From positions 25,048,001 through 25,112,000 of the forward strand of contig NC_135667.1 of assembly GCF_964188315.1 (NCBI RefSeq): 64,000 nucleotides of DNA, given 5' to 3'. The position numbers were made by a program, and so were the translations under genes. Positions within the stretch are counted from its first letter, which is position 1; each line of letters begins with the position of its first letter. Of this stretch, positions 1-64,000 are shown piece by piece. The notes under the pieces are model-generated. The model was given only the letters and a program-made list of their open reading frames with translations. It did no database searches and was not told the DNA's origin. This stretch comes from Podarcis muralis. Taxonomy: Eukaryota.

Positions 1-444
1 TTAACCAAGTAAAACATTTTATATTGAGGTTACATTTTCTTTATCTGAGACTCACACAATAGAGTTTTCAGGTCATTCTCAGCCTCATCATTATCAAAAT
101 TATTAATAACAGCTATATGCCCCTTTTCACAGGAACTCAGAAAGTAAAAAAAGTGGATTATAGTGTTACTGTTTTCAAACCCACTCTCTGAGGTAGCTGA
201 GACTGTAAGACAGTATCTGTTCAAAGACTGTCCTGTGAGATTCATCACTGAGTAAATTTTTTAATGAATATCGCCTCACTGAAAGCCAGAAGCTCCACCA
301 CACCACATTTGTTAGAGATTTCGAACAGTAACAAAGAATAGATGTTTCCCAGGAAAATGATCTACACATCTAGAAAATTCAGCTGAACCATTTCCCCACC
401 CTTGTAGATGTGTGTACACCTTCCCACCAACCTCCCCACCTTTA

Positions 445-1446
445 TCAACTTCCATTATTTAATACTACACAGTGCATAGGTCCATTTTCCTGTTTCAGAA
501 ATCTGAGCTTAATTAAGGGGGAAGTCTTTCTCCTGGCAAGATGTTTCAGGGCCTCCTTGACTTTCTTGTTTCTCAGACTATAAATGAAAGGGTTCAGCAA
601 TGGAGTTACCACTATGTTCAGTATGCTGACTACCTTGTTCAGGTCTAAAGAGTGATTTTTTTGTGGCTGAACATACATGAAAATGCAACTCCCATAGTAG
701 AGTGTCACCACAATTAGATGAGAAGTACACGTAGAGAATGCTTTCTGTCGTCCTTTGGCTGCAGGGATCCTAAGCACTGTTCCAATGATGAAGATATAGG
801 ACAAACTTGTCACCAGTAATGAGCCCAGAAGCAGCAAAGCTGCACTTACAAAATCAATCATTTCAATTTTCCTTACATCAAAACAGGCCAGCTTGAGTAA
901 GGGGTCAACATCACAAAAGAAATGTTTAATGACATTGGGTCCACAAAATGGCAGCTGGCCTATCAGGATTGTAGGTGGTAAGACTGCAAAGAAGCCCCAC
1001 ATCCAGGAGGCAGCAATAAGCTGGAGGCAAAGGCGCATGGTCATGATGGCTGCATATCTCAGTGGGTTGCAAATGGCAAGATAGCGGTCAAACGACATGA
1101 CAGCCAAAAGGAAGAACTCACTGGAACCTGCTGAGAAGAAAATGTAGGCTTGCAAGATACAACTATGGACGGAGATGGATTTTCTCTGACTCATGAAGTT
1201 GACTAGCATTTTGGGGATAACTGTGGTGGTGTAGAGAGCCTCCAAAATAGACAAGTTGGCAATGAACATGTACATTGGGCTATGAAGGCTGTTCTCACAG
1301 CACACCAAGGTAATAATGATAAAGTTGCCTACCATAGCAACAGTGTAGGTGATGAAGAATAAAGTGAAGAGTACTGGTTCATCCACCTTAGTATCAGAGA
1401 AACCTAAGAGGATGAATTCAGTTACAATCGTTGTCTGGTTCCTCAT
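445..1446 (-). CDS. Olfactory receptor, class II, OR6 family (OR6M1-like), intact, 333 aa with extended C-terminal tail
   Basis: OR motifs LHSPMY, MSFDRYLAIC, FCGPN..HFFCD, KAFSTCTSH, PLLNPFIYSLRN; N-terminal sequon NQT; uninterrupted ORF. Confidence 0.95.
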   Translation of the reverse strand: MRNQTTIVTEFILLGFSDTKVDEPVLFTLFFITYTVAMVGNFIIITLVCCENSLHSPMYMFIANLSILEALYTTTVIPKMLVNFMSQRKSISVHSCILQAYIFFSAGSSEFFLLAVMSFDRYLAICNPLRYAAIMTMRLCLQLIAASWMWGFFAVLPPTILIGQLPFCGPNVIKHFFCDVDPLLKLACFDVRKIEMIDFVSAALLLLGSLLVTSLSYIFIIGTVLRIPAAKGRQKAFSTCTSHLIVVTLYYGSCIFMYVQPQKNHSLDLNKVVSILNIVVTPLLNPFIYSLRNKKVKEALKHLARRKTSPLIKLRFLKQENGPMHCVVLNNGS

Positions 1447-3399
1447 TGTGATGTGCTGCTGAAACAGTCACTTGAGGAAATGGAGAGATGGGTAGCAGCT
1501 GGGCAGTCAAATTCTTTTTCCACTCTGAAATTTTAGATAAGATAAGACAGGCATGAAAACTGAGTTTGAGAAGCATGGAAGAGTCCATATGGCATTCCCA
1601 GTCGGACCATGCATGGAGAAATCAATTATGCTTGTTTAAACTAAGGGAAAGGAGGGAAGAGAAAAGTATTGAAAGAACCAAAACTGGAATTCTATGTTTC
1701 ATGAATGCAAAACATTTGCCCTCTATCAAATTAAACAATAGAAATGTGCAATAAGGCCAATATTTCATTTTTAAACATAAATAAATAAAATAAAACACTT
1801 TAGAGAGTGTTAAACATGTTTATCACCCATTAATTTCAAATGCAAGACATGTGAGTAATTCCCTAAATGTTCCAGTTTAAAATCAATGGTACTGAAAAGC
1901 ACTAATTGATAACCTGACTCTTATTATTTAATTCATCCAACATGCCCCCAGCTTCTGTTTTAAACTCTTACCGTTGGAATATTTTAATAAAATAAATACA
2001 CATATTATTATCTCAGTATGTTTCACTTCTTCTACCAGTAGTGACACTGCTGGAATGAATTTTAGAACAAAACAAAGAGAATGAGGAAGCAGAGGAAAAA
2101 AGTGGATGGAACATAAACAGTGATGGCAAGAGAAGCAGAAGAGAAAATAGAACCATTCCCACCTCTCTCAGGTCTTCAGCAATAAGCCTTTATCTCTTTT
2201 CTCTACAGATGTAACTTGCACTCATAGGGTGCCAATGAAACCCCAATCTTCATTATCGGTTTCCCCTTCTTATTTTCATTGATATGTTTGTCAAAATAAA
2301 AGGTAATTCATGAAGCATAGTCTAATTAAGCTACAATTTTTTCTGCCTTGCCTCTTTCAGAGAGCTGCACGGATAAAACCGAAAACAAACATATATTTCC
2401 AAATTGCCAAAATTAAGCAATGGGTCCATCCTCAGCAATATTAATGTTTTTTTCAAGCTTCCTTCAGGTTTTCATTATCTTGGATTCTTACCACCCCCAC
2501 AGGAGAGAACTGGCTGAACATAGGTGTGTGAGAGAGCAGTTAATACTGTTTTAAAAGTTTCAGTGTAAATATTAGGTGAATGAAGAAGGCAGCAGCCTAG
2601 AACATTATAGTCCTTTATCCTTTTCTTCATGATAGAGACCAAATGAACACAGTGTTGTTTACTACAGGATATGTGGAAACAGTTATTCATCAAAGGGTAA
2701 GTATGTATCCCCAAGGAACAAATTATATCAGGCCTACCAATATATCCCTGAACCAGTTCCAAAGCACTTATTTGCAGACATTTAAAATACAGAATGAATA
2801 ATGAAATATTTTGTTTCTCTGATCACTGAATCTTCCACTGCTACAATAGGTGTATTCACACACAGAATTCAATGAGTTTAGAATTTGTGTATATAACAGG
2901 TGAGCTGTACACCTGTACAATTATTCACATGTAATGTTTAATGAGTGTTGAGTCTATATACATATTTACAAAAACTCCGTAGGGAGACAATTTGTGCCTT
3001 GGTTCAATGTAATATGTGAACAAGCCTATTGTCATCTGGCATGTTTCATTGGATTTGTGTTGGGTGTTGAACCTTTGTGGAGTTATCTACAAAATGTCTT
3101 CTAGATTCACATTTGTGTGAATCTGAATGTCTCTCATCAGGTGAAACATTTGAGGAATTTTGAGGAAAGCAAAAAAAAAAAAAAGTATTTCATTACCGCT
3201 AATGAGATTTCTTGCGGTAGATGACATAAACTACACTTTGTGGTTGAATATGGCAGTTTAAGGACACTTTCCCAGACTTATTCAAAGCGGTTAGCAAAGA
3301 GATAAAACAATAGGATCATGAAAAAAACTAGAGCCATTCTTTGAAACATGCAAAGGTTAAAATACTAAAATAGTTTAAAATCGCCTCAGTTTCCTAATC

Positions 3400-3770
3400 A
3401 TCTAGGTAGACTTGTCTGAACTAAAATGTTTTTAGCTGGCACAAAAAATAGTACAGTGAAAGCAGCTGCTTGATCTCAATAGGCAGGGAGTTCCATAGTG
3501 TAGGCACTGCTACACTAAATGATCAAGTTTTTTCTGGCACTTGTAGTAGTGCTGATTTTGCCAATCAAATTGGTTCAGTGGGCACATGTGGGGTAAGGCA
3601 ATCTCACAAGCAAACTGGTCCCACATTATTTATGGCTTTATATACTGATAGTAACAGCTTGAACTTGGACCAATAGCAAATTGTCAGCCAGTGCAGATCT
3701 CTGAGCACATGGTCCCCACTTCTGTCAGAAATCGTGCTGCAGCATTCTGCGATAACTGCAGCTTCCAGAT
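3400..3770 (-). mobile_element. Old L2-clade LINE 3' fragment
   Basis: Minus-strand translation ...DHVLRDLHWLTICYWSKFKLLLSVYKAINNVGP resembles the L2 ORF2 C-terminal LHWLP..FKxLxLxYKAL motif; degenerate, boundaries approximate. Confidence 0.6.
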
Positions 3771-5726
3771 CTAATGTTATGCATAGAATATTAAAATTAA
3801 TGACCTGTTAAAATCAATGGACATGACTAACGTATGTCCATTAATTCCAATAGGTCTACTCTCAGTAGAATTTAATACGCTACACCCCTTACTGAGGATA
3901 GTGTACGTAGAAGTGACAATATTCTAGTGTTTCTAAATGCCTCTGAAAAAGCATTTAAGAACTTTAACAAGTTTAAAAACTCTTACGTTATTTTTTCCAG
4001 GCCAATAAATGCAAGGCGAGGAACTGTGATGGGAAAAGTTACTAACAGACATCTTGGCAAGCAACTGTGCACAGAGCACACAATTCTAAATTTTAGAGTG
4101 CATTCTACCACACCACTTATTTGAGAAGTTAACTGTTTTGTTATACTGCAATAGATGCAGTATATCTCAGGGCTGCTGTATTATACGTTCCTCATGCCTT
4201 GACTTTGTACCAGGGATGGACAGTCTAATCCATATCAGTTATCCATACCCATGTGCAGAATGTTCTTACCGGGCAACCTTGCCTAGTGCTACCACTGATA
4301 TCTGATCAGCACCAAGCAGTCATTTTTGTTCTCTCAGGCATTTGGGTGCTGACATGGACATAGTGCTGTTTCTCGAAGCCATTTTAGGGGACATTCTATC
4401 AGTTTATGTAGTAATTATCATGTTTATGGGATGAACTGTGTACTTATTGAATAATCACTTTTAATGTGATAATGTGCAGTGATAAGACTCCACTTCCAAT
4501 ATCAAGGGTTATCAAGGATTCCTATCAAAAATGTACACTGTACTTCACATCTTCAAAAATGTACACTGTACTTCCATTTGCAAGCCTGAATGCTTGTACA
4601 GGGCTATGTACCAGCTGAAGTCCCGCAGAGTGTTTCACAAGCAAATTTCCTTTAGAAAAGCTGGTTATGGAGCCTCACTCCCCAAACTGCCCCCTCCCTT
4701 CAATAGGTGGATCAAGGAGAGGAAGGACACTTGAGGAGCACTCACACACCCAGCAAAGGATTGCTCACTGCATAACAGTTGTAATCCTGCAGGATATAGA
4801 TGACACTCTGAAATTGGATTTCCTCACTCACCCACCCCAGGATCAACAGCTGTGTAGGGGAAAGGACAATCTTTCAGATTCTGAGTGAGGCTTTGCCAAT
4901 GGCTTTCCTAAAAGAAAGCTTCTTGTGAAGCATGGCACATCCACACCAGACTGAATGCTCAATTGTTGGGTCAATCCTGGGGTGGGAGTTGAGGTTGGAA
5001 ACCACAAAACTAGAAGGGATGTAATGGAGTACCCTGGAATGGGATATGTCTGACTAGCTGGCTGGCACCTTAAACAGAAACATTCCACACCAAAATATTT
5101 TGCTGCAGATTCCATTTAATAGAGACAAATGACTGTCTCTCTACAACAGAGTACTAGTTGACTATGCAAAAGAAAATTGTGGCTTAATTCTTCAACGTTT
5201 GCAATTAGAAATCGTCATAAATAACTTCAAGTATTTCACAACTGGCTTCAGCATGACCAAAAAATTCCCCAGAAAATATTTGTGGAATATATTGCTGCTG
5301 GAGATCTATAAATTCAAATATAAAGTACCAGTCAAAACATTAAACAAAACTCAGAAATGCAACTATATAATTGTAATTAGCCAAGTGAAACAGTTTCTTT
5401 GAGGATTTATTTTCCACATCTAACACTCACAGAATAATTTTCAGGTTTGTTGTAATATATATTATTAATAACAATGATATTGGTTTTCTGCTGCTTTCCA
5501 AAGGAGCTCAGGAAACCACAAAATTGTGAGAATGTGTGACCCTGGGTGAGAATGTTCAATCTGGTCTTCTCAGTAAAAACTACAAACTCAACCCCACCCA
5601 CTACTAAAAGTTTTAAAGCTGTAATAAAGTGTTTTTTTTTTGTGTTTTTTTACCAATAGTCCCCATTTACTTTCATTGTTAATTAACACTACATAGTGTA
5701 GGGAAACTTTCCCCTGTTTCCAGGAC

Positions 5727-6671
5727 TCAGCAATTAATTAAAGGGAAAATCTTTCTTCTGGTTAAATGTCGCAGGGCCTCTTTCACTTTCTTGTTTCTCA
5801 GACTATAAATGAAAGGATTCAGTAATGGAGTTATCACTGTGTTCAGTATGCTGGCTACCTTGTTGAGGTCCAATGAGTGGTTTTTTTGTGGCTGAACATA
5901 AATGAAAATAGAACTCCCATAGAACAGTGTCACCACAATTAGGTGAGAGGCACATGTAGAGAATGCTTTCTGTCGTCCTTTTGCTGAGGGGATCCTAAGC
6001 ACTGTTCCAATAATGGATATATAGGACACACTCGTCAACAGTAATGAGCCTAGGAGGAGCAAAGCTGAATTGACAAAATTAATCATTTCAATTTTCCTTA
6101 CATCAGAGCTGGCCAGCTTGAGAATTGGGTCAACATCACAAAAGAAATGGTTGATAGAATTGGGTCCACAAAATGGCAGCTGGCTTACCAGGATTGTAGG
6201 TGGTAGGACTGCAAAGAAGCCCCACATCCAGGAGGCAGCAATAAGCAGGAGGCAAAGTCTCAAGGTCATGATGGCTGTATATCTCAATGGGTTGCAAATG
6301 GCAAGATAGCGGTCGAATGACATGACAGCCAGAAGGAAGAACTCACTGGAACCTGCTGAGAAATAGATGTAGACCTGCAAAATGCAACTATGGAAGGCGA
6401 TAGATTTTCTCTGACTCATGAAGTTGACTAGCATTTTGGGGATAACCGCGGTGGTGTACAGAGTCTCTAAAAATGACAGGTTAGCAATAAACATGTACAT
6501 TGGGCTGTGAAGAGTCCTCTCACACCACACCAAGGCAATAATGATAAAGTTGCCTACCAAAGCAAAAACATAGCTGATGAAGAATAAAGTGAAGAGTACA
6601 AGTTCAACCCTTTTAGTTCCAGCGAATCCTAATAGGATGAATTCAGTCACATTCCTTGTCTGGTTCCTCAT
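5727..6671 (-). CDS. Olfactory receptor, OR6M1-like paralog, intact, 314 aa (C-tail shortened by a premature stop)
   Basis: All OR motifs present (LHSPMY, MSFDRY, KAFSTCASH, PLLNPFIY); close paralog of 445-1446 and 27379-28386. Confidence 0.95.
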   Translation of the reverse strand: MRNQTRNVTEFILLGFAGTKRVELVLFTLFFISYVFALVGNFIIIALVWCERTLHSPMYMFIANLSFLETLYTTAVIPKMLVNFMSQRKSIAFHSCILQVYIYFSAGSSEFFLLAVMSFDRYLAICNPLRYTAIMTLRLCLLLIAASWMWGFFAVLPPTILVSQLPFCGPNSINHFFCDVDPILKLASSDVRKIEMINFVNSALLLLGSLLLTSVSYISIIGTVLRIPSAKGRQKAFSTCASHLIVVTLFYGSSIFIYVQPQKNHSLDLNKVASILNTVITPLLNPFIYSLRNKKVKEALRHLTRRKIFPLINC

Positions 6672-7485
6672 TGTAATGTGCAGCTGAAAGAGTCACTTGG
6701 GATAGTGGAGGTACAGGTATTGGTCATACCAATTCTTCTTCTGCTGTGATAATTCTGGATTATGTAAGAAAGGTATAGAAACCATGAGCCAGAGAAGGAC
6801 AAAACTTCCCACATGCCTGTTTCTGTGAGATAATGCATGGAGCTATACATGAGAAACATCAGCTGTTTTTGTTTAAATCAAGGGAAGAAATGGACCATGA
6901 GAAATTGAAAAAAATACAAGATATTAGGACTGAAATACTACTTTTCATAGATTGAAAACTAAGCCCTTTCTTGTACTAAACTGAATAAATGATGAAATAA
7001 AGAAAAGTTTCATTAAAAAACTTTTTAAAAGCTTTATAGACAATAAAAATGTTTATCTCCTACAAATTTCAAAAGGGGGAAGCATAAGCAACCTCCTAAA
7101 TAAGTTTGAAACTAGTACACACAAGTTCTTACCTTCAAGCTTAATATTTAATTTAACTGTTTGAAATTGTTACTGTTGAAATATTTTAATAAATAATGAA
7201 CCATATCTGATGCTGCTGCTTTGGCAGCACTGCAGACTTCCCCAATGCCACAGAACCTTCCCCTCCTCTCCTCTGTAGTGTCTCCTGCATTCTCGATATC
7301 TGCTCCAGAGAGGAGGAAGACCAGTTGGAGCAGATTAAAGAATACATAGAGAAGACAGGAATGAAAGTTGAGTTGTTCAAATTGAAGCATTACTCAAAAC
7401 TCTATATTTAGGTATATTGTTATGGAACAGGCTCCCCTCCCCAGCTTGAGGTTTTTTGTTTTTTGTTTTACTTCTTTTGGCAGTA

Positions 7486-7711
7486 TAGTGGTACCTTGGG
7501 TTAAAGACACTTCAGGTTACAGACTCCACTAACCCAGAAATAGTACCTTGGGTTAAGAACTTTGCTTCAGGATGAGAACAGAAATCATGCTCCGGCGGTG
7601 TAGCAGCAGCAGGAAGCCCCATTAGCTAAAGTGGTGCTTCAGGTTAAGAAAAGTTTCAGATTAAGAACGGACCTTCGGAACAAATTAAGTTCTTAACCCA
7701 AGGTACCACTG
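7486..7711. mobile_element. Tc1/mariner (Tigger/pogo-like) MITE
   Basis: Terminal inverted repeats (t)agtggtaccttggg ... cccaaggtaccactg, flanked by TA on both sides; same family as 31049-31306. Confidence 0.8.
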
Positions 7712-10236
7712 TACTTAATACCCTTTTAATTTTTTAAAAGTTGCAGTTTAAATATTATAAGAATTAAGCAGCCACAAACCTGTGTCATGCCCCACTCTTC
7801 TTTTCTTAATGATAGAGACTGAACTAGTACAACTCTGTTTCCTACAGAATATATGGAAAAAAATTGTTCATCATTCAGCAGGTATGCATCCCAAAGGATC
7901 AAACTATGGCAACACTTTCCTGAGTCAATTCCAAAGCACCTTTATGCAGAACTTTAAGAGTTCTCTGACCTCAGATTCAATGTCCTAACATAAAGTATAA
8001 TGCTCCTCCCATCGCTAAAAATCAGGCTGATCTCACATTACATTTAATGTGTGTAGAACATAAGAATTTGAGTTATGCACTTGTTCTGTTATTCTCATGT
8101 AATGCTTATTGAGTGCAGAGCATGTCCTCCTGTGTAGACAATTGTTGAGCCATATAAATCAACAAGGGCACACTCTTAAACACAATGCGGTATAGAGACA
8201 ACCTGTCCACAAGCCTATTGTCATGTGGGGTAGTATTGGGTGTTGCCCTTTGGCTGGGTAACCTCCAATATGACCCCTTTTGTAGAATTTGGATGTCTCT
8301 CCTCAGGTGAAACATGTGAGGAACTTTGAGAAAAGCTCCAGGTATTTCATTGCAACCAACAGATGTGCCAACTCTAGGGGGCCAATGTGTCTCCAGCTCC
8401 CTCAATCTTTATTGGAAAGGGCACCTCAATGTTGAGGGGATCAGACACAGTGCACATGCATGACGTCACAGGTGTTGCACATTGCGTCATAGTTTCCAGA
8501 ACACTCAACCTACTCCAGATGTTGTGATGTCCTGCATGCTGCTTGTGTGACACCACACGTGTGTGATGCACAACGTGTGTGATGTCACATACATGCAGTG
8601 TGTTTTAGGCCCCCTCAATCTTGCGGGCAACCTGGAACCTCTGACAAATAATCTGATTCCCTGAAGAGAGATTACACAGCCCACAATGTAGTGGTGGAAT
8701 AGTGTAGTTTTTTCTTCCAAGCCCCTACAAGTGCAATGACACTCCATTGGGGTCAGGGAAGCACCCAACACTCCTCTATGGGATTGCCTAGTGTTGACCA
8801 CTGGGAGGGTGCAAGCCAAGCTACCAGGGTGTCACTGGGCAGCTAGGGGAAGAGATTCCAGAGTGGCAGAGGCTCTAACCTGAGTTTAGTACATGGCTCA
8901 GGCCCCTTATGGGGGCCCTTATTCTATGCTGATCAAGCCCACTCCATTTCCTCCAAATTATACAGAACTTCAGAAACTCCTAACAATATTAAGCCTTTTT
9001 TTTTAACTTAGGGAAAGGCAAAAAACAGTAACAATTAATGAAGGCCAAGAATTTGAAGCTCAGTGCAAAGAAAGAGACACTGTTTGGAGGGGGTTCCTCA
9101 GTTTGTTTTGGTAGGGTACATCCTTTTCTGTATGGGGTCACCCTCCCCCTGAAGTTGCAGTTGTGCTCCTTACAGGTACACCTGGATCAATTACTGTCCT
9201 TAGATGCACAAATGGCATCTGTTTTGTGGAGTGCTTTCTGGATGGACATAGATTGACTTCAATGTTCTGTACTCTGATAAACCCTAGGCTAGATTACAGC
9301 AGCTGCATTATACACGAAACTGCCTTTAAACTTAAGAGTATATGAAGCATGTGCTGGATAAGGCCAAAGTCCTATTTGTCTAACATTTTGTTCTCCCAGT
9401 GGCCAAGCAGATGCCCATGGGAAGCTCACAAGCAGAAACTGAGCACAGAGCACTCCCTGGTCTGTGATTCCCAGCCAAAGGCATATAGTCTCTGATAGTG
9501 AAGACCATTGACAGTGTAGACGCTGCAGCTAGTGCATAATAAAGCAGGTGGATTTACTTTCTTTTTCTTTTTTCTTCAAATCACTTTTGAAAGAGCTGGC
9601 AGATTTCTAAACAGAGAAGCTGCATCAAACTCCTCAAAAGTCACGACACACCCTTGTTGCAAGCTACCTAACACTGTATGTGACCAACTAGCACAAACAC
9701 AATGCATACCCTGATACACTTTCAGCAAGAAAAGAATGAAATGAGAATCAAATTTGGAGAAGCAATCATGTAATTGGTCCACTGATGCAGTTTCCTTACA
9801 TAATGATACCTCTGAAATCTTTCTAGGAAGAGCTAAAGCAGTTGCAGTTGAAGACCCAAGAGATGTTATGGTCTCTTGCTAAAATAAATTTAGGCAACAG
9901 CTTCAGAGACCACTTGGGGAAGCCAGAGTTGACTGCATTTTCTCACAGAAGTAGGCTAATTTTCTCTCCTGCTTATTACAGTACCAGTGATCACATCAAA
10001 GCTGTAAGTACATTAGATTTTCAAAGGTCTTGGTGAAGTAGAATCTCAGATCTTGGATACATCAGGTATTTATGGTGCACTTATTTAATTTCATTTAACA
10101 TGTATCAATTCAAGAGTTTCAGCCTTGCTTCTCACACAATGTTATGGCAACTAAAGTGAAGCATTTTATTTTAATGGCAGATTTCAGGTATTCCCATTGA
10201 CGTTATGGGACTTCAATTTGCTTCCTTCAGACTGGA

Positions 10237-10240
<4 letters not shown>

Positions 10241-10285
<45 letters not shown>
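10241..10285. repeat. (CT)n microsatellite
   Basis: About 22 perfect CT units. Confidence 0.95.
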
Positions 10286-10288
<3 letters not shown>

Positions 10289-11570
10289 TAGCTAGCTAGC
10301 TATCATCTTAATTCTGCTACTTAAACACATTTAGTGTGAAAGCCACAGAAAGTCCTGTGAGATTGGGCAATGGCTTTTAGATTCAATAATTCATTAAAAA
10401 TGATTGGACAAACAATGAGTGCAGGTCAACATACCAATTGAAACATCTAGGTACAGATGCATTGTACTGCTAAATAATACATTGAGGGACATAACATATA
10501 GGATGAACAGCAAATTTTCATATGTGTTGAATATATTTTTGTTTTGTTTTGGGGAAAACTAGGCTTGTCTGCTGCATAATTGCCTTCCAAAGAAGGTACA
10601 TATCCTTCTCTAAAAGGTATTGGACCACTTCTAATTGCTTCTTTGTTGAATTCTTTGTTGTTGTTCTAAATAGTCACATCTTAATGGACACAATCCCACT
10701 GACTCCAGTGTCAACACAGAAAAGCAAAGTGGGAGAGCTGCTGTGCAGCCCCTTAAATGGAATCCATCTGTCTCTTCTATAACTCAAGAAACATGGTGGT
10801 GGTGGTGGTTAATTTATTCCCCACCCATCTGGCTTGGTTTTGCCAGTCACTCTGGGCGGCTCCCAGCAGAACAGTAAAAACAATATTATAATAAGGATTT
10901 TTGTTATATATCAGCCTATTCCTAATAATGAAGAGCAGGGAGGTGGGGAGGTGAAGAGAGATACATAGATGTGCAGATTAGAAGAACAGCATGGAAAGCA
11001 GAGTGTGATTAAAATGGAAGCAAAAGTATAGAAGTTATCATTTGATAGATGTAATCTGCATATGGTTGGAAACTATTGAGCCCAACTTACCCCCTCAGTG
11101 TTTTTATTATTGACATGAATGTTGCTGGACAGCAGGTAATATTAGCCTTCTTATGGATGAGAATTTTTTTTAATACTTTTTAGCATGATGGTAGTAAATT
11201 CTTTCTGCAGAGTTTCTGGCATTCAGAGTAGACAATATTAAACTTGATGGATAAACATAAGATCACAGGAGGGCATAAGAAGGCACTGCTGAATCAGGCT
11301 CATGGCCAGTCAAGCCCAGTATTCTGCTTTCCAGTCACAGCAGACAAGCAGGTGCCTACAGGAAGTCCCAAAGCAGGACACAGATAAGATTTTTTAGGAC
11401 CAAATTTAAGTTCCTGAAATTTTTCACGAGGTAAAGTGACCAAAAATAGAATCACCCATACGCTTTGAACATTGCGAAGAAATAAAGTGATAACCAAATG
11501 AAAATGTGGATAAAATGAAATTAAAAAAATATTATTTCCTCCCTCCAGATATTTGTCACAAGTCTTCAGA

Positions 11571-12521
11571 ATGGCAGTGGATAACTTCACAAGCAGAGTT
11601 ACAGAATTTGTATTAGTAGGAATGTCACAAAATTCAGAATTTGAACAGTTTTTATTTTTTCTGTTCCTGACAGTTTATATAGCTACTTGGTTAGGGAATG
11701 TCACCATTATAATCACTGTAATATCAGACCACCATCTCCACATGCCCTTATATTTTTTACTGGCCAACTTGGCTTTTCTGGATGTTAGTGAATCTACAGT
11801 AACTGCACCTAAATTGCTGCAAGTGCTCTTTTCCCAGAACAAAACCATCTCTTTCCATGGATGTTTGACACAGATTTTCTTTTTTCACTTCATTGGGGGT
11901 ACAGTCGTTTTCTCTCTTGCAATGATGGCAGTTGATCGATATCTAGCTATTCACAAGCCATTGCAGTACATGATCATCATGAACAAGAAAACCTGCTTTG
12001 GGATCATTTTGTGTGCATGGCTAGGTGGCTCCATTCACTCCATGGTCCAGGTAGCACTGATCCTGCAGTTACCATTCTGTGGTCCCAACATATTGGATAA
12101 TTTCTACTGCGATGTTCCACAGGTGGTCAAATTGGCCTGCACAGACATCTATACCGTTGAACTACTTATGGTCTCCAACAATGGACTTGTTGTGACAGGA
12201 ACCTTCATTGCTTTGCTCATTTCATACAGCATCATCTTGTTCAAGATACGAAATCACGTCTCAGAAGGGAAGCACAAAGCTCTTTCAACATGTGCAGCCC
12301 AGATCACAGTAGTGAGTTTACACTTCATCCCATGTATCTATATTTATGACCAGCCCTTCAAGAAATTTACAGCGGATAAGGTGGTCTCCATTCTCTACAC
12401 AGTTATCAGCCCAGTGCTGAATCCAATCATTTACACATTAAGAAATACAGAGATGAAAAATGCTATAAGGAGGCTAGTGAGGAAAGTGCTGAGGTTTTAT
12501 CAGAAAGATTCAAAACTGTAA
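11571..12521 (+). CDS. Olfactory receptor, OR4D5-like, intact, 316 aa
   Basis: First ATG at 11571 (MAVDNFTS), after acceptor ttcctccctccag at 11548; motifs LTQIFFFHFIGG, MAVDRY, DNFYCDVPQ, ELLMVSNNGL, PVLNPIIYTLRN. The ORF-track start at 11553 is a TTG. Confidence 0.93.
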   Translation: MAVDNFTSRVTEFVLVGMSQNSEFEQFLFFLFLTVYIATWLGNVTIIITVISDHHLHMPLYFLLANLAFLDVSESTVTAPKLLQVLFSQNKTISFHGCLTQIFFFHFIGGTVVFSLAMMAVDRYLAIHKPLQYMIIMNKKTCFGIILCAWLGGSIHSMVQVALILQLPFCGPNILDNFYCDVPQVVKLACTDIYTVELLMVSNNGLVVTGTFIALLISYSIILFKIRNHVSEGKHKALSTCAAQITVVSLHFIPCIYIYDQPFKKFTADKVVSILYTVISPVLNPIIYTLRNTEMKNAIRRLVRKVLRFYQKDSKL

Positions 12522-12976
12522 ATGTTATTTAAATGTATATTGATTCTTATTTAAGCATCCTTATATATTGCTTTAAACTTACTTAGTGATGAAATTACCA
12601 AAAAATTAAAAATATTATATTATATTATTAGTTTCTGCCAAATGCCCAGGAAAAGAGAACTGCATTTACCTGGTACTGAAATGATGAGAAGTGGGGTTTT
12701 CTGCGGAAAGCATTCTTTTTTAAAAATGAGATATGACTACAAAAAGGGCCTGTTCTCTTGTCACCACCTTCTGGACCTACCTCAACAGTGGCACAAAGAG
12801 AAGCGTTTCTCATGATGATGTCACAGTCCAAGTAGTTTTACATAGGGAAAGTCGGTGCTTGGGGTCCTGGGCCACATAAGGCTTTTAATATCTAAACACC
12901 TCAAATTTGGCATGGAAACAAATGGGCTGCCAGTGTATATTCAGGCTGTAAACTATATTTACGGTTAAGGACATAA

Positions 12977-13111
12977 NNNNNNNNNNNNNNNNNNNNNNNN
13001 NNNNNNNNNNNNNNNNNNNNNNNNNNNNNNNNNNNNNNNNNNNNNNNNNNNNNNNNNNNNNNNNNNNNNNNNNNNNNNNNNNNNNNNNNNNNNNNNNNNN
13101 NNNNNNNNNNN
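12977..13111. other. Assembly gap (N run)
   Basis: 135 N; the paralogous position in copy B is an (ATT)n tract plus LINE tail. Confidence 0.99.
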
Positions 13112-13642
13112 CCCTGGCCAGGACCGGGCTCAGGGCGGCTAACATCAGAGTATATAATACATTAAAACATAATGTAGGCCATTTCAGGAAGTTAAAATTA
13201 GTTGAATGAGTAGTTCTAATAACAAAAATGAAATTCAGAATGCCCGAAGGTGCAGCTTCAGGGTTGAGAGCAATAAAACAAGAAAGACTCACTGTGTTCT
13301 GTATAAGAATGAATGCATGGGTACTCATCTAAAGTACTGATCTGCCCCCTGTCACTATAGCAGTGTTAGTGTTGATATTTTATTCTGTTTTTAGTTTATT
13401 GCTGATTTTATTTTTTAAAATGTTTTCAATAGTTGTTTTTAACCCCTTTTACTGTTGATGTTGTTTTTTATTTTCTTCATAAACTGCTTTTTACAACCAA
13501 GTGGTGCATAAATTTGTCCCCATGAAAGAGGCAGAGTGCCATGGGGTCATGTGGGCCTTCAAAAGGCTACTCAGCTGTAAGCCTCAAAGGATAGCATGAT
13601 CTAATGGGGCTATAGTCAAGGTATTGCTCTTTGACCTTTACT

Positions 13643-13978
13643 CCTGACCATTAGGTCCAGTCGTGACCAACTCTAGGGTTGCGGTGCTCATCTCGCTTTA
13701 TTGGCCGAGGGAGCCGGCGTACAGCTTCCAGGTCATGTGGCCAGCATGACTAAGCCGCTTCTGGCGAACCAGAGCAGCGCACAGAAATGCCGTTTACCTT
13801 CCCACCGGAGCGGTACCTATTTATCTACTTGCACTTTGATGTGCTTTCGAACTGCTCGGTTGGCAGGAGCTGGGACCGATCAGCGGGAGCTCACCCTGTC
13901 GTGGGGATTTGAACCACCGACCTTCTGATCAACATGTCCTAGGCTCTGTGGTTTAACCCACAGCACCACCCATGTCCC
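13643..13978 (-). mobile_element. Sauria SINE, near full length, 3' (ACCTTT)n tail missing
   Basis: tRNA-like head GGGAC..GTGG.GCTGTGGGTTAAACC and B box GGTTCAAATCC on the minus strand; conserved body; flanking direct repeat tctttgaccttta. Confidence 0.9.
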
Positions 13979-16605
13979 TCTTCTTTGACCTTTAGAAAAG
14001 CCCTATTTGCACTTGCAGTGGTGTGAAGGGGTCTTTGTGCTTATTGTTTAGCAGCACTTTCTACAAAAACCTCATGGGACATGGTGACATTCTCTGGATT
14101 CTATGAAGTGTTGCCAGGCTCTCAGCCTGTTTGTGAAAAGCCCTGCATGGCTGCATGTGTTTGGAAGACATTTCTGTAAAGGCTGGAGTTTGAAAATGAC
14201 CCTCAACCACTTGAGATATTTAACATTTTAGGTGCAATTTCTTGCGCCCACCATCAAATTATTTTCAAAGTTTTCCTCTCTTTTGCCCCCTTCAAATATC
14301 TTCTTGTTTTGCTTCCAACAGCTCAAATTTTCAAAACCCCACCCTTTTTCTATACAATTTTTGACCCATTAAGGCTTAAGCAAATAAAAGTGCACAAATA
14401 ATCTTTGGTGGGACACCAGGGTCTTGTTAAGCCTTGTGTTTATGCCTTGTGTTTGGTGGGACACCAGCCTTGTGTTTATGCTGTGTAGACTTGATTGTGG
14501 GATGGTGACAGTGAGGGGTAAAGCACTTGGGATGCCATACTTAAACTTCTGACAGTATTTCACTGCATTTTCCTGATGTTTTATTACCTGATAATTTCCA
14601 TGTTTTATGTGATCTTTCACATGATGTAAAAGCCACATCTGAAAAACTAGCAGAATCTGGTGGAAGTTTAGCACTCATTTCCATGTTATTTGCTTCCATA
14701 AAAAATTCATTTGCAACTCTGAAATCAGAAAATCACAGGAGTTTTGTTTGTAATTTCAGGGCTTAGCTACAATTCTATTTGTCTGGGAACCACTGGATGG
14801 GGAATCCACACAGAACAGGGTGACATGTGGATAGCATAATCACATATGCAAGGCCAATCACAATCCAGCTGTCATAAATCCTGGGATTGAATTGACAATG
14901 ATGCAGAAGGGGGAAGAATGTGTGTGCCCTGAAGGGTGGCTGTGAACTAATCAAGCAAAGGAAGAAGGCTAAGTATAAGGCAGGGGAGGGGAGCAGAGCA
15001 GAGAGACTTAGTGAGATAGACCATACAGTAGGGCTGTCTTCCATCATTTTTTTGGAGTTTTTGAGAAAAAGAAAAAGTCTCAACAGCTTTTGGGGTGTCC
15101 TGGTTATTACTTTTTGAAATAAAACCAATTTTGGAAAGAGCAAAAAACGAGCACAGAACTACTGATATATCACAAATGGATTCTTTATTTACTGCATTCG
15201 CAATTATTTAAGATAAAATCTATTTTGGAAAGAAACTACTTTTGCCATTTATGGGTGTTTATTGTTTGTTTACAGATAGTTGCCTTGGTGATATTAGCTT
15301 GTGTCTCTTGCAGTAGACCAACCAACCTCTTTATTGTTTTATTGTATGTGTTTGTCAGGCAGGATAAACCCATTTCATTTCGTCAGTCACACATACGTTT
15401 GCACACTGCTGAAGACTGAAGAATCTGTTTTCCATCTCTGATTGTGTGCCAAACTAAATATAACATGGTACTTGCAATTAGCAACAGCATGAATTAGTTT
15501 GATAACAGTGAAATGGAATTAAATGTGACCTTGTACCACTCCGACCAACACTGCAAACAACAAGAGAAAGAACTGAACTCTTTCAACACACCAGGTCTAG
15601 AACAAAAATGAAGATGAAAGATTACACACATGTAATGGATTATAAATATATACGTAAGATTTAACCAAGGTTGCTGTTTGTAAGGTGAAATCGTGGACAG
15701 CTGGAAGAATGGCTTGACAACAAGTGAAGGATGTCAAGTGGAGACTAAATAAGAAAGGAAGCAGTGAAACAGTTCTAATAACATATCTTGGACATACAGT
15801 ACAATTGCATCGGAAGTGGGAAACCTGATTTTAAGAAATTGTATTAAATTAATTTGGTTTGACTGGAATAGTTTGGAAAATTAATAAAAAAAAACTAAAA
15901 AAAACAACAAAAAGACAAACCAACCACAACTAGATCAGACCCTTATGTTTGGGTGTTGACCTTTAGCCATTTGCTTCATGCTGTAGTCTTGATCAGATAT
16001 GAGTCTATGGCGCTCTTTGCATTGGGAAGAACTTTCATTGGCCCAAGTTGGTGGTGGGGTTGGGAACCAGAAAACTAGTAGGGGTGTAATGGAGTACCCT
16101 GGAATAGGGCATGGTTGGGTGATTGGCTGGAAGCCTAAACAGGAACATTCCATGCCTCAGATCCCACTTATGTTAGAAAAATGACAGTTTATCCACAACA
16201 GAAAACTGTGTTATCACAAAAAGTGGAATTGTTCCTTAATTCTTCAACTCTAAAATTAAAAATTATCAGGAAAACTTTCAAAGAATTCACAGCTGGCTCT
16301 AGAGAGCTAAATGTGTTTGTAGAAAAAAAATACTGTTGGAGATCTATAGATCATATTTAAAGTACAATTTGAAACATTAAACACAGTTACATTATTTTCA
16401 TTAGCCTAGGAAAACAGCTTCTAGCGATGGTTAATTTTCTCCTTCCAGTAATAACGTATTATAGTTTTCAGGGGCTTTTTTAGATTACCAATTATAGAAA
16501 TTGTTAATAACTACCATATTTGTAGGCTACTGTTTCCAAACAAGCTCAAATAGTCATGAGTGGATAGTTTTTGTAGCAACTTACTGATCTGGCAGTTGGC
16601 AGTTG

Positions 16606-16851
16606 CCTGCCAACCTAGCAGTTCGAAAGCACCTCCAGGTGCAAGTAGATAAATAGGGACCGCTTACCAGCGGGAAGGTAAACGGCGTTCTGTGTGCTGC
16701 GCTGGCTCGCCAGATGCAGCTTGTCACGCTGGCCACGTGACCCAGAAGTGTCTGCGGACAGCGCTGGCTCCCGGCCTATAGAGTGAGATGAGCGCACAAC
16801 CCTAGAGTCTGGCAAGACTGGCCCGAACGGGCAGGGGTACCTTTACCTTTA
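16606..16851 (+). mobile_element. 5'-truncated Sauria SINE (second subfamily) with ACCTTT tail
   Basis: Ends ggggtacctttaccttta; TSD ttactgatctgg on both sides; empty site at the paralogous position ~27147 in copy B. Confidence 0.9.
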
Positions 16852-16892
16852 CTGATCTGGAGGTGAAAGATAGTGGCTGTTCAAAGCATATA

Positions 16893-17071
16893 CTCTCACA
16901 CCACACCAAGGCAATAATGCTAAAGTTGCCTACCAAATAATGATAAAGTTGCCTACCAAAGCAAAAACATAGCTGATGAAGAATAAAGCGAAGAGTACAA
17001 GTTCAACCCTTTTAGTTCCAGTGAATCCTAATAGGATGAATTCAGTCACATTCTTTGCCTGTGCAATTCTT
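16893..17071 (-). pseudogene. 5' stub of an OR6M1-like gene (N-terminus to TM1 only)
   Basis: Near-identical to 6517-6671 (VTEFILLGFTGTKRVELVLFALFFISYVFALVGNF); ATG changed to AAG; internal ~23-bp duplication; truncated at the duplication junction. Confidence 0.85.
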
Positions 17072-17751
17072 TGTAATGTGCAGCTGAAAGAGTCACTTGG
17101 GATAATGGAGATACAGAAAAATAAAATGTGCACCAGAAAGTGGATGGCACATTAGTAGAAAGAGCAAGGGAAGTAGGAGAGAAAAGAGAACCATTCTGCC
17201 ACCCTCTCTCTTTGCAAATATAATTTGCACCCACAGTGTCTCATGGAATCCTAAATTTCCCATCCTTATCCTTTGCTCCCTCTTATCTTCCTTGATTTGT
17301 TTGTGAAAGTAAGAATTAAATCACGTTACCATGGATGGTCTCATTGAGATACATTGTTTTTATCTGTCTTGCCTCATTCAGAAAGCTATAGAGATTCATA
17401 CTGGAGACACACGCCTCACAGTCATATTTCCAGTTTGACAGCAATAAGTAATTTGTTCATTCAGGGTCATATTGCTTCTTTTCAAGTTTCTTTTATAACT
17501 TCATACTGTTAGTTTTGTAGGACATGGAACCATTTTAATATTTGAAGCAGTTGGAGGAGGATAATACTTAAATACCCTTTAATTTTTTTAAAAAGTTGCA
17601 GTTTAAGTATTATAAGAATTAAGCAGCCACCAACCTGTGTTATGCCCCACTCTTCTTTTCTTAATGATAGAGACTGAACCAGTACAACTCTGTTTCCTAC
17701 AGAATATATGAAAAAAATTGTTCATCATTCAGCAGGTATGCATCCGGAGGA

Positions 17752-17864
17752 CGATTTCTGTTCTCATCCTGAAGTTCTTAACCTGAAGCACTATTTCTGG
17801 GTTAGCAGAGTCTGTAACCTGAAGCATATGTAACCTGAAGCGTATGTAACCCAAGGTACCACTG
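17752..17864. mobile_element. Partial Tigger-like MITE (one end only)
   Basis: Matches the right half of 31049-31306, ending cccaaggtaccactg|ta. Confidence 0.8.
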
Positions 17865-18021
17865 TATCTACTTGCACTTTGATGTGCTTTCGAACTGCTA
17901 GGTGGGCAGGAGCAGGGACCGTACAACGGAAGCTCACCCCGTCATGGGGATTCGAACCACCAACCTTCTGATCGGCAAGCCCTAGGCTCTGTGGTTTAAC
18001 CCACAGCGCCACCCGCATCCC
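17865..18021 (-). mobile_element. 5' half of a Sauria SINE
   Basis: tatctacttgcactttg...ggattcgaacc...acagcgccacccgcatccc is the reverse complement of the SINE head. Confidence 0.88.
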
Positions 18022-19114
18022 TTTTTTTAACTTAGGGAAAGGCAAAAAACAGCAACAATTGAGTTAATGAAGGCCAAAAATTTAAACCTCAGTTTGTTTT
18101 GGTAGGGTACATTCTTTTCTGTATGGGGTCACCCTCGCCCTGAAGTTGCAGTTGTGCTCCTTACAGGTACACTTGGATCAATTACTGTCCTTAGATGCAC
18201 AAATGGCATGTGTTTTGTGGAGTGCTTTCTGGATGGGCATAGACTGACTTCAATGTTCTGTGCTCTGATAAACCCTAGGCTAGATTACAGCAGCTGCGTT
18301 ACACACGGAACTGCCTTTAAACATAAGAGTATATGAAGCATGTGCTGGATAAGGCCAAAGTCCTATCTCATCTAGCATTCTGTTCTCCCATGGCCAAGCA
18401 GATGCCGATGAGAAGCTCACAAGCAGAAACTGAGTACAGAGCACTCCCTGGTCTATGATTCCCAGCCAGAGGCATAAAGTCTCTGATAGTGAAGACCATT
18501 GATGGTGTAGAAGCTGCAGCAAATGCATAATAAAGCAGGTGGATTTCTGATGGCCTCTAGGCAGCCAAAACATCAACTTTCTTCTTTGTTTTTCTTCAAA
18601 TCACTTTTGGAGGAGTCAAATTTGGAGAAGCAATCATGTAATTGGTCCACTGATGTAACTTTCCTTACATAATGATACCTCTGAAACCTTTCTAGGAAGA
18701 GCTAAAGCAGTAGCAGTTGAAGACCCAAGAGATGTTACGGTCTCTTGCTAAATTAAATTTAGGCAACAGCTTCAAAGACCACATGGGGAAGCCAGAGTTG
18801 ACTGCATTTAATCACAGAAGTAGGCTAATGTTCTCTCCTACTTATTACAGTACCAGTGATCACATCAAAGCTGTAAGTACATTAGATTTATGAAGGTCTT
18901 GGTGAAATAGAATCTCAGATCTTGGACACATCAGGTATTTATGGTGCACTTTTTATTTTATTTTATTTTAAACATGTATCAATTCAAGAGGTTCAGGCTT
19001 GCTTCTCAGACAATGGTATGACAACTAAAGTGAAGCATTTTGTTTTAATGGCACATTTCAGGTTCTACCATTGACATTATGGGACTTTAATTTGCTTCCT
19101 TCAGACTAGATTCC

Positions 19115-19131
19115 CTATCTATCTATCTATC

Positions 19132-19178
<47 letters not shown>

Positions 19179-19190
19179 ATCTATCTATCT
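19115..19190. repeat. (CTAT)n microsatellite
   Basis: Direct tetranucleotide tract with two interruptions. Confidence 0.95.
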
Positions 19191-19776
19191 GAATTGTGTC
19201 TACTTAAACACGTTTAGTGTGAATGCCACAGAAAGTCCTGTGAGATTGGGCAATGACTTTTAGATTCAATAATTCATTAAAAATGATTGGACAAACAATG
19301 AGGGCAGGTCAACATACCAACTGAAACATCTATGTACAGATGCATTGTACTGCTAAATAATACATGGGGGACATAACATATAGGATAAACAGTAAATTTT
19401 CATATGTGTTGAATATATTTTTGTTTTGTTTTGGGGGAAACTAGGCTTGTCTGCTGCATAATTGCCTTCCAAAGAAGGTACATATCCTTTGCTAAAAGGC
19501 ATTAGACCACTTCTAATTGCTTCTTTGTTGAAACCTTTGTTGTTGTTCTAAATAGTCACATCTTAGTGGACACAATCCCACTGATTCCAGTGTCAACACA
19601 GAAAAGCAAAGTGGGAGAGCTGCTTTGCAGCCCCTTAAATGGAATCCATCTGTCTCTTCTACAACAAGCACAGATAACTCAAGAAACACGGTGGTGGTGG
19701 TTGTTAATTTATTCCCCACCCATCTGGCTTGGTTTCGCCAGTCACTCTGGTGGCTCCCAGCAGAATAGTAAAAACA

Positions 19777-19823
19777 ATATTATATTATATTATATTATAT
19801 TATATTATATTATATTATATTAT
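19777..19823. repeat. (ATATT)n microsatellite
   Basis: About 9 units; only a short seed exists at the copy A position (~10887). Confidence 0.9.
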
Positions 19824-21175
19824 TATTTTGTTATATCTCAGGCTATTCCTAATAATGAAGAGCAAGGAGGTGGGGAAGTGAAGAGAGATACATAGATGTC
19901 CAGATTAGAAGAACAGCATGGAAAGCAGAGTGTGATTAAAATGGAAGCAAAGGTATAGAAATTACCATTTGATAGATGTAATCTGCATATGGTTGGAAAC
20001 TATTGAGCCCAACTGTACTCCCTCAGTGTTCTTATTACTGACATGCATGTTGCTGCACAGCAGGTAATGTTAGCCTTCTTATGTACGAGAATTAATTTTC
20101 AGGTCAGGAGTTTAATTTTTAGGGTGCAAGCAGAGGCAGTTCTAAGGAAGCGTGACTGGTTCAGCCACATCAGGTACGGAGCATCTAGGGTGTCACATCA
20201 GATACCACCACTATTATGCACAATGGAAGGCAAGAGGCAGGTGCGCGTGCTGGATTTTGATGTCGCACAGGGTGCCACTGATGCAAGGTCTGAATATAAA
20301 ACACGGAGGCAAGCTGAGTCAGTAAAACACACTCCCTTTAAAAAGTTGTGCACTTGTTTCAATTAAATGTCACAATTATTTTAAAGACATTTTGCAATGT
20401 CTTTCCCATTAACTGGGGGAACGACCACTATGGTCTGTGCAGAATTCATCTTAGTTCCGGTTGATTGGATCATCACCTAACACATGGCACAGCCATTTAC
20501 CAATGGTGAATTCTCATGCCTGTGTTGAAACCTCTACAAACTGTGATACAGTGTTGTGAGTTTCACTACCACACATGCAGTCAAGCACATCAGCCACCAC
20601 TGATGTGGAGCATTGCTGGGGAAACTCATAACATGATGGTGCTCTGTCACATAGAGAATGCTTAGGGAAGAGTGGCAGATCAATGGTTCTTGTGGTTGAG
20701 CACATGTAACACATGCCAAAGAAACCACAGATTTATTCTTTGTAATCTCTAGTTAAAATATCCCAGGTGGATTTTTAATTTTTTTTAGCATGATGGTGGT
20801 AAATTCTTTCTGCAGAGTTTCTGGCATTCAGAGTAGACAATATTAAACTAGATGGATAAACATAAGATCACAGGAGGGCATAAGAAGGCACTGCTGAATC
20901 AGGCTCATGGCCAGTCAAGCCCAGTATTCTGCTTTCCAGTCACAGCAGACAAGCAGGTGCCTACAGGAAGTCCAAAAGCAGGACACACATAAGCTTTTTT
21001 AGGACCAAATTTAAGTTCCTGAAATTTTTCACAAGGTAAAGCGACCAAAAATAGAATCACCCATACACTTTGAACATTGTGAAGAAATAAAGTGATAACC
21101 AAATGAAAATGTGGAGAAAATGAAATGAAAAAAATATTATTTCCTCCCTCCAGATATTTGTCACAAGTCTACAGA

Positions 21176-22126
21176 ATGGCGGTGGATAACTTCACAAGCA
21201 GAGTTACAGAATTTGTATTAGTAGGAATGTCACAAAATTCAGAATTTGAACAGTTTTTATTTTTTCTGTTCCTGACAGTTTATATAGCTACTTGGTTAGG
21301 GAATGTCACCATTATAATCACTGTAATATCAGACCCCCATCTCCACATGCCCTTATATATTTTCCTGGCCCACTTGGCTTTTCTGGATGTTAGTGAATCT
21401 ACAGTAACTGCACCTAAATTGCTACAAATGCTCATTTCCAAGAACAAAACCATCTCTTTCCATGGATGTTTGACACAGATTTTCTTTTTTCACTTCATTG
21501 GGGGTACTGTCGCTTTCTCTCTTACAACGATGGCAGTTGATCGATATCTAGCTATTCACAAGCCATTGCAATACATGATCATCATGAACAAGAAAACCTG
21601 CTTTGGGATCATTTTGTGTGCATGGCTAGGTGGCTCCATTCACTCCATGGTCCAGGTAGCACTGATCCTGCAGTTACCATTCTGTGGTCCCAACATATTG
21701 GATAATTTCTACTGTGATGTTCCACAGGTGGTCAAATTGGCCTGCACAGACATCTATACTGTTGAACTACTTCTGGTCGTCAACAATGGACTTGGTGTGA
21801 CAGGAACCTTCATTGCTTTGCTGATTTCATACATCATCATCTTGTTCAAGATAAGAAATCACGTCTCAGAAGGGAAGCACAAAGCTCTTTCAACATGTGC
21901 AGCCCAGATCACAGTAGTGAGTTTACACTTCATCCCATGTATCTATATTTATGACCAGCCCTTCAAGACATTTACAGAAAATAAGGTGGTCTCCATCCTC
22001 TACACAGTTATCAGCCCAGTGCTGAATCCAATCATTTACACATTAAGAAATACAGAGATGAAAAATGCTATAAGGAGGCTAGTGAGGAAAGTGCTGAGGT
22101 TTTATCAGAAAGATTCAAAACTGTAA
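21176..22126 (+). CDS. Olfactory receptor, OR4D5-like duplicate, intact, 316 aa
   Basis: ATG at 21176 follows the same acceptor as in the 11571 gene; about 17 aa differences from it; all motifs present. Confidence 0.93.
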   Translation: MAVDNFTSRVTEFVLVGMSQNSEFEQFLFFLFLTVYIATWLGNVTIIITVISDPHLHMPLYIFLAHLAFLDVSESTVTAPKLLQMLISKNKTISFHGCLTQIFFFHFIGGTVAFSLTTMAVDRYLAIHKPLQYMIIMNKKTCFGIILCAWLGGSIHSMVQVALILQLPFCGPNILDNFYCDVPQVVKLACTDIYTVELLLVVNNGLGVTGTFIALLISYIIILFKIRNHVSEGKHKALSTCAAQITVVSLHFIPCIYIYDQPFKTFTENKVVSILYTVISPVLNPIIYTLRNTEMKNAIRRLVRKVLRFYQKDSKL

Positions 22127-22187
22127 ATGTTATTTTTATGTATATTGATTATTATTTAATCATCCTTTAGTGAAGAAATTACAAAAA

Positions 22188-22383
22188 NNNNNNNNNNNNN
22201 NNNNNNNNNNNNNNNNNNNNNNNNNNNNNNNNNNNNNNNNNNNNNNNNNNNNNNNNNNNNNNNNNNNNNNNNNNNNNNNNNNNNNNNNNNNNNNNNNNNN
22301 NNNNNNNNNNNNNNNNNNNNNNNNNNNNNNNNNNNNNNNNNNNNNNNNNNNNNNNNNNNNNNNNNNNNNNNNNNNNNNNNNNN
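22188..22383. other. Assembly gap (N run)
   Basis: 196 N; the equivalent stretch in copy A is ~50 bp and contains an ATATT seed. Confidence 0.99.
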
Positions 22384-22735
22384 GGAAAAGAGAACTGCAT
22401 TTACCTGGCACTGAAGTTATGAGAAGTGCGGTTTTCTGGGGAAAGCATTTTTTAAAAAATAATAATAATGAGATACAATGACCAAAAGGGCCTGTTCTCT
22501 TGTCACCACCTTCTGGACCTACCTCAATAGTGGCACAAAGAGAAGGGTTTCTCATGATGATGTCACAGTCCGAGTAGTTTTACATAGGGAAAGTCAGTCC
22601 TTGGGGTCCTGGGCCACATAAGGCTTTTAATATCTAAACACCTCAAATTTGGCATGGAAACAAATGGGCTGCCAGTGTATAGGCAGGCCGTAAATTATAT
22701 TTACAGTTAAGGACATGATGAGTTGGACTTATGTA

Positions 22736-22783
<48 letters not shown>

Positions 22784-22829
22784 TATATCCCACGCTCCCC
22801 AGCCATGACCAGGCTAAGGGCGGCTAACA
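22736..22829 (-). mobile_element. (ATT)n tract with adjoining short LINE-type 3' end
   Basis: (ATT)~16 followed by tatatcccacgctcccc...agggcggctaaca, similar in style to the L2 tail at 30330-30410. Confidence 0.55.
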
Positions 22830-23358
22830 TCACAGTATATAATACATTAAAACATAATGTAGGCCCTTACAAAAGTTGAAAATAATTGAATGAGTAATTC
22901 TAAAAACAAAAATGAAATTTGAAATGCCTGAATGTGCAGCTTCAGGATTGAGAGCAATAAAACAAGAAAGACTCACTGTGTTCTGTATAAGAATGAATGC
23001 ATGGGTACTCATCTAAAGTACTGATCTGCCCCCTGTCACTATAGCAGTGTTAGTGTTGATATTTTATTCTGTTTTTAGTTTATTGCTGATTTTATTTTTA
23101 AAAATCTTTTCAATAGTTGTTTTTAACCCCTTTTAATGGGGTTAAACCCCATTAAACTGGGGTTAAACAATTTTGTTGTTTTATTTTCTTCATAAACTGC
23201 TTTTTACAACCAAGTGGTGCGTAAATCTGTTGCCATGAAAGAGGCAGGGTGCCACAGGGTCATGAGGACCTTCTTCAAAAGGTTACTCAGCTGTAAGCCT
23301 CAAGGGATTGCATGATCTAATGGGGTTATAGTAAAGGTACAGCTCTTTGACCTTTACT

Positions 23359-23470
23359 CCTGACCATTAGGTCCAGTCGTGACCGACTCTGGGATTGCGG
23401 TGCTCATCTCGCTTTATTGGCCGAGGGAGCCGGCGTACAGCTTCCGGGTCCTGTGGCCAGCATGACTAAG
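23359..23470 (-). mobile_element. 3' portion of a Sauria SINE at the same site as 13643
   Basis: Same left junction (gacctttactcctgaccattagg) as copy A; stops at catgactaag. Confidence 0.88.
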
Positions 23471-23834
23471 GCATTGCTCTCTGAGCTTTAGAAAACCTTA
23501 TTTGCACTTGCAGTGGTGTGGAGGGGTCTTTGTGCTTATTGTTTAGCAGCACTTTCTACAAAAACCCCATGGTGACATTCTCTGGATTATATGAAGTGTT
23601 GCCAGGCTCTCAGCCTCTTTGTGAACAGCCCTGCGTGGTTGCACATGTTTGGAAGACATTTTTTATAAAGGTTGGAGTTTGAAAATGACCCTCCACCACT
23701 TGAGATATTTACCATGACAAGTGCAATTTCTTGCCCCCACCATCAAATTATTTCCAAAGTTTCCCTCTCTTTGGCCCCCTTCAAATATCTCCTTGTTTTG
23801 CTGCCAAAGCATGTTCTCCTTCATGGAGAGCATG

Positions 23835-24618
23835 TGTTGCGGTGGGGGCCGCCAGGACACTCTAAAGTTGGGGGTCGGGCTAATTGATTGTTGGCCACTG
23901 ATGCAATTGGGACTTCCCTTGTTGTTGGGAAGAAGTTAATGTTGCCATTTATTGATTGACAGCCAGAAATACTAAAACTCCTTGCACGGGGCTAGGGCTT
24001 CCTCTTTTCGCCCGTGCATCGGATTGCCCCTCCCTCCCTCCCAGAATAGGGTTGTTCGCTTTGACCTTGTATGCCTGTCATGGGGTCGTCTGCTTTGGAG
24101 TGGGGGCCTGGTAGGAATTTTGTCCATCTGGCTGATTGGCTGTGGCCATTTGGTTTTTGCCTACTGCGTAGCAAATCGTCACAACTTGTAAGGTTCACAG
24201 TTAGGCATTGGTTTATGGTTTGGTTGGTTGAGGGGCATGGATTGGCTGTGCCTGCCCCTCTAATGCTGCTGCTGCAAGGGATTCCGTTAAAGGAACTGGG
24301 GGCTAACTACTGCTTGTCCACTCTGTAAAGGGGGCTCGGGCCATAGCAATGATCTCCTGGTTGCATTTGGGGTGAGGGCAGGTTCCCTGCTCCGTTGCTA
24401 CCCCCAAGTGTATTCCCCTATTCTGACTTTCGCATTGTGTGGAATGTCAGCCTGTCCCCCATGGTGGGGGCAGATAGTCGCAACCAATGCCTAAGCAACC
24501 ACTCACAAATTTGTATTTTAATAAAGTTGTGGCCAAAATTATGCCAAAAATCTTAAACAAAAAATTCTGTGTGTTGTGTGAGTTATTGGGGTGGACCTGA
24601 GGACCTCGGCACGCAACA
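23835..24618 (+). mobile_element. Solo-LTR-like element, 784 bp, class uncertain
   Basis: 7-bp terminal inverted repeat TGTTGCG...CGCAACA; AATAAA near the 3' end (aataaagttgtggcc); absent from copy A; no clear TSD. Confidence 0.6.
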
Positions 24619-27378
24619 GCTCAAATGGTCAAAAACCCCGTCCTTTCTCTATACAATTTTTGACCCATTAAGGCTTAAGCAAATAAAAGTGCACAAATAA
24701 TCTTTGGTGGGACACCAGGGTCTTGTTAAGCCTTGTGTTTATGCTGTGTACACTTGATTGTGGGATGGTGACAGTGAGGGGTTAAGCACTTGGGATGCCA
24801 TACTTAAACTTCAGACAGTATTTCACTGCATTTTCCTGATGTTTTATTACCTGATAATTTCCATGTTTTATGTTATTTCACATGATGTAAAAGCCACTTC
24901 TGAAAAACTAGCAGAATCTGTTTAGCACTGTTTAGCAGAATAAGTTTAGCACTCATTTCCATGTTATTTGCTTCCATAAAAAAATCATTTGCAACTCTGA
25001 AACCAGAAAATCACAGGAGTTTTGTGTTGTAATTTCAGGGCTCATCCACAATTCTATTTGTCTGGGAACCCCTTGATGGGGAATCCACACAGAACAGCAT
25101 GACATGTGGATAGCATAATCACATATGCAAAGCCAATCACAATCCAGCTGTCACAAATCCTGGGATTGAATTGACAGACTATGATGCAGAAGGGGGAAGA
25201 ATATGTGTGGGATTTGTGTGTGAGAGAATACTGGAAACCTCCATTGGAGGAAGCGGAATTCCCCCTTTCCATATCAGCTTCAGCTGCTTTGGAAGTGAAG
25301 AATACATACCTGCTCTCCCTCCTGTGGAGCAGAAAGCCCTGTTGAAGGGTGGCTGTGAACTAATCAGGCAAAGGAAGAAGGCTAAGTATAAGGCAGGGGA
25401 GGGGAGAGGAGCAGAGCAGAGATACTGAGTGAGATAGACCATACAGTAGGGCTGTCGTCCATCATTTTTTGGAGTTTTTGAGAAGAAGAAAAAGGCTCAA
25501 CAGCTTTTGGGGTGTCCTGGTTATTACTTCTTGAAATAAAACCAATTTTGGAAAGAGCAAAAAACAAGCACAGAACTACTGATATATCACAAGTGGTCTC
25601 TTATTTACTGCATTCACAATTATTTAAGATAAAATCTATTTTGGAATGAAACTACTTTTGCCGTTTTATGGGTTTTATTGTTTGTTTATAGATAGTTGCC
25701 TTGGTGATATTAACTTGTGTCTATTGCAGTAGAGACACCACCCTCTTTATTGTTTTATTGTAGGTGTTTGTCAGGCAGGATAAACCCATTTCATTTCGTC
25801 AGTCACACATACGTTTGCACACTGCTAAAGACTGAAGAATCTGTTTTCCATCTCTGATTGTGTGCCAAACTAAATATAACATGGTACTTGCAATTAGCAA
25901 CAGCATGAATTCATTGTCATTATCATCATTATCATTTTTTTTGCTGTGTGTTGTGTGCTGAGAGAGAATTGCAGTGGGGAATTTAATGGTGAAGTCTGGA
26001 TAGTTCACTCAGCAATTTATTTATGGCTGTGGTTCACAAGTTAGTTTGATAACAGTGAAATGCAATTAAATGTGACCTTGTACCACTCCGACCAACACTG
26101 CAAACAACAAGAGAAAGAACTGAACTCTTTCAACACACCAGGTCTAGAACAAATATGAAGATGAAAGATTACACATGTGAAATGGATTATAAATATATAC
26201 GTAAGATTTAACCAAGGTTGCTGTTTGTAAGGTGAAAACGTGGACAGCTGGAAGAATGGCTTGACAACAAGTGAAGGATGTCAAGTGGAGACTAAATAAG
26301 AAAGGATGTAGCGAAACAGTTCTAATAACATATCTTGGACATACGATTGCATCGGAAGTGGGAAAGCTGATTTTAAGAAATTGTATTAAATTAAAGTAAT
26401 TTGGTTTGACTGGAATAGTTTTGAAAATTAATAAAAATATTTTTAAAAAAACGAAAATTCAAACCAAGCACAACTAGATCAGACCCTTATGTTTGGGTGT
26501 TGACCTTTAACCATTTGCTTCATGCTGTAGTCTTGATCAGATATGAGTCTATGGCGCTATTTGCATTGGGAAGAACTTCCATTGGCCCAAGTTGGTGGTG
26601 GGGTTGGGAACCAGAAAACTAGTAGGGGTGTAACGGAGTACCCTGGAATAGGGCATGGTTGGGTGACTGGCTGGAGGCCTAAACAGGAACATTCCACACC
26701 AAAATATATTGCCTCAGATCCCACTTATGTTAGAAAAATGACAGTCTATCCACAACAGAAAACTGTGTTATCACAAATTGTTCCTTAATTCTTCAACTCT
26801 AAAATTAAAAATTATCAGGAATACTTTCAAGGAATTCACAGCTGCCTCTAGAGAGCTAAACGTGTTTGTAGAAAAAAATACTGTTGGAGATCTATAAATC
26901 ATATTTAAAGTACAATTTGAAACATTAAACTTGATGCCACTCAGAAACACAGTTACATTATTTTCATTAGCCTAGGAAAACAGCTTCTAGCGATGGTTAA
27001 TTTTCTCCTTCCAATAATAACATATTATAGTTTTCAGGGGCTTTTTTAGATTCCCAATTATAGAAATTGTTAATAACTACCATATTTGTAGGCTACTGTT
27101 TCCAGACAAGTTCAAAGAGTCATGAGTGGATAGTTTTTGTAGCAACTTACTGATCTGGAGTTGAAAGACAGTGGCTGTTCAAAGAATATACTGTGAGAGT
27201 TATCCATGAAAGAGGATTTTAAGTTTTAAACACCACAGAATTTCAATAGTTAGTTTGAAAGCTGTAATTAAGGTTCAATATCTCCAAAAAGAATGACCTA
27301 CAGAATATTTCCAGAACTTTCAGCTGAACCATATTTCTTTCTCATTCCAATGCATGCATGTAAACCCCTACATAATCT

Positions 27379-28386
27379 TCATTTACTTACATTGTCATTT
27401 AATACTACACAGTGTTGGGACCCTTCTTCCGTTTTCAGGACTCTGAGGTTAATTAAGGGGAAAATCTTTCTTCTGACTAAATGGTCCAGGGCCTCCTTGA
27501 CTTTTTTGTTTCTTAGGCTATAAATAAAGGGATTCATTAATGGAGTTATCACTGTGTTCAGTATGCTGGCTACCTTGTTGAGGTCCAATGAGTGATTTTT
27601 TTGTGGCTGAACATAAATGAAAATAGAACTCCCATAGAACAGTGTCACCACAATTAAGTGAGAGGCACACGTAGAGAATGCTTTCTGTCGTCCTTTTGCT
27701 GAGGGGATCCTAAGCACTGTTGCAATAATGAATATATAGGATACACTTGTCACCAGTAATGAGCCTAGGAGGAGCAAGGCTGAATTGACAAAATTAATAA
27801 TCTCAATCTTCTTTACATCAAAGCAGGCCAGCTTGAGAACTGGGTCAACATCACAAAAGAAATGGTTGATGGAATTGGGTCCACAAAATGGCAGCTGGCC
27901 TACCAGGATTGTAGGTGGTAGGACTGCAAAGAAGCCCCACATCCAGGAGGCAGCTATAAGTTGAAAACATACATGTGTGTTCATGATGGCTGCATATCTC
28001 AGAGGGTTGCAAATGGCCAGATAGCGGTCGAATGACATGATAGCCAAAAGGAAGAACTCTGTGGAACCTGTTGAGAAATATATGTAAGCCTGCAGGATGC
28101 AACTGTGGAAGGCGATAGATTTTCTTTGACTCATGAAATTGAATAGCATTTTAGGGATAACTGTGGTGGTGAATATAATCTCTAAAAAAGACAGGTTAGC
28201 AATGAGCATGTACATTGGGCTGTGAAGGCTGTTCTCACACCACACCAAGGTAATAACGATAAAGTTGCCTACCATAGCAACAGTGTAGGTGATGAAGAAT
28301 AAAATGAAGAGTAGCGGTTCAACCCTCTTAGTCCCAATGAATCCTAGGAGAATAAATTCATTCACAGTCCTTGTCTGGTTCCTCAT
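27379..28386 (-). CDS. Olfactory receptor, OR6M1-like paralog, intact, 335 aa with extended C-tail
   Basis: LHSPMY, IMSFDRY, KAFSTCASH, PLMNPFIYSLRN; uninterrupted ORF. Confidence 0.95.
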   Translation of the reverse strand: MRNQTRTVNEFILLGFIGTKRVEPLLFILFFITYTVAMVGNFIVITLVWCENSLHSPMYMLIANLSFLEIIFTTTVIPKMLFNFMSQRKSIAFHSCILQAYIYFSTGSTEFFLLAIMSFDRYLAICNPLRYAAIMNTHVCFQLIAASWMWGFFAVLPPTILVGQLPFCGPNSINHFFCDVDPVLKLACFDVKKIEIINFVNSALLLLGSLLVTSVSYIFIIATVLRIPSAKGRQKAFSTCASHLIVVTLFYGSSIFIYVQPQKNHSLDLNKVASILNTVITPLMNPFIYSLRNKKVKEALDHLVRRKIFPLINLRVLKTEEGSQHCVVLNDNVSK

Positions 28387-29144
28387 TATGCAGTACAGCT
28401 AATACAGTCACTTGAATAAATGGAGAGCAGCAAGATGAACAATTCTTCTTCTATGTTGAAATCTCTACATGATACAATGGTAGGGACACCATAAGTTATT
28501 TAAGCACAAAAGATGCTGGATGGTGATTCCTGTGGGATAATGCATGGAAATATGCATGAGAAACATCAGCTATGCTTGTTTAAACCCAGAGACAAAGTGA
28601 AAAGAGCGGTGTAAATATGGCTGCTAATTTGAACCTTTTTTATAGTTTGTTACTATAGATCACGGCAATTCAATATAAAAATTGATCCCCATTATGCAAT
28701 GTCTTGAATCTGGTCTTTGTTCTTATCTTAAACACTTTAAATAAATTTTAAAATGTTTATATCCCATTAATTTCCAAATGAAAAAATGTTTTCAATTTCC
28801 TAAATATTCCATTTTGAAATTAAAAGCACACAAAAGTGCTCAAATTTGACTCAGTTCTGATTATCATTTAATTTATCCAAAGTTATAGCATCTTCAATTT
28901 GAAATTGTATTGTTGAAACATTTTTTATAATGCTGCTGTTCTGCTAACATTACAGACTTCAGCTTGCACCCCTCTTTTCCTCTGTAGTGCTCCCCCCAGC
29001 ATCTGCTGCAGAGCACTGAAGGCTCCATCAGAGCAGATTTTGAGACCGCAAGGTGATAAGAGAGGAATGGGAAGCCCAGTTCTGCAAGTACAGCTCCCTG
29101 CATGCAACTTTAGATACAGCCCAAAGTATACATAGTTTTATATA

Positions 29145-29182
29145 ATTGTATTGTATTGTATTGTATTGTATTGTATTGTATT
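29145..29182. repeat. (ATTGT)n microsatellite
   Basis: About 7 direct units. Confidence 0.9.
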
Positions 29183-29989
29183 TTAGAAGGAAATTCCCTC
29201 TCCTTCCCTAGTAGAATAAATTTTAGGCCAACACAAAGGAAAAAAGAAAGTGGATGGCACATGAGTACAGATAACAAGGGAAGTAGGAAAGAAAAGAGAA
29301 TCATGTGTACCTCTCTCAGGTTTTCCTCTGTAACCCGTTCCCACAGTGTCTCATGGAAACCCTTAACTCCCATCCTCATGCCTTTCTTTCTCTTATACTC
29401 ACTCATGTGTTTGGAAAAAATAAAAATTAACTCAGCTTATCAAAGACACCAACACCAATGACAACAATGTGGATGGTCCCATCGACCTCCGTGTTCTCTG
29501 TCTTGCCTCGTTTAGATAGCTGCAGAGATGAAAACAAAACACATATTTCCAATTTCACAGCAATAAGTAATTTGTCAATTTTGTGTTCTTCGGTTCTGTG
29601 GGCCATGGAATAGTTTTAACATTTGAAGCAGATTGGGCATGGGTCTGAGAGGAAAATAATACTTCATACTCTTAAATTTTCAAAAGTTTCAATTTAAGTA
29701 TTAGAGAAATTAGGAATCCACTTACCTATGTCATACCCTTAGGTTCTTTCCTTGCTGGTAGAGATTGAATCAGTACATTTCTGTTTCCTACAGAATATAT
29801 GGGAAAAGTTGTTCATCATACAATAGGTATATATCCCTAAGGGTCAAATTATGGCAAAACTTTCCTGAGTCAATACCAAAGCCCTTATATGCAGAATTTT
29901 ATAACATGGAGTGAATAATGAAATATTTCTGTATTAGGGATTTATAGATCAGTCCAGTGCTTAATCCTGTATGCAGTACCCCATCATAC

Positions 29990-30370
29990 AGTTTCCAAGC
30001 GCAATTCAAAGTGTTGGTGCTGACCTTTAAAGCCCCGAACGGCCTCAGTCCAGTATATCTGAAGTAGTGCCTCCACCCCCATCGTTCTACCCGGACACTG
30101 AGGTCCAGCGCCGAGGGCCTTCTGGAGGATCCCTCACTGCAAGAAGCCAAGTTACAGGGAACCAGGCAGAGGGCTTTCTCGGTAGTGGCGCTTGCCCTGT
30201 GGAACACTCTCCCACCAGATGTCAAAGAGAACAACTACCAGACTTTTAGAAGACATCTGAAGGCAGCCCTGTTTAGGGAAGCTTTTAATGTTTGATGCAT
30301 TACTGTACTTTAATATTTTGTTAGAAGCCGCCCAGAGTGGCTGGGGAAGCCCAGCCAGATGGGCGGGGTA

Positions 30371-30409
<39 letters not shown>

Positions 30410-30413
30410 GTAA
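29990..30413 (+). mobile_element. L2-clade LINE 3' end with (TAAA)n tail
   Basis: Translation FQAQFKVLVLTFKAPNGLSPVYLK; 3' UTR gccgcccagagtggctgggg...gggcggggtataaataaataaa. Confidence 0.85.
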
Positions 30414-30890
30414 ATAATATTCCCAACGTTTAAAATGTTGTCCAACATAGCTATTAATAAGATTCAATTAATAATATTATACTGTATTAGTATGATTCAA
30501 AAATGGCATTTATTCTCATCAGCACTCTTCTCTTCATTTTCCCCACAGCAAATAATTTCATTCTACCCTAAAGGTGTAACTGATATTCAATTAGCAGTTT
30601 AAATGAATCACTGTGGTACTTGAAGGTATTATATATCAATTATTTCAACCACAAGAGGCAAAAAGGAAATGCAAACACAAGGATTATTATTATTATTATT
30701 TCTTTATTAGTATCATTTTTATATTGCTACATATTACTATTATAACTGAAAATGCTGGCAAAATATTGATTCAATGTAATAAAAATAATTATTATGAAAA
30801 CCAAATGAAAAGCATGTTGTCTGCTGAACATTGCCTATGTACTGAAGTCTCCAGACAGGAGCTGATAAATAGTATGTTCATTTATTGCCA

Positions 30891-31351
30891 GGAGCCAGTT
30901 TGGGGTAGTGATTTACAGTGTTGTACAAAGGCATGGGAGACCAAGGTTCCAATTCCCACTTAGCCATGAAGCTTACTGGGTGTCTCTCTGCCTAACCTAC
31001 CTCACAGGGTTTGGGGGAGGTTTTTTGGGGAAGGGAAAGAATCATGTACAGTGGAACCTTGGGTTAAGAACTTAATTCGTTCTGGAGGTCTGTTCTTAAC
31101 CTGAAACTGTTCTTAACCTGAAGCACCACTTTAGCTAATGGAGACGCCCGCTGCCGCCGTGCCACAGCCACGCGATTTCTGTTCTCATCCTGAAGCAAAG
31201 TTCTTAACCTGATGTAATATTTCTGGGTTAGCAGAGTCTGTAACCTGAAGCGTATGTAACCTGAAGCGTCTGTAACCTGAAGCATATGTAACCCGAGGTA
31301 CCACTGTATACCACCTTGAGCTCATTGGAAGAAAAGGTGGGATAAAAACAC

Positions 31352-31393
<42 letters not shown>

Positions 31394-31400
31394 GTAAGGT
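30891..31400 (+). mobile_element. Old Squam3-like tRNA-derived SINE interrupted by a MITE, ending in (GTAA)n
   Basis: Head ggagccagtttggggtagtg, ctaacctacctcacaggg, resumes after the MITE with taccaccttgagctcattggaagaaaaggtgggata; resembles 59330-60330. Confidence 0.6.
31049..31306. mobile_element. Tigger-like MITE
   Basis: TIRs cagtggaaccttggg ... cccgaggtaccactg; TA duplication at 31047-48 and 31307-08. Confidence 0.85.
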
Positions 31401-32269
31401 AATATTGGGGAATCTCTGAGCCAAATGCAACTATGTAAGCCTCTCTGTCTGGTTCTCAACACCAAATCCCTGAGGCGGAGTGAAGCACCCACCACAGGTG
31501 GCCAAAGCACAAGATGCAACACCCACCTCATCACTTCCACCACCACCAGAACACCTCCCCTCCTGCCAAGTTCAGCAAAATGGGAGGGCATTGCTGCTCA
31601 TCTTCCCTGCCCCTTGGTTGGAGAAGATAAGCGTCAACGTCTTGCAGACTGCCACCCCTCTTGCTGAGTTTGGCATGCAGCAGAAGTGGGGGTGGGGTGA
31701 GGGGTGGGAAGCAGCAGTGAAATGGGATGGGCCACCCCTGCTCAAGACTACCCAGGCCACAACAGCACCCACACCCTCAGGCCTCAGGGACACTCCAGAA
31801 GTGCATTGGCCTAGCTCACGTATCCCGGAACTATTATAATGCTCATTGTTTACATGGATGGTGTGTGTGTGCAGAGATGTGCTTGTATGGATTAAGAAAT
31901 CTCAGATGCATTAGGCTTGCCATACGCCTGGAAAATTCCAGACATGCCAGGAAATCGGAGACCTAAAATGGCATCCTGGGGGGAATTTTGAATTTTAAGA
32001 GATGTCTGGAATTTCCCGTACATGTATTTTTGTTAAGGTTTTCTGTTGTTTTTTCCAGGAACTGAGTGAAGCAGTACTCACCACAACAATAGTTTCTAGC
32101 AGCTGCAGAGACAGAACATAGGCCTAGCCCAGAAAATTTTCTAAGCCTGTTTCAAAGCCACCCAGGACTCTGCCATTCTACTGCCCATTTGCCCATTTTA
32201 ATTGTAGAGATCCTTCGAAACTGTTTACAATTTATTTTGTTTTAATCACTCTGAACAATTTGGTATCAA

Positions 32270-32370
32270 CAGCCACCGCTCACTGCTAACACTAGATCAT
32301 TTATGTACAAGTTCAAAAGCACATGTTTAATACCAAACATTGGGGGATTCCAGTTGCTACCTCCCTTCAT
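32270..32370 (-). mobile_element. Degenerate CR1-type reverse transcriptase fragment
   Basis: Minus translation ...VLLNLYINDLVLAVSG resembles the CR1 motif PVLFNLFINDLELGVSS. Confidence 0.4.
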
Positions 32371-33826
32371 TTGGGAGAACAGACTACCCCTAATCTTTGC
32401 TTCCAGATCTACAACAATATGTGAGATATGTGAGCAGAATTCCCTGATATAACTCAATAAGCAAGTTGTTTCTTCTACATGCTGGTAGCTTGTAGGAAAG
32501 CCCAGACATGCAAGGATGAGTCATCAATTAACATAACATTGAAACAAAGTCATCAATTAACAAAACATTGAAACAAAGGCTGAATCTAGAAACATAAAAA
32601 AAAAAATGTTTCAGGGAAATGCACTGTAAGCCTCCTAACGGGAAATCACATTGACCAAAGATGGAACCCCACAGTGCCATCTGGTGTCACAGTGCTATAA
32701 CACATTTAAAACACTTTTCTTTCTTTCTTTTTACTAATGTAGCTGATTCCAAAGACTCCATCTTCTTTTTTGCAGCTCTAACTGCACAAGCACCTTTTGC
32801 ACCTAGTACAGTTCTCTGCAAGGCATCTGCAAATGCAAACCTCCACACAACTTATATGCACATTAAACACATATTTTACAAAGAAGATGTCTCTTCTTTT
32901 TCTATCCTGCTAAGTTTAATCAGGAACATTTGATGAAGCACATTTTGAAACTTTAAGTATTATTGTTATTTAAATAAGTACACAATGTTTTATGGATTGC
33001 CTTTGTCTCTATGCTTCTTGACATTCTCAAATAAGCTTAAAGGTTTGTTAAGACAAGTCTTATGCTTGCAGAAGCCATGCTGCCTCTACTTCAGCAAGAC
33101 CTGTCCTTCTATATGCTTGAAAATGCTATTCCCATCCTTGAGTGTGAGCCAGTTCCAGCATCTCTTAGTTCCGGTGCCTCTCAGGTGGGCATCATTGCCA
33201 TTAAAAGAAAACAAGGGAGGCGTTTGTGGTGAGTTCTACCACCTTTTTTTCTAAAAAAATCAGCACTGACAGTAACTATCATATTATGCAAGCTGCATTA
33301 TTACTTTATAATAATCCAAAGAAGCAAAATTGGTCTTTTATATTCAGATGAATCACAACTCCGAAGCTTACAAATTATAATGATTGGAAAATATTTTATT
33401 TAAAATGTTCCAGAGCTTGCATCCTCTATGGGTGTCTGTGATGAACACAAAGTGATGGTTAAGTCCTTTTGAAAAGCAAAAGTTTTCTCATTATTTTCCC
33501 AACATTGTTTTTCATATCTTTGTTACGCAGAGTAAAGATCATTGAGTTCAGCATTGGTGTTAAAAGGCTGTAGAGGACTGAGGCAACCTTGTCTCCTGGA
33601 AATACCTTGAAAGGTCGGTCATAAACAAACATTCCTGGAACAAAGTTTAAGCTCATGACCATGATTTGTGCTGCACAGGTGGAAAGAGCTTTGTTCTTCC
33701 CTTCTGTGACATGTGCTCTAATCTTCACCAAGATGACAGTGTATGACACAAGCAAGATGAAGAAGATCAACGTGAGGAGCAGTCCACTGTTGCAAACCAT
33801 CAGCAACTCTGGGATATACGTGTCAG

Positions 33827-34091
33827 TGTTATGTAGTGTAGTTTCACCCTGGGCCAACAGGGGGATACTGTATATAGTTTTCACTCAGGTCTGTAGATAG
33901 TTTTCACTCAGGTCCGCGGCAGTTATTTTAGGCGGGAACTCTGGACTGTTGTGGTTACAATGTGACAGCCGGCTGCCTATAAATACAGGCCGGCTGAGCT
34001 GTTCACTGTCAGTTCTATTCCAGCTTACCAGAATAAAGAGCTACTTGAAGAAATCGCTGTGCCGGCTGCTATGTCAACCCACGACTTAACA
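33827..34091 (+). repeat. 5' LTR (265 bp)
   Basis: TATAAATA at 33978-85; AATAAA at 34032-37; identical to the 3' LTR except for 24 extra bp. Confidence 0.95.
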
Positions 34092-34092
34092 C

Positions 34093-34110
34093 TGGCGACG
34101 AAGGTGGGAT
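34093..34110 (+). promoter_or_regulatory. Primer-binding site, probably for tRNA-Ser(GCU)
   Basis: TGGCGACGAAGGTGGGAT is complementary (17-18/18 from memory) to the 3' end of vertebrate tRNA-Ser-GCU including CCA. Confidence 0.8.
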
Positions 34111-34286
34111 AGATGGACATCAGAGCACAGCCAGATGCGGCCAGCCTCTGAACTGAGCTGAATCACTGAGCTGAATCACAGAGCGAAATCACTGAGCGAA
34201 ATCACTGGGCAGAACCAGTTCAGAGCTGACTGTTCTGGCTAGAGCACTGTGTTCCATCCATCGCCCTTCACGCCGGCATCGGAATC

Positions 34287-37200
34287 ATGGCTTCACTTGT
34301 GCCTCTACCGCCGTTTGCGCCAGCCTCTGAATCATGGGACTCCTACCTCGCTCGGTTCGACTGCTACCTCCAAGCCAACGAACTGACAGCAGTATCACAG
34401 GATCGGAAGCGGGGCCTATTCCTCAGCCTCTGTGGGCCTGAGGTGTTTGCGACGGCCCGAGCGTTGGTTGCGCCTGAAGCAGTCCAGGCATCACCATGGG
34501 ACACGATCCAAGAGAAGCTCCGCAACCACTACGCACCAAAGCCGTCCAAGATTGCTGCCCGCCATGCGTTCTACCACAGGAACCAGGCAGAGGGGGAGTC
34601 AATCAACAACTACACCACCGCCCTGCGACAGGCTGCAATGCACTGTGAGTTCCGAGACTTAGACGATGCCCTGATGGATCGAATCGTCTGCGGGGTCCGG
34701 GACATCCATCTGCAACGGCGTCTCCTAGCCAAGCCAGACCTCACGCTACAGAAAGCCATTGAGGAGGCTGTGGCCTCAGAAGCTGCTGAACGCTCCGCTC
34801 AGGAGATCCGCAAGTCCAGCAGCCTGCGTCTTGCTAGGGAGCCCGTTCCGGTGCATCATGAAGAGGCCAGCAGTGAGGAGGCATCCTCCAGTGAAGACGA
34901 TGATGTGCACCAGACAAAGCGGGAGCGCAGGAAGTTCCAACAGAAGTCCAAGGGCCAACCGGAATGTGCTGGCTGCGGAGGCAACCATTCCCGTGCCAAG
35001 TGTCGATTCAGAGACGCCATCTGTAGGAGGTGTTCCAGAAGGGGCCACATCGCTAAGGTCTGCCGATCGGCTCCGTCTGACACCCCCCCTTCATCGACTC
35101 GCAAGTCCAAGTCTTCACTCCAGTCTGCCAAGGAAAGTTGTTTCGCTCTCACCAACTGCCGCTGCCCGTCTGGAACCACGATTGGCCAAACCGACTCGCC
35201 TACGAGACGCAAGCTGAACGTCACGGTGCTCATTGAAGGAGCTCCATGTGACATGGAGATCGACACCGGGTCTGCCCTGTCCATCGTGTCATGGAGCACC
35301 ATCAAAAGACTGGTACCCAGAGTGTCCAAAAGGCAACTCGACTCTCACCGCGTACACCTGAGAGACTACCAGGGAAACGACGTTCCCGTGGTAGGCGTTG
35401 GCCGGTTCCGGATCACCTTCAAGGAGTTTTCGGGCCTGCTCCGGTTGGTGGTGGTCGAAGGTCAGCGGCCAAGCCTCCTAGGGCTAGACTGGTTTGATGC
35501 CCTCGGCCTGGAAGTCACCGGCATCAACTGCATCTCTAACGCAGAGACTGAGGGTCTGGTCAAAGACTTTGCCGAGGTTTTTGACGGCACCTTGGGCCAA
35601 TATACAGGTACGCCCATCTCCTTTAGCCTGGATCCACAAGTCGCCCCCATCAAGCTAAAGCCACGCCGGGTTCCCTTTGCTCTCAAGGCTAAGGTGGACG
35701 AACAACTGGACAAACTGATCGCCCAAGGAGTTTTGGAGCCGGTTGACCACGCAAAGTGGGAAACCCCCATCGTCACGCCTGTCAAGCCAGATGGGTCGGT
35801 GAGAATCTGCGCTGACTACAAGTGCACGATCAACAAGGCACTTCAGCAGCACGCTTATCCGGTTCCTGTTGTCCAACACCTGCTGCATTCCCTGGGTGAG
35901 GGTAAGGTCTTCGCTAAGCTGGACCTTGCCCAAGCCTATCAACAACTGCCAGTCGATGATGCCACTGCTGAAGCCCAGACGATCGTCACCCACCGGGGGG
36001 CATTCCGTTGCCGCCGGTTGCAGTTCGGGGTGAGTGTGGCTCCTGGCATCTTCCAAGGCCTTATGGAGCGTCTCCTGCAAGGGCTTCCGGGCGTGGTACC
36101 ATATTTTGATGACGTCTTGGTGTCTGCAGACTCACACCAGCAGCTGTTCGAGCGCCTCCGTGCCGTGCTGACCAGGTTCCAGGAGGCCGGGCTCAAGGTA
36201 AAAAGGGAGAAGTGCCAGATCGCCGTTCCACAGGTAGAGTTCCTGGGCTATCTTATCGATGCCTCCGGTCTTCATCCAACCACATCCAAGATCCGCGCTA
36301 TCCAGCAGGCCCCCACTCCAAAGAACAAAACGGAGTTGCAGGCGTTCCTGGGGCTGCTGAACTTTTATAACATGTTCCTGCCCCACAAAGCCACAGTGGC
36401 TGAGCCTCTTCACCGACTCCTTAGCACTAAGACGCCTTGGGCCTGGGGTCATCGGGAGACGGCGGCCTTCAACGCGGTCAAGGCTCTCCTTTCTTCGGAC
36501 AGTGTGCTGGTACAGTACAGTGAATCCAGGCCACTGGTCCTTGCCTGCGACGCCTCACCTTTTGGCATCGGGGCTGTCCTTAGTCACCGTTTTCCAGATG
36601 GAAGAGAAGCACCGCTCGCCTACTTTTCCAGGACACTATCTCCGACGGAACGGAATTACAGCCAGCTCGACAAGGAGGCATTGGCACTTGTGGCTGGAGT
36701 GAAGAGGTTTCATGAATACCTCTATGGCAGGACTTTTGACCTCATCACTGACCACAAGCCACTCCTGGGCCTCCTCGCCGGTGATCGTCCAACTCCACCG
36801 GTCCTCTCACCACGCATGCTGCGATGGACTGTTTTCCTGGCTGCCTACCACTACCGGCTCATCCACCGCCCGGGGAAATCGATGGGCCATGCCGACGCCC
36901 TCAGCCGTTGCCCTCTTCCAGCATTTGTGGAAGACCCGGCTCCAGCTTCATCGCTCCTTCTGATTGAGGATCTTCCGGCAGCGCCTGTGTCGGCTGCCAC
37001 TGTGGCCTCTGCATCTGCCCAGGATCGCACCATCAGCCGGGTGCTCAACTGGGTGTGGAGGGGGTGGCCACAAGGGCCCTTTGCATCGGAGTTCCAGCCC
37101 TTCGCAACCAGACAACATGAACTCTCAGCTCATCGCGGCTGTCTGCTGTGGGGAGACCGCGTCGTGATTCCCCAGGGACTCCGTCAGCGCGTCCTGGAGG

Positions 37201-38399
37201 CTCTGCACGTTGGCCACCCGGGAATTGTCAAAATGAAGGCGTTGGCTCGGTGTTACGTCTGGTGGCCTAATATGGACGATGCCATCACTGCCTGGGTGTC
37301 CGCCTGTCAAGCGTGCCAGGAGTCGAGGCCTGCACCACCGGCAGCTAAGGGATACACGTGGGAGACGCCAAAGACACCCTGGTCGAGGGTGCACATCGAT
37401 CTGGCTGGCCCCTTTCACGGCCGGACCTTTATGGTAGTGGTGGACGCCTATTCCAAATGGCTGGAGGTCGCCCTGATGCCCTCCACCACTACCGAAGCTG
37501 TCATCCGGGTGCTGCGAGGCCTGTTTGCAACGCATGGGTGTCCTGATGTCCTTGTCTCTGACAACGGCCCGCAGTTCACATCAGGCACGTTTGAGCGGTA
37601 TCTTTTGGGACTGGGCATCCGCCATGCCCTAACGGCACCCTTTCATCCATCCAGCAACGGGCAAGCGGAAAGAATGGTGCGCTCGACAAAAGAGGCACTG
37701 GCGCGCCTGGACCGGGGAGACTGGCATGAGCGGGTCGCCGAATACTTGTTCGCGCAACACATCACCCCTCATGCGGCCACAGGGAGGAGTCCTGCGGAAC
37801 TGCTTATGGGCCGCCGCCTCAGGTCACCGCTCGACCGGCTACACCCAGACTTTGCCGTGGCTGAACCCCCAGGCTGTGCCAACGCACCACGGTCATTTGT
37901 CCCAGGAAACCAGGTCTTTGCCCGGAACTATGTGGGGGACATCCCTTGGGTGCCAGCCACAGTAGTGGGAGTCACTGGACCTCGCTCGTACCAGGTGGCA
38001 CTCGAAGACGGGCGCTTGTGGCGACGGCACATAGACCAACTTAGGCGCAGGGTTGGGGACTTGGACACTACCGAGGTGCCCCCAACTGCGCTTGCGGCTC
38101 CAGAAGAGACACGTACAGATGGCGAGGCTCCACCTACACCTCCCTCGCAAACTGCCAGCGTGGAGCCGAACCAAGCCGTCTCAGAACAGACTCAGACCAC
38201 TCCACTTGCGGAGGCTCCACTCACAGCAGCGGATCCAGGGGAGTTGGTTCCAACGCCACCTAGGGTCGCACCACAGCCTCAGCGAGAACTGTGTGGCCCT
38301 CCGGACTTGGCTACCAGTCCCCGGCGGTCTGGCAGAGTTTCCAAGCGCCCAACTCATTTAAAGGACTATGTTGTTGGACAGGTATCACTGTTGGTCTAA
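34287..38399 (+). CDS. Gag-Pol polyprotein, 1370 aa, single ORF
   Basis: Zinc knuckles CAGCGGNHSRAKC and CRRCSRRGHIAKVC; protease DTGS; RT YFDD; RNase H CDAS/TDH; integrase HVGH..CQAC and D-D-E (IDLAG, SDNG, QAER); C-terminal RRS.R..K.P..LKDYV. Confidence 0.96.
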   Translation: MASLVPLPPFAPASESWDSYLARFDCYLQANELTAVSQDRKRGLFLSLCGPEVFATARALVAPEAVQASPWDTIQEKLRNHYAPKPSKIAARHAFYHRNQAEGESINNYTTALRQAAMHCEFRDLDDALMDRIVCGVRDIHLQRRLLAKPDLTLQKAIEEAVASEAAERSAQEIRKSSSLRLAREPVPVHHEEASSEEASSSEDDDVHQTKRERRKFQQKSKGQPECAGCGGNHSRAKCRFRDAICRRCSRRGHIAKVCRSAPSDTPPSSTRKSKSSLQSAKESCFALTNCRCPSGTTIGQTDSPTRRKLNVTVLIEGAPCDMEIDTGSALSIVSWSTIKRLVPRVSKRQLDSHRVHLRDYQGNDVPVVGVGRFRITFKEFSGLLRLVVVEGQRPSLLGLDWFDALGLEVTGINCISNAETEGLVKDFAEVFDGTLGQYTGTPISFSLDPQVAPIKLKPRRVPFALKAKVDEQLDKLIAQGVLEPVDHAKWETPIVTPVKPDGSVRICADYKCTINKALQQHAYPVPVVQHLLHSLGEGKVFAKLDLAQAYQQLPVDDATAEAQTIVTHRGAFRCRRLQFGVSVAPGIFQGLMERLLQGLPGVVPYFDDVLVSADSHQQLFERLRAVLTRFQEAGLKVKREKCQIAVPQVEFLGYLIDASGLHPTTSKIRAIQQAPTPKNKTELQAFLGLLNFYNMFLPHKATVAEPLHRLLSTKTPWAWGHRETAAFNAVKALLSSDSVLVQYSESRPLVLACDASPFGIGAVLSHRFPDGREAPLAYFSRTLSPTERNYSQLDKEALALVAGVKRFHEYLYGRTFDLITDHKPLLGLLAGDRPTPPVLSPRMLRWTVFLAAYHYRLIHRPGKSMGHADALSRCPLPAFVEDPAPASSLLLIEDLPAAPVSAATVASASAQDRTISRVLNWVWRGWPQGPFASEFQPFATRQHELSAHRGCLLWGDRVVIPQGLRQRVLEALHVGHPGIVKMKALARCYVWWPNMDDAITAWVSACQACQESRPAPPAAKGYTWETPKTPWSRVHIDLAGPFHGRTFMVVVDAYSKWLEVALMPSTTTEAVIRVLRGLFATHGCPDVLVSDNGPQFTSGTFERYLLGLGIRHALTAPFHPSSNGQAERMVRSTKEALARLDRGDWHERVAEYLFAQHITPHAATGRSPAELLMGRRLRSPLDRLHPDFAVAEPPGCANAPRSFVPGNQVFARNYVGDIPWVPATVVGVTGPRSYQVALEDGRLWRRHIDQLRRRVGDLDTTEVPPTALAAPEETRTDGEAPPTPPSQTASVEPNQAVSEQTQTTPLAEAPLTAADPGELVPTPPRVAPQPQRELCGPPDLATSPRRSGRVSKRPTHLKDYVVGQVSLLV

Positions 38400-38500
38400 G
38401 TATGGGAAATGTAACCGATATGCTTTTGTGCCTAATTGAACCATTACGCGTAGTGCTGTATATAAGGAAACCATTACGATTGTAACTAACGCCTTATCTC

Positions 38501-38512
38501 GGTGGGGAGGGG
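38501..38512 (+). promoter_or_regulatory. Polypurine tract
   Basis: ggtggggagggg directly abuts the 3' LTR. Confidence 0.88.
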
Positions 38513-38753
38513 TGTTATGTAGTGTAGTTTCACCCTGGGCCAACACTCAGGTCTGTAGATAGTTTTCACTCAGGTCCGCGGCAGTTATTTTAGGCGGGAA
38601 CTCTGGACTGTTGTGGTTACAATGTGACAGCCGGCTGCCTATAAATACAGGCCGGCTGAGCTGTTCACTGTCAGTTCTATTCCAGCTTACCAGAATAAAG
38701 AGCTACTTGAAGAAATCGCTGTGCCGGCTGCTATGTCAACCCACGACTTAACA
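38513..38753 (+). repeat. 3' LTR (241 bp)
   Basis: Identical to the 5' LTR except that it lacks gggggatactgtatatagttttca. Confidence 0.95.
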
Positions 38754-40617
38754 GTCAGCACATGCCAGTTTGATGAGCTGTGGAATGTCACAGAAGAAAT
38801 TATCCAGGATGTTGGCTTGGCAAAAAGGCAGCTGAATGAGAATTCCAATCTGGATAATGGAGTGAGCAAAGCCACCCAACCATGACCCAGCTACCAAACC
38901 TATGCAAACTTCTCTGTTCATTATAACTAAATATTGCAGTGGCTTGTAGATGGCTATGTATCTGTCCACTGCCATCACCACGAGTAAGAAGACCACAGCA
39001 CCCCCAGTTAAATGGAAGAAGAAGATCTGTGCAATACACCAATTGTAGGAGATGGTATGAGTATGGGAGAAGAGGTCCCATAATATTTTCAGTGATGTGA
39101 CTGTTGATTCACTGATGTCTATGACAGCCAAGTTGGCTAGCAAAAAGTACATGGGCGTATGCAGGCTGGGGGTGGTGATCACAGTGACTATAATGGTGAG
39201 ATTTCCCAACCAAGTTGTGCTGTAGACAGTGAGGAAAAGGAGGAAGAGAAGGGACTGTATTCTGGGATTCTGCGAGAAGCCCAGGAGGACAAATTCTGTT
39301 ACTGCTGTGCTGTTCTTCTCCATGTGAGCATCCTACTGAGGCTCACTAAGGACCACTAAAAGTCATGTCATCAAATTACTTCTTCAAACAACTCTTGACA
39401 TACCCATTACAGGTCCCCCACTGTATGCTATGAAATTGCTTATGAGTTTCAGCATTATGTTGTACTAGGAGAAACTGGGGAATCAAAACACAGGGGAGAT
39501 CAAGGTTCAATATGTGATTTATTCAACAGAGGCTCAGCTAATGTCATGAGATAAGCTGAGTCAGGGGCACAGTCCACAAGATTTGGTTTATAAAATCTAA
39601 ATGAATAAGTGTCAATGAAAATAAATAAATACTCCTGATGCCAACGGAATTGTTGTTCATCCACACATCCAGGGACTTGGAACCCTAACAATAAATAAAA
39701 CAAAATAAATGTGATTTTTAAACAAATATAATGTTAATAAGATGTACAAACCGATTTGATAAAGTCAAAGTAGGAACCTGTGCAAAATAATTTCAAGAAG
39801 CAAGAGGAGTGTCTTTGATTCAGACATATAGTGGTTTGGAACCCTACAAACAGTAATAATGATTGGGAAAACTATATTAGTAACACTATAGTGGAGCTTG
39901 CAGAGCTCTCTATTCACCTCTCTGATGAACACATAATAATTTAATAATAATTTATTATTGACACCCCGCCCTTCTGGCTGGGTTTCCCAGTAATGGTGAC
40001 AGTGTCATCCTTTTGGAAATTAGTGTTATCATCATGCATGTAAAATATGCAATAATGATTCAGATCAACTAAATCTGACATAAAAACATCACATGATTAG
40101 TTCAATTTTCAGAAAGATGATATTTTAAGTTTACTTAGTCATTCATGCAAAAAGTCCAGAAGATGTTTTCCAATCCAATCCAATAAATGTCAATAATTAT
40201 TAAGCACATTTACTTTTCTTGCTGCTTTGAAGATATCACAGAAATAGTAAATAACACATAAACAAAGAAATACATATAGGTCAAACTAGGGTCACTTTAT
40301 TTATTTATACCATAAAAACCGCTGCAAAGGAAACACTATTGGTTCGGGAGCAAACCAGAACCTGAAAGAAACTTTAGCTTAGGGCAAAAAAAAAACCCTG
40401 ATGCAAGAACTGGAGGCTTTACTATCCAGCCTTCATCCCATTCCTAGGCCACACCAAGAAGGTGAAGAAGTTAATGTTGTTTGTTATTATTTACTACTTA
40501 TATGCTGAGTGTGTTGGTCCCCCCCCCATAAATGTTACGTTAGATGATATATTAATGTATTGTATGATTCCCCATTCCTTTTCCTCCTTCTCTTATGGTA
40601 TTTTTGTGTCTGTGTGT

Positions 40618-40800
40618 CATAGGAGCCAACTGCTAGGGGCCATGGGGGTTTCACCCACCACAATAAAATATTTGAGGGGGCTAGGCCCCAACAAAGTTAA
40701 TGGGCATCCCCATTCAAATAGTGTGTGTGCATGTACCATTTGATGCATGGCAGGCCTTGCCTGGGCCCCCATAATATTTTATTCAAGTTGGAACTCCATG
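40618..40800. mobile_element. Degenerate MITE (hAT-like?)
   Basis: Imperfect TIRs cataggagccaact ... agttggaactccatg; no TSD recognised. Confidence 0.45.
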
Positions 40801-41192
40801 CATAAGAGGGTCCCAAGGTAGTGCCACATTAAGACCTTTAGAGGCCCTAAGCACTTACAAGATGTTGGTGCCCCCATATATATCAAATTCAAAATATCAA
40901 CAATAATAAACCACGAAATAAAATTTTATTTTTTGAAATGAAACAAAACCTACCATATGATGGAAAATGATGTTTGGTTTTGTATAGCCTTCTGCTTTTT
41001 AGAATTGCAAAGTTTTTGATCAGATCATCAGAACTAATCTTACATAATTTCTGTGCCCCCCCACCTCCTTGGTGCTAATTTTGCTTAATAGTTAATCCAG
41101 CCTTGTCCCCAGGCTAAAACACAACTACTCCCCTTCCCACACCTGAACTTCCCAAAGTGACTAAATTAAAGACCTGGTTCATGTAATCAATA

Positions 41193-41318
41193 TAGGGCTG
41201 CCATATGTTCAGAATTTCCTGGACATAGCCGGGATTCATACATCGAAAATATCGCCGGGGCAGAATTTTCGTAAAGCAGCTAAAACGTCTGGGAAGACTC
41301 AGGAGTATAGCAGCCCAT
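41193..41318. mobile_element. Short MITE-like element
   Basis: TIRs tagggctgccatat ... gtatagcagccca; related fragment near 31915-32030. Confidence 0.45.
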
Positions 41319-41867
41319 ATCGGAAGTGGGTTTTTTGATTATTTTCCTTTAAAAGCCAAGATTTTGCAGTGGGAACCCTAAATTAATAGCATACCAGATC
41401 ATCTAATGCCCACCACCCGATTATTCAGTATGAAGTGGTGAAAAACAACAAAACCCACAAACAAGGTGGATCAGCAAAAAAATTCCTATTTGGCCCCAAA
41501 GCAACCAGCAAGTCACATTGATAGCTCAGACAGGCAGGTGTTGCTGCAAAGAGAAGAGGGAGAGGTGTGGATGCCCAGCTCTTAAACAGGGATGTCTGCC
41601 CCAGCCCCAAGCATAAAACATATGAGTGATGCAGGAGCATCACATAGGCTGTAGCAGCCTGGACAGGCTGCCAATATGGCTTACTGCCCATAGGTGGGAT
41701 ACACAGTAGAACAGGCCTTTAAGGGCAGGGAGAGAGAGAGGGAGGGAGAGAGAGCACTCCTGGGGGTGATTGAAGTCATCTTCACATGCATTGGAATAGA
41801 AAGCAAAATAAATTTTAAAAATGTAGTATATACTTTTAGAAAAACATCAACAAAAGGTGCTTAAGTT

Positions 41868-42833
41868 CTATGTCTTTCTTTCATGAACACACAGTGATGG
41901 TTTTGTCCTTTCAGAAAGCAGAAAATTTCTTGTGAGCTTTCTAATTGTGTTTTTCATCTCAGTGTTACGCAGAGTAAAGATCATTGAGTTCAGCATTGGT
42001 GTTAAAAGGCTGTAGAGGACTGAGGCAACCTTGTCTCCTGGAAATACCTTGAAAGGTCGGTCATAAACAAACATTCCTGGAACAAAGTTTAAGCTCATGA
42101 CCATGATTTGTGCTGCACAGGTGGAAAGAGCTTTGTTCTTCCCTTCTGTGACATGTGCTCTAATCTTCACCAAGATGACAGTGTATGACACAAGCAAGAT
42201 GAAGAAGATCAACGTGAGGAGCAGTCCACTGTTGCAAACCATCAGCAACTCTGGGATATACGTATCAGCACATGCCAGTTTGATGAGCTGTGGAATGTCA
42301 CAGAAGAAATTATCCAGGATGTTGGATTGGCAGAAAGGCAGCTGAATGAGAATTCCAATCTGGACAATGGAGTGAGCAAAGCCACCCAACCATGACCCAG
42401 CTACCAAACCTATGCAAACTTCTCTGTTCATTATAACTAAATATCTCAGTGGCTTGTAGATGGCTATGTACCGGTCGACTGCCATCGCCACGAGTAAGAA
42501 GACCACAGCACCCCCAGTTAAATGGATGAAGAAGATCTGTGCAATGCACCAATTGTAAGAAATGGTATTTGTATGGAAGAATAGGTCCCACAACATTTTC
42601 AGTGATGTGACTGATGATTCACTGATGTCTATGACAGCCAGGTTGGCTAATAGAAAATACATGGGTGTGTGAAGGTTGGGTGTTCTGATAACGCTGATTA
42701 TAATGGTGAGGTTTCCAATCCATGTTGTGCTGTAGACAGTGAGGAAAAGGAAGAAGAGAACAGACTGTACTCTTGGATTCTGAGAAAGCCCCAGGAGGAT
42801 AAATCCTGTCACTGCTGTGCTGTTGTTTTCCAT
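41868..42833 (-). CDS. Olfactory receptor, OR4D5-like, intact, 321 aa
   Basis: Likely start MENNSTAV at 42833, after acceptor cattcaacag|gttgctcacATG; the ORF-track extension to 42938 is intronic; motifs LHTPMY, MAVDRY, KALSTCAAQ, PMLNSMIF. Confidence 0.9.
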   Translation of the reverse strand: MENNSTAVTGFILLGLSQNPRVQSVLFFLFLTVYSTTWIGNLTIIISVIRTPNLHTPMYFLLANLAVIDISESSVTSLKMLWDLFFHTNTISYNWCIAQIFFIHLTGGAVVFLLVAMAVDRYIAIYKPLRYLVIMNREVCIGLVAGSWLGGFAHSIVQIGILIQLPFCQSNILDNFFCDIPQLIKLACADTYIPELLMVCNSGLLLTLIFFILLVSYTVILVKIRAHVTEGKNKALSTCAAQIMVMSLNFVPGMFVYDRPFKVFPGDKVASVLYSLLTPMLNSMIFTLRNTEMKNTIRKLTRNFLLSERTKPSLCVHERKT

Positions 42834-45569
42834 GTGAGCAACCTGTTGAATGATGTAAAAAAGAAGCTTTTTTTTTTTTTTTTTTTTTACAATGATCAGT
42901 AAGGAGCAATAAAAATCATGCCACCAAATATTGTCCAAAGCAACTTATCAAGTACACCTGCCAGAAAATGTTACATATTAGAAGCTCTTCCTGATTCTAA
43001 TGATAATATAGGTCATATAATACACTGGGTAACTTAGCTGGACAAAATTTAAGTCCAAGCTGGTAGTATTGGTAGTATTTATTGGGCTTCTGTTAGATCA
43101 TGTCAAGAGATAACCAATAGTTTCCTATTGTGGCTTGAAGGTTAGAGGCACAGATCATGTTATATTCTAAAGACCAAAACACTAACTATAATATAATATT
43201 TTACCATTGCTTTAGTACTGAAAGTATTGCTAACTCTGCCATGAGTAGAGCTACTACTACTGTTGCTTCTACTCCTAATAGGATGGCAACTCTTGGCACT
43301 CCTGTTACTGTATTTCTTTTGAACACTCTTATAAGCAGGATTCTGTAATCATGGGTTTTTCTTCCATGTTGTTGTTGTAATATCTGTAACAATGTTTATA
43401 GATGTAAGGGAGCTGTACATTGTATCAGTTCTATGTCTGATAGAACATTTAGTTAGTTGGCTGACACATATTCCATTATGTAGCCATTATATTGTTTACA
43501 TTTTGGGGAATTGTAAAGATAATGGAAACATGAGTATCAACTACATTTCCTATGTTGGTCTTCCTCATCGCCATCAAATATTTTTAATGAGCTGCCTAAT
43601 ATGCTAAAATGATAATATGCTGCAAAGTGTATTCATATGAATACACTAACCTATATTTCTATATAGCAAGTTTAATATTCAGATAATAAACAAAAATATT
43701 GTTGAAATTGTTGTTGTTTTTTCCCCTCAGGGGCACGGTTTTAGACCAGAATATTTAATTTTCTACAACTATATTTCTGAACCAACCATAATTTCAATAT
43801 GCTGTTGATGCCACAACATTCTCATTAGCAGAGCATTTTCTAATTACAATTAGAAAAGACCAAGCTGATACAGGAATACTTCCATTTTCTTTCTAGAAGC
43901 ACAGATCCTTTCACTTGGCGGACACCTCTTCAAAGCACACAATTCAGTGCAGATAGCCAGTCAAACCATTCACCACCAACTTTTAAAATAATCAGGATCA
44001 GGCATCCAGAAACTGAAAAAGATCCAAGTTCTTCTTTCCAGAAGCAGATGGGTCCCAGTTGTTAGAGTGCACAACATATTACTCTGAGATCTTTAAAGTT
44101 ATTGTCTTTGGTGACCAGGTGGAGAATAGCTCTACAATATCCTGAATAGGGAACTGGGGCTCATTGTCTCTGAATAACAAATGAGAAAATGGATTTTGTG
44201 CACCTTGCTGGTGTTGGCTATGACCTTCCCTCCTTGGAAAGGAGGCTTGCTACAAACTGAGAATGTAATTCAATGGAAGGGGACTTCATCCTCAATATAT
44301 GTCCTATAAATCATTTTTATCTTCAACATACCTTTAAATGTCATTAGACAACTTATGTAATAGTAAAAGCCAGGAAATATGGACTAGTTCTTTGGAAGTG
44401 GGACCTTCCAAGAAAAACCTTGTGTCCCTTTTCAGCCAAGCACCTCATGATTCTTCAAGAAGTACGCTAGGATCAGAAGTTGATTCTCTTGATTCTCTAT
44501 AATTTCATAGTCCCAGCTTTAATAAATGAACCTTTCAGTTTGTCAGATGGAGTGAAGTTAAGTAGGCTTCTCCCTATACAGAAATCACTAACACCTCCGG
44601 ACATCCTGTGATACCTAAAACAAAAAACCATCACCATCATCATCAACAACAAAACTATTGATTGAACTATGTGCCTAAAGCTACTTAGTACAGCCAAGGT
44701 AATAATAATGCAAAATAATTCCCCAAAAGGCTTGTCTGTGAATCCAGCTGGATTCTTATTAATCAAATAAACAATGGAAGACTCCAGCCACTGCACTCAA
44801 GCTTTATCAGACTTCGGAGAATAACTGTATCTGCACTGTGAATCGGGAACAAAACCACAAAGGGGATCATTAAAGATTTTCAAAGCTACAATCAGCTAAA
44901 TATTGGCACAGACATTACAACAGATATTGTTTCTTTCCTTTTCCTTTTTTTGTGAGCAAGACATACACATACAATTGAACTTACAAGTAATACATAGCTA
45001 CAGTATTCCTGTGTTTTGCACTTACATTGGTCCACGTTTATTAGTTGTTTCTGTTTAAGAATGTATATTTTCAATTTGTTACCTGCTCTGTTCTAAAATG
45101 TGGCTATTTTAGTGGGGGGTTTTATTATTTGACTTTCATTTGTGATATTTTAGGGTATTTTGAACCACGTAGAGATTTTAATAGAAATACAAAGTGGCAT
45201 ATAATTTACCTAAATATATATATATATTTAAAAAAAAATACAGTAAAGCCAGTATGGAAAAGAAGTTTAACAGAGAACCAGTCAGAATGTTTGGACTATG
45301 ACCTGGGAGATGCATATTCAAATCCATACTCATATATGTGGATAACTGGAGGAACGTGGGTCAATCAATATCAGCCTAAACCATCTTACAGGGGCAGTGT
45401 GAACAGCATATATTTAAAGCCCATTATTTCCATGAAATAATATTGTGAACTATAGTTTACTCCTCACAGAGCTACATTTTCAAAACCCTTATCAAGCTAC
45501 ACTTCACAGGATTATATCAAGAAAATAATATGCTTTAAATATTCTTGTGAGAAAGCCTCTCCTCCTTCT

Positions 45570-45941
45570 GGAGGGGAGGGGTTGTGAGCGGGAGACGATT
45601 CCTGTGTCATGCAGGGGGCGCTCCGCTAAAGGAATCCGGCGGTCGTGGATCCTGTCTGATGCCCGTGTGGCTTGGGGGCATGGCATGACCCTCGGTGACA
45701 TCAGGAGAGAGCCTATAGTTGTATTAGCATCAACTGGCTCCACCTTCTGGTGAATAAACCCCCTTTGGGCTCACCCCTCTCCGAGTGGGTGGAGTCTAAT
45801 GTTCCGTGGTCCAATGCCTAAGCCAATACCTTCTCACATGCTGTAATCAATAAAGCTGTGGCCTTTTCCTTACCCATTAACCTTACATACTGTGTCCATG
45901 TGTCTTTATTCCCCAAGCGGGGATCGGGTCCTCGAATCACA
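45570..45941 (+). mobile_element. 3' LTR remnant (45583-45941) with preceding PPT
   Basis: ggaggggagggg(t)|TGTGA...TCACA; aataaagctgtggcc; shares ccaatgcctaagc with the 23835 element. Confidence 0.6.
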
Positions 45942-47239
45942 ATAGGTGCAAGGAGGAGAACCATGTTTACACTTTTTAGAGGGAAAGGGTATGCGTGTGT
46001 GCAGTACACAGAAACTACATAGCTTTGTTGAAAGCCATTTTGTCTTTGTTCAAAATTCTTCAGATCCCTGTTCCATGCTAACACGAGGTCCTGCACTTGG
46101 TTAAAAAAAATTGCTTTAGGTAAAACTCAGTGGCAACTTAGGAATGCATAAACTCACCACATTAAGTCATTTCATACATGTTGTGTCATTGTTTCATGAT
46201 TGCTAGTGAATGGGACAAAGAGAGGCCAAGGCTGGGGTAAAACAAGGCAACAACTTTATCGGTTGTTATTATATTATGTGTTGGCATGGCATACAGGCAG
46301 GGTTCCTGGCATCAGTCAGCTCAGCTGCTGGCTGATGCCTCTCACACACCCATGTCTGTCGACTCAGGACTCAAAGGAGAAGGGAGTGGGCCACATTGAG
46401 AAAGCTATGGTTGACAGGGCCCAACCCATGTCGCTGGTGTGAGGCAACCATTCTCAGCCCCCCTGAGTTGAATCTGAGACTGTACATGACTCCACCCAAG
46501 ACCCCTTATCAGGGTTCCCTTATTTGGCTATGGATTATGGCCCATACTTCTCCCATGCCAAAAATTAAAAGTTGTGACACAGTGTTGCTTCAAACCATTT
46601 TTTTAATTACAAAGCTATATATGTTGTTATAAAGAATATACTAAAAAACAAAGCAAAAAATAATAATATGCAGATACCAATGTCCAAAGTTGGACTTAGA
46701 CATAGATTTGAGGGAGGGCAAAGAATGTATATAACATGCTGTTGAAATGTGTACAAGAATAAAATGTAATTTTAATCTCACATGTAGATAGTGTATCCCC
46801 AATGACTACCTTCCTTTCTGCACCTCTGTCAAAAAGTCACCAACTGTGACAAAGTGTGGGTTCTTTCCAAAAACAACTTCTCTTGAAATTATTCAGATAT
46901 TCCCTCTGAGGAGGAAAATATATAGCCATGATGGATGTTTACTTCAGCTAAAATTGAGTGGCAAATCTAAGAGTACCCATTCTCAGTGAATTTTCAAATT
47001 GGATCACTATAACACTATAACACCATATAACTATAATACTATAACATCTTCAACAGTCCCTGTAAAACCGAGACTATTTTGGGCACTGCAATCTCCCCCT
47101 CCCTCCAAAAAGCGCTTTTTGGGCCCATGTTTTTGGGTCACCCCTCAAAAAAAGTGTCTTTTGGGGCCACAATATTGTGTGAGTTATTTGACTTGTGTGG
47201 GTTAGGGTTCTGAGAACGGCAGTCTCTATGAGTAAGATG

Positions 47240-48187
47240 TCATTTTGATTCAGTTATTTTGAATAACATATTATTCCCAACCAGTTTTCTAATGCTGTTT
47301 TTCATTTCTGTGTTCCTCAGAGTGAAGATTATTGGATTTAGCACTGGAGTGATTGCAGTGTACAAGACCGAGGTTATTTTGTCCACTGGAGATACCTGGA
47401 AAGGGCGGTCATAAATGAACATTGCTGGAACAAAATGTAAGCTCATTACTATGACCTGTGCAGAACATGTAGAAAGGGCTTTGTGCTTCCCTTCTGTGAC
47501 ATGCATTCTAATCTTCACCAAAATCATAGTATATGATACAAGTAAGATAAAAAAGATCAGTGTGAGAAGCAGTCCACTGTTACAAACCATCAGTATTTCT
47601 GTAATGTATGTGTCTGTGCAAGCCAGTTTGATTACTTGCGGAACATCACAGTAAAAGTTGTCCAAAATGTTGGGCCCACAGAATGGTAACTGAAGTACCA
47701 GTGCTACCTGGACAATAGAGTGAGCAAAGCCACCCAACCATGTTCCAATAACCAAGCCTATGCAAGCTCCTTGGTTCATAATAAGTAAATATCGCAGTGG
47801 TTTATAGATAGCTATGTACCTGTCAACAGCCATAACAACTAGGAAGAAGACCACAGCACCTCCAGTGCAATGGAAGAAGAACATTTGGGCGATGCACCAG
47901 TTGTAGGAGATGGAATTTGTATGAGAGATGAGGTCCCACAGCATTTTGAGTGCAGTTACTGTGCAATCACTGATGTCTATCACAGCCAGGTTGCATAAAA
48001 AAAAGTACATAGGTGTGTGGAGGTGGGGTGTGTAAATCACTGTAATTATAATGGTGAGGTTCCCAAGCCAGGTTATGATGTACATTGTGAGAAAGATAAA
48101 GAAGAGAATGGACTGAACCTTTGCACTCTGAGAGAAACCCAAGAGAATGAATTCTGTCACTGTTGTATTATACTTCTTCAGAGCCAT
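47240..48187 (-). CDS. Olfactory receptor, OR4D5-like, intact, 315 aa
   Basis: LHTPMY, MAVDRY, DNFYCDVPQ, KALSTCSAQ, PVLNPIIFTLRN; acceptor ttcctttgcag 20 nt before the ATG. Confidence 0.93.
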   Translation of the reverse strand: MALKKYNTTVTEFILLGFSQSAKVQSILFFIFLTMYIITWLGNLTIIITVIYTPHLHTPMYFFLCNLAVIDISDCTVTALKMLWDLISHTNSISYNWCIAQMFFFHCTGGAVVFFLVVMAVDRYIAIYKPLRYLLIMNQGACIGLVIGTWLGGFAHSIVQVALVLQLPFCGPNILDNFYCDVPQVIKLACTDTYITEILMVCNSGLLLTLIFFILLVSYTMILVKIRMHVTEGKHKALSTCSAQVIVMSLHFVPAMFIYDRPFQVSPVDKITSVLYTAITPVLNPIIFTLRNTEMKNSIRKLVGNNMLFKITESK

Positions 48188-48417
48188 TTGGTGTCCTTAC
48201 AATATAGCTGCAAAGGAAGTAATCATAGTGAGAGCATTTACTTTTTCAATAATAACAAAAATATTTGGAAAAAGAAAGTTTCTTTATGTCCATGATTTAT
48301 TTCTATCAAATGTTCATTGTGAATGGGAAATTCAGTGTTAGTTACAGCAGTGAAATAAAAAGGCCTTTCAGTATTATTTAAAGAACTGGCATCTATGAAG
48401 TAGGCCTGGACCCACTA

Positions 48418-48659
48418 TAGTGGTACCTTGGTTCTCAAGCTTAATCCGTTCCAGGAGTCTGTTCGTCTCCTGAAACCATTCAGAAACCAAGGCATGGGTT
48501 CCAATTGGCTGCTGGAGCTTCCTGCACTCAAGCAAAAGCCGCGTTGGATGTTCAGCTTCTGAAAAACATTCACAAACTGGAACACTTACTTCCAGGTTTG
48601 CGGTGTTCAGGAGCCAATTTGTTCGGCAACTAAGCTGTTTGCGAACCAAGGTTCCACTA
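48418..48659. mobile_element. Tigger-like MITE, second subfamily
   Basis: TIRs tagtggtaccttggtt ... aaccaaggttccacta; TA flanks. Confidence 0.75.
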
Positions 48660-49384
48660 TACTGGGTTACAGCTGGACCTAAGGTAGGTCGCATCAGCAG
48701 CAGCACCACAACCATATTAATATATAACAAAAAAGATGTAGATCCCCAAATACATGGAATAAAGTTGGATCTTGGCTCTTAAAATGTTGAAGAATACCAT
48801 TTTCAAGCGCACCAGTAATTGCCCAAAATCTAGGCCAGCTCAATAAATTTTTTTGCCTGGGGTGAAGGACAAGATGATCAACATTCCAGCATCACAAGCC
48901 AAACACTGAATCTAATTTCATATCCGGTTATGGGGCTGTGGTCATCACCACACCTCAGGACAGTACACTAGTTTAGAAAGCACAGGGCAGGTGTGAAATT
49001 ATTTACTTCAACCACTCACCATCACTCCCTGCCCCTCAGCATATGCCACATAAGATAGCTATCTCATTCCACCCAAAGGTAGTTCTAGCCCTTTCCAGAA
49101 TCCACCTTTGTGTGTGTAAGTAGTTCCTCAATATTGATAGACTATATTAGGCAAGTTGTTGTGATACTATAACTTAAGCTACTTGAAGGAGCAGGGGCCA
49201 CAGGACATTTAGAGAAGCAGTACTATGTTCCAGGAAAGGAGAAGATCTTGCATTGACACACTTGATGTTGGAAACTACAGAGATACATATTTAGAAGAAA
49301 CCTGAGAAACCTAATACTAGGTCTATTCTTATGCCATCATTTAATTTAGCAGTCCAGTCCACAAATCCTTACTCCAGACTTTCA

Positions 49385-49487
49385 CAACCTGGTGTTCTTC
49401 CAATGTCGGATTCCCACTTCCATTAGCCCAGCATGTCTGATGGTTAGAGAGTTAAGAATCCATCAACATCCAGAGAACACCAAGTTG
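49385..49487. mobile_element. Degenerate short palindromic MITE
   Basis: caacctggtg ... caccaagttg ends; a more decayed paralog lies at ~51590-51690. Confidence 0.5.
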
Positions 49488-50599
49488 GGCTAATGTGGGC
49501 GTACACAGAGAGCAGTGCATGACAAAATTTGGTTTGCTCATCTTAATGAAATCTGTGAGAACTGATTCGGTTTTCTCTGGGATTCAAAACATGAGAAATA
49601 CAGAATCACCCCTAGCTTGTATCTCAAGCTCAGGATTAGAGGTCCTGTGGCCCTCCAGATATTGATGGAGTCCAGTTCTCATCAACTTCAGCTTGCCTCA
49701 CTATTTGTCAGGGATGGTACAGCTACAGACCAACAACAGCTGTTTTGGAAAGCACAGGTTCCTCATCCTTGCCATAGATTACAATTTCCAATTGACAAAG
49801 TGAGGTTCAGGTGATTTTCTAATTAGCAAAAAGGAGATGTTCTGTTGTCTTACCTGTTTCAGCTACTTCACATAAGATTTAGAAGCGGCTTCACAGTGGG
49901 TGAGTTTAAAATCCACCTCTATCATGGTTCCAACAAATTATCGCTCTTGTTATGACTTCAGATTGTTTGCTTCGGTTCACCATATTTCTTTAGCAGCTTT
50001 AGAGACCATACCAGTATAAAACCTTTTTACTTCAGTTTCCATTGTGCATTTTCTTGACAAATGTGTGAGAAGCAGGAAGAGAAAGCAAACTTTTGAAGAC
50101 AAAAATCTTATGGATAGAAATCATTAGCTGAGAGTTACATTTTGGAATGCAATTTTCATTCAACTGTATAGTGAAGCAGCATTTCGTAAACAAGGCCAAG
50201 CTGAAAACTCTCTTAAGTTTCCAATGCAGGAGAAGAGAGATGAACTGATAAACATTTGTTTGCAGAAAATTTTGAATTCTGCTATATTGTTGTATGCACC
50301 ACCAATCTCTGAGTGGTGCAAGATTCAGGGGTTCTAGGTTTTGGCTTCACTGGAATGAGGGACAGTGGAGACTGTGGTGTCTTTATGATATATGGTTGTT
50401 TTTACATATATATGCAACCTGAGCCTATGATGTAGCATTAACACCCCAGTATGGTATTGCTTCTCCCATAGCCACAGCCTTGGATTCCAGCAGAAATCAG
50501 GCATGGCTCTGTCCCTGAGCTGCCTAGCCTGCAGCCTCCTGCTTCTAGCTTCTAGCTCTCTCGCACCTTAACTCTGGTTTTTGTCTTTGTAACTACCAG

Positions 50600-50757
50600 C
50601 AGTGGCGTAGCGTGGGGGGTGCAGGGGGGGCCAGCCGCACCGGGCGCAACATCTGGGGTTAGGGCAAATCCACAGGTTAGGGGGCGCAAATCCACGGGTT
50701 AGGGGGCGCAAATTACTTGCCTTGCACCGGGTACTGACAACCCACGCTACCCCACTG
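50600..50757. mobile_element. hAT-superfamily MITE, 158 bp
   Basis: 16-bp TIRs cagtggcgtagcgtgg / ccacgctaccccactg (1 mismatch); 8-bp TSD actaccag / actaacag. Confidence 0.85.
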
Positions 50758-52375
50758 ACTAACAGATAGTCGAGGGAGGGTGCCTTCTGATGAGAGCCAC
50801 TTCCTTTGTTACCTTAACAACCCATACTCAGGCACGATTACCAAGAATCATGTCTGGCTGTTCCAGCAGTGGGATCCTGGTTGGATCCAGGAATTAGAAG
50901 AGACTCAGCCATACAGCCTATCCACTCTACCACCCAAAAAAGAACCACCTCACAACAATATTCTTCCCAAAGGCAGCTTTGAAAGTGAACAAGGCACACA
51001 ACTGAGAGCTTCCAGCGTCCTATCTAGGTCCCCATTTCCTAGATCAATGATGCAATACACTCATTCTCTATTCATTTGTTCCAGTGTTCATTCATCACAG
51101 TTTTGCAAAGTAATCTACAATCCTTCCTGACACAATGGAGTTATCAGAGGCTGCCTTCAGTGTATAGAGAGATAACAAATAGCTGTTTTCAAATGGCATT
51201 ATGGGGGTAGAGAAACATTCAATGAGCACATTGTGGTCTTCTTATTCTCTTACCTTTTTAGAGAGCAGCACTGAGCTTCCCCAAATACCCAAGTTATTGC
51301 TTTCAGGATTTTTGCCTTGGACCTCAAGGGATTTCATTAACAAGGGCATATATTTTTAAAGGTCCCCTCTCCCATTGTATTTTATGATAATTCTCAGGTG
51401 TGCTGATATGAACTTCCTGTGAGAATGTGCAGAGCCACACACTTGCACCTCAATGAGTTTTGACAGAATATAATGCTCTTCTAAAATTAGGGATACTTCT
51501 TTGGCAGCTCCACACCTATACGGAATATATCAGTGCCACAATTTAATTTATTGGCTCAGTCCACAAATCATTACATCTTTCTTTCATCACCACTGACACC
51601 CTTCTTGTTGGTTACCCACTCCAGTAAGCTCTAGCCAGCATGTCCAATGGACAGAGAGTTGGAGCCCATCAACATATACAAGGATACTGAGTTGGGAAAA
51701 TAAGACTATACCCACAAAACTGTGCAAAATACAATGTTGTTTGCTCAACTGAGAGGAAGTTATGTCTGTTGTTTCCCTCTGCAGGAGCTTTGTTATGGGT
51801 TTAAATAAGAAGGTCCAAGTTCACCCCAGGTTTTGTTCCTGTCTCTTGATTTGGCCTTGAGGTTGCAAAAGATCATGATACTTTAAGGCTTTTACTTTTA
51901 TTTAAAACACTTATAATTAGCACCAAAATGAAGAGCTGGTGTATAACTCTAGTAAATAAAAAAAGACTTAGATTAAAATATGCCCCCCAACCCTCCCCTT
52001 TAAATCACAAAAGACATGGGTCAGTCAAATTTAGCCACTTTAATACCATTGAAGCAGAGGAGTAAAAGCACCTATTTATTTATTTATTTATTCTTTTTTT
52101 GAACAAAAATATTCACTTTCACTTCTTCCAGGTTACACACAGAGTGGGAAGGCGCACATACATGGTAATAACTACATTTTATCTTTGCAACAACCTTCAG
52201 AAGTAGGGAAGAGTAACAGAAATTAAGGAACCCAAGTTAGTTCTCTGTCTAGGTGGAGATTTGAATCTGGTCTTCATGGCCTATGTCCAACATACTACAA
52301 GCTGTCTTATACTGACTCTCTCCCATTTAAATAAAAGAATCCTAAAACTCCAATTGATGGAATATCCTGTAACAT

Positions 52376-53332
52376 TCATTTCTTAAGAAACATTATGATT
52401 TTACTGAATGAAAGTTTCAGGCAATCCTTCACCTTCTCATTCCTGAGACAATATATGAAAGGGTTTAGCATGGGTGTCACTATTGTGTTCAGTACTGTGC
52501 CTATTTTGTTGAAATCCAGAACGTTCCCTTTGGTTGGACGGACATAAATGACAATTGAGCTCCCATAATACAATGATACCACAGTGATATGAGAAACACA
52601 GGTTGAGAAAGCTTTCTTTCGACCTTGTGTTGATGGTATCTTCAATACAGCAACAATAATATAAATATAGGACACAACTGTTATAAGAAGTGAACCTAGA
52701 AGCAATATGCAAGATGTCCCAAAATCAACCTTTTCAGCCAATGATGTGTCAGCACAGACAAGCTTGAGCAAGGGGGCACTGTCACAGAAGAAGTGGTTGA
52801 CTATATTTGGGCCACAGAATGGAAGGCCAGCTGTTACAATGCTGGGAACTAGAATAATCAGAAAGCCACCAATCCATGATCCCAAAAGGAGCTGGAAACA
52901 GGCATTTCTGTTCATGATGGATGCATAGCGCAATGGGTAGCATATTGCAACGTAGCGATCAAATGACATTACAGCCAGAATGAAGAATTCAGTTGAGCCC
53001 ATGAGGAAATAGAAGAATGACTGAGTAAGGCAGCCTACAAAGGAGATGTTCTTCTTCCCCGTGATAAAATTTATTAGCATTTTAGGCATGACAGCTGATG
53101 TGATTATGAGTTCCAGGAATGAAAGGTTAATCAAGAAAATATACATGGGCAATTGAAGCTGGTGATTGGCCAGGACTAGTGCAATTAATGCAACATTACC
53201 GATAATGGTCAATGCATATATAATCAGGAAGGTAATGAAGATCAGAATCTCAGCAGAGCGGATTGTCTCAAATCCCAAAAGGATGAACTCAGTCACAATA
53301 GTCTTATTATATTTCTCCATATTTTCATGCAT
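52376..53332 (-). CDS. Olfactory receptor, OR6 family (OR6M1/6C-like), intact, 318 aa (alternative ATG at 53320)
   Basis: MSFDRYVAIC, NHFFCDSAPLLKL, KAFSTCVSH, PMLNPFIYCLRN; sequon NKT. Confidence 0.94.
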   Translation of the reverse strand: MHENMEKYNKTIVTEFILLGFETIRSAEILIFITFLIIYALTIIGNVALIALVLANHQLQLPMYIFLINLSFLELIITSAVMPKMLINFITGKKNISFVGCLTQSFFYFLMGSTEFFILAVMSFDRYVAICYPLRYASIMNRNACFQLLLGSWIGGFLIILVPSIVTAGLPFCGPNIVNHFFCDSAPLLKLVCADTSLAEKVDFGTSCILLLGSLLITVVSYIYIIVAVLKIPSTQGRKKAFSTCVSHITVVSLYYGSSIVIYVRPTKGNVLDFNKIGTVLNTIVTPMLNPFIYCLRNEKVKDCLKLSFSKIIMFLKK

Positions 53333-55554
53333 TCTATTCTATAGGAAACAATGTATTAGGAAAAGAAAGGGGAAAAAAGAAACAGAGTGGTTCACTAGGC
53401 ATGTGCAGCAACCACAAGATTGACTCTTAATCCATATTCATAGTATTTGGAAGCAGCTTGATTGGTGCTGCATCCAAAACAGTTGTTCTGGTTCTGTGTT
53501 CTGCTTTGATTTGTTATTTGGAGCAAAATTTTATATGAAATATGAAGCCCTGTTTTGCTCCCATTGAGTATAATGGAAAATCTCCCACCAGGAATCAGCC
53601 CCTACCCTCTCTTCAATATCCCTTCCCCATTTGATTTCTGGGTGTTTTCTCAGTCAGCTTCTTTGTATCTCAGAAGAAAAATGAAGTTGTCATTATTGAA
53701 TGTCAAATCAGGAACTCAATGCCAAATTTGATGAACCAACCAAATTTTTTGAACCAACAGGACTCTTCTTATGTCCTTATGAGGGGGTCAGCTGATATAG
53801 TTTTGAAACCAAATTCTTAAGTGTTGATGGATGATCTTGTACATTGGATCTGTAGCAGGTGGATTTCTTGGAAATTACAAAATTAAGGAAACATTTTTTA
53901 AAAAATCATGTTTTATTTATAATGCATTTCTAACTCAAGAACAGAAAGTTTTCTTATGTTTCAAATTGATGATTTGGGTCATCAAAGAGATACATGTGTT
54001 AAAGGGTATGGGAAAACCCAGGGGTTAATTTTAGACTCTGGATGTAGTGCTGTTATGAGGTCCGCATTAAATTATCAGGAATGTTACTTCAGTTGTGAAA
54101 CACACTATTAATATTATTTTCTCTTCCCCCTCCCTACAACATTCTGCTTAACTCCTGATCAGTTATTGAATGGAGCAATACAGCCAGGACCAGTGGAGTC
54201 TAAAACTCCACTTGCCAAAGAAATAGTATTTATGTACTAAATGTTTTACAACTCAGACCTAAACATGTATACAAAAGCTATGTTGCCCCAGCCCCATGGT
54301 TAAAGTGGCAGTGGTGGTGGTGGGGAATAATTAAGTTCATGTTCAAAGCAAATGTACCTAATTCACATTTTCCAAAACTATATGAAAACTGAAACACAGC
54401 CATCCTTCATAATTCACATGTTTTTGAATTTCACAGTGCAGTTAATCAGTCATGTGCCGTTAGCAAAAAAAGAAGCATTTACTAAGGTCAATAGTGCATG
54501 AAAATGCATATATTAGTGAAAATAGCATTAAATACATTATAAAAGAAGTATATTGAGCAAAGTTTCACATAAAATTGTTTATATTAGGAGAAATGGACAC
54601 TAAAGTGGTGATAAAATTTCATGAGATCTTTTTAAATAGAAACTGATGCGGAAACGTGGAGAACTGAGAAAGTGAGGGAAACCAAAATTGGTCTATGATA
54701 CTACATTTGGGCAGAACTTGTGTATCCAATCTCAGGCTCCTCTTTTCTAACATAGCAATTATCAGCCTACCTCTAATAACTTCGCATAAATCTCTAAAAG
54801 TCATCTGATGATACAGAAAGAGATCATATTCCAATAGCAGGATTTATGATGCTTACCTTTACAAATCCCAGCAGGAAAAAAGTGGAGGGACAAACAGTGA
54901 GAGTCTTATTTTTGGATATTCCAAATATGTCCCTGCAGACGTTCTAACAGAAGGAGAATATCAGATTAATGGAACCAAATGCTCCCTATACCCAATAATT
55001 TGGAAACTTCTCTGCATTTCTCATCAAGTTTTCTTTAATTGTGTGTGTGTGTGTTGCGGATATTCAGTGTGTTAATTATTTCAAAAGTTATACTACTATT
55101 TAATGATTCAAGCCAAATTAATGCTAATGATGATGATAAAAATGTACACCACAATGCCTACTTGTTTCTATTCAACTTCATCCATAGAAAGACAACGTTG
55201 GCCCACATTTCAAGATACTCTGAGTCTGCAAAGAGGATGAAAAGATAGCACGTTTCCTTATATTATCACTGACAAATCCAAAGTATTAATTATTTCATCT
55301 TCTAAAATATTCAATGAACCTCTGGGAAGCAATTAAAAAACTGCTATCCAGAGATTAGAATGTCATATTCTTTTTTAAAAATACAAAATGTACAATTATT
55401 ATGGATTGAATCAAGATTAAGGGCTCTTCCACTTGTCCTGTGCCTAGAATTATGGGTCTGAGTAGTTTCCCCCTTGCTCCACAAAAAACCCATTATTTAG
55501 CTCTAAACTGGAGCAACCCTCAATCTGGAGAAACCAAAATGCTGTTTGCTCTGC

Positions 55555-55695
55555 TTGAGCACTAAGAAGTGGTTTTCCCCAGGTGTCTGCCCCAATCAGC
55601 AGTCTAGCTGCTGCATTAAGCACCAGCTGGAGCTTCCAGAACAAGCCCACGGGCAACCTCACACAAAGTGCAATATAAATTTGCAAATACATCAC
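55555..55695 (-). mobile_element. L2-clade LINE fragment
   Basis: Translation ...RLPVGLFWKLQLVLNAAARLLIG matches the L2 ORF2 motif KLQLVQNAAARLL. Confidence 0.7.
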
Positions 55696-56107
55696 ATGGG
55701 TTTCATTAAAAATAATGTGAACAGATAAATATACCAGTAGGGGACTGAATTTTTGAAACTGAAAGTTCAGACCTGAATATTAGAAGAGGTTGATAGGTTG
55801 GCTGGAATGAGAGTTTCAAATCAATACCCTTCTATTGCACTTCAAGGGGAAAAGTGAATTTTTGTAAAGCTACACCAAGCCAGTGTGGTTGCCATTTTCT
55901 GCTCTATTCCAAGGAGATGTTTGAAAATATATTACAATCATCCCAATGAAAATGATGGCAATCCGCCCAATGGAAATAAGGTTTGACTCCGACAACATTG
56001 AAATTTGACTTTTGTCTCAAACAGTAGCCAATCTCTGATTTTTTGTTTGATATGATATCAGTCCTGCAATGAACAGAAAGTCAACTAATAAGAGGTTACA
56101 CTTAGGA

Positions 56108-57012
56108 TTAATAACTCTTTTTTTCAATTAGGACCTTTCTTGTGTTCAGATCAGATCTTAGAACAATGATGTAGCATTTTGGAAGAAATATGCAAAGTAA
56201 GAGGCCAGTGTTGGAGGCCAAGATGGCAAAAACTTCCACAGCCACTATGTATTTCCCCTTGGTGCTCAGGTAACCTGGAATGAAGGAGATCCAAACACTG
56301 CAAAACACCAGCATGCTGAAAGTGATGAACTTGGCTTCATTGAATGTATCTGGCAGTTTCCTGGCCAGGAAGGCTACTGTGAAGCTGATCATGGCCAGAA
56401 AGCCCAAGTAGCCCAAGACACAGTAGAACATGGTGATAGAACCTTCATTACATTCCAATATAATATGTCCAGCCTGTGAGTGCGTGTCAGCTTTGGGGAA
56501 GGGAGGAGAAGTTAACAGCCACACAATGCAAATACCCACTTGAATGAGCGAGCAAAAAAGAACAATGGAGGTGGCTACTTTCTGCCCTAGCCATTTCCTC
56601 ATGCTGTTGCCTGGCTTTGTGGCCAGGAAGGCCAGGACCACCATGGTGGTTTTTGCCAACACACAAGAAACTACAACAGAGAAAATGATGCCAAATGCTG
56701 TTTGCCGGAGCAAGCAGCCCAGCTTCCCAGGCTTGCCAATGAAGAGAAGGGAAGAAAGGTAGCAAAGCAAGATGGAGGCAAGCAGAACACAGGTGAGGTT
56801 CCGGTTGTTGGCTTTGACAATAGGGGTAGTCCAGTTTTTTAGAAAAATGTGCATTACCAAAACTGTTAATGCAGCAAAAAAGATAGCAAGGACAACCAAG
56901 ACAATGCCCAAGGGCTCGTGATAGGCAAGGAAGCTCAGAACCTTTTGAATACATTTGTTTTTGTTCCTATTTGGATATTGATCTTCTGGGCATTTTAGAC
57001 AATGAACTGCAT
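56108..57012 (-). CDS. Vomeronasal type-2 receptor (class C GPCR), exon 6 (7TM domain)
   Basis: Acceptor ccctttcag|at gca; motifs [34 protein letters not shown]; ends at a stop codon. Confidence 0.95.
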
Positions 57013-57369
57013 CTGAAAGGGACCAAGAAAGTGTCAGTAGGTGTTCCAATTGTTATACCTTTATTAGTTTGCATAAAGTTGAAGGCGTGTCAATTTAATG
57101 CTAGATAATAATGACTCCCCGTTTCACAACTAACTGAAAGAAGATGCTTCCAGTCCAAGTTATACAAACTTTGGCTAGTGGTAAGTCCACAAAACATATT
57201 AAAATTTTATTCTGAATATCCATGGATAGGATAGAACTTTTAGTCACTAGTGGGCATAAGTGTACCTAAATATGTGTGGTCAATTTCTTTGAAGATATTT
57301 TCCTTTTGTGTACATATTTAATTGCACTCAGCTCATGTAATTATAGAATTCAGTTTATAGTATTGTAGA

Positions 57370-57673
57370 GAGAGAAAGAACCTTGAGGATCATCTAGCCC
57401 AACCCCCTGCAATGCAGGAATCTCAGCTAAAGCATCCATGACAGATGACCAACCAATCTCTGCATAAAAACCTCCAAGGAACGAGAGTCCACCACCTCCC
57501 AAGAGAGTTCATTCCACTGTCAGACAGCTTGTTTAGCTGGAATCTCTTTTCGTGTAACTCGAAGACATTGGTTTGGGTACTACCCTCTGGGAAAGGAGAA
57601 AACAACATTGCTGCTGCTTCCATGTTACAGACCTTTAGATATTTGAAGTTGGCTATTGTATCTCCTCTCAGTC
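57370..57673 (-). mobile_element. CR1 LINE 3' end
   Basis: Translation RLRGDTIANFKYLK...PEGSTQTN...RFQLN matches the CR1 ORF2 C-terminus; tail gggggttgggctagatgatcc. Confidence 0.85.
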
Positions 57674-57687
57674 TGTATATCACCTAC

Positions 57688-57814
57688 CTGTCTCATTAGA
57701 AAACATGTCTTCTGGGCATGGATTACAGCCATAACAACAACTTGGTTTGCCTTCTTGAACCATCCTTTGCTGTCCATGGTGACAGCTCTCAACACACCTA
57801 GAACTTGGTGGTAA
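57688..57814 (-). CDS. V2R exon 5 (cysteine-rich domain), 127 bp
   Basis: cattag|LPPSSRCVESCHHGQQRMVQEGKPSCCYGCNPCPEDMFSNET G|gtaggt; phase 0 to 1; found by manual translation, not in the ORF track. Confidence 0.93.
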
Positions 57815-58509
57815 CTAATGATTAGAAAACAGATATTATGTCACATCCAAATTTTCATACAAATACAGCTATATTTCTATTCTACCTGATAACCCAATAA
57901 CTTCTTGCTCTGATCAGCTGAATAATTATTTAAAGTCATTGACAATACATTTTCAGGGGAAATATCAGTGGGGATGGACAAACAACCACCAATGGCTCAG
58001 GGATTTATATGATGATTGAAGAGTAATTTCAGGAGGATGGGCAAATTTTGGGGTTTCTTGCAGTCTCAACTACAATAGAGTGTTCGTGTACACAGTCATG
58101 TTTTCACACTGCACTTGACTCTGAGAGCAACAGGACATCATCAAGTCCCGTTGCTCTATTTAAGGCACACAGAAGAAAGAAGCCCAGCACACTCATGGCT
58201 ACTATGAGCAAGTGGGTAGAAACAAATAATCATAATAAAAGTACAAGGCAAGTGAAGAAGCTCGTGGACTAGCTCATAAAGGGACTCGTGGGTCTGCAGA
58301 TTTATAGGATTCATGATCTGTTTTGGTTCATGATCCACCCAGATCAGCTGAGTCCACTTTGAAATCCAAGTTCTGTGGGTTTCTGCTCTGTCCCTACTTC
58401 CAAGAACATTAATCTTACCTCTAAGATCCATGGGCAACAGTGCTGCAGCATCTGGACAGTAACATGTATTTATTCAGTTGTGACTATAAGCTGCTAAGTA
58501 TTTTCCTAC

Positions 58510-58722
58510 CTGTTTAAGTCTGTCGTTCCACACAACATCTATCCCAGTGAGGGTGAACTCATGGTTTGGGGAAATACTTGCAAACTTGGGTTTAATGGCA
58601 GAGAAATTGGGGTAAATGATCCAGTTGATGATATCATAGCCAGCCGAAACTTCTCCATATTCAATCAATACTTCATGCCCTGCACCATTGTTAAAATGGA
58701 TGTTTTTCAGTATGGAATTCAG
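58510..58722 (-). CDS. V2R exon 4, 213 bp
   Basis: ttccaattcag|LNSILKNIHFNNGAG...GYDIINW...WNDRLKQ|gtagga. Confidence 0.92.
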
Positions 58723-59071
58723 CTGAATTGGAAGAAAATAGAAGAAACAAATTCTGAAATTGTCCATTATTTATTTTGCAATTCTGTCTTGGGAGCAAGT
58801 CTCATTGAACTCAACAGGACTTATATCTGCATAGACAGATAGAACATATTGAAAGAGCAACCAGAACCCTGCAGGATTTATGACTTAGATCAACAGCTGT
58901 TGCACAAAGGCATCAAGCCTACAGGGTGCTGCGTCAAGGAAGGGATAACAGGCAGGAAGGAAGGAAAGTCAGGGCTCCTACCTTCTCTTGAGAAGATTCA
59001 GCCAGTGGTCAGGTAGGTTTTGGCTTTTCCACTGGTTTTTCCACTTATTCCCTCCCTCCCTCCCTCCCTCC

Positions 59072-59110
<39 letters not shown>

Positions 59111-59545
59111 TTTGATAATCTATCCCCCCGCCCCGACAGCCCTAGATCTTTCTGGCCCATCCAACCTAATCTACAGTGGTTTGTGGCTGTCACAAACCAA
59201 CTCAACCAGTGCCTACAAATAGACACAATTTGGCTCAGGGATCAGCCAAATCCAATACATAGTAGGAATAAATCTTCATTCCTTTATGCCTTAATAGTTC
59301 TGTTCCCTTTTCAGGAAACGGCATCTTAAGAGAGCCAGTGTGGTGTAGTGGTTAAGAGCAGTAGACTCGTAATCTGGTGAACCAGGTTTGATTCCCTGCT
59401 CCTCCACATGCAGCTGCTGGGTGACCTTGGGCTAGTCACACTTCTCTGAAGTCTCTCAGCCTCACTCACCTCAAAGAGTGTTTATTGTGTGGGAGGAAGG
59501 GAAAGGAGATTGATAGCCGCTTTGAGACTCCTTAGGATAGTGATA

Positions 59546-59905
59546 GGGACGCAGGTGGCACTATGGGTTAAACCACAGAGCTTAGGACTTGCCAATCAGA
59601 AGGTCAGCGGTTCGAATCCCAGTGACGGGGTGAGCTCCCGTTGCTCGGTCCCTGCTCCTGCCAACCTAGCAGTTTGAAAGCACGTCAAAGTTCAAGTAGA
59701 TAAATAGTTACCGCTCCGGTGGGAAGGTAAACGGTGTTTCCTGCTCTGGTTCACCAGAAGCGGCTTAGTCATGCTGGCCACATGACCCGGAAGCTGTAGG
59801 CCGGCTCCCTCGGCCAATAAAGTGAGATGAGTGCCGCAACCCCAGAGTCGGTCACAACTGGACCTAATGGTCAGGGGTCCCTTTACCTTTACCTTTACCT
59901 TTATA
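59546..59905 (+). mobile_element. Full-length Sauria SINE
   Basis: GGGACGC head, GGTTCGAATCC B box, (ACCTTT)n tail; TSD ggatagtgata / gggtagtgata. Confidence 0.92.
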
Positions 59906-60262
59906 AAAAGGTAAAGGTACCCCTGCCCGTACGGGCCAGTCTTGACAGACTCTAGGGTTGTGCGCTCATCTCACTCTATAGGCCGGGAGCCAGCGCTGTC
60001 CGCAGACACTTCCGGGTCACGTGGCCAGCGTGACAAGCTGCATCTGGGGAGCCAGCGCAGCACACGGAACACCGTTTACCTTCCCGCTGGTAAGCGGTCC
60101 CTATTTATCTACTTGCACCTGGGGGTGCTTTCGAACTGCTAGGTTGGCAGGCGCTGGGACCGAGCGATGGGAGCGCACCCCGCCGCAGGGATTCGAACCA
60201 CCGACCATGCGATCGGCAAGTCCTAGGCGCTGAGGTTTTACCCACAGCGCCACCCACATCCC
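59906..60262 (-). mobile_element. Full-length Sauria SINE, second subfamily, inserted in the tail of the preceding one
   Basis: TSD ttacctttata at 59895-905 and 60265-275. Confidence 0.92.
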
Positions 60263-60512
60263 AGTTACCTTTATAGGGTAGTGATAAAGCAGGATACCAA
60301 ATCCAAACTCCTCCTCCTCCTCTTCTTCTTTTTCTTCAAAGTTTACTGTGCACATGAATACAGCATAGCAGACTTCCCTAATTCTCTTATAAACTCACCA
60401 GCATGCAAAACATTGACATATTTGTTCATTTGTATTTGATTCTCTAAGTAAACAGTTTTCCTCATTAGACATCATGTCAAGCTCATAGACTTTATTATGG
60501 CAATGTATTTAC

Positions 60513-61340
60513 CTGCCATGATGGACTATTCAGCTGTTCAATTCTGTCTCTTCTTGGTCTTGACTCATAGATGGCATGTAAAGCATGGGCTACAGCATAG
60601 ACAGCATTGTAGATACCATAGGTCTCACCAGTCATATCCATATCAAATGTATACTCAGACAGATATTCCAGTTTCTCTTTGCCTGTGCACATATTACTTT
60701 GTGAATAGCGTGAAAAGCTGTCTTCATAAAAATAACAAATGAAAGCAGTTGACCAGAAATCCATGAAAAAGCGAATCACTGGCTTATCAGACATAAAGCT
60801 CCCAAGAAACTCATGGAAACCTGGCACAGGCTTTTTGTGGACTGAAAAAGAAAAAGCACCACTGTACGTTTCCGGAGGTGTTACAAATAAACCAATATGC
60901 TGTTTGAAATCCCACCGAGCAGTTATGATCCAAACTTTCCCAGGATTGATCTCCCAATTTTGTCCCATGAGGTTTTGTAATCCACACATCGAATTATAGT
61001 CTCCACTGACTATTACCACATTTATCTCACTTAAGAAAAGTTCTGTATATAACTTTGACATATAGTTGCGATAAGTTTCATGCCACACATATTTTGATTC
61101 TCCTACTTTATACTGGTGGGCAACACAAATGCCATACTGCAGAAGCAGAGATGTCAGGATCTGACCAAAGCTTTCTCCATCATCATCATTTGAAACAATG
61201 AGCCCAACCCATGTCCATCTGAAAAGGAAAAGTAGCTGAGTAATTCCAATGGGTTGAAGAGTTTCTCTTGGTGACATTCGATACAAAAATGGGAAATTTG
61301 TTGTACCTCTAAGTGTAGACTCATACGCACCATAGTTAAA
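60513..61340 (-). CDS. V2R exon 3 (ligand-binding domain), 828 bp
   Basis: tttctccatcag|FNYG...FPFLYRM...WTWVGL...KVWI...YNAVYAVAHALH...SWQ|gtaaat; open frame. Confidence 0.93.
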
Positions 61341-61776
61341 CTGATGGAGAAAAAACAGTGCTGATGAGAGCAAAGAAATAGCACATGTCTGAGCTGTTGT
61401 TGGGAGCTCCTAGAATCTAATTATACTATTAACTTTCAATATATGAAATGCATAATTTCCCCCCACTGCATAACTAATATTAGCAAGTAATGTTGGCATA
61501 ATACTTCCCAGCCAGCATAATCATGAAGTGGTGCAAACTTAAATTTCTGCAAAAAAATATATTAAAAAGTTTCAATGCTTTAGACAAAAGGAATGGATTA
61601 AGTGTGGACTCCCACACATACTCACTGGGGAGTTAGCCCCCTTGAACTCAATAAGACTTGCTTCTATAAAGACATGGGTTTGCATTTTAGGATCGAGTGT
61701 GGGTGGGTAATTTCAACTTTCTCCTCCCAAACCAAGACAAAGTGTATAGCCTTAATTTATTTTAATTACATGTTGT

Positions 61777-61812
61777 GATAGCTCAGTCAGTAGAGCATGA
61801 GACTCTTATTCT
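61777..61812 (+). other. tRNA-Lys-like 5' fragment (probably a SINE head)
   Basis: gatagctcagtcagtagagcatgagactctta matches the D-arm and anticodon stem of tRNA-Lys(CUU); no T-arm follows. Confidence 0.55.
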
Positions 61813-62499
61813 ATGTTTAATAATTCTTTATATTAAATTTCCATGTTCTGAGATTACAGAGGTGAATTCAATTAGCTCAGTGGTTAACTACCCCATCTCT
61901 TTTATTGATCAACACCCCGTTCTCATGTCACAGCACAGGAAGGAGTGTTTCTTATCTGAATTTTTGTTGATGATGTTACTGTCTCTCCATGAAATGGGGG
62001 TTGAGGAAATGATAGTGATTTTACTAATTATAGAGTTCGTGAACAGTTCCTGGTGTGAGAACTGTATGTCTATGTAATAAAAAAAAGCCATGTTGGTAAC
62101 ACCTGCTCCCTACTATGAAAAGTTATATCCTTTGAAACATCTGTGTATTACAAGTGCGTAGAACTAGCGAACCTTTAAAGGCTGCTGGACTCCAGCCCAC
62201 ATCTGTTCTAGCCAGGTATTGGCTAGATGTAGTCTAATCGGTTGGAAGTAGGACACACATTTTGGAGGTTCCACTCCTACCAGCTGGACTGCTACCAATG
62301 AATAGGCATTCAAGACTTTTATTTGGACTCTTGTGTTTATGCAGTGATGTCAAGCAAACATTCAATTTTATTTCCCATGCTACTTTAATCTATTCTATAT
62401 GAAACCCGGGCATCATCTGGAGACTTAGTGTGAAGTATTCCTAATGTGTGGGTGACACCGAATTCTATCTTTTCATATTATATGATTCAGGAGGCCTTG

Positions 62500-62600
62500 C
62501 AAGTGCAAGAATAGTGTCTGGAGGCCCTGATGGGCTGCCTGAGGGCCAATAAATTGAAGCTGAATACTGATAGATCACAAGCTTTGTGGATAAGTGGTTT
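62500..62600 (+). mobile_element. L2-clade LINE RT fragment
   Basis: Translation CLEALMGCLRANKLKLNTDRSQALW resembles CLxxVxxWMxxNKLKLNPDKTEVLW. Confidence 0.7.
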
Positions 62601-62846
62601 TAGGTCCAAAAACAAGACTGACACCATTCCCCACCCCAGAGCCCAGGAATTTAAGAATCTATTAGTCTTCCTTAATTTACCATGTCCTTCATTATATTGA
62701 CATTATTGCTGGCCATGGATCATTTTATGGCAGTACGCAAGATGCTTTATAATGAAATTCTTATCTGGTTTATTAGCAATTTAATGCATAGTTTAAAATA
62801 CAGTACCATTGATGAACACTCTTCCATTGTTAACAATACATTTCTA

Positions 62847-63785
62847 TTAGGTCTTGTTCAATACATTCCTTCCCAAAGCTCTCATTAATGCCTCTTTGAC
62901 TTCCTTGTTCCTGAAACTATATATAATGGGATTTAGCATAGGATTGATTACTGCATAAAATATAGAAATCATTTTATCATTCTCAGGGGAGTAAAATGAT
63001 TTTGGCCTCATGTACATGAACATTCCTGTGCCATAATAGATGGTCACTACTGTTAGATGGGAAGAGCATGTGGAAAAAGCTTTGTGTCTGCCACTAGTGG
63101 TACGGATTCTGATGATAGCAGCAATGATGTAGCCGTAGGACACCAGAACCAGGATAAAGGGCAGCATTAAAGTGCCTGCACCCCCTATCAACATCAGAAG
63201 TTCATTTAAGGTGGTATCAGTACAGATCATGTGCAGCAGAATGGGAGCCTCACAGAAAACGTGATTAATAACATAGGGTCCACAAAGAGGGGGCAAAGAT
63301 AAGTAGAGTGGAACCACAGAGAGTAGAAAACTGATGGTCCAAGATGCTGCTGCAGTCTTCACACAAACACGGTAGCTCATTATTGTGGTGTAACGCAAGG
63401 GATGGCACACTGCTACATAGCGGTCAAATGCCATCACTGCTAGAAGGAGACATTCTGCTGCTCCCATAAAGAGGGAGATATAGGTTTGCAGCATGCACAG
63501 ATGATATGATATAGTTTTCTTGGTGGATATCAGGTTGGCCAACATTTTGGGGACCACAGCAGTGGTGTAGCAAAGGTTCAGAAATGCCAAGTGTTGAAGG
63601 AAAAAATACATGGGAGTATGCAGATGGGGATCTGCTGTGGCCAAGCAAATTATACTAATGTTCCCAAGAAGGGTTGCAGCATATAGAAAGAAGAAGATTG
63701 CAAAGAGTAAAGGTTCCATTTCTGGATGATTAGAAAAACCCAAAAGCATGAATTCCCAAACTTCTGTTTCATTTGTTGGTCTCAT
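62847..63785 (-). CDS. Olfactory receptor, OR2/OR13-like, intact, 312 aa
   Basis: Likely start MRPTNETEV at 63785, downstream of acceptor ctcttctcccag; LHTPMYFFL, MAFDRYVAVC, KAFSTCSSH, PMLNPIIYSFRN. Confidence 0.93.
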   Translation of the reverse strand: MRPTNETEVWEFMLLGFSNHPEMEPLLFAIFFFLYAATLLGNISIICLATADPHLHTPMYFFLQHLAFLNLCYTTAVVPKMLANLISTKKTISYHLCMLQTYISLFMGAAECLLLAVMAFDRYVAVCHPLRYTTIMSYRVCVKTAAASWTISFLLSVVPLYLSLPPLCGPYVINHVFCEAPILLHMICTDTTLNELLMLIGGAGTLMLPFILVLVSYGYIIAAIIRIRTTSGRHKAFSTCSSHLTVVTIYYGTGMFMYMRPKSFYSPENDKMISIFYAVINPMLNPIIYSFRNKEVKEALMRALGRNVLNKT

Positions 63786-64000
63786 AATGCCCCATCGATT
63801 CCAACTATTGGGAAGGGGGAACCTGGGAGAAGAGCAGACAAAACTACCTTTTAGAATGTGAGAATATAGATATATCATCATATATCCTAAACCTAAATCC
63901 TACATCTAAAGTATCATTCATCAAACACAAAATACAATTAATGCAATGTTGTTCTATAACTTCCATCAGTTTGTCAAGTCAAGTTTTAGTTTTCAGTTTT

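What the first reader, a model, noticed from the sequence alone, without database searches (positions are those of the whole stretch)
33822..38758. Complete, potentially active Mag-type Gypsy retrotransposon that recently knocked out an OR gene
Seen: one uninterrupted 1370-aa gag-pol ORF with all catalytic motifs, PBS, PPT, a perfect 5-bp TSD, and LTRs with zero substitutions. The element sits antisense inside an OR coding region whose two halves have no other lesion and rejoin in frame. Known: LTRs are identical at integration. Inference: the insertion is very young, may be polymorphic in the population, and the family may still be mobile. That would make it a natural insertional null allele of a chemoreceptor.
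Basis: partly seen in the sequence, partly recalled or inferred. Interest (0 to 1): 0.78.

Follow-up and report, generated by a model that had tools for sequence, protein, structure and literature searches.

The report
Young Gypsy retrotransposon splitting lizard smell-receptor gene
A complete 4.9-kb jumping gene from a family of roughly 150-200 copies that is transcribed in Podarcis wall lizards sits inside one olfactory receptor gene and splits it cleanly; related lizards keep that gene whole, so this is a recent and fairly ordinary natural knock-out.

Summary
A 4,927-bp Ty3/Gypsy element (33827-38753) lies between perfect GTCAG target duplications. It has TG..CA LTRs, a PBS, a PPT and one 1,370-aa gag-pol ORF with all catalytic motifs. 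The LTRs show 0 substitutions over 241 bp but are not identical: the 3' LTR lacks 24 bp.

The element lies antisense at the codon 190/191 boundary of an OR4D-like receptor gene. The two halves (190 + 120 codons) are free of stops and rejoin in frame.

The host is a Podarcis wall lizard. Intact 310-aa orthologues exist in P. muralis, P. raffonei and Lacerta agilis, so the insertion is lineage- or haplotype-specific.

The family is large, close-knit and transcribed:
- It forms a 90% protein cluster of 121 members, including many full-length copies about 98.8% identical to this one.
- Contig depth suggests about 160-200 copies.
- It gives sense-strand RNA-seq reads along its whole length.

Polymorphism is indicated but not proven. 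Uninterrupted junction contigs occur in three resequenced animals, but a 97%-identical paralogue 3 kb away confounds them. Short LTRs only bound the age to under about 2.6-7.8 My.

The architecture matches Mag elements; no reference phylogeny could be run. Verdict: real, a new member of a known kind, of modest interest.

The parts
33822..33826 (.). Left target-site duplication GTCAG
   Evidence: Read directly; identical to 38754-38758
33827..34091 (+). 5' LTR, 265 bp. Termini TGTTA...TAACA, TATAAATA at 33978-33985, AATAAA at 34032-34037, 23-bp tandem duplication at 33868-33914. Carries 24 bp (33858-33881) that the 3' LTR lacks
34093..34109 (+). Primer-binding site TGGCGACGAAGGTGGGA, one base after the LTR
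   Evidence: Read directly. The assignment to tRNA-Ser is from memory only
34152..34207 (+). 13-bp tandem repeat (4.3 copies) in the 5' leader
   Evidence: Copy-number variation among family members: the 34135->34176 skip
34287..38399 (+). Single gag-pol ORF of 1,370 aa: gag, two CCHC knuckles, protease DTG, RT YFDD, RNase H, integrase H2C2 + DDE + GPY/F, then a proline-rich tail. No chromodomain, no env
38501..38512 (+). Polypurine tract GGTGGGGAGGGG directly before the 3' LTR
   Evidence: Read directly
38513..38753 (+). 3' LTR, 241 bp. 0 substitutions against the 5' LTR; copy-specific 24-bp deletion
   Evidence: RNA reads from other copies carry the 24 bp after the PPT (joints 38529->33844 and 38511->33826)
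38754..38758 (.). Right target-site duplication GTCAG
38754..39323 (-). N-terminal half of the olfactory receptor gene, codons 1-190 (TM1-TM4, ending KLACAD)
33459..33821 (-). C-terminal half of the same gene, codons 191-310 plus stop (begins TYIPELL)
41868..42833 (-). Intact 321-aa paralogue. Identical to the disrupted gene over 33521-33821, and 96.6% identical over 38755-39016. It confounds read-based genotyping

Best explanation
A full-length Ty3/Gypsy LTR retrotransposon with Mag-like architecture integrated antisense into the single coding exon of an OR4D-like olfactory receptor gene in a Podarcis wall lizard.

It has one fused gag-pol ORF, LTRs of 241-265 bp and a total length of 4,927 bp. 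Integrase cut the target at the boundary of codons 190 and 191 and duplicated GTCAG. The receptor is now split after TM4 and can at best give a 191-aa truncated product, so this is an insertional null allele.

The insertion happened after this lineage or haplotype separated from P. muralis and P. raffonei. It came from a family of roughly 160-200 close copies that is still transcribed in sense orientation.

Shown: the anatomy, the in-frame split, the intact orthologues elsewhere, the copy-rich family and the family-level RNA.

Inferred: the recent date, the segregating status within the species, and the continued mobility of the family.
For: - Anatomy and TSD.
- OR halves: Pfam 7tm_4 and a frame-exact rejoin, and gapless alignment to paralogues and orthologues.
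- Host: lacertid, genus Podarcis.
- Intact 310-aa orthologues: P. muralis XP_028560182.1 with 10 differences, P. raffonei XP_053215918.1 with 8, L. agilis XP_033024485.1 with 16. The consecutive P. muralis accessions mirror the gene order in the window.
- Family size: a 90% protein cluster of 121 members, including seven 1,370-aa P. muralis proteins 98.3-98.9% identical to this ORF.
- Copy number: per-contig k-mer depth of element-internal contigs is 160-200 times that of the single-copy flank in three WGS runs (table 8).
- Transcription: stranded RNA-seq reads cover the whole element, 4-5 times more on the sense side, with none in the OR flanks (table 2).
- Resequenced animals: in three animals from three studies the only contigs leaving 33821 run straight into the N-half. 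None carries this haplotype's letters at 38816, 38823, 38855 or 38935 (tables 3, 5, 8).
- Best empty-allele candidate: the X13 contig has the target GTCAG once and this locus's own letters at 38936-38977.
- Architecture: it matches published vertebrate Mag elements of 4.7-4.8 kb, LTRs of 208-211 bp and a fused gag-pol of 1,330-1,365 aa (PMC11117352).
Against: - The uninterrupted contigs in X1 and X5 carry 8 and 9 of the 9 diagnostic letters of the paralogue at 42265-42528. They may be the paralogue, or collapsed mosaics of both loci.
- No filled-junction contig was listed either, so no independent data confirm the junctions.
- Logan contigs drop rare variants, and a human-likeness filter may hide OR sequence.
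- RNA reads show fixed differences from this copy, so this copy itself is not shown to be expressed. Some reads run from the LTR into other flanks, which points to host read-through.
- 0/241 LTR substitutions allow several million years.
- The LTRs differ by a 24-bp indel.
- The disrupted allele has 5-6 private amino-acid changes, so it may already have been decaying.
- It is inferred, not shown, that the sequenced runs come from the window's species. The left flank is identical at 0-1 differences in about 200 bp.
Confidence: 0.8

Rival explanations
1. The insertion is older and fixed in this species. The identical LTRs reflect their short length, or LTR-LTR gene conversion, and not recency. 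The uninterrupted contigs are simply the neighbouring paralogue.
For: - The 95% upper age bound from 0/241 is 2.6-7.8 My.
- X1 and X5 contigs carry the paralogue's letters.
- The disrupted allele has 4 private SNPs in the 262 bp next to the insertion and 5-6 private amino-acid changes, as expected of a pseudogene of some age.
- One indel separates the LTRs.
Against: - The gag-pol ORF of 4.1 kb is intact.
- P. muralis and P. raffonei orthologues are intact.
- The X13 contig has this locus's own letters on both sides of an empty GTCAG site.
- In X1 the uninterrupted contig has twice the single-copy depth, as if both loci were uninterrupted.
- X1 and X13 show no graph branch at 33821.
- If the 4 private SNPs had arisen after insertion, about 7 LTR differences would be expected and 0 are seen.
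Confidence: 0.15
2. The receptor allele was already non-functional or under relaxed constraint before the element landed. On this reading the insertion marks a decaying gene and did not knock out a working one.
For: - The allele has private replacements not seen in any orthologue or paralogue: R130Q in the conserved PLRY after DRY, V157I, S170A and TE291-292KD.
- In the 262 bp beside the insertion, 3 of 4 private SNPs are non-synonymous, close to the neutral ratio.
- These changes most likely predate the insertion, given 0 LTR substitutions.
Against: - There is no stop or frameshift in 930 bp.
- The odd NSMIF in place of NPxxY, and AAQ in place of ASH, are shared with intact orthologues and paralogues, so they are features of the subfamily.
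- Five changes is a small sample.
- Orthologues in four species keep the ORF.
Confidence: 0.3
3. The element was placed inside the OR gene by an assembly error, for example a repeat-induced misjoin.
For: No independent read or contig was seen to bridge flank and LTR. The family has more than 150 near-identical copies, which complicates assembly.
Against: A misjoin would not produce a perfect 5-bp duplication of the target, exact TG..CA ends, and two gene halves that rejoin to the codon. The junction anatomy is that of integrase.
Confidence: 0.03

Closest known systems
Vertebrate Mag-family Ty3/Gypsy elements (Jule of Xiphophorus; Mag1/Mag2 of Takifugu, PMC11117352)
   Same: - gag and pol fused in one ORF: 1,370 aa here against 1,330-1,365 aa.
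- Small size: 4.93 kb against 4.7-4.8 kb.
- Short LTRs: 241-265 bp against 208-211 bp.
- Domain order PR-RT-RH-IN, with no env and no chromodomain.
- Young insertion ages.
   Different: - The host is a lacertid lizard.
- Only about 53-55% amino-acid identity to the fish relatives found.
- Far higher copy number (about 160-200) than the 3-4 copies I recall for Jule (memory, not checked).
Insect and nematode Mag lineage (Mag of Bombyx mori, mosquito Mag-like families, PMC3286476)
   Same: The PBS starts with TGG and, from memory, fits tRNA-Ser; Mag-like PBSs are reported as tRNA-Ser or tRNA-Leu. Tandem repeats in the 5' leader are reported for some Mag-like elements and are present here (34152-34207).
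   Different: Distant in sequence: about 52% identity to the insect hits. The tRNA assignment was not tested against a lizard tRNA.
'K02A2.6-like' / 'Gypsy retrotransposon integrase-like protein 1' gene models of squamate genomes
   Same: These are copies of the same and sister families, annotated as host genes. The P. muralis models A0A670I4V1 and others are 98.3-98.9% identical to this ORF. Colubrid snake elements are the sister group at 64-71% identity.
   Different: They are automatic annotations without element boundaries. Here the complete element, with LTRs, PBS, PPT and TSD, and its insertion site are defined.
Segregating olfactory-receptor pseudogenes and transposon-insertion polymorphisms
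   Same: One member of a large tandem OR cluster is inactivated in some genomes and intact in close relatives.
   Different: The cause here is a full-length LTR retrotransposon and not a point mutation. Segregation within the species is indicated but not proven.

Membership tests
Ty3/Gypsy (Metaviridae) LTR retrotransposon | Direct LTRs with TG..CA ends, flanked by a short target-site duplication | tested here: met
   LTRs at 33827-34091 and 38513-38753 with termini TGTTA..TAACA; 5-bp TSD GTCAG
Ty3/Gypsy (Metaviridae) LTR retrotransposon | pol domain order protease - RT - RNase H - integrase | tested here: met
   Pfam hits in that order: 312-402, 500-655, 720-854, 961-1121. Catalytic residues confirmed
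Ty3/Gypsy (Metaviridae) LTR retrotransposon | PBS next to the 5' LTR and a polypurine tract next to the 3' LTR | tested here: met
   TGGCGACGAAGGTGGGA at 34093-34109; GGTGGGGAGGGG at 38501-38512
Mag lineage of Ty3/Gypsy | gag and pol fused in a single ORF; compact element (about 4.3-4.9 kb) with LTRs of 200-300 bp (PMC11117352) | tested here: met
   One 1,370-aa ORF, 4,927 bp, LTRs of 241 and 265 bp
Mag lineage of Ty3/Gypsy | No env gene and no integrase chromodomain | tested here: met
   No further ORF between the pol stop (38399) and the PPT. No chromo or env Pfam hit. The C-terminal 130 aa are proline-rich
Mag lineage of Ty3/Gypsy | PBS complementary to tRNA-Ser or tRNA-Leu (PMC3286476) | tested here: inconclusive
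   The PBS reads as the complement of a ...ATCCCACCTTCGTCGCCA 3' end, which from memory is 17/18 to vertebrate tRNA-Ser(GCU). There is no tRNA gene in the window and no lizard tRNA at hand
Mag lineage of Ty3/Gypsy | RT/pol phylogeny groups it with the reference elements Mag, SURL and Jule, away from chromoviruses, Gmr, CsRn1, Barthez and Osvaldo | not testable with these tools
   No reference sequences could be fetched. The tree of session hits only shows kinship with unnamed squamate, frog, fish, tick, nematode and insect elements
Vertebrate olfactory receptor (Pfam 7tm_4), OR4D-like | Single-exon 7TM receptor of about 310 aa matching the OR profile end to end | tested here: met
   The halves match 7tm_4 at profile positions 2-161 and 180-277. 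Together they are 310 codons. They are 95-97% identical to intact 310-aa 'olfactory receptor 4D1-like' proteins
Vertebrate olfactory receptor (Pfam 7tm_4), OR4D-like | Conserved OR motifs (MAYDRY, KAFSTC, PMLNPxIY) | tested here: inconclusive
   MAVDRYIAI and KALSTC are present. NPxxY reads NSMIF, but this is shared with the intact paralogue and with the L. agilis orthologue. PLRY reads PLQY only in this allele
Transposon insertion polymorphism (segregating allele) | Filled and empty alleles of the same locus both seen within one species | tested here: inconclusive
   Uninterrupted junction contigs occur in 3 of 3 WGS runs. Two carry the paralogue's letters and one (X13) carries this locus's letters. 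No filled junction was seen outside the window, and the species of the runs is coded

The most novel reading that the evidence does not exclude
The insertion is a segregating null allele of a chemoreceptor, caused by a Gypsy family that is still transposing in the germline of Podarcis wall lizards. That would give a natural system for studying live non-retroviral LTR retrotransposition and its population genetics in an amniote. In addition, the wider clade has moved between ticks and lizards: a Rhipicephalus element nests inside the squamate clade.
Probability: 0.45. Interest if true: 0.45.

Novelty: new member of a known kind. Interest (0 to 1): 0.3.

Why it matters
Mammals and birds have lost active Gypsy elements, whereas squamates are known to keep young ones. 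This copy adds a fully delimited element from a family of about 160-200 copies that is transcribed in Podarcis, a genus widely used in evolutionary genetics. It also gives a clean example of such an element inactivating a chemoreceptor gene that close relatives keep intact.

Practically, the locus could serve as a presence/absence marker and as a natural OR null. It also shows that this family is annotated as dozens of 'host genes' in lizard genome annotations. None of this changes current understanding, so the value is descriptive.

Tried and rejected
I could not fetch orthologous DNA to align the empty site in L. agilis, Z. vivipara, P. muralis or P. raffonei, or to compute dN/dS. The orthologue evidence is therefore at protein level only.
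- The 'skips 4932' contigs first looked like direct proof of an empty allele. One search showed that their differences from the window are exactly the letters of the paralogue at 42265-42528 (9/9 in X5, 8/9 in X1). I downgraded them. Only the X13 mosaic contig (GTCAG once, this locus's letters at 38936-38977) remains as a candidate.
- Depth ratios against the single-copy flank (2.1x in X1, 1.6x in X5, 1.5x in X13) are suggestive but too noisy to call genotypes.
- The original Jule paper (PMID 11158369) and Bowen & McDonald 1999 (PMID 10523521) are not held.
- A paper search for 'K02A2.6' gave no clade assignment.
- Our-findings searches gave no other copy of this family.
- The exact gag-pol sequence is not in the protein collection.
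- I did not search or fold a joined OR model. The two halves were searched apart by reference, and the in-frame rejoin was checked by coordinate arithmetic only.
- The large profile search, structure prediction and complex prediction were not needed.
Full report
**What is there**

The window is a 36-44% GC tandem cluster of single-exon olfactory receptor (OR) genes plus a V2R fragment. At 33822-38758 lies a 57-60% GC block with the full anatomy of an LTR retrotransposon:
- GTCAG at 33822-33826 and again at 38754-38758.
- A 5' LTR at 33827-34091 and a 3' LTR at 38513-38753, with termini TGTTA...TAACA.
- A TATA box (33978-33985) and an AATAAA signal (34032-34037) inside the LTR.
- A PBS one base after the 5' LTR (34093-34109).
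- A 13-bp tandem repeat in the leader (34152-34207).
- One ORF of 1,370 codons (34287-38399).
- A polypurine tract (38501-38512) abutting the 3' LTR.

Pfam finds protease, RVT_1, RNase H, Integrase_H2C2 and rve in that order, plus a weak gag match. Two CCHC knuckles, DTG, YFDD, the RNase H DAS motif and the integrase D1038, D1092 and E1128 are all in place. There is no env gene and no chromodomain.

**One correction to the observation**

The LTRs have no substitution over 241 aligned bases, but they are not identical. The 5' LTR is 265 bp and the 3' LTR is 241 bp, and the difference is 24 bp at 33858-33881. RNA reads from other family copies run from the PPT through the start of the LTR into this 24-bp segment (joints 38529->33844 and 38511->33826, and the loose end at 38529). 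The longer form is therefore the family's usual one, and the 3' LTR of this copy carries a private deletion.

**The interrupted gene**

On the minus strand, 39323..38754 encodes 190 residues ending KLACAD. 33821..33459 encodes 120 residues starting TYIPELL, followed by a stop. 570 nt is exactly 190 codons, so once one TSD copy is removed the halves join in frame to 310 codons. I checked this by coordinates and by aligning the halves separately; I did not search a joined model.

Pfam 7tm_4 covers profile positions 2-161 and 180-277 in the two halves. The halves align without gaps to neighbouring ORs. The unusual NSMIF (for NPxxY) and STCAAQ motifs are shared with the intact paralogue at 41868-42833 and with orthologues, so they belong to the subfamily and are not damage.

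**Host and orthologues**

An OR at 47240-48187 is found exactly in an NCBI genome on a 59.6-Mb sequence. It clusters with Podarcis, Lacerta and Zootoca proteins.

Searching the N-half alone found intact 'olfactory receptor 4D1-like' proteins. Their cluster holds 310-aa proteins of P. muralis (XP_028560182.1) and P. raffonei (XP_053215918.1), next to the 321-aa orthologues of the paralogue. The window's own paralogue is also in that cluster.

The 310-aa proteins differ from the two halves at 10 and 8 positions respectively. L. agilis XP_033024485.1 differs at 16 positions and shares the same C-terminal end. All of them read straight through KLACAD|TYIPELL. The insertion is therefore absent from the annotated genes of at least three related species. 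The window comes from a Podarcis genome that is neither of those two references.

**The family**

The ORF is 98.8% identical (1354/1370) to a P. muralis protein that represents a 90% cluster of 121 sequences. Seven listed members are full-length 1,370-aa proteins, 98.3-98.9% identical to this copy. P. lilfordi models are about 94% identical.

In three whole-genome runs from three studies, element-internal contigs that match this copy perfectly have k-mer depths of 1,435-7,628, against 8.9-43.3 for the single-copy left flank. That suggests roughly 160-200 copies (table 8). This is a rough figure.

A 2026 stranded RNA-seq run gives reads along the whole element, 4-5 times more with the first mate on the minus strand. 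By the usual library convention this means sense transcripts. There are no reads in the OR flanks (table 2). Nearly all of these reads carry fixed differences from this copy, so other copies are the source. Some reads run from LTR ends into unrelated flanks, so part of the signal is read-through.

Six further small run assemblies, which the tool guesses to be RNA, hold 62-67% of the sampled words. That is about what the element alone would give. I count this as weak support.

**Is it polymorphic?**

Each of the three DNA runs has a contig that joins 33821/33822 to 38754/38755, skipping 4,932 bases (table 5). I compared these contigs with the intact paralogue 3 kb away:
- The paralogue is identical to the disrupted gene over 33521-33821.
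- Over 38755-39016 it differs at only nine sites.
- Those nine sites are exactly where the contigs differ from the window: 9 of 9 in X5 and 8 of 9 in X1.
- Those two contigs also show only 4 shared junction letters, which fits the paralogue's ATCAG.

They are therefore the paralogue, or collapsed mosaics of both loci.

The X13 contig is different. It has all five TSD letters once (GTCAG). It has this locus's own letters at 38936, 38961, 38963, 38967 and 38977. At 38816, 38823, 38855 and 38935 it has the letters seen in the paralogue; three of these four encode S170, V157 and R130, the residues found in every orthologue. It is the best candidate for a true empty allele.

Two further points go the same way:
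- In all three runs no contig carries the window's letters at those four sites. Such letters must follow the right junction on the filled haplotype.
- In X1 and X13 the assembly path does not branch at 33821.

Against this, contigs drop minor variants, a human-likeness filter may remove OR sequence, and no filled junction was listed anywhere. I put within-species polymorphism, or privacy to the assembled haplotype, at about 60-65%. That the runs come from the same species is itself an inference, drawn from a left flank with 0-1 differences in about 200 bp.

**Age**

With 0 differences in 241 bp, the 95% upper bound is 7.8, 6.2 or 2.6 My for rates of 0.8, 1.0 or 2.4 x 10^-9 per site per year. 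The rates are assumed values. Short LTRs cannot show 'very young' by themselves.

The intact 4.1-kb ORF and the absence of the insertion from congeners support youth. So does the tract shared with the paralogue, which spans the insertion site with a single mismatch in about 360 bp.

**State of the allele before the insertion**

The disrupted allele has replacements found in no orthologue: Q130 in PLRY, I157, A170 and K291-D292. It also has N233, which it shares with the window's own paralogue and so may have come by gene conversion. Next to the insertion, 4 private SNPs lie in 262 bp, and 3 of them are non-synonymous. Had they arisen after the insertion, about seven LTR differences would be expected, and none is seen. 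They most likely predate it or came by gene conversion. The gene may therefore have been under relaxed constraint on this haplotype already. 'Knocked out a working receptor' is plausible but not shown.

**Classification**

The architecture matches published vertebrate Mag elements, which have a fused gag-pol of 1,330-1,365 aa, a length of 4.7-4.8 kb and LTRs of about 210 bp (PMC11117352). Mag-like PBSs are reported as tRNA-Ser or tRNA-Leu, and some Mag-like elements have leader tandem repeats (PMC3286476). My reading of the PBS as tRNA-Ser(GCU) is from memory and was not tested.

Gmr-type elements, the other group with a fused ORF, are over 6 kb and over 1,500 aa. A tree with the named references could not be built.

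In a tree of session hits, the Podarcis family is sister to colubrid snake elements (SH-aLRT support 100), then to gecko elements. Frog, fish, tick, nematode and insect relatives lie further out.

**Verdict**

The feature is real and well formed: a young, lineage-specific insertion from a copy-rich, transcribed family, which inactivates one OR in a large cluster. It is a new member of a known kind. Young Gypsy elements in squamates and OR pseudogenisation are both familiar. Interest is modest.

The earlier notes of this scan on other DNA of this genome described a different young Gypsy family.

Noticed in passing
proteins P0158, P0163, P0189, P0177, P0193: A Rhipicephalus microplus (hard tick) gag-pol, from a 90% cluster of 41 members, nests inside the squamate clade as sister to Zootoca/Lacerta elements (SH-aLRT 99; the squamate clade including it has support 100). 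Ornithodoros and Trichinella elements sit just outside. This is a candidate for horizontal transfer of a Mag-like Gypsy between ticks and lizards. It rests on a quick tree of 31 sequences only.
   Followed up: partly
window 33827-33893: In three WGS runs, the depth bin 33744-33940, which holds the start of the LTR, has about 5-10 times the summed k-mer depth of the rest of the element. Contigs diverge after 33893 into CATATGCAAATAAGG.... This stretch seems to be shared with a much more abundant repeat. No other copy of it occurs in the window.
   Followed up: partly
window 33521-33821 and 41963-42263: The disrupted OR and its intact paralogue share 301 identical bases. Identity continues on the other side of the insertion up to 38815, with a single mismatch at the first TSD base. 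The C-terminal tails (33463-33520) differ at 19 of 58 bases. This looks like a recent gene-conversion tract spanning the insertion site.
   Followed up: partly
window 34001-38000: The element is 57-60% GC inside a 36-44% GC gene cluster. I did not pursue an explanation.
   Followed up: no
window 38816-38936, 33515-33520: The disrupted OR allele carries amino-acid replacements seen in no orthologue or paralogue (R130Q in PLRY, V157I, S170A, TE291-292KD). Gene-tree signals conflict between neighbouring ORs: the 315-aa OR is closest to P. muralis, while the disrupted OR and its paralogue are closest to P. raffonei. This is consistent with sorting or introgression among Podarcis.
   Followed up: partly
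protein cluster of P0127: Dozens of copies of this retrotransposon are annotated in P. muralis, P. lilfordi and other squamate genomes as host genes ('Gypsy retrotransposon integrase-like protein 1', 'uncharacterized protein K02A2.6-like'). One relative is fused to an FKBP15 model in a snake (P0175).
   Followed up: no
window 56108-63881: A V2R-type 7tm_3 ORF (56108-57049) lies among the OR genes on the same strand. This was already noted by another first-stage finding and I did not examine it.
   Followed up: no
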